A DNA stretch of 64,000 nt from Octopus vulgaris (lineage: Eukaryota), in the NCBI GenBank assembly GCA_951406725.2, contig OX597842.1:14880001-14944000 (forward strand), in the 5' to 3' direction. Both the position numbers and the translations under genes were made by a program. Position 1 is the first letter of the stretch, and the number at the start of each line of letters is the position of its first letter. Positions 1 to 64,000 of this stretch are shown piece after piece. The notes beneath the pieces are model-generated. The model was given only the letters and a program-made list of their open reading frames with translations. It searched no databases and had not been told where the DNA came from.

Positions 1-1427
1 ATCATGTATATAAATCTGTGAGTGTGGGCCCGTTTCCTGATATGGTACATATGACTGAGTGATACTTGCGGGGAACAATTTAGTGAATGAATGTGTACGT
101 CTCTGTGTATGTCTACAACCATTGTCTGTCCGAAGAGCGAGGTATTGTTTACCAACTTTTCTGAATATGAGTGAGGGCATATTTATGAGATTTCGGATTT
201 ATGAGTGAATAGCAATTGATGGGAAAATGTTAGTGGAAACTTATTTTTACATACATATATGTCTGTGTGAATGTGTATGGATGTGTGGAAGGGAGTGTAT
301 CATAATGTATGTATATTTCGGCGTGTATATCATGTACGGTGCTTCCGTCGCCATAGCCACTAATTAATATCATCGACTCTTCTTCTCCTTCCACATCTAT
401 TTCATCTTCTCTTTCTCATTCTTCTTTTTATTCTTCTTCTACTTCCTCCTATTCTTCTTCTTCTTCTTCTTCTTCTTCTTCTACTTCCTCCTCTCTTTCT
501 CTTCTTTTTCTCTTTTTCTTCTTCTTCTTCTTCTTCTTCTTCTTCCTTTTATTATTATTATTATTTTGATTCTTTCTTCTATATTTTAATCTCCTTTTAT
601 TTTTAAGCTTTTCCTTATTTCATTTTACTTTCACGTCATTCAATTCTCCAAGACTTTTCCTGCTTCTTCATTATTGTAATCTTATTCTTCTTGTTCTACT
701 CATTTTGATTCCTTTTCCTTTTCTTTTTATTCTCCTCCTCCTTCATCATTTCCTTACAAACCGCAATCATCGTTCAGTTCAACATTTCAAATTAATTTCG
801 CAATACGGTTTTGCAATTTTCTTCTTTTCTTTTCTCTTTGGTCGACAATCACATCGTTTCATCATCATCAACATCAACTTTACTATCATCATAATAACCT
901 TCAGTAAGTTGAATGCACTTAAGTTTATCGTCATCAACATATTCATTTTCATCCAATTTATGAACAGCCCCAGCGTCGCAGTCGTATACCAAATATTTCT
1001 AATCTTCATAAATATCATTAACGTCGTATTCACCATCACCACTATTATAATTATCGTCATCAGTATCGTTGTCACGGATTTTACCTCCTTCATAAGAAAC
1101 AATATTAACTTCATCAACATCATCACCATCCTTCTTTACACAGCCGTTTCCTTAGATTTACCCACACCACCATGAACACCTCCACTCCCACTCTGTTCCG
1201 CCGCTTCCTCATCCTGGCATTCTCAAGATTAACATCATCTCCATTCTAGGTTCCTGCTCCACCAAATAGTAATTGTTCAACAATAATATTTTACATTCAA
1301 TCATAAAACACATCTATACATTTTCTAATCATCTAAAATTCTATTTTACAGACATTTCGTGGATAATAATATTTTACAATAATACTCATCCCTACGTTAC
1401 CTTATCAGCCAAACTTTTATTTTACAG

Positions 1428-1499
1428 ATTTTTGCATAGAAACAATATCGACAAAATTGAATTAGGGACATTCGATGATCTGTTCAGGTTAACACATCT
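1428..1499 (+). CDS. LRR exon (72 nt, phase 2-2): FLHRNNIDKIELGTFDDLFRLTHL
   Basis: ttttattttacAG acceptor and GTAAGT donor; typical 24-aa LRR LxLxxNxIxxIxxxxFxxLxxLxxL. Confidence 0.92.
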
Positions 1500-1673
1500 G
1501 TAAGTTGCAAAAGTCTTGTTGATAACATTTCACTGACGATATATTACTAAACATTTAAAATATTCCCATTTTCTATCACGTCCCGACCTTGGCTTCCTCA
1601 ATATTATCACACTTTCTCGATAGAAATAGGAGAATTTGGAGTCTGTAAATATGATTATTATTATTATTATTAA

Positions 1674-1755
<82 letters not shown>

Positions 1756-2000
1756 TTCATTATTATTATCATCATCATTATTATTATTATTTTTTTTTCT
1801 TCTTATTATCATTATTATCATTATTACTATTATTAGCATTATTATTATTTTTGTTATTATTATTATTGTTATTACATTTATCATTATCATTATAACATCT
1901 TTGTTATCAAACCTACAACCAAATATTCGTCTCTTCTGTTTCATCATCTTATTCATTACTAGGACCATCACATCTTCCACCTGTTCTACCTCCACTTTTA

Positions 2001-2245
2001 GACGTTAATGATGATGATTATGATGATGAGAAAGATTGGTATAGGACTGTGAAGCTGGTGCTGTTTCTAAAGTGGATGGCAATGAATTAGGTGATGACGA
2101 TAAACTTAAGGGCTTTAAACTTACTGAAGGTTACTTTGATGATGGTAAAGTTGATGTTGATGATGATGAAACGATGTCATTGTCGACCAAAGAGAAAAGA
2201 AAAGAAGAAAATTGCAAAACCGTCTTGCGAAATTAATTTGAAATG
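2001..2245 (-). repeat. Inverted copy of the ~245 bp intronic segment found in direct orientation in every array unit
   Basis: Reverse complement of gacgttaatgatgatg...gcgaaattaatttgaaatg matches 783-1027, ~3243-3487, ~4498-4740, ~5728-5970 etc. Confidence 0.9.
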
Positions 2246-2273
2246 ATTAACTTAAGTGAATTTGACGTTCCAG

Positions 2274-2345
2274 ATCTTTGAGTTCTAATGATATCAAAGA
2301 ACTCATACCAGACACCTTCCGAAATCTGTTCAGTTTAACAAGTCT
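2274..2345 (+). pseudogene. LRR pseudo-exon (72 nt): SLSSNDIKELIPDTFRNLFSLTSL with dead 5' splice donor
   Basis: tttgacgttccAG acceptor, open LRR frame with the same phase and length as neighbours, but followed by TTAAGT instead of GTAAGT. Confidence 0.82.
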
Positions 2346-3888
2346 TTAAGTTGAATCAGTGTTTATTTTTATTATGACATTGACGATATATTTCTATAAA
2401 TGTAATCTCTTCCAATACTTCATTTTAAGCAACCTCACCCGTCTTTCCAAAGATGTGTTCTCATGTATATACATCTGTGAGTATGGGTCCGTTTCCTTAA
2501 TATGGTACATATGTCTGAGTGATACTTGCGGGGAAGAATTTTGTGAATGAATGTGTATGTTTCTTTGTATGTCTACAACCATTGTCTGTCCGAAGAGCGA
2601 GGTATTGTTTACCAACTTTTCTGAATAAGAATGAGGGCATATTTATGAGATTTCGGATTTATGAGTGAATAGCAATTGATAGGAAAATGATAGTGGAAAC
2701 TTATTTTTGCATACATATATGTCTGTGTAAATGTGTATAGATGTGTGGAAGGGAGTGTATCAAAATGTATGTATATTTCGGCGTGTATATCATGTACGGT
2801 GCTTCCGTCGCCATAGCCACTAATTACTATCATCGACTCTTCTTCTCCTTCCACATCTATTTTCTCTTCTCTTTCTCCTTCTTCTTCTTCTTCTTCTTCT
2901 TCTTCTTCTTCTTCTAATTCCTCTTCTTCTTCTTCTTCTTCTTCTTCTACTTCTTCCTCTCTTTTTTCTTCTTTTTCCCTTTTTCTTCTTCTTCTTCTTC
3001 TTCTTCCTTTTATTATTATTATTATTTTGATTCTTTCTTCTATATTTTAATCTCCTTTTATTTTCAAGCTTTTCCTTATTTCATTTTACTTTCACGTCTT
3101 TCAATTCTCCAAGACTTTTCCTGCTTCTTCATTATTGTAATCTTATTCTTCTTGTTCTACTCATTTTGATTCCTTTTCCTTTTCTTTTTATTCTCCTCCT
3201 CCTTCATCATTTCTTTACAAACCGCAATCATCTTTCAGTTCAACATTTCAAATTAATTTCGCAATACGGTTTCGAAATTTTCTTCTTTTCTTTTCTCTTT
3301 GGTCGACAATCACATCATTTCATCATCATCAACATCAACTTTACCATCATCATAATAACCTTCAGTAAGTTGAAAGCACTTAAGTTTATCGTCATCAACA
3401 TATTCATTTTCATCCAATTTAGGAACAGCCCCAGCTTCACAGTCGTATACCAAATCTTTCTAATCATCATAAACCTCATTAACGTCGTATTCACCATCAC
3501 CACCATCATAATTATCGTCATCAGTATCGTTGTCACGGATTTTACCTTCTTCATAAGAAACAATTTTAACTTCATCAACACCATCACCATCCTTCTTTAC
3601 ACAGCCTTTTCCTTAGATTTAACCACACCACCATGAACACCTCCACTCCCACTCTGTTCCGCCGCTTCCTCATCCTGTCATTCTCAAGATTAACATCATC
3701 TCCATTCTAGGTTCCTGCTCCACAAAATAGTAATTGTTCAACAATAATATTTTACATTCAATTGTAAAACACTTCTATACATTTTCTAATCATCTAAAAT
3801 TCTATTTTACAGACATTTCGTGGATAATAATATTTTACAATAATACTCATCCCTACGTTACCTTATCAGCCAAACTTTTATTTTACAG

Positions 3889-3960
3889 AACTTTGAATGG
3901 AAATAATATCGACAAAATTGAATTAGGGACATTCGATGATCTGACCAGGTTAACATATCT
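3889..3960 (+). CDS. LRR exon: TLNGNNIDKIELGTFDDLTRLTYL
   Basis: AG/GTAAGT boundaries, 72 nt, phase 2-2. Confidence 0.92.
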
Positions 3961-4110
3961 GTAAGTTGCAAAAGTCTTGTTGATAACATTTCACTGACAA
4001 TATATTACTAAACATTTAAAATATTCCCATTTTCTATCACGTCCCGACCTTGCCTTCCTCAATATTATCACACTTTTTCGATAAAAATAGGAGAATTTAG
4101 AGTCTGTAAA

Positions 4111-4183
<73 letters not shown>

Positions 4184-5142
4184 ATTATTATTATCATTAT
4201 TATTATCATTATCCTTATTATTATTATTATTATTATCATTATTATTATCATTATCATTATTATTATTATTTTTGTTTTTATTATTATTATCATTATTATC
4301 ATTATTTTTATTATTATCATTATTATCATTTTTGTTATTATTATTATTATTACTTTTTATTTTTGCATCTATATATGTCTGTGTAAATGCGTATAGATGT
4401 GTGGAAGGGAGTGTATCAAAATGTATGTATATTTCGGCGTGTATATCACTTAAAAATCACTTAAGATAATTAACGTCGCATTCATCTTTCAGTTCAACAT
4501 TTCAAATTAATTTCGCAATACGGTTTCGAAATTTTTTTTTGTTTTCTCTTTGGTCGATAATCACATCGTTTCATCATCATCAACATCAACTTTACCATCA
4601 TCATAATAACCTTCAGTAAGTTGAAAGCACTTAAGTTTATCGTCATCAACATATTCATTTTCATCCAATTTAGGAACAGCCCCAGCTACACAGTCGTATA
4701 CCAAATCTATCTCATCATCATAATCATCATCATTAACGTCGTATTCACCATCACCACCATCATAATTATCGTCATCAATATCGTTGTCACGGATTTTACC
4801 TCCTTCATAAGAAACAATTTTAACTTCATCAACACCATCACCATCCTTCTTTACACAGCCTTTTCCTTAGATTTACCCACACCACCATGAACACCTCCAC
4901 TCCCACTCTGTTCCGCCGCTTCCTCATCCTGTCATTCTCAAGATTAACATCATCTCCATTCTAGTTTCCTGCTCCACAAAATAGTAATTGTTCAACAATA
5001 ATATTTTACATTCAATTGTAAAACACTTCTATACATTTTCTAATCATCTAAAATTCTATTTTACAGACATTTGGTGGATAATAATATTTTACAATAATAC
5101 TCATCCCTACGTTACCTTATCAGCCAAACTTTTATTTTACAG

Positions 5143-5214
5143 ATTTTTGGATGCAAATAATATCGACAAAATTGAATTAGGGACATTCGATGATCTGACC
5201 AGGTTAACACATCT
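5143..5214 (+). CDS. LRR exon: FLDANNIDKIELGTFDDLTRLTHL
   Basis: AG/GTAAGT boundaries, 72 nt, phase 2-2. Confidence 0.92.
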
Positions 5215-5364
5215 GTAAGTTGCAAAAGTCTTGTTGATAACATTTCACTGACAATATATTACTAAACATTTAAAATATTCCCATTTTCTATCACGTCCCG
5301 TCCTTGCCTTCCTCAATATTATCACACTTTTTCGATAAAAATAGGAGAATTTAGAGTCTGTAAA

Positions 5365-5413
<49 letters not shown>

Positions 5414-5431
5414 ATTATTATTATCATTATT

Positions 5432-5466
<35 letters not shown>

Positions 5467-6372
5467 CATTATTATTATCATTATCATTATTATTATTATT
5501 TTTGTTTTTATTATTATTATCATTATTATCATTATTTTTATTATTATCATTATTATCATTTTTGTTATTATTATTATTATTACTTTTTATTTTTGCATCT
5601 ATATATGTCTGTGTAAATGCGTATAGATGTGTGGAAGGGAGTGTATCAAAATGTATGTATATTTCGGCGTGTATATCACTTAAAAATCACTTAAGATGAT
5701 TAACGTCGCAATCATCTTTCAGTTCAACATTTCAAATTAATTTCGCAATACGGTTTCGAAATTTTTTTTTGTTTTCTCTTTGGTCGATAATCACATCGTT
5801 TCATCATCATCAACATCAACTTTACCATCATCATAATAACCTTCAGTTAGTTGAAAGCACTTAAGTTTATCGTCATCAACATATTCATTTTCATCCAATT
5901 TAGGAACAGCCCCGGCTACACAGTCGTATACCAAATCTTTCTCATCATCATAATCATCATCATTAACGTCGTATTCACCATCACCACCATCATAATTATC
6001 GTCATCAATATCGTTGTCACGGATTTTACCTCCTTCATAAGAAACAATTTTAACTTCATCAACAGCATCACCATCCTTCTTTACACAACCTTTTCCTTAG
6101 ATTTACCCACACCACCATGAACACCTCCACTCCCACTCTGTTCCGCCGCTTCCTCATCCTGTCATTCTCAAGATTAACATCATCTCCATTCTAGTTTCCT
6201 GCTCCACAAAATAGTAATTGTTCAACAATAATATTTTACATTCAATTGTAAAACACTTCTATACATTTTCTAATCATCTAAAATTCTATTTTACAGACAT
6301 TTCGTGGATAATAATATTTTACAATAATACTCATCCCTACGTTACCTTATCAGCCAAACTTTTATTTTACAG

Positions 6373-6444
6373 ATATTTGAGTGGAAATAATATCGACAAA
6401 ATTGAATTAGGGACATTCGATGATCTGACCAGGTTAACACATCT
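6373..6444 (+). CDS. LRR exon: YLSGNNIDKIELGTFDDLTRLTHL
   Basis: AG/GTAAGT boundaries, 72 nt, phase 2-2. Confidence 0.9.
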
Positions 6445-6594
6445 GTAAGTTGCAAAAGTCTTGTTGATAACATTTCACTGACAATATATTACTAAACATT
6501 TAAAATATTCCCATTTTCTATCACGTCCCGACCTTGCCTTCCTCAATATTATCACACTTTTTCGATAAAAATAGGAGAATTTAGAGTCTGTAAA

Positions 6595-6655
<61 letters not shown>

Positions 6656-7634
6656 ATTATTATTATTATTATAATTATTATTATCATTATTATTATCATT
6701 ATCCTTATTATTATTATTATTATTATCATTATTATTATCATTATCATTATTATTATTATTTTTGTTTTTATTATTATTATCATTATTATCATTATTTTTA
6801 TTATTATCATTATTATCATTTTTGTTATTATTATTATTATTATTACTTTTTATTTTTGCATCTATATATGTCTGTGTAAATGCGTATAGATGTGTGGAAG
6901 GGAGTGTATCAAAATGTATGTATATTTCGGCGTGTATATCACTTAAAAATCACTTAAGATGATTAACGTCGCAATCATCTTTCAGTTCAACATTTCAAAT
7001 TAATTTCGCAATACGGTTTCGAAATTTTTTTTGTTTTCTCTTTGGTCGATAATCACATCGTTTCATCATCATCAACATCAACTTTACCATCATCATAATA
7101 ACCTTCAGTAAGTTGAAAGCACTTAAGTTTATCGTCATCAACATATTCATTTTCATCCAATTTAGGAACAGCCCCAGCTACACAGTCGTATACCAAATCT
7201 TTCTCATCATCATAATCATCATCATTAACGTCGTATTCACCATCACCACCATCATAATTATCGTCATCAATATCGTTGTCACGGATTTTACCTCCTTCAT
7301 AAGAAACAATTTTAACTTCATCAACAGCATCACCATCCTTCTTTACACAACCTTTTCCTTAGATTTACCCACACCACCATGAACACCTCCACTCCCACTC
7401 TGTTCCGCCGCTTCCTCATCCTGTCATTCTCAAGATTAACATCATCTCCATTCTAGTTTCCTGCTCCACAAAATAGTAATTGTTCAACAATAATATTTTA
7501 CATTCAATTGTAAAACACTTCTATACATTTTCTAATCATCTAAAATTCTATTTTACAGACATTTCGTGGATAATAATATTTTACAATAATACTCATCCCT
7601 ACGTTACCTTATCAGCCAAACTTTTATTTTACAG

Positions 7635-7706
7635 ATATTTGAGTGGAAATAATATCGACAAAATTGAATTAGGGACATTCGATGATCTGACCAGGTTAAC
7701 ACATCT
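7635..7706 (+). CDS. LRR exon: YLSGNNIDKIELGTFDDLTRLTHL
   Basis: AG/GTAAGT boundaries, 72 nt; identical to exon at 6373. Confidence 0.9.
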
Positions 7707-7856
7707 GTAAGTTGCAAAAGTCTTGTTGATAACATTTCACTGACAATATATTACTAAACATTTAAAATATTCCCATTTTGTATCACGTCCCGACCTGGCC
7801 TTCCTCAATATTATCACACTTTTTCGATAAAAATAGGAGAATTTAGAGTCTGTAAA

Positions 7857-7917
<61 letters not shown>

Positions 7918-7935
7918 ATTATTATTATCATTATT

Positions 7936-7970
<35 letters not shown>

Positions 7971-8876
7971 CATTATTATTATCATTATCATTATTATTAT
8001 TATTTTTGTTTTTATTATTATTATCATTATTATCATTATTTTTATTATTATCATTATTATCATTTTTGTTATTATTATTATTATTACTTTTTATTTTTGC
8101 ATCTATATATGTCTGTGTAAATGCGTATAGATGTGTGGAAGGGAGTGTATCAAAATGTATGTATATTTCGGCGTGTATATCACTTAAAAATCACTTAAGA
8201 TGATTAACGTCGCAATCATCTTTCAGTTCAACATTTCAAATTAATTTCGCAATACGGTTTCGAAATTTTTTTTTGTTTTCTCTTTGGTCGATAATCACAT
8301 CGTTTCATCATCATCAACATCAACTTTACCATCATCATAATAACCTTCAGTAAGTTGAAAGCACTTAAGTTTATCGTCATCAACATATTCATTTTCATCC
8401 AATTTAGGAACAGCCCCAGCTACACAGTCGTATACCAAATCTTTCTCATCATCATAATCATCATCATTAACGTCGTATTCACCATCACCACCATCATAAT
8501 TATCGTCATCAATATCGTTGTCACGGATTTTACCTCCTTCATAAGAAACAATTTTAACTTCATCAACAGCATCACCATCCTTCTTTACACAACCTTTTCC
8601 TTAGATTTACCCACACCACCATGAACACCTCCACTCCCACTCTGTTCCGCCGCTTCCTCATCCTGTCATTCTCAAGATTAACATCATCTCCATTCTAGTT
8701 TCCTGCTCCACAAAATAGTAATTGTTCAACAATAATATTTTACATTCAATTGTAAAACACTTCTATACATTTTCTAATCATCTAAAATTCTATTTTACAG
8801 ACATTTCGTGGATAATAATATTTTACAATAATACTCATCCCTACGTTACCTTATCAGCCAAACTTTTATTTTACAG

Positions 8877-8948
8877 ATATTTGAGTGGAAATAATATCGA
8901 CAAAATTGAATTAGGGACATTCGATGATCTGACCAGGTTAACACATCT
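8877..8948 (+). CDS. LRR exon: YLSGNNIDKIELGTFDDLTRLTHL
   Basis: AG/GTAAGT boundaries, 72 nt; identical to exon at 6373. Confidence 0.9.
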
Positions 8949-9098
8949 GTAAGTTGCAAAAGTCTTGTTGATAACATTTCACTGACAATATATTACTAAA
9001 CATTTAAAATATTCCCATTTTGTATCACGTCCCGACCTGGCCTTCCTCAATATTATCACACTTTTTCGATAAAAATAGGAGAATTTAGAGTCTGTAAA

Positions 9099-9168
<70 letters not shown>

Positions 9169-9186
9169 ATTATTATTATCATTATT

Positions 9187-9248
<62 letters not shown>

Positions 9249-10129
9249 TATTATTATTTTTGTTTTTATTATTATTATCATTATTATCATTATTTTTATT
9301 ATTATCATTATTATCATTTTTGTTATTATTATTATTATTACTTTTTATTTTTGCATCTATATATGTCTTTGTAAATGCGTATAGATGTGTGGAAGGGAGT
9401 GTATCAAAATGTATGTATATTTCGGCGTGTATATCACTTAAAAATCACTTAAGATGATTAACGTCGCAATCATCTTTCAGTTCAACATTTCAAATTAATT
9501 TCGCAATACGGTTTCGAAATTTTTTTTGTTTTCTCTTTGGTCGATAATCACATCGTTTCATCATCATCAACATCAACTTTACCATCATCATAATAACCTT
9601 CAGTAAGTTGAAAGCACTTAAGTTTATCGTCATCAACATATTCATTTTCATCCAATTTAGGAACAGCCCCAGCTACACAGTCGTATACCAAATCTTTCTC
9701 ATCATCATAATCATCATCATTAACGTCGTATTCACCATCACCACCATCATAATTATCGTCATCAATATCGTTGTCACGGATTTTACCTCCTTCATAAGAA
9801 ACAAGTTTAACTTCATCAACAGCATCACCATCCTTCTTTACACAACCTTTTCCTTAGATTTACCCACACCACCATGAACACCTCCACTCCCACTCTGTTC
9901 CGCCGCTTCCTCATCCTGTCATTCTCAAGATTAACATCATCTCCATTCTAGTTTCCTGCTCCACAAAATAGTAATTGTTCAACAATAATATTTTACATTC
10001 AATTGTAAAACACTTCTATACATTTTCTAATCATCTAAAATTCTATTTTACAGACATTTCGTGGATAATAATATTTTACAATAATACTCATCCCTACGTT
10101 ACCTTATCAGCTAAACTTTTATGTTACAG

Positions 10130-10201
10130 ATATTTGAGTGGAAATAATATCGACAAAATTGAATTAGGGACATTCGATGATCTGACCAGGTTAACATATC
10201 T
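10130..10201 (+). CDS. LRR exon: YLSGNNIDKIELGTFDDLTRLTYL
   Basis: ttttatgttacAG / GTAAGT, 72 nt. Confidence 0.9.
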
Positions 10202-10372
10202 GTAAGTTGCAAAAGTCTTGTTGATAACATTTCACTGACAATATATTACTAAACATTTAAAATATTCCCATTTTGTATCACGTCCCGACCTGGCCTTCCT
10301 CAATATTATCACACTTTTTCGACAGAAATGGGAGAATTTGGAGTCTGTAAATATTATTATTATTATTATTAA

Positions 10373-10426
<54 letters not shown>

Positions 10427-10517
10427 CATTATTATTATCATTATCATTATTATTATTATTTTTGTTTTTCTTATTATTATCATTATTATCATTATTATTA
10501 TTATTATCATTATTATT

Positions 10518-10567
<50 letters not shown>

Positions 10568-10760
10568 CATAATCATTATTATTATTATTATTATCATTAT
10601 TATTATCATTATCATTATTATTATTATTTTTGTTTTTATTTTTATTATCATTATTATCATTATTATTATTATTATCATTATTATCATTTTCTAGAATTTA
10701 GATAAGATTTTAAAGTATTATTTCCCGTGAAGTAGAATTCAAGTGTCTATGGACTGATAC

Positions 10761-12002
10761 TATTAAGTATCAAATTTGTAGTAAGGTATACGGTAAAATT
10801 TGACAGCTGCTCGTTTTGCGCCATTATTATATTTTGACAACCTATATTCTTTTTTAGAAAACTGACACATCTAGTTCTTTATTCTTTGCGCTTTATAAAG
10901 TATTTATTAAATCGCTTTTTGCTATTTTTGTTTAGGGATGGAAAAGACAGAAATTCGTACAGTTTTGAAATATGAGTTCTCTCTTGGAAATACAGCCTCA
11001 CTGATAGCTCGGAATATTAATGGAAAATTTCATTCTAATGTTATTACACAGCAGACAGTATCAAATTGGTTTGCAAAATTTAGTAGTTCTGGTAATTTTG
11101 ATCTCACAAATGAGCAATGCGGTCGACCAGAAACAAAGTTGGATAATGTCGAACTGAAAGCAACCGTCGAGTCTGATCCATCTCAAAGTGCCTGTGAATT
11201 ATCGTTGTTGCTTTGTGTTAGCAAGCAATATTGACTCACCTAGTTCAAATCGTTAAAGTGAAAACGTTGGATAAGTGGCTTCCACATGAATTCAATAAAA
11301 ATCAGAAATAGCGACGTTTGGAAGCCTACATTATGCTAGTTTCTCGTCGTAAAAATGAATTATTTTTGAATCGAATTCTAACGTGATGTGAAATCGATCC
11401 AATACCTCAACTATAGAGGTTAACTACAATGGCTGGACCAAGACGAGCCACCAAAACACAGTCCAAAACGCAAAACAAGCTGATGGTGTGTGTTTGGTGG
11501 TCTGTTCCAGGTGTGATCCGTTATGATTTCATTACCCCTGGCTCATTAATCTCAGCCGAAGTACACTGCAGCCAACTGAAACAAATGATGCAGAAACGTA
11601 CAAAACAACCTTGATTAGTCAACAGATCAATCCTATTTTATAAAAAAGACATCACCGGATCACACATCGAAAAAATAACTTTGGCGAAAGTACCGGGTTT
11701 CGAGTTGGAAGCTCTCCTTCATCTACCTACTCACCCGATATTGCCCCCATTGACTACCACATCTTTCAGAATTTCACTAACTTTTTGTTAGGAAAAAGAA
11801 ATTCCGATGATTCTGTAAAATAAGCCTTCCAGGAATTTATTGTCTCTAGACTGCCAGGCTTTTACAGTTCCGGGCTGCACAGGCTACCGCTGAAATGGCA
11901 AAAGTGTATTGAAAATATGGGTGCATATATCGAAGAATAAAACTATTCCTTGTATTTACAAAAGATTGGTTTTTAATAATTTTCATACTTGACGACCTAT
12001 TA
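10761..12002 (+). mobile_element. Decayed Tc1/mariner (mariner DD34D-type) transposon
   Basis: ORF 10938 MEKTEIRTVLKYEF...TVSNWFAKFSSSGNFDL..GRP (mariner HTH), KLMVCVWWS at ~11480 and YSPDIAPIDYH at ~11728; multiple stops/frameshifts; termini approximate. Confidence 0.88.
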
Positions 12003-12494
12003 TGAAAGATATATATGCTTTTCAAAACAGTTTAGAGACAAACATTAATTCCTACATATATTTTGAATATGTTTCTTAAAGTTGTGAATTGGTGTTAAGA
12101 TAAATGTTTTAATTATTCATGATTAATTTTTGCAATTTTGTCATTATATTGCTCCTGGAATATATAATATTTGTACATTCGATGAGAATGTGATGTAAAA
12201 CCAACATCCTGCACAAAACAATCTCTCGATGTCTTGTTATTCTTATAGCTTATTTTCGTCCATCTTTTGTTAATCGGTTATCACAGAAACCTTCTCTTCC
12301 CTCAGGATATCTAAGTGAGATTAATGGAAACCACTCTTGTCCAAACTATAGGCAGAAAACTCATAGAGAAATAAACATCTTTGCATTAAACATGAGCTTT
12401 TATTTGCTTAGTTTAGACAGTATATTAACAGTAGAAAACAGACTTATTAATTGTACATATTCTAACTTACAGAATACTTATTTCTTTTTTCCAG

Positions 12495-12566
12495 ATATTT
12501 GGAAAACAACCAAATACAAAACTATGAGGATGGCGCGTTCTTATTCCTTCCTAGTATTTCTTACAT
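12495..12566 (+). CDS. LRR exon (unique): YLENNQIQNYEDGAFLFLPSISYI
   Basis: tttcttttttccAG acceptor, GTATGT donor, 72 nt, phase 2-2. Confidence 0.88.
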
Positions 12567-12826
12567 GTATGTACAACAATTCTTTCTTTATTGGAAAACC
12601 AAAAGTCTTTGTAAACACATGAAAACATGTCATCAGACTAAAATCATAAAAAATGATATCATCAAATTCACAGTTGTTTAATTCAGTTGACAATAAATAG
12701 CAATGTTTTGGCTTTAATTTTAATGTGGCACCATGAATATTTCTGAGTATTGTGTTTTGCCATTGCAACGTCAGTGTTCAAACAACATGAAGGTTGGTTT
12801 GATATAGTTTCATCCATGTTCGGAAA

Positions 12827-13741
12827 TACGAGCTGTATTCAAAAGGCGTCCAATATTTGGGTACAAAAGTATCCAACCTTTGTCCATTTCATAGATTTTA
12901 TTTAATCTTCTTCAAAATACTCCTCTTGGGATTTCACTCACAAGTTTTGTCATTGTTTCTATCATTTCTGGAACACCTTCTTGAGAGTGTTATGCAGCTC
13001 TGCTGTCCTCTCTCCGCTCGGATCGCTTCTCCTTCAGCGTCGTTTTTACTTTTGGAAAGAGTCAGAAGTCACATGGCGCCATGTGGGGAGAGTTGGGAGC
13101 CTATCGAAAAAGGGGTCTGTTCCTTTTGATCATGAAAGCTTGAATTACGAAGTGCATTCAAAATGTATATGAATTTATGGTTTCGCTGATATTCTCTGCA
13201 TGCACAAATCCTCCGTTAAAATATAATACACTGATCCTCTGCTTATTTCAACTTCGTGAATAATTCCTTGGACTGTTACATTACGATCTTCGATGACTAA
13301 TTACCGAAGCTTCTCAATCAGCTCCTCATTTCGCCTTCTTTATGGCCTGCCTCAGCGTGCTTCACTCGCCACTGAGGTTCGGCCATGTTTGAAGCAGTTG
13401 TACCACTCTTTGTTCTACCTTTTGCCCATGGCATCATTAATAAGAGCCAGCCGAATCTTCTCGTTGGTGTCAGGTTGAGTAACACTCAGCCTTCTTCAAA
13501 ACTAAATGCAATATCTCTGCTCGATGTACTCGTAACACCCGGAGACTGGTGCAGCCTACCGACGTGGTACACTGTTGCGTCATACCGGCGTAGTATACCA
13601 AGGCGTCAGGCTGGCGCGGCATATTAGCGAGGAAAGTTTCACGCATATGCAGGAAGGATGGCGTCACATCCCACCTAAAGGATTTTGCCCACGCAGCATA
13701 AGTTTTGGCGAAAAAAGCATACATTTTGGATGCATTTCGTA
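12827..13741 (-). mobile_element. Internally deleted mariner-like element
   Basis: Imperfect TIRs tacgagctgtattcaaaa / ttttggatgcatttcgta; minus strand near 12910 reads ...VKSQEEYFEED, a mariner C-terminus-like sequence. Confidence 0.65.
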
Positions 13742-14046
13742 CATAAAATAAATTGGAGCTGGTTCAGAGGTATACAATACAATTACACATACACACAAAC
13801 ATTCGACATTTAGGAGGTTCGAAATCTGGAGAATAGCAGTGAAAAGGTTAGAAGGTTGAGTGAAAATACCCTTTCAAGACGAGATAAAAGGAGCCAGTAA
13901 GCAGACTCAAAATCTGCACAATTCAAATTCTACATGAGCAGTCAGTACTATTGAGCTAAATGATCACTGACACTAAACGGTGCCTTTCACGTTTGGAATT
14001 TGGAAGCATTTTTCATAAACAAACATCAAAGTTTTGAGTGTGTTCG

Positions 14047-14050
<4 letters not shown>

Positions 14051-14086
<36 letters not shown>

Positions 14087-14188
14087 CATACATATATGCT
14101 GAAACACTCTTCGGTCATAACTGACCATGGGATTGCACCTAGAATGTTACCCTCCCAGGGCAAGTCCGGGATGGCAAGATTATTTATG

Positions 14189-14220
<32 letters not shown>

Positions 14221-14242
14221 TATATATATATATGTATATATA

Positions 14243-14283
<41 letters not shown>

Positions 14284-14431
14284 GTATATATATATATATG
14301 TATACCTATATATATGTATATATATGTATATATATATATATGTATACCTATATGTATATATATATACATGCATAGATATATATGTATAAATATATGTATA
14401 TATACATATACACACATATATATATATATAC
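14051..14431. repeat. (TA)n/(TATG)n microsatellite with an embedded short interspersed-repeat fragment
   Basis: Direct inspection. Confidence 0.85.
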
Positions 14432-15113
14432 ATAACAATTCATTGGTTGCTGGCTAGGTGGGTGGATGTTTGTCTACTAGCTTGTTAGTCGCTTGCTAGC
14501 TGTCTGGCTTGCTGGTTGGTAACTATAGGGAAAGAGAATTACCTAAAGCTCCATGCTCTGAGAACAAATTCAAAATAACGGTTACAAAATCCTTAACCAC
14601 ACAGCCTTACTTGCGTCCACATATATTTTGTTTGGAATACTGAAACTTTAAATAGACGAAGCGAATGGTAGGTTGTGTTTTATGTCTACAGAACTGGGTT
14701 GGTGTCCCACGATAAACATTGGAACTTTTTGTATCGAAAATCGTTTTTAACCCAATGTTCCAAATTTGAAGTAGGAAAAGATCCAGAAAGAAATATTTAG
14801 TCAATTCCCTCATCTAAGACATTTCCTACTTCAAACTTGGAATTCTCCATTCGTTGAATTGTCCTACCACAGTTCCTTCGAATATCGTCAAGAGCAAAGC
14901 CGATGTATGGAGACAACACCATCATGCTAATCCAGTCCTGCCCCCAGCATCGATAATTTATTTCTTCTTTACAAAACCGAGTAACCGTTGCGTATTTCTT
15001 CCTCCAGTTTCCAGAGAGGTTATGCGTCTTCAGACATTTGACACGGACGAGTTGACATTGCTGCTAATCGTTTTGTAGGTGCGAAATTAATGGTGCTTCA
15101 CTTTCGTATACAT

Positions 15114-15148
<35 letters not shown>

Positions 15149-15316
15149 CGGAGATGTACTCGCATAGCAAGTAATTTGATCTGAGATCGTGTGCTGAAAC
15201 GAAAACAATTGCAGCGACGAAAATATTTTGACAAATTAAACTTAAATGTTGAAGTGAATCGAACGGCTTTTGTGTGTTTCTTAAATAGCTCATAAACACC
15301 TTCCACGCTGCAATTG
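15149..15316. repeat. Rearranged (partly inverted) copy of the repeat at 17595-17785
   Basis: First half is a direct match to 17595-17660; second half is the reverse complement of ~17650-17744. Confidence 0.85.
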
Positions 15317-16904
15317 TATATATATATTTATATATATAAATTAAATCAGAGATAAAACCACTATTAGGCAAATAAAACAATGAAAAACATAAACCAAAAC
15401 ATAAAGATAAAAATGATTAATATAATATACAAAATATATAAGATATAAAATTTAAAAACTTAAATTATTTATATTTAAAATTAAAATTATTAATTTATTT
15501 ATTTATCATAATTTATTTATTTATTTTTTTATATTCAATATATATAACTATCAAAAAGGATATATATATATGTATGTATATATATATACGTACGTACATA
15601 CATGCACACAATAAAAATACACCAAACGGAAAATTCGCAGCTAATTCCTCATCAGTGATCATCTAAAACATCATAAAAACTTTGTGCCTTTAACTATTAT
15701 ATTGTACGCTTTTGGTGGAGCCAACGGCGAGGGGGAAAAGGAAATGGATGAGAGAGATGCGACGGATCACCGGTTACGTGGTAGTGGGAGGAGAGACAAA
15801 GAATGGTGGAATGTAGAAGGACAAGAAGCAAACAGAGGAAAATGTTAGTAGTGGAAGGAGAAAACGACAGAGGGAAGGCGAGAAAAGAGAGACAAAGCAA
15901 ACAGAAGAAACAGAAATTGATGCCAGAATTAAAGAGTTATATATAACGTTAGAGAGTAAAACAAAGTAAAACGTTACATATAACGTTCGAATGTTCAACC
16001 TGTCCATCACAAACGTAATTTTGCTTACGTATAACCAACGTCCTCACAGTCGTATTCTGATGGCAAGTTTCCTGTGTATACACATTTAACTGGCTTCACA
16101 TTTGTTGATTTTCAAAAGTGTAATTTATGAGAAACGTGGAGCTGTGTCGCGAAATATTCCTAGAAATCGTTTACTTTTATAGAAAGAATGCGTCTCAAAT
16201 CACAATCAGTCAAGTACAGATTGACTGGTTGAATCTGGTCAAGTGGTATGGTAAGGGGATCTTTGAGCTGTTATCTGTTGCGGCCGTCTATTACAATCTT
16301 GTGATAGTCACGCGTAAAAGTCAGCTGAAAGATTTAGTCCTGTAGATTTGTCATGGGACAGAACAATAAGTGAATGGGTTGTTTTAGTCTGCTATTTGTG
16401 TCAAGCAGCTCTGTGTGAGTAGGCAGCTATAATCTTATTTATCTAAGTTGTGGTGACGGCTCGGTGCAACTCTAGTGAAGGATTCATTCCTTCGTACCAT
16501 ATTCAAAGTGCCGAAAAATATAAATTACTCTTAAACTGTATGGAGTTTATAACATAGTTGAATCGTTTGTAAAAATCACTGTAAAACATGAATTATTTAC
16601 GCGCAGGAAAGTCAGATCAAATGTTTAATTAGAAGATATGTCATATGGTAGTTAATAGCTTTGAAAGATAAAAGCCACTTCTGAATCTAGGTCTGTTTAT
16701 CCTTTTGGTTGTGTCCAGTAGCTGTGTGAGCAGCTGTTATCTTATTTCACTAATGCATGTTGATATTTTTTGTGTTACGCATAGAGTTTTAGTGAATGAT
16801 TTAGTGTCTCTCACCAAATGCGATGAAACGGGTGAGAAAGTAAAGTTACTTTTAAACTAGATTAAAAATTTGCCGAAAAATATCAGGGGAATAGTATATA
16901 ATTA

Positions 16905-17365
16905 CACCCTGTCCTCGACTTACGACAGACGGTAAGTCAATCTGGTCGTATGTCGGATTTATCTGTCAACACTATTTTCATTGCAACGGATTATAAAGCT
17001 ATAAAACACAAATATTTCATCCATAATTATTGTGCATAAAGTGAAAAAGGCATTTGTACTCTATTGTACTTTAAAGAAAAATACAATCTAAAATTAATGT
17101 AAAAATTAATACAAAGGAAATTCCGCATACATACAATGGCAAAAAACTTGTTTCTGTGAAAAAAGTTTAACTGACAAGAAATTTTCATTCTTCACAGTTT
17201 TGTTCTTGGATTGAGGTAGACGGTGTTTCGAGGAACATGTTGAGCTTTGAATAGTTCTTTACTTTTTTCGTCATATATCTTACGATAACAACAAACAACA
17301 TCTTGAATGATGCATTTACTTTTTGTGGTCGTAAGTGCGGATGGTCTTACGTCGAGGTGAGGGTG
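16905..17365. mobile_element. MITE of the Tc1/mariner-pogo superfamily
   Basis: TA-flanked TIRs TA|caccctgtcctcgacttacgac ... gtcttacgtcgaggtgagggtg|TA; no coding capacity. Confidence 0.8.
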
Positions 17366-17718
17366 TACTTAGTTCTTAAAGTTTTACGATATCTATTAAA
17401 CATTCTAGTATTTATAGATTGCATAAAAATATAGTATGCCATCAACATTTTGTATATCATTTATAGTAAATATATCATCAAGCATGTCTTCTACGTCTGT
17501 ATATCGTCTGTCATCTGCAACTTGTATATTTTCCATATCTAGTATATTACTTATATCCACATGTCATCTATACTATGTATGTCATCTATATACAGAGATG
17601 TACTTTCACAGCAAGTGATTTGATCTGAGATATTGTGCTGAAACGGAAACAATTGCAGCGTGGAAGGTGTTTGTAAGCCATTTAAGAAACACACAAAAGC
17701 CGTTCGATTCACTTCAAC

Positions 17719-17775
17719 ATTTTTGTCAAAATATTTTCGTCGCTTTAAGACCGCCAACTGTTCACTGACAAAAAT
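17719..17775 (-). ncRNA. Minimal type-I hammerhead ribozyme, G3-C8 core variant, in a Penelope pLTR-like repeat
   Basis: Minus strand: ATTTTTGTCA-GTGAACA-GTTGGC(ggtcttaaa)GCGAC-GAAA-ATAT-TT-TGACAAAAAT; perfect 10-bp stem I. Confidence 0.65.
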
Positions 17776-18763
17776 CCGTGCTGCATCTATATACAGTATG
17801 CCATTTATAACCAGTATGTCGTCAATATCCAACATGCCATCTATGTCATCTATATCAGCTATATACAGTATGGTATCTATATCGCGGGCCATCTATATTT
17901 CCTATATCCTCTATATTCTCTACATCTCAAACCTTTCGAATATGTCCGCTGTCTACTGATTATGTTTTATTATATTACGCATGTCTTAAAAGTTTCAATT
18001 GTCTATCGTCTAAAGAAGATATCTTCTCTGCATTCTACGTAGATTTAATTAATTCCCTGATAATTGAGAAATTGATATTCCTTCAAAATAATAATATGAA
18101 TTCTTATTTTTGAGCAAGTTTTAATATTTTCTATCATAGTAATATTTGTATATTTATCGCCGTATTTAAATAAGAAGAAAAACTAAAACCAAAAGAATTA
18201 TATATGATTACCTTATGTTTCACTCCTGGTGAAATACATTTTCTTAGCGTCAACGATTTTTAAAGAAATTGTGATTTACTCAGTTCTTCTCTCTATTACA
18301 CAGGATGGTGAGTTAAGTTTACTTTAATGCCTTACTGTTATAGGTTCAGATCTCCCCTGATTCATCTTCACTCAAGACTTTAGCGACAGAAAATTGCGTC
18401 TAAAATGTTTTACTCAATACCTGAGGCACCGAATTGCCCCCATCTAATTTCTGGCACCAAATCGCCCCTAATCCATCATTTAAAGGGATCGGTTTACGTG
18501 GTTCTAAATATTCTCCTTGTTTAAATTAACTTTTATTATTCAAGGCATAAGCTATAAGAGAGTAGGAAATTAACATATTTTCGGTTTCCACCAGAAACCA
18601 CATCAATTTATTGCTGTTATCAACATCTTCTGGAACGAAACATGAATGTCGTTATTTTTATATTCTTGCTGGAATTATTTTATCCTTCTTTCTTATCAAA
18701 TACAACAGCGGCTTCTCTTTACCTCTCAAGTATTTTCACTTAGGGTTTTGTTTATAATTTCAG

Positions 18764-18933
18764 CGACCTCAGTAACAATAAAGATATGATGTGTGGATGT
18801 CACCTGCCAACCTTGGTAAATTATACTAAATCAAAATTCAGCAGAACTGTGAGGGTCCTAGGCGAGTGTCAGACAGATCCAGGCAATATCCAAAGCAAAA
18901 TTATACCTATAATGGAATACTCGCAATGTCAAA
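18764..18933 (+). CDS. Last LRR plus LRR C-terminal cap exon: DLSNNKDMMCGCHLPTLVNY...GECQTDPG...YSQCQ
   Basis: tttataatttcAG / GTTAGT; 170 nt, phase 2-1; LxxN..CxC..C..C LRRCT pattern. Confidence 0.88.
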
Positions 18934-18986
18934 GTTAGTAAAATCTTCCTTGTTTTTGTTATTTAATTATTAGCACTAACAACGTC

Positions 18987-19170
18987 GGCGAGTTAACACA
19001 ATCGTTGGCTCGCCGGGCAAAGCGCTCAGAAACATTTCGTGCAACCTTACAGTCTTATTTCAAACTCTGTTCAATTCGATTTTGCCTTTCACCCTCTCAG
19101 GATCGATAAAATAAGTATCAGTTAAACACTGCCGTCGATGTAGTCAACTAATTTCCTCCCCACAAAAAAA
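18987..19170 (+). mobile_element. SINE fragment with Nin-domain-like core
   Basis: ttttgcctttcaccctctcaggatcgataaaataagtatcag resembles the Nin-SINE central domain; related copy at ~34150-34330. Confidence 0.6.
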
Positions 19171-19301
19171 ATCAGGCCATGTGGCTTATTACCATAAGGA
19201 GAACTCCGGGATATTCTCTCCTGCTCATAATATCAGGAGAGACTGTATGTAAATATATACATGTACACATACATACCCCACACAATACACACACATATAC
19301 A

Positions 19302-19428
19302 GAGTGGCTCTGTGGTAAGAAGCTTGCTTCCCAACCAAATGGTTCCGGCTTTAGTACCACTGCATGACACCGTCCGACTAAGGCCTTGTGAGTAGATTTG
19401 GTAGAGGGAAACTGAAAGAAACCCATCT

Positions 19429-19496
<68 letters not shown>

Positions 19497-19700
19497 TCAA
19501 TCTGGGCTTGTCCCACTCACTGTCGCTTGATAGCCGATGCTGGTGTGTTTACGTCTCCGTAACGTGGCGGTTCGGCAACGTAAATGACAGAATAAGTACT
19601 AGGCTTACAAAGAATAAGATATGGGGTCGATTTGTTCGACTAAAGGCGGTACTTTAGCATGGTCGGAGTCAAATGACTGAAACAAGTAAAGGAATGAAGA
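19302..19700 (+). mobile_element. tRNA-derived SINE with microsatellite interruption
   Basis: gtggctctgtggtaagaagcttgcttcccaacc...ggccttgtgagtagatttggtag..gaaactgaaagaa; family recurs at ~51775-51925, ~55710-55840, ~59790-59915 (-), ~61040-61180. Confidence 0.75.
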
Positions 19701-19736
19701 ATAAAGTATAACACACACAGGCACACGCACACACAC

Positions 19737-19773
19737 ATGTCATATATATATATACATATATACATACATACAG

Positions 19774-19821
<48 letters not shown>

Positions 19822-19903
19822 ATATATACATATACATATACATATATATATATATATATACATACACACATACATACATACATATATATATACATATATA
19901 TAT

Positions 19904-19951
<48 letters not shown>

Positions 19952-20011
19952 CTGTATATATAAATACATACATACATACATATATATATATTTATATGTA
20001 TGTATATATAT
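19737..20011. repeat. (TA)n/(TACA)n microsatellite
   Basis: Direct inspection. Confidence 0.9.
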
Positions 20012-20242
20012 AACATCAGCCACAAGGCCCGAAATTTTGTGAGGAGGGAATTAGTCGATTACATCGACGGCAGCGTTCAACTGATACTTATTTATTGCCA
20101 AACTAATGAGGTAGTCCATAGACATAGGAGGATTCTGCTTTTGATTAGCTCAGATCGCCTCTAGCTAGCTATATAATGCACAAATCTGCGTCCATAAACC
20201 TTCGAACGGGATAGGTCATCAACTTCCCCCTGCTGGCTTGGC

Positions 20243-20287
20243 ATCAACAGACCGGTTTCGGGGTAGTTGCTCCTTATCAACGTGGAG
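20243..20287 (-). ncRNA. Minimal hammerhead ribozyme, U3-A8 variant
   Basis: Minus: ctccacg-TTGATAA-ggag(caacta)cccc-GAAA-CCGG-TC-tgttg. Confidence 0.6.
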
Positions 20288-20496
20288 CAGCCGAGGCCAG
20301 CAGGGGTCGCTGTTGACCTCTGTTCAGCATTCGTTCTATTTCTCTGGACTCCCAATTTAGTTTGGCAATATCTATTAATACCTCGTACTGCTGAGATTTT
20401 GAAATTATAACATTTCTATTTCTGAAAATCAGGGAATGTGTTTTACTGAATGGAATCTTCAAACAGAAGTCAAGTGACCCCTAGTGAACTCGGCTG

Positions 20497-20540
20497 CTCC
20501 ACATTGACAAAGGGCAATTACCCCGAAACCGGTCAGTGAG
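20497..20540 (+). ncRNA. Minimal hammerhead ribozyme, U3-A8 variant
   Basis: Plus: ctccaca-TTGACAA-aggg(caatta)cccc-GAAA-CCGG-TC-agtgag. Confidence 0.6.
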
Positions 20541-21001
20541 TGTGAAACAAGCAGAGGGAAATCCATGACTTCCCATTATCGAAGGCTTATGCAGGCAGAT
20601 TTGTGCGTCATGTAGCTAGTTAGATGCGATCCCTTCTCTGAGCTCATCAACAGCAGCATTCGTCCTACTTCTCTAGACTACCACATTTGTTTGTCAATAA
20701 ATATTAATACCCAGTACTGCTGTTGTATCTCTACTTTAGAGAGATTTAGACATTATAACATTTCTGCTTTTGAATATCAGTGAAAGCTTCATTGAATACA
20801 CACACACATATTAGGAGAGATATTAGCAGAGATAACCGGGATTAAAATGGATTTCAGTCATGTGATTCCGGCCAAGGTGAAACATCACATTTAGTCGAAC
20901 AAATAAACACTTGTCTTTATTCTGTCGGTATTTCGCCAACCGCCAAGTATATATATACTGCCTGTCCTCTCTGTGTTTAGCTCTTTGTGGGTAGTAAAGA
21001 A

Positions 21002-21045
<44 letters not shown>

Positions 21046-21050
21046 ATGTG

Positions 21051-21097
<47 letters not shown>

Positions 21098-21583
21098 AAT
21101 TTCTCCTGATGACCCCACAAGCCTGCTAGTTTCTGGTATTATCAGTGTCTTTTACTGAACCGCTAGGTTATGGCGAGGTAACATCAGCAACATCAGTTGT
21201 CAGAAACTTTTAATGACATTCACAGATTTTATAAAGGAGTTCATTCTACAAAAGCATAAATCACCAGTTCAGAATTATTTCCCTTTATTTGAGTTCTTCC
21301 ACAATTTTCGCACTTTTTTGAGAGAGCAAAATACAAATAGAAAAGGCCATCAAATACCTTCCATAGTATTCTCAGTTGAATTTCTAACGACTGAAATAAT
21401 TGTAAATGAAAGTCGTAACATGCTCTTATAGTCTTCATTAATAATTTTCTTTTAATATCTCACATGTATTGATTCCAACCTTAACACTTTTACATTTGGT
21501 TTACACCACAAAGTGTTTATTTCCTCTTATTCTTATACATTACATATTTCGTTCCTAAGTACGGATATTTTTGTATTGTATAG

Positions 21584-21675
21584 ATTACTCGTTATTTCAA
21601 CGCAATTTGCAGTGTCAAACATGTTCAGGTTTTACATGCAAGGAATCAGAAGTGACAACCTGTACAGGCGATGAG
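21584..21675 (+). CDS. aGPCR exon, N-half of Ly6/uPAR-like domain: NYSLFQRNLQCQTCSGFTCKESEVTTCTGDE
   Basis: ttttgtattgtatAG / GTAAGC; 92 nt, phase 1-0; LxCxxC start of an LU domain. Confidence 0.87.
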
Positions 21676-21829
21676 GTAAGCTGAAATGTTACTTTCTTCT
21701 TTTTAATATACACTTAACACTCACTTAAAGCCAATATGGCTACGTAACCTGTCCCAAGATTTAGCAAATTGTTATAGATGCCCATGAAATCGTAAGTAGC
21801 TACAGACACCCTCTCAGTCTTTCTATCCT

Positions 21830-23360
21830 TTAATCAGCAGAACACCATGGATCAGTGGAATGTGTGAACATACGTGCCTTGGAGTCAATTTGGAAGCAAG
21901 GTCCGTTGTTCAGGGACCTCCGATCGCATGACTTATGAGATATTCCTGTATCTTAGAATTTTCGTTTGAACGATGGCTATGTTATCAGGCAAGTCACTGA
22001 ATTTCAAAGTATGGGCAGTTATTCTCCACATCTGTGCTACCAGATGCTCCACAACGATGTTCTGAAAGCAATGCATTCGTACAGTGAAGGTGGTATTCTC
22101 AGTTTAGTAGTTGTGTGATACCTCTGTGTGAAGGGGGATCGATTTCTCAGGGCATTAGAAAGGTTTGCTCGGGAACCCTCGATCTCAATTAGGTGAATTT
22201 GAAACTGCACTTTATACACAAGGCTGTGTGAGAGTAATGCAAAGAAGGGGCTACAAAGAACATCGAAATCCTGCTTTAACGGTTCCAGGGGTCTATAGAT
22301 TTATGACTGGATTTTCCTGATGTAACTGTACAGACTCGGAGCATCCCAGATTGGTCATCTTAATCGTATCTTGAAAGAGTGTTAGGCCAGCAGATAAGGA
22401 TAGTGTAGGATACCCTTAGTTTAAAGTGAATGTTGGACGTGTGTCTTCGAGCTTGCAAAGATTACAGGGGTTACACTAATAAATTTGTGAAGCAATGCAA
22501 TAGTTGAGAGGGATTATCATCCACAACCAGTGGTAGTGCGTCGTTAAAAATACGAAGATGATGTTTAAGTTAGAGAGCGTTTAGCGAAGTGCTATCGATT
22601 GGGTCCACGCAGAGATGTGAAGCTTTCCCACAGCATTTCGTTCATGTGTTCGGGACAGGCAATGGATCGGAGACAGTAGTGTTCTGCAGTACTTATATCG
22701 ATGGACTATCGGTAGATGTGAAGTGTATCGAGAAGCCGATTACATCATTTGAAATATTGAGAGCAATAGACTCTTGCACAAGGCGTAAATAGTCCGGTTT
22801 GGATGGTCTGCCTTTCGGGTTTTAGTAATACATGCCAGACGAAATCATTCTGCAGTCACTCGTTCAATGTCCGGATATTGCTGATTTGTGGAGTTATGAT
22901 AAACAACTCCTGTCTGATGGGGGACGGTTCTGGCTATCAACCGAGTGCATCATGATGAATGCTCCGCCAACAACCTTTATCAGAGTAGGGAAAGTAGTTT
23001 TCCTCTGTCTGTTGACTATAACGAAGGGGGTTGTGTGGAAGATGTAAGTTATGAGTTCTAAGACATTCATCTTTTGGTCGAGGCCTCATTGACTTCTTCA
23101 AGATTCAATTAAGAAATAAATTGTGTGTGGAGAGGAAGGTGCTGTCCATAAGTGAATTTATTGAAAGGTTGGCGAAGACGGTTGACCTCGCAAGAGCGAA
23201 TGGCACTGCTCTAAACGTATAGACCCATGTGACGGAAGAAAATTAATTGGAGAGGGCAGTTGCCTTTAATATTCAGGGTGAGGTTGGATGGTGGGGTTCT
23301 TCGATTGGTTCCAGAGGTCCTCCTCCATTGCGAGGATCACATCACCATCATCTTTAAACT
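21830..23360 (-). mobile_element. Highly decayed retroelement relic, probably Penelope-like
   Basis: GC-richer intronic block; minus-strand fragments resemble a GIY-YIG start (SLVYKVQ..) near 22220 and the PLE RT C-terminus; motifs are degenerate. Confidence 0.4.
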
Positions 23361-24488
23361 CGTATGCCATTCTCTTTTATACCGTGCATGCTTATTTCCG
23401 TATATTTACAATTCCATTCTATGAGCATCCACACACTTTATGTCTTTATTTGTATTGGCCACTCATCAGTCGCCCATTACCAAAATACAAAAATTATTAT
23501 TATAATCATTATTATTGGGATATATATCCAACTTTACCAGATATAATTACTTCATTTGTTTTTTGAAGTTTGTAAATTATTAAGACGTCAGGAACATAGA
23601 ATTTTCGCTGAAAACAACAAAGTTTCTAAAACGGGTAGAGAGATTCGAAGGATTGCCTTGTTCTGATGTTACAACACTAATCATGATAACAGGAGATGTG
23701 GGTTCGAATTCCGCAGGCAGTCTCCGACACCATTTTTATCCAAGGGGTTTTCTAAACCAATATTAACACTCTATTATTTATAGCTTGCCTAATTCAAGAT
23801 TCATCGTTTCAAGAAAGAATTATCAAGAAGTGTGATGTTCTTCAGTGATATTTTCTCTCCAACTTTTATGCGAATATTGTGTATCTTCATTTTATTGCAA
23901 TAGAATATGCATGCTGATGAGAAATATATACTCTACCTTTTGAATCCATTTATGCATTTTCTGTTTTATTTGCAAAACCTGAGTGTTTAAGTCCAGCCCT
24001 TTATTTGATTATCCTTATTTACGGCAGTTACCGCTGCGCTTGTTTCCGTAGTTGCTGAGGTTCACACCAAAGATATTTCGTACACTTTCTATGAAGACTT
24101 CACTGTGCAATACGCAAAAAGTATCGGTTAAATGATAAGGTTTTCAATGGAATTTATCATTTCCTTTTTCCTGCGTTTGGGAATGGGTGACAGAGCGGTG
24201 ATGATATGATAGCGTTAGGTATCTTCAACATATATCACACATCATTTACAAGCGATAAATATAAGTAAATCCCCAGAACATTGCTTATTCAGTTGTCTTT
24301 CAAGACTTCATCAGTTTGTATCGATCCAATTCGTTGCTTTTCGATAAGTTTTTGAATAATGATTCATTTAACTTTCGCGCATACTAAATATTCCCTATGC
24401 TGTTGCTGTTGCTTGCAGCAGCAGTAGTAGTAGTATCTTCAGCAGCAGAAGTGGTAGTAGTATATGATTTTTGTATTTATTGCAACAG

Positions 24489-24672
24489 CCTGTATGTGAA
24501 AATAAGACAACGATGAATGGTGTTACACTGGAGTTTGAAAAATCCTGCAGCACATACAGAAAATGTCTTGCAGCTCTGAGAAACAATACCTTTACATGCA
24601 ATAACTGGACCAGTGGCGCTTCTTGTGTTAGTTGTTGCACCGGAAACTTATGTAACGGGAAACATTCCATTG
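24489..24672 (+). CDS. aGPCR exon, C-half of Ly6/uPAR-like domain: PVCENK...KSCSTYRKC...TCNNWTSGASCVSCCTGNLCNGKHSI
   Basis: ttgcaacAG / GTAAGC; 184 nt, phase 0-1; CCxxxLCN LU-domain signature. Confidence 0.9.
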
Positions 24673-25289
24673 GTAAGCGATGTTTATTTTCTTATATAAT
24701 TTAACCTGATTTATTAGACGTGAGTGTTTAATAAGAAAATTGTATACTAGTTAATATATGAAAAGGTATAATCGCCGTAATCAGTTTTCAAACTTTATTG
24801 CGTTCCCATTAGAGGTGCGTACATCACTTGACCAATCCCAGAGAAACAAGTAACACAGCTGTTTATATAAACAACAGTTCTTGTAACTTCAGACACCTGG
24901 AGACACTAATTTGTATATTATTACTATATAACACTTTATTTAAAATCGGCGTCCTATCAACAGAACTGTCAGTCGACAACGCACACACACATACACGTAT
25001 GCACACACACGCATACACACACGCACACATAACACACACTCACACATATACACATATATATATTTATGTGTGTGTGCGTTGTTAGTTGATGTGTCGGCTG
25101 CGTTTTAGGTTTAGGAGAATATATTCTTAAAAACACCTGAACGTAAGTTAGAGGGAAGTGAAGCAACTTACATCAGGTCCCTTTTTCTGAGTGACAGACA
25201 ACGATGCATGGTCATTGTTGTGACTTTCAATGTCACGTACCGAACAATATCTGACTATAACTATATGTTAAATGGCTTAAACTCTAATC

Positions 25290-26120
25290 CATAATTGAAT
25301 CATTTTCCGTGGTATCAAATACTTGGAAATGCCAAGAGAGGATATTCATCTTTATATGAAACAGAATATTCAAAAGTGAAATAGAAGCAGCACTCGTTTT
25401 ATAAACGTCCTCGATCACATACTTAATGTGTTGTGTGTTTGAAGGTAGACTGCGATTCAACGAGGGGGGTATCATCATGTCAAAGTACAAGTTGTTAAGC
25501 ATCGACGCCCATCCCCACTGAATGGAATTTAGGGCGAGTTGTCTAGCCTGTCCATGACTTTCAGGTGCTTAAGAAAACCCGGTGGTTTGTGGTAGTAATA
25601 CACATCACGCTGTTTCGGAGCCTACTATGCAATAAATCGTCTTCCTTAGGTATGGTCGAAGATATATGTAATTTAGAGATGTTTCGACCAAAGATGGGTC
25701 CAGGTAATGTCTAACTCAATAGTACAACCGAATGGGATTTGCTAAATCCTTCCTATGTCATATTTTGTGGTATCATGGCCCATTCGAGTAAGGAGTTCTT
25801 GTTGATTCATTTGTATCCAGGAATATGTGGTTTACTGACATCCCTTGAAGAAAATTTCTCCAGATTCCCTTCAAATGTTATGGGGTCCTTTCTCTCATTG
25901 ATCTGTTTTGAGACAATGTTAAATAAGGCAGTGGCTGTTGAGGAAAGGAATTTGTGTGGCAGTGTATCTATGTTCTGTGATTCTAAATTGTGGAGGGGAC
26001 GTGCGACTAAGGGTCCTAACCTTGGATGGATGCTGAAACTAAATTTGAGGTCGTTGGGGGAATGCTGATGGATTATTCTCTATATCGTTCAAATGATGTA
26101 TCGCTCACGGCGGCGCTGGA
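25290..26120 (-). mobile_element. Decayed retroelement fragment, possibly Penelope-like RT
   Basis: Minus-strand fragment SMLNNLYFDMMIP resembles PLE RT motif SFDVxNLYTxIP; many stops. Confidence 0.35.
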
Positions 26121-26129
26121 GAAAATAGA

Positions 26130-26202
<73 letters not shown>

Positions 26203-27039
26203 CGTGTGTGTGTGAGCGCGCGCGTGCGTGTGTGTATTACAAATGTAGCATATGATAAACAAGACGAAAATCGAGAGTATATAGATATAATCTAATTTAT
26301 TTACTTATAGATAATTAGAATGCCTACAATTGTTTCACTTTTACTCAATACCTATTACAAATTTATAAAAAATAAATGAAATTTGCAGTTAGAATATTAT
26401 ATGAGCAAAATCTCAACCGGGCTAATTGACATAAAGAGATTAGATGTTGTTTTCTTGAGATTTTAAATAGACTGAACCAAATAAAAATAAATAAGACAAT
26501 TCATCCTTTATAAATGTGTACGTGTATAGATTTTAGTACATCTGTCGTGTGTGTCTTGTTCCTAATCTCAATGATACCCTTCTGTCGAGAAAAGTGTAGC
26601 GAAAGGGAAAGATGTAGAAATGAACTATACATGTATAATAATAGCGTGTAAATTTTGAACACACACACATATATATATATGTGTGTGTGTGTGTGTGTAT
26701 GCGTGTGTGTGTGTGTGTATAATTCTGGTTAGAAGAAATAGAAACAAACCTCAATGTGGGATGTGTTGTATCGGACGCCTCCATGTGCGAAGTGGGTTGC
26801 TCCACTACTAAGAAATAATGGACTAACACAGTCAGCAGTTTCAGGCGGCGAGGATGCTGTTCGGGCTGGTCTCACAGACGACGAAGTACGTCGTGATGAG
26901 GTGGGACAAATTAGTGTCGAGTAGGACACAACAATATAGAAGGTACGGAAGGTATTTGAAAAGAGTTTTATAGATTACAAAGAAACGCTGAGACAAACCA
27001 AATCACAATATCTTCTGATGACACTTTAAATTTGTTCAA

Positions 27040-27430
27040 AAGTATTTTGGATCTGATTAAATGATTTTGTTTTCTTTTTTTTTTTCTGACATGAATTTAA
27101 CTCTCCTTATGACGTAAGATTTGTATCTGATGTCTTCATGCACAAAATTTCTGAATGTTTGTTTTTTTTCTGATTCGAAACTTTTTGTGATTGACTTCAT
27201 TGATTTTCCTGGCTTGTCTTCAACGTGTTGCTTAAGCACCTGAATACGTTCAGGCGTGCTGCAAGGATCAGATTCCTTAAAATGTTTTATACGTTTTGAC
27301 ACAGGTAATACGCTTCCATCTTCTTCCTCTAACTCACACCTAATCTTATGCAAATTTCAGAAAACGAGAAATTTCTAAATCACCATACTTAGCCTTCAAA
27401 GCCTCTACGGCGGTTTTCGGTTATTCTACC
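27040..27430 (-). mobile_element. Tc1/mariner transposase N-terminal fragment
   Basis: ORF 27057-27353: ...VEDKPGKSMKSITKSF..TFRNFVHEDIRYKSY (HTH region typical of mariner-like transposases). Confidence 0.65.
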
Positions 27431-28340
27431 TTAAGCCTTCTCTTAGGCTATATTATTTATTTAGGCTTTTTTCTGAGTAAGTAAGAATATAATGATTCAA
27501 CGTCACTTATACTCAAGTGTTATCATTATAACTAAAACCCTAACTGCAGTTATAACGTCGTATAGACATATACGCATGGAACGCTACATCAACGACCATG
27601 TATGTTGAATATTTTAATCGTGTCCTTTAAACCGATATAAGAAACATAAAACAAAGATTACAGAAATGCATATTTATCTATGCTCAGTTGAAAAACAAAC
27701 GTGAAGAGAAACATATTCTTTTTAATTATTTTTTATTATACAAATGTAATATTTTATATTTTTTTTACAGTAAGAAAGATAACTTTGTCGTGGAGAAAAA
27801 ACGACTTTAAATTCCTTAGCTAATTTATTCTTTCTATCTAATACGTTAACCAACAAATCAAAATAGATTTGTGATTAACTTAGACATGGCATAAAAATTA
27901 CCGATGTCTCCAAAAGAGTGAGTGACGTGGAGTTGAGTGACTACCAAACGAACACTGATATATTTTCCAAAATCCAGGGTTTTTATAACTGCTCAACCTG
28001 ACTTAAAAAGAATCCATGACAGATATTCTTTTCGAAACTTCTAGAATCATTATATGAGCAGTTATATTAAACAATGGGAAAAAACGAAAATGATAATTCT
28101 TCGGCAAAGAAATTACGTAATTTTGCCAATTCGCGCCACAATTCAAAATGGCTAAAATGGTTATTGCTACACCTCAATCACAACATGCCTTTCCATTTCA
28201 TTACTAAGCATAGCGCCTGTCATTGTTATTTTCTGAAATAGAGGTTGAATAAATGTTACTTAAATAAAATAATGGCTAAAAACAGAAGTATCCTCAAATA
28301 GCGTCTGCACCAGATATACACACACACACATATAGATGTA

Positions 28341-28405
<65 letters not shown>

Positions 28406-29412
28406 GCATATATATAAAAGGCAGGATGTGTGTGTGTACGTGAATGTAATTTATGCACGTCCACAAATTTGCACGCATATCGCTCCAACATTCGTCACGA
28501 CCCTAGCTGTATTTTCGTCAAATTATTTTCTCCTGAGGCACCGGCGAATACCGGTAAAAATAAATTTTCGACTATAACATAACAATTTTTACGGCGGAGA
28601 AATCTACCATTATTTACAGACATGAGTTAAGTCCCCTTGTAGTGACGGAGTTAAGAGAGGGACGGAGGGGGAGAGAGAGAAAGATTATAGAGTTTTAAAA
28701 TTTCGTGTTTTTATTGAGTGATTGACAGGCAAAAACAGACAGACATGTGTTGTTATGTATGTATGTATGCATGTATGAGTACAAAACACCTGTATGCAAT
28801 ATATATATATATAAACGATATTTTCCGTTTCTCCACAACTAAATTCCAAATTAGCGGAAACGGTTGCTCTACTAGTAGCTGGTTGTGCGTGAACATGGGA
28901 GAGAGCAGAGGTTACCAGAGCAAAATACCTACATGTTGACTGTAGACACGCTCCTTCGCAAACGATAAGCTATTATTTTGTAAACAATGTTTCGAAACTG
29001 TTCATGTTTTCGAAAGAAGAGATCTGACTCTCACATATCTGTGGGAGAAGGTAGGCCTCTCTATTCCACTAACAAAACTCATGTCTGGGTGTCAAATTTG
29101 CATATTGTAAACAATGTTTCGAAACTCTATATTTTCGGAAGGAGAGATCTGACTCTTTTCAACCATAACGTCTACCAGTTTTGATGTATTTTGTTCAAAT
29201 TTGTTGCCAGCATTACTTAGGACTCATGCGATCTTTGAATGCTTGACGTTCTCCAAAAACCAAAATAATAAAAGAAAACAATCGATGGGTGGAAACAATC
29301 GATAAACCGATTCCTTATGGGATTTCCCAATCAAATTGTCTGCAAAATTTCAGCCAAAAGTTTACCAATTTCAACGGATTTCACTCAAATTTGACGTCGA
29401 TGTTACTTAGTT

Positions 29413-29467
<55 letters not shown>

Positions 29468-29539
29468 GCTGCTGCTGCTGATGCTGATGCTGGTACTACT
29501 GCTAGTCCTATTACAACTACTACTGCTCTTGCTGCTACT

Positions 29540-29602
<63 letters not shown>

Positions 29603-29750
29603 GCTGCTGCTGCTGATGCTGATGCTGGTACTACTGCTAGTCCTATTACAACTACTACTGCTCTTGCTGCTACTACCACCACTACTACTACTACTGCTGT
29701 TGCTACTACCACTACTACTACTACTAGATAGAATAGTAGTAGTACTATAT
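29413..29750. repeat. (CTA)n/(CTG)n microsatellite with an internal ~120 bp tandem duplication
   Basis: ctgctgatgctgatgctggtactactgctagtcctattacaac occurs twice. Confidence 0.9.
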
Positions 29751-29869
29751 AGATTAGTACAGTTACTTGCCCAGCCACCATTATCAATATCCATGTATTT
29801 CCAGGATATAATCCACACCAATGAATTCTCTGAGATATATCTCATACAAATGTTTTATTTCTTTTTCAG

Positions 29870-29984
29870 TGTTTTGTAAAGAAAGCACAACCTCAACAAG
29901 CAATGGTACTTTCTATTGGCCAATGACAAAAATAGGAACTGATGTGACGATCCCATGTCATGCAAATGTAGCAACGAGACACTG
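29870..29984 (+). CDS. aGPCR exon, HRM domain part 1: VFCKESTTSTSNGTFYWPMTKIGTDVTIPCHANVATRHC
   Basis: tttctttttcAG / GTTCGT; 115 nt, phase 1-2; C....G...WP.T..G.....PC....ATR.C HRM motif. Confidence 0.92.
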
Positions 29985-30049
29985 GTTCGTTTCTATTGTT
30001 TTACGTCTTCTCAAATTTGAAATTTTCATTGTCATCGAAGTGTTAGTTA

Positions 30050-30955
30050 ATGTTACGTTGTATGTTATGATAATTCTGCCTGTCACTACGTTACTTAGCC
30101 CCATCGGTAACGCCATCACGTGATTAGAGATAAAGAGTGAGAAAGAAAAGATAGGGAGAGTAAAAAGTGAAAGAAAAAGACAGCGAGCGAAAAAAGAGAG
30201 AAAAAGAGAGAGCATCGTGCATGACGTGTGGCAGAGGGAAAGTAATTGTAAGGCTTTTATGTGATTAGTTTAATGGAAAGAGAGAAGAGGAGAGATAAAG
30301 AAAGAAGAGGAGAGATAAAGAAAGAAGAGGATAAAGTGGAGATAGAGACAGAAATAAGGAGAAAGTAAAAGAGGAGGAAAGAAGTGTCCATGACGTATGA
30401 TAGAGCGAACCTAATATTTATTACGTAGTTTATAAAAGTTAGTTGAAGGTAGTGGAGAATTGAAAATATGATGTCAGCGGAGCGGTGGTGTTCTGATGGT
30501 GAGATTAAAGACAGTCAAAGAGAGGGGGAGGTGAGAAAAGAGGAGGGAGATATGTTCATGGTGGTGGTGGAGACGGCCATGGGAGTGAATAGTGAAAATG
30601 TTTTTTTTATTTGAAATAAGTATTTTATATCACCTGTCACCGTGAAATAGTTATTCTTATTTTATTGGAAGATACATGCAATTTAACTAATATGTACGGG
30701 ATATCATTTTTCATTTGTTTATGGAGGAAACGGGAAAATAAGAGTGAATATTTATTTTATGTGTGTTGTGTATTGAGTCTATAAATTTGTGAATAAATTA
30801 TATAAAATATGTATATATAAAGTGTATTTCAATGAATAGCAGATTATCATTTGATACAAGCGAAGGCTAATCTTTCAGGATATTTCGATAAAGTTTTCAA
30901 AAATAACCCATTACGTTTACCGTTAATTCCGTGAACTATTCATCGGTGCCGCTAG
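30050..30955 (+). mobile_element. Non-autonomous Helitron (5' end approximate)
   Basis: 3' hairpin ccgtgaactattcatcgg followed by gccgCTAG|t. Confidence 0.55.
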
Positions 30956-32214
30956 TCTATAATATAAACTGGACATGGGCGATCGTTGTATTCTCTCTTG
31001 TCTTGAGGTTCACAGCTAAACGGTTGGGTGATTCGCGTGAAAAATGGCACACATGAGAAGACGGATGCATGGATTGGAATGCGGTTTGCGTTTTCCTAGA
31101 CCCCATAGTTACCGAGAAAAACGATTAAACCCTTTTCTAATGGAATTCCCCCCGCCATTAAAACAACCAGTCGCTCACACAAACGGCATATACCATTTCG
31201 CTAGCAACAAGGAGAGTACAGGATTACAGCCAGCCAAAGCCATACATACAAACATACATACATATATACATACATACATATATACATACATACATACATA
31301 ACCTCTCTCTCCTTTTCTCTGTCCGTCACGCACACATGCATTCACTACAAAAAGTGAATAAGAAAAATGCAGTTAACTCTCTCTCTCGGCCAAATATAGA
31401 TATATGCATCTATGTATACGTACATACATATATGCATGCATAACAACCTGCGTGCGTGCGTGTGTGTGTGTCACTGAAGCCATCCATACATACATAACGC
31501 TTCTCTCTGTCGCTTTTTCTTTGTCAATCACTCACACATTCACTCGCTACAAAAAGTAAATAAAAAAAATTTCCGTTAACTCTCTTTCACACACACACAT
31601 ACACACACACCAGCAACGTTACTCTTTCCGTCTCTTCACACACACTAACAAAAGCAATTCAGATACACACCACACATTCTATCTCGCACAGTATATGAAG
31701 CACACACACACACGCACACAAAACTCTTTCTCACATACACGCACGTACGCACGCTCAGCAATTCTTCCGCTTTACGCCAACTTCAAAAGAACTTCACTCA
31801 TATATTCGCGCTCTCTCTGTTATTTTCGATTTCACGCCGACTTCAAAAGATTCCCTGTCCACCTAACCCCATATTAAAACGATAAATATTTTTTATGGAG
31901 ACCGACGATCCTCTTCAAAAATATACAAACGTGATTTATTAGTGGTTTGTGAGAGTCGTGTGTTCCCATATCGAAAGATCGCCCAATGATTTAATGATTA
32001 GACAATAGAATATCTCTCAGAAACTGACTACGTTCAAATTCGTTCTTCCCAATTCTCTTTTTAGACCGGGGAGGGGATATTAATACACCTGGAGACTCCA
32101 ATCGAAACAGGGAACCCGAAATGCTAAGGTTGAGAAAGGCTGTTATAGATTACGCCGAACGGGAAACGATCACAGCCACATCATCCAAACAGACCGGGCG
32201 GGCTTAGATGCTAG
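30956..32214 (+). mobile_element. Second non-autonomous Helitron, head-to-tail with the previous one
   Basis: Starts TCtataatataaact immediately after CTAG; ends accgggcgggcttagatgCTAG|t. Confidence 0.5.
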
Positions 32215-33042
32215 TAGTATATAAAACACTTAGAGCGATTAAGATAAAACTAATGTCCATTAGTTCAAATCATTTAACACTGATATTTTACATTTTCCAC
32301 AATGACATTTTTTGTAAAGATTCCTGTAAGTGCCAGAATGTTAAAAAAAGTTGCGCAGAAAACATAGATCTAGACTCAGCCAATAGCCTTTATCACTAAT
32401 TCTATTGATTTCAGAGTAACGTTATTTATTCAATTGGTTATTATATAATGGTAAGCGAAGAAAGCTGGTCATTGTGGGACCTGTCGCATCATATTTATCA
32501 TTTTTTCGTATCCTCCACGTTATTCCACGTGCTAAGCATCTAAAGTGTTATTGCTGGGGTCTGAGTTTTATAAGTTTTAAGACAAAGATGGAAGTTGTCA
32601 AATCTGTTCATGTAGAAGATATACGTAAATCTACTATGGATGATGATGACGACGAAATATAAATAGGTGATTTGCCCACTCACTTAAGACTAGCAGCATC
32701 TTGCCTTAGTACTTCATTCACCATATTAGTCCATCCTAACTTGAATTTTAAAAGTCGCAACAAAATATAACGAATAAAAGCAAATTTGGCAATATTTTTA
32801 AAATCTAACTTTTAGTAAGAACATATTTTACATTATTAGATCTCAGAATGAGATTGAAACAGTAATCGCTCGACAATGTAAAGTATAGAAGCCATCTTAA
32901 CATGGCTAACCACATAGGGTAGAGGGTGTTACTGTAGCTTTACAGCCCCAGGAGCGTGTCGTCTACAGTTGGCTTTAGACACCATATCAGTGTCCTTAAA
33001 GTATTTGCAAAGGGAGGCCATCCCTTCCTCGCAAGCCTGAGT

Positions 33043-33093
33043 GATACGCTCGGACTAGTTTCGGGATTGTTGTCCCATGTCAACGGGCGGGAT
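33043..33093 (-). ncRNA. Degenerate minimal hammerhead ribozyme (U3-A8 type, A9 mutated)
   Basis: Minus: atcccgcccg-TTGACAT-ggga(caacaa)tccc-GAAA-CTAG-TC-cgagcgtat. Confidence 0.5.
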
Positions 33094-33268
33094 GATAACA
33101 AGGTGGAGTAAATAATAGATTACTGACAAAATACATCACAGTATTTAACTTTGTTTCACTAGATTATGAGTTCAAATCACGATAAGGTCAATGTTTTTCT
33201 CACTTTCCTCTGACATCGATGAAATATATATGCTTATTTATATAACTTATTTGATATTTATTTTTCAG

Positions 33269-33438
33269 TTCTTCCGGAGAGATGGTAGGTCTAGAAATGC
33301 CAACAAATCAGTATGGTACATCACCAAAAGGTTCACCATTCACTGGCGTCTGGCAAGAACCAGACATGTCTCAGTGCTACAATACAGAGAGGATCACTCA
33401 ACAACTAAAGAACATTACAAGTGAAGATATCAATGAAG
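33269..33438 (+). CDS. aGPCR exon, HRM part 2 / GAIN start: SSGEMVGLEMPTNQYGTSPKGSPFTGVWQEPDMSQCYNTERITQQLKNITSEDINE
   Basis: tttttcAG / GTGAGT; 170 nt, phase 2-1; G.W..PD.S.C HRM end. Confidence 0.92.
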
Positions 33439-33521
33439 GTGAGTGTTTGGAAATGCTCTTACCGTAGTATTAGTAATAATAGTAATAGCAGTAACAGGAG
33501 GGGTATATATATGTATGTATG

Positions 33522-33609
<88 letters not shown>

Positions 33610-34748
33610 TGTATATATACGTATTTGCCTGTGAGTGTGTGTGTGTGACCTTCTTTCCCTGTAATGTATGTATATGTGTATATATGTATGTATGCATGTA
33701 TGTATGTGTAACCAAGATGAAAATTATTTGTTAGGATGTAATTCGTTGCATAAATCCTTTTGGTCATGTCTTCCAAAAGCGTGTCACTAGAATCATATAT
33801 GGAAACATGTCGACAGATGTTATAACGTGGGACATTTCAATTTATTATTAAATCTTTAAAACCACTTTTCTTAGTAATTTTCTGCAGAATCATTCAGCAG
33901 GTAAATAAGCATAATACAATAGAGCTATCCATGATACAATTTTCTCTCAGGTTGTGCTCGGGGTTATAAGATATTTAAATCTTCAATGGCACATTCACCA
34001 TTGCTGTGTAGCATTGAATGGAAGCGATGCACGATTCTCACCTGTAGCACTGTAAAATCAAAGAGATTTTCTTAAGATTGCATTGTAGTGATGATTTCAA
34101 TTCCTCATAAGTCATTGATGAAGAATGATTAATATTGATATTATAGATACCGGAGAAGACGGACACAATGCTTAGCGGCATTTTGTCCGTCTTTGCGCTC
34201 TGAGTTCAAATATCGTCGACTTTTCCTTTAATCTTTGACGAAATAAGAACGAGTTGAGCATTGGTTTCAATTTATTTCACTTGAACTCTACCCCGAAATT
34301 GCTGCTCTTCCGCCAAAACTTACACCAATATTAATCATTAGATCATCGACCCATATTCCTTTAAGTTCAACGTGTAACTGAACAATAATTCCATTCATAT
34401 TAACAGTTGTTTAGGATGGCCGGTGTATCACAGGTCATTGGTTGTCAATGTCATTATTTACAAACATCCACTATCAATTGTCTGTGTTACTCAAGCATGT
34501 AGTCTTGTACCACCCCTCCACTCTTCCAGTTAGCGTTACAGAGCAGGAGACACTAACGATTTATCACAATGAATATATAAATGATGAACTGAACTCATTT
34601 AGCTATCTCTGTGCTATATGAATTTGGAGATGTTCATTAACTTCCATTCATTCATTAATTTTTTGTGTGGCATTTAATTTGCATCTAATATTTCATCTGA
34701 AAGCATCTGTAAATTCCCTTAAATTTCATTTTAAATTTTTCGTTGCAG

Positions 34749-34980
34749 AAAATGTTGAGGAGGTTTCAACAATACTCAGCGATATTTCCAAGAAATCAGT
34801 TTATTTCAAAGCAGAAGATATTGACTTGGCTGTTGATATTCAAGAGAAAATGCTGCCATTGATACCAAATGTGCCCGCCGATATAACACTAAAGAACATA
34901 CTTCTTAGTATCAACAATATGATAGACACACCGGAAGAGATTTTGGTTGAAGCAGAACAATCAGATGGAACTGGGAGCAG
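34749..34980 (+). CDS. aGPCR GAIN subdomain A exon: ENVEEVSTILSDISKKSVYFKAEDIDLAVDI...SINNMID...EQSDGTGSR
   Basis: cgttgcAG / GTAAAA; 232 nt, phase 1-2. Confidence 0.9.
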
Positions 34981-35009
34981 GTAAAACACATATCACGTTT
35001 GCCGTCAGT

Positions 35010-35131
35010 GTAGCAGCAGCAGCAGTAGCAGGGAAGTAGTAGTAGTAGTAGTAGTAGTAATAGTAGTAGTAGTATTAGTTGTAGTAGTAGTAGTAGTAGT
35101 AGTAGTAGTAATAGTAGTAGTAGTATTAGTT

Positions 35132-35164
<33 letters not shown>

Positions 35165-35400
35165 TTGGCGGTGGCGGTAGCAGTGGTGGTGGATGTAGCA
35201 GTAGTAAGAGGAGAAGGGGAGGAGGGATTGATTTATCGGCGGTTGCGGTGGCTCTAGTGGTAGAAGTAGTAGTGTAGTAGAAGGAAGAGAAGAAGAAGAA
35301 GAAGAAGAAGAAGAAGAAGAAGAAGAAGAATGAGAACAACAACAACAACAAGAAAAGACGAAGACATTGATGATGATGATGATAGTGATGATAAAGAAGC
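35010..35400. repeat. (AGT)n/(AAG)n trinucleotide microsatellites
   Basis: Direct inspection. Confidence 0.9.
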
Positions 35401-35551
35401 AACAACGGCAGCTCTAGCAGCAGACGTAGTAGAAACAATGGTAGCATAAATAGATTTATTAATCAATATAATTAGTGTAATTACACCTATATCTAATTAC
35501 GTATTTGAAACACACTCTTAGTTGAGATTTATTTTCTTGATTTTCTCACAG

Positions 35552-35723
35552 AATGCTGGACATTATAGAAGCAATCCCTGAAGAGATTCCACTGGAAGAG
35601 CCGCAACTGACAGTCTTACATCCTAATCTTGGTATTGGTGCCATCAAAGTGGAGAAGGACACGTTCAATGGGGCTGTCTATGGCATTTCATTTGGAAATA
35701 ATGAATCTGAAGCAAAGACAATG
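35552..35723 (+). CDS. aGPCR GAIN exon: MLDIIEAIPEEIPLEEPQLTVLHPNLGIGAIKVEKDTFNGAVYGISFGNNESEAKTM
   Basis: ttttctcacAG / GTACAG; 172 nt, phase 2-0. Confidence 0.87.
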
Positions 35724-37164
35724 GTACAGTACTTCCTCATGATTTCTCTCTTATTAACCGTTTGTTCTAAATACCCAAATTGATAAAATACATTACAGTG
35801 AAATATAATATCTTTGTTATCATATAAAGTAGCGTTGGTATAAATCTTGATGCAGATTACAATCAATCCAAATACAAAATACAGTATATATACTGCACAG
35901 ATTAGCAACAAGGCTAAAATAATCATTTGTAATTTAGGTACAAAGTTCAAAGTTTTGGGGAAGGTGTCTAGTTGACTACACCAACGCCAATTCTCTGCAA
36001 AATCTGAACTTGGAGCGTAGAGACAAACGAAATGTTGCTACGCATTCACTCCGCCGTGCTAAGTTTTCTTTCAGCTCAATTTAAAACTAATGTAATAATT
36101 GGAGCTTATATACATACAACTGACCTTCACTCTCTTTCTGATCATTTGATTGATTAGAAAAAATATAGCAATACTTCGTCCCATGTCATGCCTCTGGGTA
36201 CCCGAGAACAAGAAATAGATTGAAAGAGAAATCAGAAAGCTAGAAAGGCAAAGGTGAAGAAGAGCAACAGCGGCAGAGTGCCGAAGCGGCGGTACTAGAA
36301 GTTGAAAAGGAGACGGAGGAAGCGGGAAATGCATTTACCGTGGAGAACAGAAAAGGAAAAGAAAAGAATATGTAAACTCACCGCCGAAGAGTCTGAAAAA
36401 GAGAACAAAAAGGAGGAAGAAATGGATATGATAGAGAGCTGGCGTCAACAAAAGGTAAAAGAAGAGGGAGAAATAGGCATTATAGAGATCCAGCGACAAA
36501 AACAAGTGCAACAGCATCACCAACAAAAATACAATAAAAGGAGGAAGAATTGCAGCAAGTATGTACGATAGATTTACCGTGACAAAAAAGAAAAACTTGT
36601 CCGGACAACCCAGGTGTGCAACAGAAATGAGAAGTCGAGAAGCCGCAGAAGAACAAGTAGTATATGGTGACATACGCCAAAAAGTACAGCCATAGAGAGG
36701 AGAGTTACAAAATTCGAATCAGTAATAAAGGTAAGATTACCCATAGAACTGTATACAGAAAATGTAAAAGGAATTGTGATAGACCGAGGGAGGTACTGAA
36801 AACTGAGGGATTTGTTCGGAAACGAGATTGACCCGTTGGGAGTAGAGTTTGATGAACTACCACCTGTTGTGGAGTACAAAGAATTAGAACCATTCGTAAA
36901 TGTCTACAAGAAAGACGTTAAAATTCAAGACAATGCTAAAAGGAAAAAAGAAAAACAAAGATAAAGAAAAATGATTAAAAACTGTGCTAAAACATTTAAA
37001 CGGTACTGCTTGAGATTGGGGCTCAATGCAGCCATGTCATTACCATTAATTATATCCCTCCTTCATTTGCTCGTTTTATGTTTTTTGTCCCCAATGTGGT
37101 ATTCTGCCTGTCCTTGTGCTGTCCCTTCTGTGTCATGGTCGTGTGCCAAATAAAAGAAATGGTA

Positions 37165-40100
37165 GCTGACGGTGTTAGTTCGACGTGTGTTGGCTTAACA
37201 GTCGGTAATTGAACAGGGAATGTTGAGTATCGTACCTACATTCGAGTTGTACAGAGTGCGTTCTATGTTAAGATATATTTCTGCAATAAGTTATTTTTAT
37301 ATAACCACAACCAACTATTTATTTGTGTAATAGTATTTTGCACCAGACCTGTATGCCTGCATAATAACATTTTTGTCGATGAAATTATTCGAAGCTCATG
37401 TTGGACTGATTTTGGCTTCAACATGGAATATTTAATAGCTTCGGTAATTCAATTATAGAAACAGCAACAGCAGCAGCAGCAGTGGAGGTGCCATGGCCCA
37501 GTGGTTAGGGCAGTGGACTCGCGGTTGGAGGATCGTGGTTTCGATTCCCAGACCGGGCGTTGTGTGCGTTTATCCAGCGAAAACACCTAAAGCTCAACGT
37601 GGCTCTGGCAGGGGGTTGTGCCGACCCCTGTTGTATACTTTCGCTCCAATTTCTCTCACTCTTTCTTGTTGTTTCTTATCCCCGACTTCCTACGCAACCG
37701 CTGAGCCTGGATGCACATTCATCCATCCGTCAATGCTCTCGGTGTCGGGGGTTGACCAGCTTTCTCTTCTGCAGGTCTTACAAATAGCAAAGGACCTCGT
37801 TTCGGACTTCTCCCACTCTGGGACGAAGACCGCTTCGCTCAACAAACAAACGAACAGCAGCAGCAACAACAGCAACAACAACAACAACAGTTGTTGGAAT
37901 TACAAAAATAACGGAAACTGTTCGTACAACTGATACAGAAGAAAACATAAAATACATCTAGTTCGTTCACTCCTGACACTGTCCCAAAATTCGATCGGGG
38001 AGTTCGATCGAAGAAGGTTCTTAATTCTCTGCTTACTTTAGAAGGTGAGATGAATATTTTCAAGAAGAATGCTACAACAGGCAAGACGAAAAACAAAAGG
38101 GACTTTTTTGAGAAAGTTGGCAGAAGCCAAGCATGAGAAATATTGAAATTACATATCACCAAAGAAATCGGATGGAAATTTGTTTTGAATAAACGGTGAA
38201 TAATCCATCAAAGATTTTCAGCGATAAAAATCCCTTCATTTAATACGCGTTGGCAATACGTGAATATTACAAACAAATAGAGACGAAACTTTTTATTAAA
38301 TACGCTGTATTCGTTAATAGGGAAAGCGAGAGATTTAAAATTAATGAACTAACACCAGATATGTTTAAATGCTTAGTTTTCGTGCAAAGACTAACGGCAA
38401 AGAAAGATGCTGGATTCGTAACTGAATTCTGCCTAAATTAGAGCAGAATTAGTAGCTAACACTAAAAGAGATATCTCAGGAATATCTCAGAGAATAATAA
38501 AGCTAACACACGATACGGAAGAGAGTGAAGTAACTAACTGCTGTCATATAAATCCGATGCAACCGAAAGAACTGACAAGCAGAAAATTAACTCATGTTTT
38601 GGATGCGCAGACTTACACTACATATTCGACTCTCCTTATAAAACTGGAAAATTCTTCAAGTGTAATAAGATAGGACATTACAAATCACACTGTAAAGCAA
38701 AACCCAGAAAATGGTTTAACGGAAAAAGTTTATCGGGGACAAGAAACACAAACAAGACTCAAAAGAAGATAGTGTATGTAAATGTGATAATAGAAATGTA
38801 GAATTACAGTTCAGTACAGGTATGACATTACTTTAATTAATGAAAAAACGTGGAAAACAATAGGGAAACCTCCACTACAGAAAACCTCGAAGATTGCATT
38901 TGGATTTTCGGAGATTGAATTTTTAAAGGTGAAATTATCTGTAAAGTTACGTTTCGTGGCAAGACTATAAAAGCGAAAGCTTATGAACTAAAACAAACCA
39001 ACAACCTGTTTGGAACTGTTCAAATTATGGAATTTACCCATAAAAAAGTGTTTGTAAAATTGTAATGTGGTCATGCGCAAGTTGTATAGAGAGTTAGAAA
39101 AACATTTTTAAATGAAGTGAAAATGTCGTTCCCTGATGGATTTTTTTGAAAGAATTGGGGTCGGTGTAATAAAGTGAAAGCAAAATTTCAGGTAAAATAA
39201 AATTCAGTACCGGTTTGTAAACCGAAACGTAATGTACAGTTTGCAACAAGTGAAAAAGGAATTGGACAGACTGGAAAAATGGGAGTGATTCAAAAGATCG
39301 AATACTCAACAGTGTACGTAAAAAACAAAACAAAATTGTATGTGTAGATTTCTCGACGGGGTGAACCGACTGTTTAAAACAATATAACTACCAGTTATCT
39401 AGCACAGAGGAAACCTCGAAACTAAACGGTGATAAATTGTTCTCGAAATTAGATCATTCGGATGCCTACTTACAAATGCAAAGGGAAGACAAATGCACTA
39501 AGCTGTTATCAATTAATTCTCATAGACAAATTTAATGGCTTCTCGTTTGATATAAAATTGAACCTACTATATTCCGACAAGTGATGGATGCGATGCTTGC
39601 AGAACGTGACTTCGCAATGGCCTACCTGAATGATATATTTATTAAAAGGGAATCCCATGATCAGGTGTCGATCATATCGAATGTATATATGGAAAAATAA
39701 GAGGTTACGCTTTCAAACTGGGTGAGAAGACATGCGAATTTTTCTTGCCTAAAATTAAGTACTTAGGACAAATTATTAACAAGAACCTTCGATGACCAGA
39801 TCGGTCGAGGACAGAATCAATTAAAAATATGTCCCCTCCGACAAATATATCTACCTAACAAGCTTTTGTTTTGGACTGGTAAACTATTATCAGGCTCCAA
39901 TGATTGATTTCGCTGTAAAGATATTTCATAGATTCTTACACGTCAGAAAGTGTCGACTACAGAGCGAAAATCGTCCGTTATTACCTATCTATGGGTCGAA
40001 GAAAGGAATGCCTACCCATATTGGTAATAGGTTGCAACGCTGGGGTTACTGTATAACTAAATTTTGATTTTAAGATGAAATTTAATTCATCTAAAAAATT

Positions 40101-41718
40101 AGGACACTCTGATACTAAAAAATACTGAACCGTTTGAGGATACCGAGTTTGTAGCGATGCAGGCAGTGAGAGGAAATAAAAAATGTAATGTTGTACGAGA
40201 ATTGCTAGTTACATTAGAAGAAATTAAACTAAAAGCGGAAAATGATGAATGTATTAAAATAATTAAAGGAATTCTAAGTGCTAGAAGAAAATATTCTTTT
40301 GGCAGAACGCAACACGAATTCGAACTGTTTTGTGACAATGTGCTCATGTTTGCCGGAAGAGCGGTAGTACCGGCCACACTACAGATACGAATGCTAAAAG
40401 AATTTTACATTAAATAACCGACTTTTCAACAATGAAATCATTGATGAAAATCTATGTGTATTGGCCAAGAATTGAACAAGTGAAGAATTAGTGAAAGCTT
40501 GCAGAGGCTGTACTCTAGCAGCAAAATTACCAATCATAAAATGGCTACCATGGGTAAAAAACAGATGCACCATGGACTAGACTCCATTTTAATTTTGCAG
40601 ATCCCCTTAACGGTTCACCTTACCTTGATGTTGTAGACGGTGTTTCTAAGCGAATCGAGGTACCGAAGGGTAAAACACCGACATCCTCGATTACAGTACG
40701 ATTTTACACAAATTGTTCGCCGGATATAGTATTCCCGATACCATTATGTCTGACAATGGAACTCAGTTTACTGTAGAAGAGTTTTAAAGATTTTGTAAAA
40801 TGTTCTCTTTCAAATATGTGATTGCCATATCATCCTTGGTCAAATGGACAAAGGAAGCGTCTTGTTGATACAGTTAAGAGGGCTTTGAAGAGAGTGAATG
40901 ACAAAAATATGCATGACTTAGCACTTCAACAGTTTTTGAAAGTATATCTAGTGACAACAAATTCCATTACTTTGTCTGGAGTGTCACCTGCGGGATAAAT
41001 ATTCGCTAGGAAGATTAGATCTGTATTCGACAAGTTGTTACCGGGACAAAACGGAAAAATATCGGACGAGAAAATTAAATCAAATTTTTTCAAAATTGTT
41101 AAGTTTTCTTTAAAACGTATAAAAACGGCGAAGGAAAGTGGTAAGACCAAGGGATTAATAAACAGGATAAGGAAAGTGTATTTTTGGTAAAAGGTCTCAA
41201 TTACGAGACATATAAATCAATTAAAATGGAAAAGTTTACTGAGGAAACGGTCTCAAGAAACGAAATCTCGATGGAAGTCTTTTTATATTACGTATGATGT
41301 ACCAACACCGAAACAAATCTTCGAAGCTACACGTTCAAGCATGAGAAAACAAAACCGAACAGAAATACTTGAAATAGACCCTAAACGCAAAAGATATTTA
41401 GTTCCTCACGGATTTAAATTCTCATAAAGAGGTGACGTTATGGGAGAATCTTGAACCCCACCCACGTAACTGAATGTGGACTAATCGATTACAATAAGAA
41501 GTGAGTGCGCTCGCAGCAGGTGGTTGCATGGTATTAGTCCGACCTTATTGCTTCCGGTGTTAGTTCCACGTGTAGCCATTTAACAGTCAGTTATTGATCA
41601 GTATGCATTGCGTTCTGTATTAAGTTATATCTTTCTGCGATAATTTATTTTTAGATAGGCACAACCATTTATTTGTGTAATACCAATTTACACCAAACGT
41701 TATACCCAGGTCGTAATA
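37165..41718 (+). mobile_element. Decayed Ty3/gypsy LTR retrotransposon in the GAIN intron
   Basis: Diverged LTR pair (~37165-37369 vs ~41436-41718), PBS-like ttttgtcgatgaaa, gag knuckle CNKIGHYKSHC (~38661), RT FSKLDHSDAYLQ and AYLNDIFI, integrase PWTRLHFNFADP and IPDTIMSDNGTQFT; many stops. Confidence 0.88.
37484..37855 (+). mobile_element. tRNA-derived SINE nested in the gypsy relic
   Basis: A-box tggcccagtggttagg and B-box ggtttcgattccc, ending in (aaac)n. Confidence 0.75.
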
Positions 41719-41912
41719 TTGTCCATGGAACATTTTCTATCCAACAGAGGTTGTTCAACCCAATATTTATGGGCTTCAAGAACCACTATTCCAAAACAAA
41801 ATGATTTCACATTCGAAAGTTTATGAATTTTTATGACCTCGACATCATTCAGATGTAGTGGTGTTTTTTATTTATCAATTTCATTTGTTTTTCTTTCATT
41901 TTCTTCCATCAG

Positions 41913-42065
41913 ATATATAACAACTCAGATTCATATCTACAAGTAAATGATAATGTAGACTTCATTTCATTACCAATGAGTTTGTCAAAACATCTGAAAA
42001 CCGAAGATCAGTTTGCCCTCTCAAGGATTACGTTTTTCTCTATGCAGGATGATAAGCTATATAGG
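41913..42065 (+). CDS. aGPCR GAIN exon: IYNNSDSYLQVNDNVDFISLPMSLSKHLKTEDQFALSRITFFSMQDDKLYR
   Basis: ttttcttccatcAG / GTATGG; 153 nt, phase 0-0; ISLP..L and RI.F......L GAIN motifs. Confidence 0.9.
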
Positions 42066-42144
42066 GTATGGAACCAAAACGCAAATTTGTCTTTCTCCAG
42101 ATGAATAAAGGCTTGCATACTTTCGTTGCCACACACACATATTT

Positions 42145-42195
<51 letters not shown>

Positions 42196-42541
42196 CACAC
42201 ACACACACACACACACTTATACATATTTGAATATTCTTCATTTGAGGAAGGAACTGGTTTCTCACGAAGATACACGGCTCTATCGTTGGAAGGTAGATAA
42301 CAGAAACAAATTCATATCTTTAGTGGTAAATTCAGTTGCACAACGTGATATGCAGTGAGAGAACACGTTATTTGCCGAGAGATATACCAGCAGCCATTAT
42401 GTTAACAATTTCTAAGTAAAACAAATCATTCATTCTTCAGAGCAAGTACAACTGTTAGGTGTGATCTCATGCAATATATTGTAATATATATTGTATTAAG
42501 TTGTTTATATTGAGTAAAGTAATGCTCTCCAAGTACATCAC

Positions 42542-43439
42542 TAGCGTTTCGTTTCAAAACCTTTCAGGACTTTAATAGAAAACATTACGTATTTACAAAA
42601 GTTTTGACATCATTTCCTTCGAAATAGTCACCTTCCGCAGCAATAAACAGGTTCTATCGTTCCTTCCACTTATGGAATGCAGTTAGGAAGTAGTTTTCCG
42701 TAAGCGAGTCAGGACCTTCTGGGATTCCCTCTGGATCTCGGCCACGCTCTTAAAACGGCAACATTTCAGCTAAATTTTCAGGTGCTGAATCTGGCGAATA
42801 GGGCAGATGTAGGAGCGATACAATGTTGTTTTTGGTGAGAAACTCACAAGTGAGGAGAGCTCGGTGACAGGGTGCATTGTCGTCGTGAACAAACGAATTA
42901 TTCACGCTCCAGAGATCTGGTCACTTTCATCAAATCTTCTCTTCCAAATGTTTCAAAGCATCGAAGTAGAACTTTCAACTGACGGTGAGACCCTGGAGGA
43001 TGGATTTTCAATGCACAATGTTACATTTCCGCGAGGTGACACTCGTGAAAGGTCTTCCAGACCGCTCATCGTCTTCCAGGGAAATCCTCCCGCTTTTGAA
43101 GCACTCGTGACACTCTCCAAACTTTGCATATGGCTCATTGCCTCGTTTTCGTAGCCTTGTCGAATCATACTCAATGTTTCCGGAAAAGGCGTTGCAAACT
43201 TAACGCAAAATTTCCCGTGGGCTTTTTATTCTTGTCCATGACAAAGTCGCAGTCAACAGCATATACGTAATCCCCAAAGCACAAATTTCGCAACTTGCGA
43301 AGCAAACATAGCGATGTCACTAGGCACACTGTTTCATAAAGTTCACTACTTGCTCTCACTGCACACGAAACCGCGTGCTGCTGCCATCTGTTGGTGCGCT
43401 ACAGAACTAGTCCGGACAGTTTTTTTATACAACCACGTA
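42542..43439 (-). mobile_element. Internally deleted mariner element
   Basis: Minus strand KWKER*NLFIAAEGDYFEGN (mariner C-terminus); degenerate TIRs ending ...tccggacagtttttttatacaaccacgTA. Confidence 0.7.
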
Positions 43440-43490
43440 TTAAACACTTCTATTGAAGAAATTAATTGATTTAATGACTTCTCTTTCTAG

Positions 43491-43619
43491 GTAACACAAA
43501 ATTCCAGTACCAAAGCAAATACTATGATTAACAGTAATATTATTGCTGCTAATATTCCTAACATTAAAGTAACCAACCTCGATGAACCAGTTAACATATC
43601 ATTCAATTTAAGAGATCAG
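43491..43619 (+). CDS. aGPCR GAIN exon: VTQNSSTKANTMINSNIIAANIPNIKVTNLDEPVNISFNLRDQ
   Basis: ctctttctAG / GTAAGA; 129 nt; INSxII.A...NL.EPV.I.F motif. Confidence 0.93.
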
Positions 43620-44357
43620 GTAAGAGCTATGTGTCTATCATAATTGTTTTTTGTTGTTTCATTTCAAAGCCATATCTTATTCCTCCTGAAACACAGTACT
43701 AGTAGCAGCGGTAGCATTAGCAGCAGTAGTAGTAGCAGTAGTAACAGTAGTAGTTATTGTTGTTGCTAGTGTTGTAGCTGTTACCGTGTTGAGAGTTATA
43801 ACTTTATGTTTATAATGTAAACGTTGTGTGATAATGGAGGCATTCTTTTTTCATTCCAAGCTTTAAGTTGTTTGTCTTGTATTTTCCTATCCACAACATA
43901 ATGCTTTAATATCTTTCCGTATTGGCTTCATTAATTATGGCCGTGTAATTTAAGTGTGAATTACTTCGGGCTTTCATATGGTGACCGTTGTTACTCTTTA
44001 TTTTCATGTTCTACCTGACCCAGTAAATCTATGAAACACATCCCAAACATGAATATCTTATCAACTTGTATATCGTTAATTGTTTCTAGAACTACACCAT
44101 CCAATGTCTTCTTCTTCCACTTTTATGGTGAATGCTGTATACTATGAGAATATACATAGATGTATAAAAGTGGTAAAATGGTGAGTTAAGCAATGCCACA
44201 GCCAATGATGTTGGATTCCCAAAGCCAAAAGCAATCAAAACGTTGTTTGCTATGATGTTTTGACGTTTTGATAACGTAATTAACAAAGACGAATTACATG
44301 TATTTTAATTACAAGCTAATTTGATTAAATTATCAGAATGTTTTGTTTTTTTTTCAG

Positions 44358-44504
44358 AATGCCACCAACCCACAGTGTGTTTTTTGGGATGAATCTCCTG
44401 GACAGATTCCCAAATGGTCAACCAAAGGCTGTAATGTATCCAAGTATGAACCTGGAAAGAAAGTACTTTGTTCCTGTGACCATCTGACAAGTTTTGCCCT
44501 TTTG
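44358..44504 (+). CDS. GPS exon: NATNPQCVFWDESPGQIPKWSTKGCNVSKYEPGKKVLCSCDHL|TSFALL
   Basis: tttttttcAG / GTTAGT; 147 nt; CVFW..WS..GC...C.C.HL|T GPS consensus. Confidence 0.96.
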
Positions 44505-45895
44505 GTTAGTAAAATTATGACAACTTCTTAATTAACTGTAATTAGGCTGCTTGTGTCTATGCATTAATAATTTCAACACCTGCTTGATTTTGTATTGGTG
44601 GACATGTCGGTAAATGTGTGGGTCGTAGTTGTAGTTGTTATGGCTGTTGTTTATGAGTTTAAACTTAGGACGATGTCCTTTACGTGTCATCAACAAAATA
44701 GAGGAGAATTCTTTCAGCATTGATGTGAAAGGAATCGAGAGAGATGGTCACCTGTCCTGACAGTAAAAATCTGTTATGTTGAAACCACCTGAATGGTCGT
44801 CTAGTTGATAGAGATGTATTTAAGATATGATGACCCTCCGTAGCTCATTAAACATGTTGGCAGCTTAGATGTTAAACTCTTGGTCTTTCGTGTTTCTCTT
44901 ATATGAACTCTCCTTATATTTATGCGATTTCTTCTACTGATGCTTTTTTATATCCATACTACACATGTATCCACCACTTGTTACTTATATAACACTTCTG
45001 CCGCCCACAAAATAACATATGCACCTATCTATGGCACATATTTTAGCCTACATGATTTTTGAATTAATTCAAATTGCTAGTTCACTCCATACCAGTTTCC
45101 AATATCACCGACGCCACAAGAACCGAGATTAAATCGTCAGGTCACTGATATTGCGTCTATCTTTGTCAGTTTTTATCAGAAACATTACAGAATCAATTCA
45201 CTTGTTGTCTTTATTAATGTTTTCATTTCTCTAATTCTTCGTTACGAAAATAATTTCAATTTCCCATTTCTTCCTCTATCTAAATATTCATTTTTCACAT
45301 ATTCCGTGTTATATATTGACCCAAAATGAGACGAACAACCTATCGAAAATGCTGTCATATCTATTTTGTCATGACTCATAATCTATAGTATCCATGGCCA
45401 AAACATATTTGAAGCGGACACGTCCTCTTACTTGTTAAAGGATGCTGCTTTATGTAAAGGAAACTGATCATACAACATCAAGGTCTGATAGTGGAAGAAT
45501 GATCTTACTTTGCCTTGTGTTAAAGGAAAGAGAAAGAAATAACACCGGTCTATCTCAGGTGAGATATGGTTTAAGTGAAGCAACCTCAGTTAGCTGGACT
45601 GATAAAATATACGAAGCCATCTTAATTGCATTTGAACTAAAAATCTATGAGTTGGTGGTACATCTCATACTTTTAGTTACACATCCCATATATACATAAT
45701 GAATTCGGTGAAACTGTCTCTCATCCAACATGCAGTGGAAGACGGCCCATTATTAATATTGTCATTAATGCAGCTTACACATACGCAACATTCTACATCA
45801 ACACTTTATACACTCATAATTTATATAATTATTGACCGACATAGGAATGTGAATGGGAAAAGGAGTTAATACGTTGTTATTTGTTTCTGTTGCAG

Positions 45896-45998
45896 AAATC
45901 GGGGGAAACTAGTCACCTCTTATCAATGGCATCTTACATTGGCTGCGGAATATCATTAGCCTGTCTCATTCTTATATAATATTTTATGTTTGTTCCAA
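45896..45998 (+). CDS. TM1 exon with 1-nt frameshift: KSGETSHLLSMASYIGCGISLACLILI* (shifted frame continues IIFYVCSK)
   Basis: ttgtttctgttgcAG / GTAAGA; SYIGCGISL.CL aGPCR TM1 motif; in-frame TAA at 45977-45979. Confidence 0.85.
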
Positions 45999-46149
45999 GT
46001 AAGAATTTCAGTTTTTATTTTCTTTTATAAATTGTTTTAATACAGAGATGCAACAGCCATCATTTAGTGGGGTTCTCACAGATTGGTAAGATCGATGTGG
46101 TTGATGTCTGCAGGAAAGGCCATTGATGTGGAAACACACTTACCTAAAT

Positions 46150-46300
46150 ACTCACGTACATACATAAGTATATACGTACATACTTATATACATGCATACA
46201 TACATGCGTATAGGCACGCACACATGCATACGCATGTACACATATGCATACGCACATATATGTACATACACAAACATACATACAAACACACATACATACA

Positions 46301-46334
<34 letters not shown>

Positions 46335-46514
46335 CATACATATATACATACATACATACATATATATACATACATACATACACACATGCATATATACATA
46401 CATATATACATATATACATACATACACACATACATACATACATACATATATACATACATACATACATACATACATACATACATACATACATACATACATA
46501 CATACATACATACA
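46150..46514. repeat. (TACA)n microsatellite at the 3' end of the RTE LINE
   Basis: Direct inspection. Confidence 0.9.
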
Positions 46515-49500
46515 TGATGGCCGTCCACTCGTGACCGAGGAAGACCATTGCCGACCTTCAGGAACATTGTGCACTCTAGGACTAACTTATATTTTGCATT
46601 TACGGCTCCGTTGGTGGCTAATTAGCCCTGCTCTTGACAAGCATACACGACTGCAAAAATTGCAGACCAAGCTTTCCCCATTCATGACTGCAAAAATTGC
46701 AGACCAAGCTTTCCCCATTCACTATACGAGCCGTGCGCTTTCGCGCAGCTCGCCTAAGTTCTTCATGCTGGATACGTACTCTCTCAAAAGTGTCGATCCC
46801 CTCCTTAACCTGCTTCCTCCATCTGTGGCGATGACAGGCATTGTTCTCCCAGTCAGTGTCCTGCATATCACAGGCCTTTAATGAGGACTTGACACAGTCC
46901 TTAAATCGCAGCCTTGGTTTCTGCCGGAGTCTCCTTCCATTCACAAGTTCTCCATAGAGCATCTGCTTAGGAATCCTGCTATCCTTCATAAGGTGTCCAG
47001 CCCAACGCAACCGGTGCTTGTGTACCATCGCCTCAATACTCAAGATATCAGCTGTCCTCAGGATCTGTGTGTCTGGAATTTTTGAGGTCCAGCCAACATT
47101 GAGAATGTGTCTGAGACATCTCTGATGAAAACGTTCAAGGACCCTTACCTGACGTTTGTAAAGAGTCCATGTCTCACATGAGTAGATAAGCACCGTCAGT
47201 ACACAAGCACGGTACACAGCATCTTTTGTTCTCCTTGAGATGCCATGTTGGGACCAGACACGAGACTGAAGAGACCGGGAGGAATTTGTTGCTCTCTGCA
47301 ACCTGAAAGATATTTCCTCATCCAGGGAGCAAGAACGGCTGAGTGTGCTGCCCAGGTAGACACACTTGTCTACTACCTTCAGAATTGTTCCTTCAACCAA
47401 GATAGCTGGTTCTATATATGGATTTCCTGGTGCAGGCTGGAACATAACAACAGTCTTGTCCAGGCTAATGCTGAATCCAAATGCCCTGCAAGAAGCAGAA
47501 ATGCAATTCATGAGTATTTACATGTCATCCACTGTATGAGTGAGTAAGTCACAGTCATCTGCATAAAGGAGGTCACGAATAATAGACTGGGAAACCTTTG
47601 AATTGGCAGCAAATCGGCGAAGATTAAAGAGGAGGCCAGAAGATCGATATCTGACATATATTTCCAGAGATCTAACCTTAGCAAAAGCATGAGTAAAAGT
47701 AGTAGCAAAGTACAAAGAAAAGAGAGTTGGGGCAAGGATGTCACCCTGCTTAACACCATTCTCTACAGGAATGGGTTCCGCCATGGCACCACCAACATTG
47801 ACCCAAGCCTCCAGCCCATCATGAAATGATTTAATTATAGATACAAAGTAATCCGGACATCCAAGTTTGCCAAGTATTTTCCATAGAAAGGCTCTATTTA
47901 CAGTATCAAAGGCCTTAGTTAAATCAATGAATACCTGGACAAGATCCATATTCTGCTCATAGCACTTCTCCTGCATCTGTCTTGCTGTGAAAATCATATC
48001 CATTGTCCCTCTACCAGATCGGAAGCCACATTGAGATTCAGATAGGACATCATTTACGAGACACCCATTCAGACGGGTAAGAAGAATATTTGCCAGAACC
48101 TTGCCAGCAGCTGATAGTAGAGCAATACCTCTGTAGTTACCACACATTGTTCTGGCTCCTTTTCCTTTATATAGAGGAAGAATAATTGCATCCTTCCAGT
48201 CCTTAGGGATTGCACCATCCCTCCAGACTGCACTAATAAGTTCATGAAGGGACTGTGCGATGCAATTACTACCAAATCGCAAGACCTCAGCACAAATTCC
48301 ATCCTTTCCAGGTGCCCTACCAAGATTCAATTTACTTATTGATGTCATTACTTCATGTATTGATGGCGATGAGTCTAAGGAGTCAATGATAGGTCTTTGT
48401 TTCATAGTTTCAATCACTGTTTCATCCACAACTGACTCATGGTTTAGGAGTTCAGAGAAGTGTTCGATCCAGCGACCTGTGATTTCTGTTGATTTAGTAA
48501 ACAGAGTGAAAGACTCCTTGGAAAGCAAAGGAGCTGATGTGGAGCTCTTAGGTCCATAAGCTCGCTTCATAAGATGGTAAAGCTTCTTGCTGTCATTTGC
48601 ATCAGCAGCAGCCTGAACATCACGAGCAAGATCCTCCCACCAAGTGTTCTGCATTTTCCTGAGAGATCGCTGCAGTAGTGATTTTACACTGTTATAGTGA
48701 GCAAGTGCTAGACTTCGCTGCACAGTAGACAGTTTTCTGTGCAGCAACACACTGTGGGCATGGCGCTTCACCACTAATAGTCGTTGAATTTCAGCATCAT
48801 TCTCATCAAACCAGTCTCTGTGTCTGGCAGTAACATACCCCAGTGTTTCGGCTGCACATTGAACAACCTGGTCTCGAAAATCTTCCCATCCTGCAGCAGT
48901 TTCAATGCTGGACAAGCGAGTCTGAAGCTCTTTCCTAACCCCAACGTCATATACCTTGTGGGCATTTAGACGGCGAGGAATGCTGACTGGTCCTCTTCTC
49001 TCTTTCGCCCTAATCACCATTTGGAACTTTGCTCGCACCAGACTGTGGTCCATCCAGCATTCTGATCCATGCAAGGACTTGACATTACAAATGTCATAAA
49101 TGTCGCGCTTGCGGATGATGACGTAATCCAGCAAGTGCCAAACTTTTGACCTTGGATGCATCCATGTTGTTGTGTGATCACCTTTGTGCACAAAATGAGT
49201 ACTTGCAATGTAAAGTCCGTGTTCTTCGCAAAGCTCCAGTAGCATGAGACCATTGCTATTCATTTTTCCTACAGCAAAATGTCCTAGAGAGTTCCATGTT
49301 TGCCAGTCTGTTCCTACTCTGGCATTAAAATCCCCCAGTAGAATGACTTTATCAGAATTGGGGATTTTTCTAAGTATGGCTGTCAGCTGGGTATAAAACA
49401 TTATTTTATCTTCATCACAGCTAGTCAAAGTAGGTGCATAGGCACTTATTATAGTAGCAAACCGCTTACCTTTCAAGTGCAACCGTAGGGTCATTATACG

Positions 49501-50733
49501 TTCATTTATAGGAACAGGGAGCTCTTCCAACATCTTCAGGATATCAGATCGGACTGCAAAACCAACACCAGCCTCTCTGCGCTCCTCCTTCTGCCTTCCT
49601 TTCCAAAAAAGGTGTTTCCGCCTCCTACTTCCTCAAGCTGACCATCACCTTCTATACGAGTCTCTGAGAGTGCAGCTATATCAATTTTATAACGGTTCAG
49701 CTCACGAGAAACAAGTGCAGTGCGTCTTTCTGGCCTGCAGTCATTCTTGTTGTCCAACAGAGTACGCACATTCCAACATGAAATGTTTAAGTTCCGTCCA
49801 GATTTTATAGATAAAAGACTCTTTGTTTTTCGAGCGCAGAGTGGACATCCGTCAGTCGCGCTAAACTGACCAGATATGGAAAGACAGGCAATTTTTGGTT
49901 CACCTTTTCTAGAATCTCCCCGGTCTCCGGGTGAGCAGTGCCCTCTCCAAATGGAGCTGCTCAGACACCCATGCAGCAACCGAATACTACCGCTGTCTTG
50001 GGCGAAAAAGAGACGACTTTATATCTAACATGGGCCGCCTACGTGCAGGTCGCTGACTACATGCTTCCAACCCGTCAGGTCTGCATGCTTCACCACCTTC
50101 CCATCGCCGCAGGACTTCCGAATAAAAAAAAAAAAATATATATATACTAAAAATGAAGAAAATATATACTAAAAAAGGATAGATATATATAGGAAAAAAA
50201 AAGGTCGGCAATGCCTGTGCAGAGTTTTAGGTCCAATAAGGATTGCACAACAACTCATAGACCCTCTCCACTCTATTGACATTATCCAGAGACAAGCCGG
50301 AGCAAGATGTCTGGTGCCAATATGAGTCGCAGGCTCAGGGATGTGGGAGCGCCGTGATCTCTAGCACAAACCAAAGATCCCCAAAATGTTCAATGCCATT
50401 CCCTGCATATCTGGTTTTATATCAGAGTGACCTTCTCCTAGAGACGTGCTTTAACAAAAGCTGAGGAGCGCCCCACTCCCAGTGGTCTTTCGGCACGCCG
50501 GACACCACCCCGGAATTTCTACGTACCCGTGCTAACATTTATTGGATGGCCGTTCACTCTCAAGAGGTCCTCCGCCCTTTGACGGGTTTTGTTTTTCATC
50601 CCGCAGGGTGTCCAATAAATACCCTCCTCACTAAGCAAGCTTGGTGGGGTTGCCGGTTTGGTCGCCGACGACCCAACCATGCAACAGGTTGTACTGGGTT
50701 ACATGTTACCAGTAGCACTCGAAGGTGACCTGA
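46515..50733 (-). mobile_element. Near-intact, apparently full-length RTE (BovB-like) LINE
   Basis: AP-endonuclease WNVRTL..RPERRTALVSRELNRYKIDIAALSETR and GDFNARVG; RT QCGFR, FIDLTKAFD, GVKQGDILAPTLF, LLYADD; ~750 nt 5'UTR. Split by frameshifts near 49605 and 47515. Confidence 0.95.
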
Positions 50734-51300
50734 CATACATACATACATACATATATACATACATACATACATACATATACACGCACATACATACGTACAT
50801 ATATACATGCATACACACATACATACATACATATATACATACATACATATATACATACATACATATATACATACATATATACATATATACATACATACAT
50901 ACATACATATACACGCACATACATACGTACATACATACATACATACATGCATGCATGCATGCATACATACATGGATGCATATACACGCACATACATACAT
51001 ACATACATACATATATACATACATACATATATACATATATACATACATAGATACATACATACATATATACATACGTACATATATACATATATACATACAT
51101 ACATATATACATATATACATACATACAGACATATATACATACATACATATATACATACATATACACATACATACATACATACATACATATACACGCACAT
51201 ACATACGTACATATATACATACATACATACATGCATGCACACATACATACATACATACATATACACGCACATACATACATACATATTATATATATATATA
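50734..51300. repeat. (TACA)n microsatellite on the 5' flank of the RTE LINE
   Basis: Direct inspection. Confidence 0.9.
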
Positions 51301-52689
51301 TAAATTAAATTAGAGATAAAACCACTAGTAGGCAAATCAAACAATGAAAGACATAAACCAAAACATAAAAATAAACATAATTAATATATTGTACAAAATA
51401 TATAAAATATAAAATTTAAAACTTAAATTATTTAAATTTAAAATTTTTAATTTATATTTATAAATATTTATATTTTTTAAATATTTTTATAATTTTGAAT
51501 TACTAAATTTTTAAATTATTATTATTTTTTTAAAAAGAATATATATAACTGTCAAAAAGTATTATATATATATACATAATTAGTCTATCTGTTTTCTATG
51601 CATTCTACTATCATCTTTTGTTTCTTGATTACAGGGAATTATAATTATAACCATCGACACCTACTGTATGATTGCAAGAGATAATGCACTTGGTGTTTCA
51701 TATCTCATCCCGGTTACGATACGCTTCTTTTACATCACATCCACACAAATTCAATGTATATAAATTTAACATAGGCGCAGGGGTGGCTGTGTGGTACGTA
51801 ACTTGCTTACCAACCACATGGTTCCGGGTTCAGTCCCTGGGAAAGTGTCTTCTACTATAGCCTCGGGCCGACCAAAGCCTTGTGAGTGGATTTGGTAGAC
51901 GGAAACTGAAAGAAGCCTGTCGTTTATATGTATATATATATATAAGTTCAGCAACAATTTAGATTCAAATGAATATGGTACTTAATTTAGATGCACCAGA
52001 ATTTTGTATTGTGTTATCCATAAAAATTTGCGGGGTGATTATAATAAAAAATAAGCAACAAGAATGACTCCGGTAATTTGGTACAATTGTTTCGCACTAC
52101 AATATTTTATTAAAAGTTTTATTAGTTTTTTTTAATATAAATTGTGTATGATTCTTCTGTAATTCATATGTTTAACGTATGGGGAAATAGCAGATGACAA
52201 TTGGGGTTATATATAAAACATAAGGGCTTGGGTTACTTTACTTTATTTCACAGAAGTTTTTCTCATTGTATTTCCAGGTTCAAGTTCTTGTAATAAAACA
52301 TATGTTGGAACAGCAGAGAAGAGAACATAATCAAGAATATAAAAAATTAATGTCTTTGAGAATCTTCTTTTCTTCTTATATTACATTAAACATGCTTGCA
52401 TAAAAGAGAACTTCATTTTTATCTATCAATATAACACTACGAAACTTAGAGACTTTATAAACTGCAATGTACTTTAAACCTTCTTATTTTCTGTAACTCA
52501 CAAAATCTAACATCATATGGTTTGATTTGTAATTCTATAGATATTTTCTAACTGCCAATTTTCACTACTAATTTTCAATATAATCTTTAACTTTTATTAA
52601 CGAAGAAATAAATGTGGTTTCTTAATACAATATGTTTTGTTTTTATTTGAAACATCGTTATATTCTACTGTAAGTTCAAATAACGCATG

Positions 52690-52720
<31 letters not shown>

Positions 52721-52778
52721 CAGACATACAGACAGACAGATAGAGTGATTTCGTCAGTTACTAATTACTCCACTAAAA

Positions 52779-52839
52779 TCCACGCCACCATCTCTTCAGT
52801 TATCCGTTGGCCGGATAACTGAAGAGATGGTGGCGTGGA
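52779..52839. repeat. Perfect 28-bp inverted repeat with 5-nt loop
   Basis: tccacgccaccatctcttcagttatccg-ttggc-cggataactgaagagatggtggcgtgga. Confidence 0.95.
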
Positions 52840-52916
52840 AGTCCACATCGGCATCCGAAACTCGGAGTTTTATCTTGGCTACCGAATACTTGTCACATAT
52901 TACATTTACAGATGTA

Positions 52917-54627
52917 TCTCTCTATATATAAAACTTAGAATGTGTGTCTGTCTGTCTGTCTGTGTGTTTCCCTAAAACTTGAGAACTACACAACCAATTT
53001 CATTCAAATTTTACACATGTCTTACTTAGGGTACAGGGAGTGTCATCGGCAAAAAATCTTAAATTTTCCCTAGGGCGACCCCACAGCAATATCATATCTT
53101 CTCCACTACGATTCCCTAAAACTTGAGAACTACACAACCAATGTCATTCAAAATTTACACATGCCTTACTTAGGGTCCATGTAGTTTCATGGGCAAAAAA
53201 GGTGAACTTCTTGCCTAGAGTGAGTCCATAGCCATATCATATCTTCTCCACTATTTCAGTATTACGTGTTAAAAGTGAAACAAAAACATTTCTCTATTTT
53301 ATGTCAGATACTTTCACTTTAACAATAAAAATAATAATAACCATTGAATTATATGTAGTAATTAATAATTAAAATCAAACTAAAGTATAATATTATCGTA
53401 ACATAACAAAAGTAAAAATAGTAATTGGTATAAAATTGCATCAATGACTTGAACTTGAATAAGTGGTTTCACATGAATGGGAATAAATTAAAAATAAAAT
53501 TAGCGTGCAGAAATAGAATAGTGCAGATGAAGCTGTGCTTTTACATTAGATTATCTGCTAAATTAGCTAGCATTAAGTATCTATATGAAGTTTGGCTGTA
53601 TGTAATATCTGTTTTCTGGAACAGCCGCTCCTACAGAGTACTGCTGTTGGTTTATTTCTTATACATAAAGGACTAAAGCTTCAACTGCTTACTACTTTCT
53701 GATTCATCGTAAGGTTTGTTGTTATTATTATTACTGTTTAACTATTGTTATCACGTTTGTTGGTTCCTCGTAAAGGAAACATTGTTGTGTTGCATTTGTT
53801 AAATAATTGTAAACTGTAGTCCTCCCCCTTTGGGAGAGGGAGCTTTGGTTATTGTTTAAAAATTGAATTGTGTCCCTGTCTGGGGAAATTGACAATATTT
53901 TCACCGTTTACACGGAAGCATTTTTGTTAGAATGCCTTCGATAGAAGAAAGTCCAAAAATGAATTTCGCTGCAGCCGTCGGTGGGCGCGAACTCATTGAA
54001 ATTAAAATGGAAGAAATACAGATTGATCACCGACAAATACGGTGTATCTAGAATAACACCACCAAACGAAATACGAAATTAATTTAAAGAAAAGACTATT
54101 GTCTATAAAGTATACAATGTAGAGAAAAAGATTTGAATACTGGAGGAAAGCACCATCGAAAAGTGTCTTGGTGCGACTATGAATGATATCTAACTAGAGG
54201 CGGTAAATTCGCCACAATAAAAGCAAGGTTCGAGTCAACAGAGCGTGCAAGGGAGTACTCGACTCGAACCTTGCAAAGTGGAAATATTTTATTTTTACCT
54301 TTATAACTGGGACGTAGGACCTCCCGGATAAAAATTAAAAATACCCCCCCCCCCCAGAAGTAGAGGTAGGCTGGATTGTAGCCACACTTCTATACAAGAG
54401 GGAGGACAAGATACAATTGATCGAAATTGCAAGAGACGGGCCTACAATGCCAGTCTGTTATATATTTTGAGTACTGTTATCACTAGCGATATCAAGATAT
54501 AACTTTGTATTTTGTATTTTATGTCTAGATGTATATATATAAATGTACATGTAATATGGACACATATATATACACATATATACATGTACTAGCACTATGA
54601 CCGTGCAACGACGGGTCATAATGCTAG
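52917..54627 (+). mobile_element. Non-autonomous Helitron
   Basis: A|TCtctctatatataaaact...(GTCT)n 5' end; 3' hairpin gaccgtgcaacgacgggtc then atgCTAG|T. Confidence 0.85.
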
Positions 54628-54651
54628 TATTATAATATATATTATGTGTTA

Positions 54652-57600
54652 TCTCTATATATATAAAACTGAGAATATGTGTCTGTCTGTCTGTCTTTCT
54701 GTGTGTTTCCCAAAAACTTGAGAACAACACAACCAATTCCATTCAAATTTTACACATGCCTTACTTAAGGTCCGGGGAGAGTCATCGGCAAAACAATCTT
54801 AACTTTTTCCCTAGGGTGACCCCACAGCAATATCATATCTTCTCCACTATTTCAGTATTACGTGTTAAAAGGGAAACAAAGACGTCTCTCTTTTGTATTG
54901 CAGGCACTTTCATTATAATACTGAAACTATTAAAGTGAAAGTATTATATAACAGGGATGAACCATTAATAGTGGTCAACCTTTTTGCTAGAAGAAGATCC
55001 GCTATGGTCTTATATGCTACAGCACTGGTTTTCAATTCATATTAATCAAATTAATATTCAATTTTTCACCCTTATTATGTGTGTGTGTGTGTGTATTTGC
55101 AATTCGTATAAAATTGCATCAATGACTTGAACTTGAATAAGTGGTTTCACATAAATGAGGATAAAATTAAAAGGTTTGTTGTTATTATTATTACTGTTTG
55201 ACTATTGTAATCACGTTTGTTGGTTCCTCGTCAGGGAAACGTTGTTGCGTTGCATTTGTTAAATAATTGTAAACCTTAACCCTCCCCTTTTCGGAGAAGG
55301 GGCTTTGGTTATTGTTTAAAAATTGAATTTTGTCCCTGTTTGGGGAAATTGACAATATTTTCACCGTTCTTACCGAAGTATTTTTGTTAAAATGCCTTCG
55401 ATAGAAGAAAGTCCAAAAATGAAGTTCGCTACAGCCGTACACTTCTATACAAGAGGGAGGACAAGATCCAATTGATCGAAATTGCAAGAGACAGGCCTAC
55501 AATTCCAGTCTGTTATATATTTTGAGTATTGTTATCACTAGCGATATCAAGATATAACTTTGTATTTTGTATTTTATGTGTAGATGTATATATATATAGA
55601 TGTACATGTAATATGTACACATATATATATATATATACATATATACATGCATAATATATCTACCCATACACTCATACGCACACACATACGGACACACATA
55701 CATAGGGGAAGGTGTGGCTGTGTGGTAACAAACTACGTTCCAAACACATGATCCTGGGTTCAGTGCCACTGTGTGGTGACTTGGCATGTGTCTTCTGCTG
55801 TAGCCTCAGACCAACATAGGCCTTCTCAGTGGATTTTGTACATATATACAAGCATACATACATATATATACTTGCATACGTACATATTCAGCATAAACAC
55901 TTTACCACTATAACTATTAACTTTTGGGAACACTTTCAAACCTGCCTTACATTCGAACCGGAATCTCAACGCCCGAGTTTTCCATCTGAAGTTAATCTCT
56001 CTCATGGAGCTCATTCAAAAAGGGCAAGTCTGTCGGCCCATAAAATGTGACATGTACACAATCGAGTGGCAAAAAAGGGGCCTTCCACATGCTCATATCC
56101 TGCTTTGGCTCTCAGCGAAGATCAATTCCAATGACATCGACAAGATAATCTCTGCAGAGCTTCCTGATCCAGCTTTAGACAAAGAACTATACGTTAAAGC
56201 AAACATGTTACATGGTCCATGTGGGCGTGGATTCAATATAAACACACTATGATTGAAGGACAGCATATGTTCAAAAGGATTTCCAAGGAGGTTCCTACAA
56301 GAAACTCAGACAGGTGCTGATGGATATCCATCATATAGACGCAGAAAACCAGAAGACGGAGGTTTCACAGCAACTATCGGACAGCAAGATATTGATAATA
56401 GAGGGATTGTTCCATACTGCCCACTCCTGTCAAAGACTTTCAATGCCCACATCAACGCTGACTTTTCCAACTACGTTAAATCCATCAAGTACGTTTGCAA
56501 ATATGTAAACAAGGGTTCCGATGCAGCAATGTTTGACTTCAACAAGAATACTGCCAGGATGAGGTGACGCATTATCAGGTGGGACTGTACATAAGTAGCA
56601 ACGAGGTTTTCTGGCGCATCTTTGGCTTTCCAATTCAGCAACGACACCCCGCCATTCAACAGCTTGCAGTGCACCTAGAAAATGGTCAAAGAGTGTACTT
56701 CACCGATGATAATGTTTCTCTGTTGGCAGAGGAACCAAGGGATAGCACACTCACTGCATTCTTCAAGCTTTGTCAAGTGGATCCATTCGCTCAAACCTTG
56801 CTGTGTCCACAGATTCCATAATACTACACTTGGAATAGAAAAAAATGGGCCCCACGGAAAGCAGGTCAAAATGTTCATGGATACCCTGGCATTAAGTTTC
56901 CTATTTGCTTTGGGCGAGTATACACAGTGCATCCCACTCAACAAGAGTGCTTCTACCTTCGTCTACTACTGCATGAGGTCATGGACATGTTCATGGACAT
57001 GTCTGTACAACATACAGAGAAACCTGCTATCGACAAGGTCTGTTAGAAGATGGTGCACAATGGGATGCTACTTTAGGAGAGGCTGCTTTATCACAATCAC
57101 CTAAAAGTCTCAGGGCACTATTTGCAGTATTACTACAGGCATGCGAACTGTGTGATCCGGCCACTCTATGGTTCAAATATATTGACAACCTGGCTGAAGA
57201 CTTTCAGCGCCAAGCTCAACTGCTCTATCCTGACATGCTGGGTATCAGCAATGAAATCTATAACAAAACACTCATTGACATTGAATACAGAATTGCTAAA
57301 CTGGGTGGAAAGGAATTGTCGACGTATGGCCTGCCACAAGCATTCAGGTCAGGGTCAAATAGCCTTCTCACTGCTGTCATTCGTGAAACAACCTACGACA
57401 CTCAAGCGCTTTCAAAGTACATTGTTGAAAATGAGCCTAACCTACTTCCGGACCAGCTGCAGGCATACAGAACTATTCTTAACAGTGTACGCCAACGCGA
57501 GGAACGAATCTTCTTCCTCGATGCTCCCGAAGGGACAGGAAAAGCATTTATTACAAAGCTTCTCCTTGCAGAAGTTAGGCAGCATCAGGACATTGCAGTA

Positions 57601-58991
57601 GTTGTAGCCTCCTCTGGCATTGCAGCTACTTTGTTACCTGGTGGCAGGACAGCACACTCAACTTTTAAACCCCCTCTCAATTTAGCAGCATCCGAAATGC
57701 CTTCATGGAACATCAACAAAAGCTCAGATCCGGGACAAGTACTTAAAATGTGTCATCTAATTGTCTGGGATGAGTGCACTATGGCTCACAAGGGGGCTTT
57801 GGAAGCATTAGATAGAGCCCTGAAAGACATCTGAGACTGTCAGGTTCCAATGGGAGGTGTAACGCTTCTGTTGTCAGGTGATTTCAGGCAAACTCTTCTT
57901 GTCATTCCGAAAGGCACTAGAGCAGATGAAGTCCAAGCATGCCTAAAGTCCTCTACCCTGTGGCATCATGTTACAATCCTCAGCCTCACCACTAACATGA
58001 GAGCTTAGCTACACGGCGACAAAATGTCCACAAAGTTTGCACAGGACATTTTGACACTTGGTGAAGGCAAGATGACTCTCGATGCTGCAGGACAAATGGA
58101 AGTGTGGTCATTTTCCCCTGTTGTTAATTCTGTAGATGACCTCAAAAACAAAGCCTTTTCCCAACTTCACACAAAACTACCAAAATCACAATTGGCTGCG
58201 TGAAAGAGCAATATTAGCTCCAAAAAACATCGCTGTTAACAAAATTAATCAACAGCTAATGTATTCTCTTCCCGGCACTATACACACTCACAAGCCTGTT
58301 GATACAATTCCAGAAATAAATAAAGTTGTGAACTATCCTCCTGAATTTCTCAATTCACTGGAGCCTCCTGGACTACCTCCACACATATTAGCACTTAAAG
58401 CTGGAACTCCTGTAATGCTACTCCGCAATCTGAAACCACTAAGACTTTGCAATGGAACGCGACTGGTGATAAAGAAAATGATGTCACACGTTATCGAGGC
58501 GATCATTCTTTCTGGATGTGGAAAAGGTGGTGACGTCTTTATTCCAAGAATTCCTCTTACTCCATCAGGAGCAGAAATTCCATTTACATTCAGAAGACTG
58601 CAATTCCCCCTTCGTGTCAGCTTTGCCATGTCCATTAACAAATCTCAGGGTCAAACCCTCTCTGTCGCTGGTCTTGTCTTGGAAGAGCCCTGCTTCTCGC
58701 ATGGGCAACTGTATGTTGGCTGCTCAAGAGTAGGAACCAAAAGAAACCTTTTTGTATATGCTCCACAAGGAAAGAACAAAGAAGAAGGTTTACAACATGG
58801 TGTTATAATCTCAACAGCCAGGAGGTATATATTTGATTCCCTTTTTTTTAACAAGCTTCTTGTACTTTCATGTATTTATATTAATATACATATATGTGTG
58901 TGTGCGTGTGTGTGTGTATCCATATATATGTAACAGAAAAATCTAATTCTTCAATTGAATGAAACCGGGCAACGCCGGGTATCTCTGCTAG
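54652..58991 (+). mobile_element. Decayed autonomous-derived Helitron (Rep/Pif1 helicase)
   Basis: Same 5' end as the upstream copy; Rep motifs IEWQKRGLPHAHILLWL and KYVCKYVNKG; helicase DAPEGTGKAF, VWDECTM, LCNGTRL, FAMSINKSQGQTL, HGQLYVGCSRV; 3' ccgggcaacgccggg...CTAG|T; frameshifted. Confidence 0.95.
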
Positions 58992-59012
58992 TATATCTAT
59001 CTATTTATCTAT

Positions 59013-59110
<98 letters not shown>

Positions 59111-59734
59111 GTATGAATATATATGTACATATGTATGCCTGTATGTATTTGTGTATCCATCATCGCTTGCCACCGATCTTAGTGTGTTTACGTCCTCGTA
59201 ACTTAGCGGTTCGGCAAAAGGACCCGATAGAATAAGTACTAGGATTAGAAAGCATAAACCCTAGGGTCAATTTGTTTGACTTAAGCTGGTGCTCCAGCCT
59301 GGCCGCTGTCAAATGGCTGAAACAGGTAAAATAATAAAAGAATATATATATGTATAATGTTGAAAAGTGACACACGAGTTGATGTGTTCAAGGAAAATAA
59401 GACAACGAAAAAAATTCTAAAAAATGTTATCATGAAATTCATTTTGTAACAGTTAGTACTTGTTTCTGTCTTTTCGACATATTTTGACTAAGAGTAAAAT
59501 ATAGGTTCTCTTATTCTTTCAATTGTTTCAGTCATTTGGTTACGGCCGTGCTGGAGCACCTCCTTTAGTCGAGCAAATCGATCCTAGTACTTAACCTTTG
59601 TTAACCTAGTACATATTCTATCAGATTCTATTGCCGAACCACTAAGTTACGGGGATGAAAACACACCAGTATCGGTTGTCAAACCAAGATGGAGGTACAA
59701 TCAAACAAACACACACATACACACGCACACACAG

Positions 59735-59794
<60 letters not shown>

Positions 59795-60234
59795 GGCAGG
59801 CCTCTTTCAGTTTCCGTCCACCAAATCCACTCACAAGGCCTTGGTCGGCATGAGGCTGTAGTAGAAGAGACTTGTCTAAGGTGCCACGCAGTGGGACTGA
59901 ACCCGGAACCATGTGATGTTGGGGTATAAATGAAGAAGAAAAAAATTAAATCGAAGCAAAAATTAAATTAAATGAAGAGAAAGTGAGAGAAAAAAGGAAA
60001 TGTCTTACCTATTTGAAGATTATGAAAATATTTGCAAAACATTTCCTTTAATTTTTCTTCGATTTAATTGGCTTTCTTGATTAATATTCACCTATTTATA
60101 CTCTTAGCTGAAAAAATCGAAAAGGCAGAAAGCGGTGCTACCCGTTACAAAATGTATTTCATGATAAAGTTATTCTTTGCATTTTCTACCTTATCTTATT
60201 TTCCTTATGACTGTCTGTCCCCCCTCTCTCTCTC

Positions 60235-60270
<36 letters not shown>

Positions 60271-60366
60271 AATACTGTCGTGTCCAGATGAATCGTATTG
60301 TTTTAATACCTTATATTCTAACACACACACAGGTTTGATTTCCACTCATTCATTATTTATAATTTT

Positions 60367-60445
60367 TCTTCTAAAATTTTCTTTGCTTTTGCAACATTGT
60401 CAACATCCATTGCCAAGGTTGCAAAGCAACGAAAATTATAGAATT
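60367..60445. ncRNA. Inverted pair of degenerate minimal hammerhead-like motifs
   Basis: Minus TTGACAA-tgttgc(aaaa)gcaaa-GAAA-attt-TA; plus TTGCCAA-ggttgc(aaa)gcaac-GAAA-atta-TA; stem I not evident. Confidence 0.35.
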
Positions 60446-61319
60446 GATGGCTATTAATTAAATAGAATGAAGTCTAGGTTCCGCGTGGTCACAAACAATA
60501 TTTAACTTCAGTTCTTTTCTTTTCCTTTCATCTATCAATCTTTCACTCTTTCTTAAAAGTTCACAAGCAGAAATAATCTTTTTAATCTTTACTTTTTAAT
60601 TTTTAGTTCTTAATTTTTCACAGTTAATTTTCAAAGTAATCTCTTAACTTACGTATCTGTTTCTGACATTTTATTTCTCCTTACTGACCACTGAACTAGA
60701 GAATACAGAGAGGAGTATAATGTTCACAGCACAACCTCTTTGAGAGGGTAGGGACGTAAGTTCGCACTTCGATGAAGTACTTGAGATACCCTCGCTGCCT
60801 TGATTTGTGTTGTCCTTTTTCTTTTAATTAATATAGACCAGCTAACTCAGACGCCTAACAGGGATCCCTAGCTCCAGCCTCAGATGTGAAGTTGGAACGT
60901 AACGGATAATCGAATATAGCACTTTGTCAGCGTATCTATTCGTTTAGATCACCAAGGAATTACAGACATATATACATATATATTAATATTATATCTATGT
61001 ATATGCATGTGTATACATTTATACCCACGCACATGTATGAAGCTTGCTACCCAAACACATAGTTTTGGGTTCAGTCCCACTGCGTTGCAACATAGACGAG
61101 AATCTCCCGCTATAACCTCCGGCCAACCTGGGCCTTTTGAGTGAATTCGATAGCCGGAAACTGAAAGAAATACCTCATTTCAGTATATGTGCGGATAAGC
61201 GTCTATATGTGTGTGTGCTTGTTTGTGTTTGTGTGTTTGCGTTTTTTAGTGTGCTTAACAACCGGCACAGGTGCGTTTATGGCCCCTTAATATTACCACT
61301 CATTCAATTAATATTATTT

Positions 61320-61760
61320 AAGGGGGTGCGCCATATTGACCGATGTCTACTGACAGAAACAATAGAAGGAGTATTTTTTGAAAACCCTCAATAAAATGTG
61401 ACCATAATCGACGTGACAGAGAAGATTTGACTCAGGGAAGACAATCTGTGTACAGCTGTGGAAATGAGCTGACCAGCGGATGTTAACATAAATCTAAAGA
61501 TCATAAAAACAATTCTTGAACTCTTGAGAAATCTACAGTTACACGTCATATATTATAAGTTAACGTATAAACTTGAACTTGTAATCTGTAATTAGTGGGA
61601 CACTGGGATATGCAACACACTGTCTAATCCCGAGAAATTAGGCTTCCCAAAACTAGAAGGGAAAAAGCTGATTCGTAATCTACAAATCCATGTCACCACT
61701 GGATCCCTTAAAATCTAAATGTTTCCAGAAATTAAATATATGCATGAGAATACATACACA
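61320..61760 (+). mobile_element. 3' fragment of an RLE-type non-LTR retrotransposon (R4/NeSL-like)
   Basis: Fragments AVEMS*PADVNI, ELLRNLQ and SGTLGY resemble the restriction-like endonuclease C-terminus. Confidence 0.5.
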
Positions 61761-61989
61761 AAACCAAATATTCAAATCTGCACGTGTACTAATTTCAAAT
61801 ACGGCTATTATCATACATACATGCAAATGTACCCTGTGATGTTGAAATTCCAATGAAGGAACATTGGATCTAGGTTAGAATCCGGCTCACCCTCTACATA
61901 TAAGACTTGATAATAACATACATACATACATACATAATACATACATACATACATACATGCATACGTACATACATACATACATACATACA

Positions 61990-62215
61990 TGGTGGCTGTT
62001 TCCTCGTCATCGAGTATGGCCATTGTAAGTGCAGTCGTATTATACTATTTCAGTTTTGTGCAGAGACCAGACTGGTGTTTTGTATTTTTCCAGTATTTTC
62101 CCGTCATTCTTTGCCCTTCACATCTGCATCCGCGAGGTTTCTTCAATCACTTCTCAAAGTCTCTTTAAGCATTTGGCATGCTTTTTTACATTGCCAACAT
62201 TTAATAAAAGTTTTT
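61990..62215 (-). mobile_element. Short 3' fragment of an RTE-like LINE with (ATGT)n tail
   Basis: Minus end atggccatactcgatgacgaggaaacagccacc-(atgt)n parallels the 3' end of the RTE at 46515. Confidence 0.45.
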
Positions 62216-64000
62216 CTTGGGGGGGGGGGGGATTCCTCATCTTGAAAATGTGGCCCGAGTAAACCCGAATGATATCGGGTCATAATATCGAAACAATGCT
62301 ATTTTAATCCCGAGCAAAGGCGGCTTTCTCTGCAAGTGTATCATATAAGAATAGTATTTCTATGTAATATACGATGTGTCTATGGATGTTTCTATTTGTT
62401 CTGCAGTGATTTAAGGCAGGTTTTCCAAATGTGACAATGGTTGCATGTTCTTTATTTCATATTCTACCATTATGATCATTGTTACTCAATAGTTATTGTA
62501 GATTTTCAGCAAAACGTCAAACTTCACCATTGTACATATAAAAAATAATCCATAAATTAAAAATTTGAAAATTTAGTGAAACGCAACTCGTAAATATTTT
62601 CCAATTGTTATTGGATTCTTACGTGAAACGAGTGAACAAATCTGATTATTTTGAAATTTAACATAAAATTATTTAAATTACGCCAACTTTATTACAGAAA
62701 TTGATAAGCAATTATTATTAGAAATTATTGGTTTAGAAACAAATTATATGGTATCATACATATGGTATCATAAATTGCTGACATATCTTACTAATTTTTA
62801 GCTCTATAAACGTGGAATGAACTAATATTCAAACATTATATGTGATGTAAAAACACAACAAAAATATAATAAACATGATCTTTCTTCCTGAAAGTTGTAC
62901 AAAATAATAAGTCGCCGATTATGTAAACTAAGAGGAACATATTCAAATTTAAATTTAATTTGTAACAATAAACTTATTTATAAAAAGGACGTTTTGAAAA
63001 AACAGAGAAAATAGAACTCTATCACTGACTCTCTGAAACCAAAAGGATAACTTTCAAATGTGATAACTCAGAATCAGTTCTTTTATTGAGTGAGATCTCC
63101 ATCTTGTTCTGCTCAAAGACTGTGACAGTAGTTAGCATATTGTAATTAAAGAAAAAGTATATTCTCTATAGAGAAATGGTCAAATCTATCGAGGAATAAA
63201 ACTGCAGAAAGTAACGACGACGAAATAACTGAGGAGAGTGAAGGACTTGAAAGAGTGTCATGAATTCAGAAATAAGTAATTCTCTCAGAACGACAAAACG
63301 TCCTGTTAAAATAATGATTCTTTTCTGCAAGAATTTATTCAAAAGCAACAAATATTCTTCAAAATAAAGACCAAACGCACTGCACGAACTTTTTCCTCAA
63401 CTTAATAAATAAATTTTGAAGCAATTAAAGAAATAAGAGGTTTCATTTAGTATGCGACGTTTGACTGCTATTTCTAGCAGCTGCATCCACAATAGGTGCA
63501 GGGTGCAGTGTGAAGATTACGAGGAGGAATTTAAGGGATAAGAATTGCAATATTAAAAGAAGCGAAACGAAAACGAATCAGTGATATAGATAAGTGTTCG
63601 ATATTTATTGATATTGCGTTATAAACACTTCGATCTATTATTTACATTAAATCATTTTTGGAAATCTTCAAATTCTGCGCAAGAAAAAAATACAATTAAA
63701 AGCGAAAAGGGATTCAATGAGAGTTATTGTTCTTACGCTTTGACACCGCCCACCACATTGTATAATGTGGAATGACTCCGCCCATTTTGCTTTCTTTATT
63801 AACTCATACCCTTCCCCTATTACTAAATATATATCGTCCAATAAGCGCGCTCTCCCTCTTTGTCTGTCTCTTTCTCTTCGCTTCCGTCTCCCACCTCCTC
63901 ATATATTACCCAATGCTTCCCCCTCCCTTGCTTGTAGTCTTAATTCCCTCTGTCTGCACCTCACTAAACCCATAATGCATTTTCATACTCTTTCTCCCTC

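What the first reader, a model, noticed from the sequence alone, without database searches (positions are those of the whole stretch)
18764..33438. Unusual aGPCR architecture: Ly6/uPAR three-finger-like domain between LRR cap and HRM
Seen: exons 21584-21675 and 24489-24672 splice into LQCQTC...C...C...C...KSC...C...C...CVSCCTGNLCN (12 Cys), in frame between LRRCT and HRM. Established: LxCxxC...CCxxxxCN is the LU/three-finger signature, and vertebrate ADGRA2/3 have LRR-Ig-HRM-GAIN. Inference: here an LU-like module occupies the Ig position. I do not know this combination from characterised adhesion GPCRs; it may mark a cephalopod/mollusc-specific subfamily.
Basis: partly seen in the sequence, partly recalled or inferred. 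Interest (0 to 1): 0.72.

Follow-up and report, generated by a model that had tools for sequence, protein, structure and literature searches.

The report
Octopus three-finger receptor lacking signalling half
These exons encode a predicted three-finger (Ly6/uPAR) domain in the outer part of a little-studied mollusc adhesion-receptor family that has many copies in octopus, and this copy has lost six of its seven membrane segments, so it likely makes a tethered or released binding protein that would tune its intact sister receptors rather than signal itself.

Summary
Observation confirmed. Exons 21584-21675 and 24489-24672 join in frame (12 Cys) between LRRCT and HRM; RNA-like contigs show the junctions. 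The fold is predicted three-finger, LYPD1/LYPD6-like. The family (LRR-LU-usually SEA-HRM-GAIN-7TM) occurs in gastropods, bivalves and cephalopods; this genome has 65 LU-exon matches and 41 LU-GPS loci. It is Ritschard's octopus group 3, whose nearest human receptors are ADGRG, not ADGRA. LU-bearing GPCRs are already in print (starfish 2022; molluscs and arthropods 2026), and this scan noted the layout before on other DNA (e1-9503616). TM1 has a frameshift stop (45977), TM2-7 exons are replaced by a 6-kb LINE-bearing block, and contigs carry the truncated spliced form. The same 3' cassette sits on two other paralogues with different ectodomains. Likely product: a tethered or shed ectodomain acting as co-receptor or decoy (0.5); a transcribed pseudogene remains possible (0.4). 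New variant of a known kind.

The parts
1428..10201 (+). Seven near-identical 72-nt, phase 2-2 LRR exons (start 1428, 3889, 5143, 6373, 7635, 8877, 10130) in tandem genomic units. 19 more LRR exons and a signal-peptide/LRRNT exon lie up to about 64.8 kb upstream of the window.
   Evidence: Pfam LRR_8 E=1.6e-4 on one exon
12495..12566 (+). Last LRR exon (72 nt)
18764..18933 (+). LRRCT cap exon
   Evidence: loose ends of RNA-like contigs join it to 21584
21584..21675 (+). LU/three-finger exon A (Cys 1-4)
24489..24672 (+). LU/three-finger exon B (Cys 5-12, predicted loop-III helix, CC-x4-CN end)
   Evidence: (UPAR_LY6_2 E=0.069, below cut-off)
29870..29984 (+). HRM/HormR exon 1
   Evidence: Pfam HRM E=0.03, below cut-off; junction from LU in X4
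33269..33438 (+). HRM exon 2 and start of GAIN
34749..43619 (+). Four GAIN exons: 34749-34980, 35552-35723, 41913-42065, 43491-43619
   Evidence: joint 43619/44358 in X2, X3, X4
44358..44504 (+). GPS exon with HL/T cleavage motif
   Evidence: Pfam GPS E=7.9e-16
45896..45998 (+). TM1 exon, shortened at its 5' end (12 nt against the nearest intact copies) and with a 1-nt deletion giving TAA at 45977-45979; the product ends in 20 hydrophobic residues (mean KD 2.15) with no tail
46130..52130 (.). 6-kb block replacing the TM2-7 exons: TACA microsatellites around a LINE (endonuclease + RT, 46618-49632, minus strand); shared with paralogues T48 and T49
52278..52612 (+). Retained terminal exon of the family (now predicted 3' UTR; end uncertain, poly(A)-like hexamers at 52292, 52385, 52607)
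   Evidence: loose ends behind the TM1 exon in X2, X3, X4 read into this exon type

Best explanation
The two exons encode a predicted six-disulfide three-finger (Ly6/uPAR) domain in the ectodomain of an octopus ADGRG-related adhesion-receptor gene, and this copy has lost TM2-7, so it likely yields a membrane-tethered or shed LRR-LU-HRM-GAIN protein that would act as a non-signalling co-receptor or decoy for its near-identical seven-helix sister genes. Shown: exon chain, junctions in RNA-like contigs, family range, the frameshift, the missing TM2-7 exons, and a 3' cassette shared by three loci. Inferred: in intact members the LRR arm binds ligand, LU is a second protein-binding or spacer module, and GAIN/GPS cleavage with the tethered agonist drives G-protein signalling (established adhesion-GPCR mechanism, not tested here). 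In this copy the stop lies 19 nt before the last junction, so the mRNA is predicted to escape nonsense-mediated decay (50-nt rule, recalled). GAIN is predicted to self-cleave and hold the ectodomain on a short C-terminal piece whose 20 hydrophobic residues would serve as a tail-less helix or a GPI signal. Recombination or gene conversion likely grafted the truncated 3' end onto different ectodomains.
For: Fold: PDB profile search top hit LYPD1 (6zss, E=0.0011) with all 12 Cys aligned; a second profile from non-Octopus members ranks LYPD1 and LYPD6 first. AF2 model of relative P0011 (66% identical LU; 49 rows; pLDDT 71.5) has the beta sheet plus loop-III helix described for Lystar5, a Lynx2-like protein. 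Foldseek rank 1 LYPD1, TM 0.61 by target, E=0.018. VIA-align ranks 1-36 are all LU/three-finger or TGF-beta-receptor folds, best Z 7.8, rmsd 2.9, 75 aligned; first unrelated row Z 4.3. Atlas model of P0003: TM by query 0.66-0.80 to ten clusters, nine named LU-like. Family: full LRR..GPS-7TM proteins with the module in Nucella (P0059) and Pecten (P0070), partial in Argonauta and Mizuhopecten; the 14 octopod rows form one clade, 100/99. Truncation: 3 of 27 TM1-exon matches share the lesion. No TM2-7 exon in 118 kb downstream of this gene or about 30 kb downstream of the other two, while 4 of 4 intact TM1 loci checked show them within 20 kb. X4 contig 26 joins GPS to the shortened TM1 exon with 0 mismatches, over a stretch where T48 differs; X4 contig 27 and X3 contig 21 cross the frameshift with no gap; X2, X3, X4 run on into the terminal exon. 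Mosaic: intron divergence 5' part 3.7% to T48, 3.8% to intact I04, 13.4% to T49; 3' part 1.15%, 19.1%, 2.3%. All ten exons LRRCT-GPS are open, and a signal/LRRNT exon exists. Precedent: Cirl 1TM binds and is needed by Cirl 7TM; GPR126 1TM and 7TM isoforms co-precipitate.
Against: No protein evidence. Selection since truncation is not shown: dN/dS window vs T48 is 0.87 (13 S, 43 N), against 0.48-0.58 for intact pairs; private changes 3 S and 4 N. T48 has lost LU cysteines and no signal exon was found in 70 kb searched. The O. bimaculoides counterpart of T49 (P0074) has intact TM1 and TM2, so the truncation is young. By hand, only about 1-2 disabling hits are expected in 1,563 coding nt at 0.6-1.2% divergence per lineage, so open frames prove little. 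The TM1-to-terminal-exon loose ends match T49's sequence best, not this gene's (2 of 30 nt differ). The residues at the candidate GPI site are not ideal (recalled rules; no predictor was run). No single fold score is strong (Foldseek none at E<=0.001; no Z>=8), the first AF2 run failed (pLDDT 35), and the folded protein was a relative, not this gene's product.
Confidence: 0.5

Rival explanations
1. The gene is a young transcribed pseudogene: a neutral by-product of unequal crossing-over in a large tandem family. The LU architecture is real, but only the intact sisters matter.
For: Truncation absent from the O. bimaculoides counterpart; dN/dS to T48 near 1 and T48's LU decaying; cassette divergence only 1-2%; the tethered-agonist Met is missing; 19 of 65 LU exons have no GPS exon within 120 kb, so fragments are common.
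Against: All ectodomain exons checked are open in all three truncated genes; the truncated spliced form is seen in runs of two organism labels; the cassette sits on three different ectodomains; the stop position avoids predicted decay.
Confidence: 0.4
2. The gene is a normal 7TM adhesion GPCR; the stop is an assembly error or is bypassed by editing or read-through, or TM2-7 lie further away.
For: The frame past the TAA stays hydrophobic for six codons and is in frame with the terminal exon to its old stop, so read-through would give a clean one-helix protein with a tail. Octopus has extensive A-to-I recoding (recalled).
Against: Three loci share the lesion; contigs of RNA-like runs keep it with no change listed at 45977-45979; TM2-7 exons are absent and the terminal exon follows 6.3 kb after TM1. 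Read-through could give one helix, never seven.
Confidence: 0.05
3. The module is a Cys-rich domain that only resembles LU, or is a TGF-beta/activin-receptor-type ectodomain rather than an Ly6-type one.
For: Pfam LU hits are below cut-off; activin receptor type 1 is second in the PDB sequence search (E=0.041); TGF-beta receptors appear in fold lists.
Against: 12 of 12 Cys align to LYPD1; LYPD1, LYPD6B, GPIHBP1 and Prod1 lead the structural lists; both groups share the same three-finger fold.
Confidence: 0.05

Closest known systems
Octopus-expanded adhesion GPCR group 3 (Ritschard et al. 2019, PMC6408891; seen: text part 2 of 6, passages, rows of supplementary file 3)
   Same: Three stored relatives (UniRef A0A0L8GYR2, A0A0L8FLR8, A0A0L8HDZ7 = P0071, P0063, P0067) are listed in group 3; LRR, GPS, 7TM; tandem clusters. 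One member has an SSF57302 hit at residues 136-215 in the table ('snake toxin-like' is my recall of that accession).
   Different: The main text has 0 occurrences of Ly6 or uPAR and counts 21 sequences over its species; here 41 LU-GPS loci in one genome, and this copy lacks TM2-7.
LU-domain GPCRs of starfish (LyAr2/LyAp2; PMC9410279, PMC11595613, passages seen) and of molluscs and arthropods (Paramonov et al. 2026, PMC13719153, parts 1-3 of 4 seen)
   Same: An LU domain in the N-terminal region of an adhesion-type or 7TM receptor; starfish LU similar to LYPD6/Lynx2; the 2026 figure legend lists GPS and LRR among its domains.
   Different: I could not see that paper's figures or supplements, so whether its example is this family is open. 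The text read gives no SEA/HRM layout, octopus expansion or truncated genes. No starfish or arthropod protein appeared among named hits of my searches.
ADGRG6/GPR126 (CUB-PTX-SEA-HormR-GAIN-7TM; PMC6954182, passages seen)
   Same: Best PDB hit for full-length relative P0051 (4e-66); SEA-like + HRM + GAIN stalk in most family members (30 of 35 stored proteins with an HRM motif after LU have a spacer over 70 aa).
   Different: LRR-LU replaces CUB-PTX; the SEA call is weak (Pfam E=0.013; Atlas 0.76; ADGRF1 E=0.019); this gene has no SEA and no 7TM.
LYPD1 (Lynx2), LYPD6, LYPD6B
   Same: 12-Cys pattern, predicted loop-III helix, top sequence and structure hits.
   Different: Those are small single-LU proteins; here LU is an internal phase 1-1 module, present in up to three tandem copies in relatives (P0008). 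About 22% identity; no function can be transferred.
1TM isoforms of Cirl and GPR126 (bioRxiv 10.1101/2023.01.11.521585; abstract and section 12 seen); membrane-anchored NTF transcripts (PMC6667449, passages)
   Same: Full ectodomain with GAIN/GPS on a single hydrophobic segment, no G-protein-coupling bundle.
   Different: Those arise by alternative splicing of one gene and keep a cytoplasmic tail; here the loss is fixed in the genome, in separate genes, with no tail.
ADGRA2/ADGRA3 (LRR-Ig-HRM-GAIN-7TM; layout recalled)
   Same: LRR arm, one small domain, HRM, GAIN; NCBI names one relative ADGRA3 (P0067).
   Different: The published nearest human sequences are six ADGRG, with no AGRA entry in that file; LU is not an Ig fold.

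Membership tests
Ly6/uPAR (LU) three-finger domain | 8-12 Cys with LxCxxC start and CC-x4-CN end | tested here: met
   12 Cys, aligned one to one with LYPD1
Ly6/uPAR (LU) three-finger domain | Three-finger beta fold | tested here: met
   Predicted model of relative P0011 matches LU folds at ranks 1-36, best Z 7.8; prediction only
Ly6/uPAR (LU) three-finger domain | Passes a curated Pfam LU cut-off | tested here: inconclusive
   Exon B alone UPAR_LY6_2 13.8 bits against 31.5; none in 7 relatives
Ly6/uPAR (LU) three-finger domain | Disulfide connectivity | not testable with these tools
Adhesion GPCR (this gene product) | GAIN domain with GPS motif | tested here: met
   Pfam GPS 7.9e-16; GAIN region 68-72% identical to P0006, P0022, P0026
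Adhesion GPCR (this gene product) | Seven-helix secretin-type bundle | tested here: not met
   Stop in TM1; TM2-7 exons absent. The gene derives from an adhesion GPCR but is not one.
Adhesion GPCR (this gene product) | Autoproteolysis at the GPS | not testable with these tools
   HL/T motif is present; cleavage needs protein work
Octopus group 3 adhesion GPCR family (gene lineage) | Clusters with listed group 3 members | tested here: met
   Window model lies in the octopod clade with P0013, P0050, P0055, whose cluster members are in the group 3 table
ADGRA subfamily | Ig domain between LRRCT and HRM | tested here: not met
   The domain is three-finger-like
ADGRA subfamily | 7TM groups with ADGRA | tested here: inconclusive
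   No ADGRA chain was listed in my PDB searches and my tree had no vertebrate rows; the published table names ADGRG1-6 as nearest
ADGRG subfamily | 7TM/GAIN closest to ADGRG | tested here: inconclusive
   ADGRG6/G2/G4 lead for P0051; for the TM5-7 exon ADGRL2, G6 and G2 tie; orthology not tested
GPI-anchored protein | C-terminal hydrophobic tail with a small-residue attachment site | tested here: inconclusive
   Tail mean KD 2.15 over 20 aa, no cytoplasmic residues; site residues not ideal; no predictor available

The most novel reading that the evidence does not exclude
Octopus has a paired-receptor system inside its expanded LRR-LU adhesion GPCR family: a transferable 3' cassette that deletes the signalling bundle is grafted by recombination onto different variable ectodomains, giving gene-encoded GPI- or single-helix-anchored twins that act as decoys or obligate co-receptors of 7TM sisters with almost the same binding face.
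Probability: 0.25. Interest if true: 0.75.

Novelty: new variant of a known kind. Interest (0 to 1): 0.5.

Why it matters
The LU module gives a defined, small domain for finding ligands of the largest octopus adhesion-receptor expansion, which the 2019 study links to arm nerve cord, suckers, skin and gills. Public names for these proteins (toll-like receptor, slit, chaoptin, decorin, ADGRG6-like) hide that they form one family. If the 7TM-less copies are functional, octopus has fixed in its genome the 1TM/7TM partnership that flies and mammals make by splicing, with near-identical ectodomain pairs that are easy to test. If not, the locus is still a clear case of exon-module shuffling and tail swapping in a young receptor family.

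Tried and rejected
AF2 on a 7-row LU alignment failed (pLDDT 35) and was not used. Two of the 30 hits of the representatives search (P0053, P0061) are unrelated repeat proteins (PATR, DUF4116) and were dropped. Pfam gave no LU family over cut-off. The run search listed no holder on record as RNA; contig depths were not used to rank genes. The last homologue search, with a four-row LU-SEA-HRM profile, found only 4 proteins among 6,317 candidates, three labelled molluscan and one unnamed; it is word-limited, so it does not show absence from other phyla. P0039 was left out of the tree because the GPS pattern did not match. dN/dS tests were inconclusive. A profile count of LU domains in G000 could not be made, so 65 is a lower bound from one exon query. 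No complex prediction was run. Paper searches with no paper describing this octopus layout in their listings: adhesion GPCR + Ly6 + GAIN domain + invertebrate, 0 papers; octopus + LU domain + GPCR, 0. The library lacks most subscription journals, and the supplements and figures of PMC13719153 could not be seen and may show this family. The ADGRA 'Ig slot' reading and the assembly-error reading were rejected as above.
Full report
Observation. A gene model built from AG/GT ends runs without a stop from the LRR exons through LRRCT (18764-18933), the two Cys-rich exons (21584-21675, 24489-24672), HRM (29870-29984, 33269-33438), four GAIN exons and the GPS exon (44358-44504). The module has 12 Cys. 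Contigs of runs guessed to be RNA show the GT..AG joint 21675/24489 in 3 of 4 runs laid, loose ends that match the LRRCT exon, and in X4 a loose end identical to the first 30 nt of the HRM exon. Sister genes are 96-99% identical here, so these junctions prove the layout for this subgroup, not strictly for this locus. A signal-peptide/LRRNT exon lies about 64.8 kb upstream, and 27 LRR exons score in between, 8 of them in the window.

Fold. Pfam is below cut-off. A profile of seven LU stretches finds LYPD1 first in the PDB (E=0.0011), with all 12 Cys aligned; a profile from four distant members finds LYPD1 and LYPD6. AF2 failed on 7 rows and gave pLDDT 71.5 on 49 rows for relative P0011. That model matches LYPD1 first by Foldseek (E=0.018) and GPIHBP1, LYPD6B, Prod1 and LYPD1 at Z 7.6-7.8 by VIA-align, with ranks 1-36 all of this fold class. 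The Atlas model of P0003 agrees. No score is strong alone; sequence, two predicted models and the Cys pattern agree. The predicted loop-III helix fits the Lynx2-like subtype (PMC9410279, passages).

Family. The LU exon has 65 matches of 68 candidates in G000, the GPS exon 54 of 62, and the TM5-7 exon 55 among 150 scored of 195. By position, 46 of 65 LU exons have a same-strand GPS exon within 120 kb (41 distinct GPS exons); 37 of those 41 have a TM5-7 exon within 60 kb; 13 LU exons lie in C29 13.0-16.5 Mb. All 45 proteins whose species is shown are Octopus. Further out are Argonauta, Nucella, Mizuhopecten and Pecten proteins and two unnamed full-length proteins on 4-5 kb contigs. The 14 octopod rows form one clade (18 rows, no vertebrates, midpoint root). 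Most members carry about 100 residues between LU and HRM that weakly resemble SEA (30 of 35 stored proteins, some redundant); this gene, P0002, P0022 and P0046 lack it. LU and SEA occur in tandem copies in some paralogues.

What is known. The family is group 3 of Ritschard et al. 2019 (PMC6408891; text part 2 of 6, passages and supplement rows seen): three stored relatives are in its table, its nearest human sequences are ADGRG1-6, and one member has an SSF57302 hit at the LU position that the main text does not mention. LU domains on adhesion GPCRs were noted in starfish (PMC9410279, PMC11595613; passages), and LU-7TM genes in molluscs and arthropods (PMC13719153; parts 1-3 of 4; figures and supplements unseen). 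GPR126 has the SEA-HormR-GAIN stalk (PMC6954182, passages). So the combination is in print in outline but uncharacterised, and ADGRG is a better frame than ADGRA. This scan reported the layout earlier on another contig (e1-9503616) and mosaic ectodomains nearby (e1-8832345); I had reached my reading before that look-up.

The TM1 exon (45896-45998) is shortened at its start and has a 1-nt deletion that gives TAA at 45977; 3 of 27 TM1 matches share this: the window, T48 (C29:15.55 Mb) and T49 (C29:13.46 Mb, public model P0006, which ends at the same residue). None has TM2-7 exons downstream (118 kb, about 30 kb, about 30 kb searched), while four intact loci show them within 20 kb. Homology to intact paralogues stops near 46130 and resumes near 52130; between lies a LINE with microsatellites, shared by T48 and T49. 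The family's terminal exon is retained at 52278. In RNA-like contigs, X4 joins this gene's GPS exon to the shortened TM1 exon with no mismatch, X4 and X3 cross the frameshift without a gap, and X2, X3 and X4 continue into the terminal exon type, best matching T49. DNA run X18 shows none of these exon joints and holds both frameshifted and intact types; it may be the assembly's own sample. The gene is a mosaic: its 5' introns are 3.7-3.8% from T48 and intact I04 and 13.4% from T49, its 3' cassette 1.15% from T48, 2.3% from T49 and 19% from I04. One truncated cassette therefore likely moved between loci by recombination or conversion. The O. bimaculoides counterpart of T49 keeps TM1 and TM2, so the event is young.

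Mechanism. Inferred: the stop is 19 nt before the last junction, so decay is not expected (recalled rule). The product would be signal-LRRs-LU-HRM-GAIN, self-cleaved at HL/T, ending in 20 hydrophobic residues with no tail: a tail-less helix, a GPI signal, or a piece that lets the ectodomain be shed. It cannot couple to G proteins. Its LU-to-GPS exons are 92-100% identical to those of an intact sister, so it would bind the same ligands or the sister itself, as Cirl and GPR126 1TM forms bind their 7TM forms (bioRxiv 10.1101/2023.01.11.521585, abstract and section 12; PMC13197933 and PMC6667449, passages). Against this, selection since truncation is not shown (dN/dS 0.87 to T48; T48's LU has lost cysteines), and too little time has passed for open frames to count for much. 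I put a functional tethered or shed ectodomain at 0.5 and a transcribed pseudogene at 0.4.

Verdict. Real feature, LU reading upheld, ADGRA analogy and novelty of the combination weakened, and the locus itself is a 7TM-less derivative that I did not find described in the searches named. New variant of a known kind; interest 0.5.

Noticed in passing
window 1428-10201 and 19 kb upstream: LRR exons sit one per tandem genomic unit (about 1.25 and 2.5 kb, each with a TAT microsatellite) and in larger repeated blocks upstream; LRR-like exon counts were 27 here, 18 in T49 and 8 in the 70 kb searched for T48.
   Followed up: partly
window 45977-45998 and 52278-52330: The frameshift puts the end of the TM1 exon in frame with the terminal exon, so read-through or double A-to-I editing of the TAA would give a one-helix protein with the ancestral tail; no edit is listed in the contigs.
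   Followed up: partly
G000:C30:15487119 / 15461689 (minus): A fourth LU-GPS locus without a TM5-7 match within 60 kb; its TM1 exon (L069) has no frameshift. It may be another truncation or a missed match.
   Followed up: no
G000:C29:14.42-14.47 Mb (L104-L108): Paralogue I06 carries several tandem sets of SEA-like exons between LU and HRM over about 39 kb.
   Followed up: partly
G000 C31, C30, C2, C5, C1, C14: 19 of 65 LU exons have no GPS exon within 120 kb; these may be secreted LRR-LU genes, fragments or missed matches.
   Followed up: no
window 46618-49632 (minus): LINE with endonuclease and reverse-transcriptase frames, broken by a frame change, inside the block that replaced TM2-7.
   Followed up: partly
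window 55914-58933: Helitron-like remnant with PIF1 helicase frames.
   Followed up: no
window 10911-11900: Mariner-like transposase remnant (HTH_48, E=4.5e-12) in the intron before the last LRR exon.
   Followed up: no
window 38000-41400: Decayed frames that look like a retrotransposon pol remnant in a GAIN intron; one frame tested had no Pfam hit.
   Followed up: no
P0050 / P0062 / P0063: An O. bimaculoides family member has a C-terminal Death domain after the 7TM, as noted in the 2019 paper.
   Followed up: no
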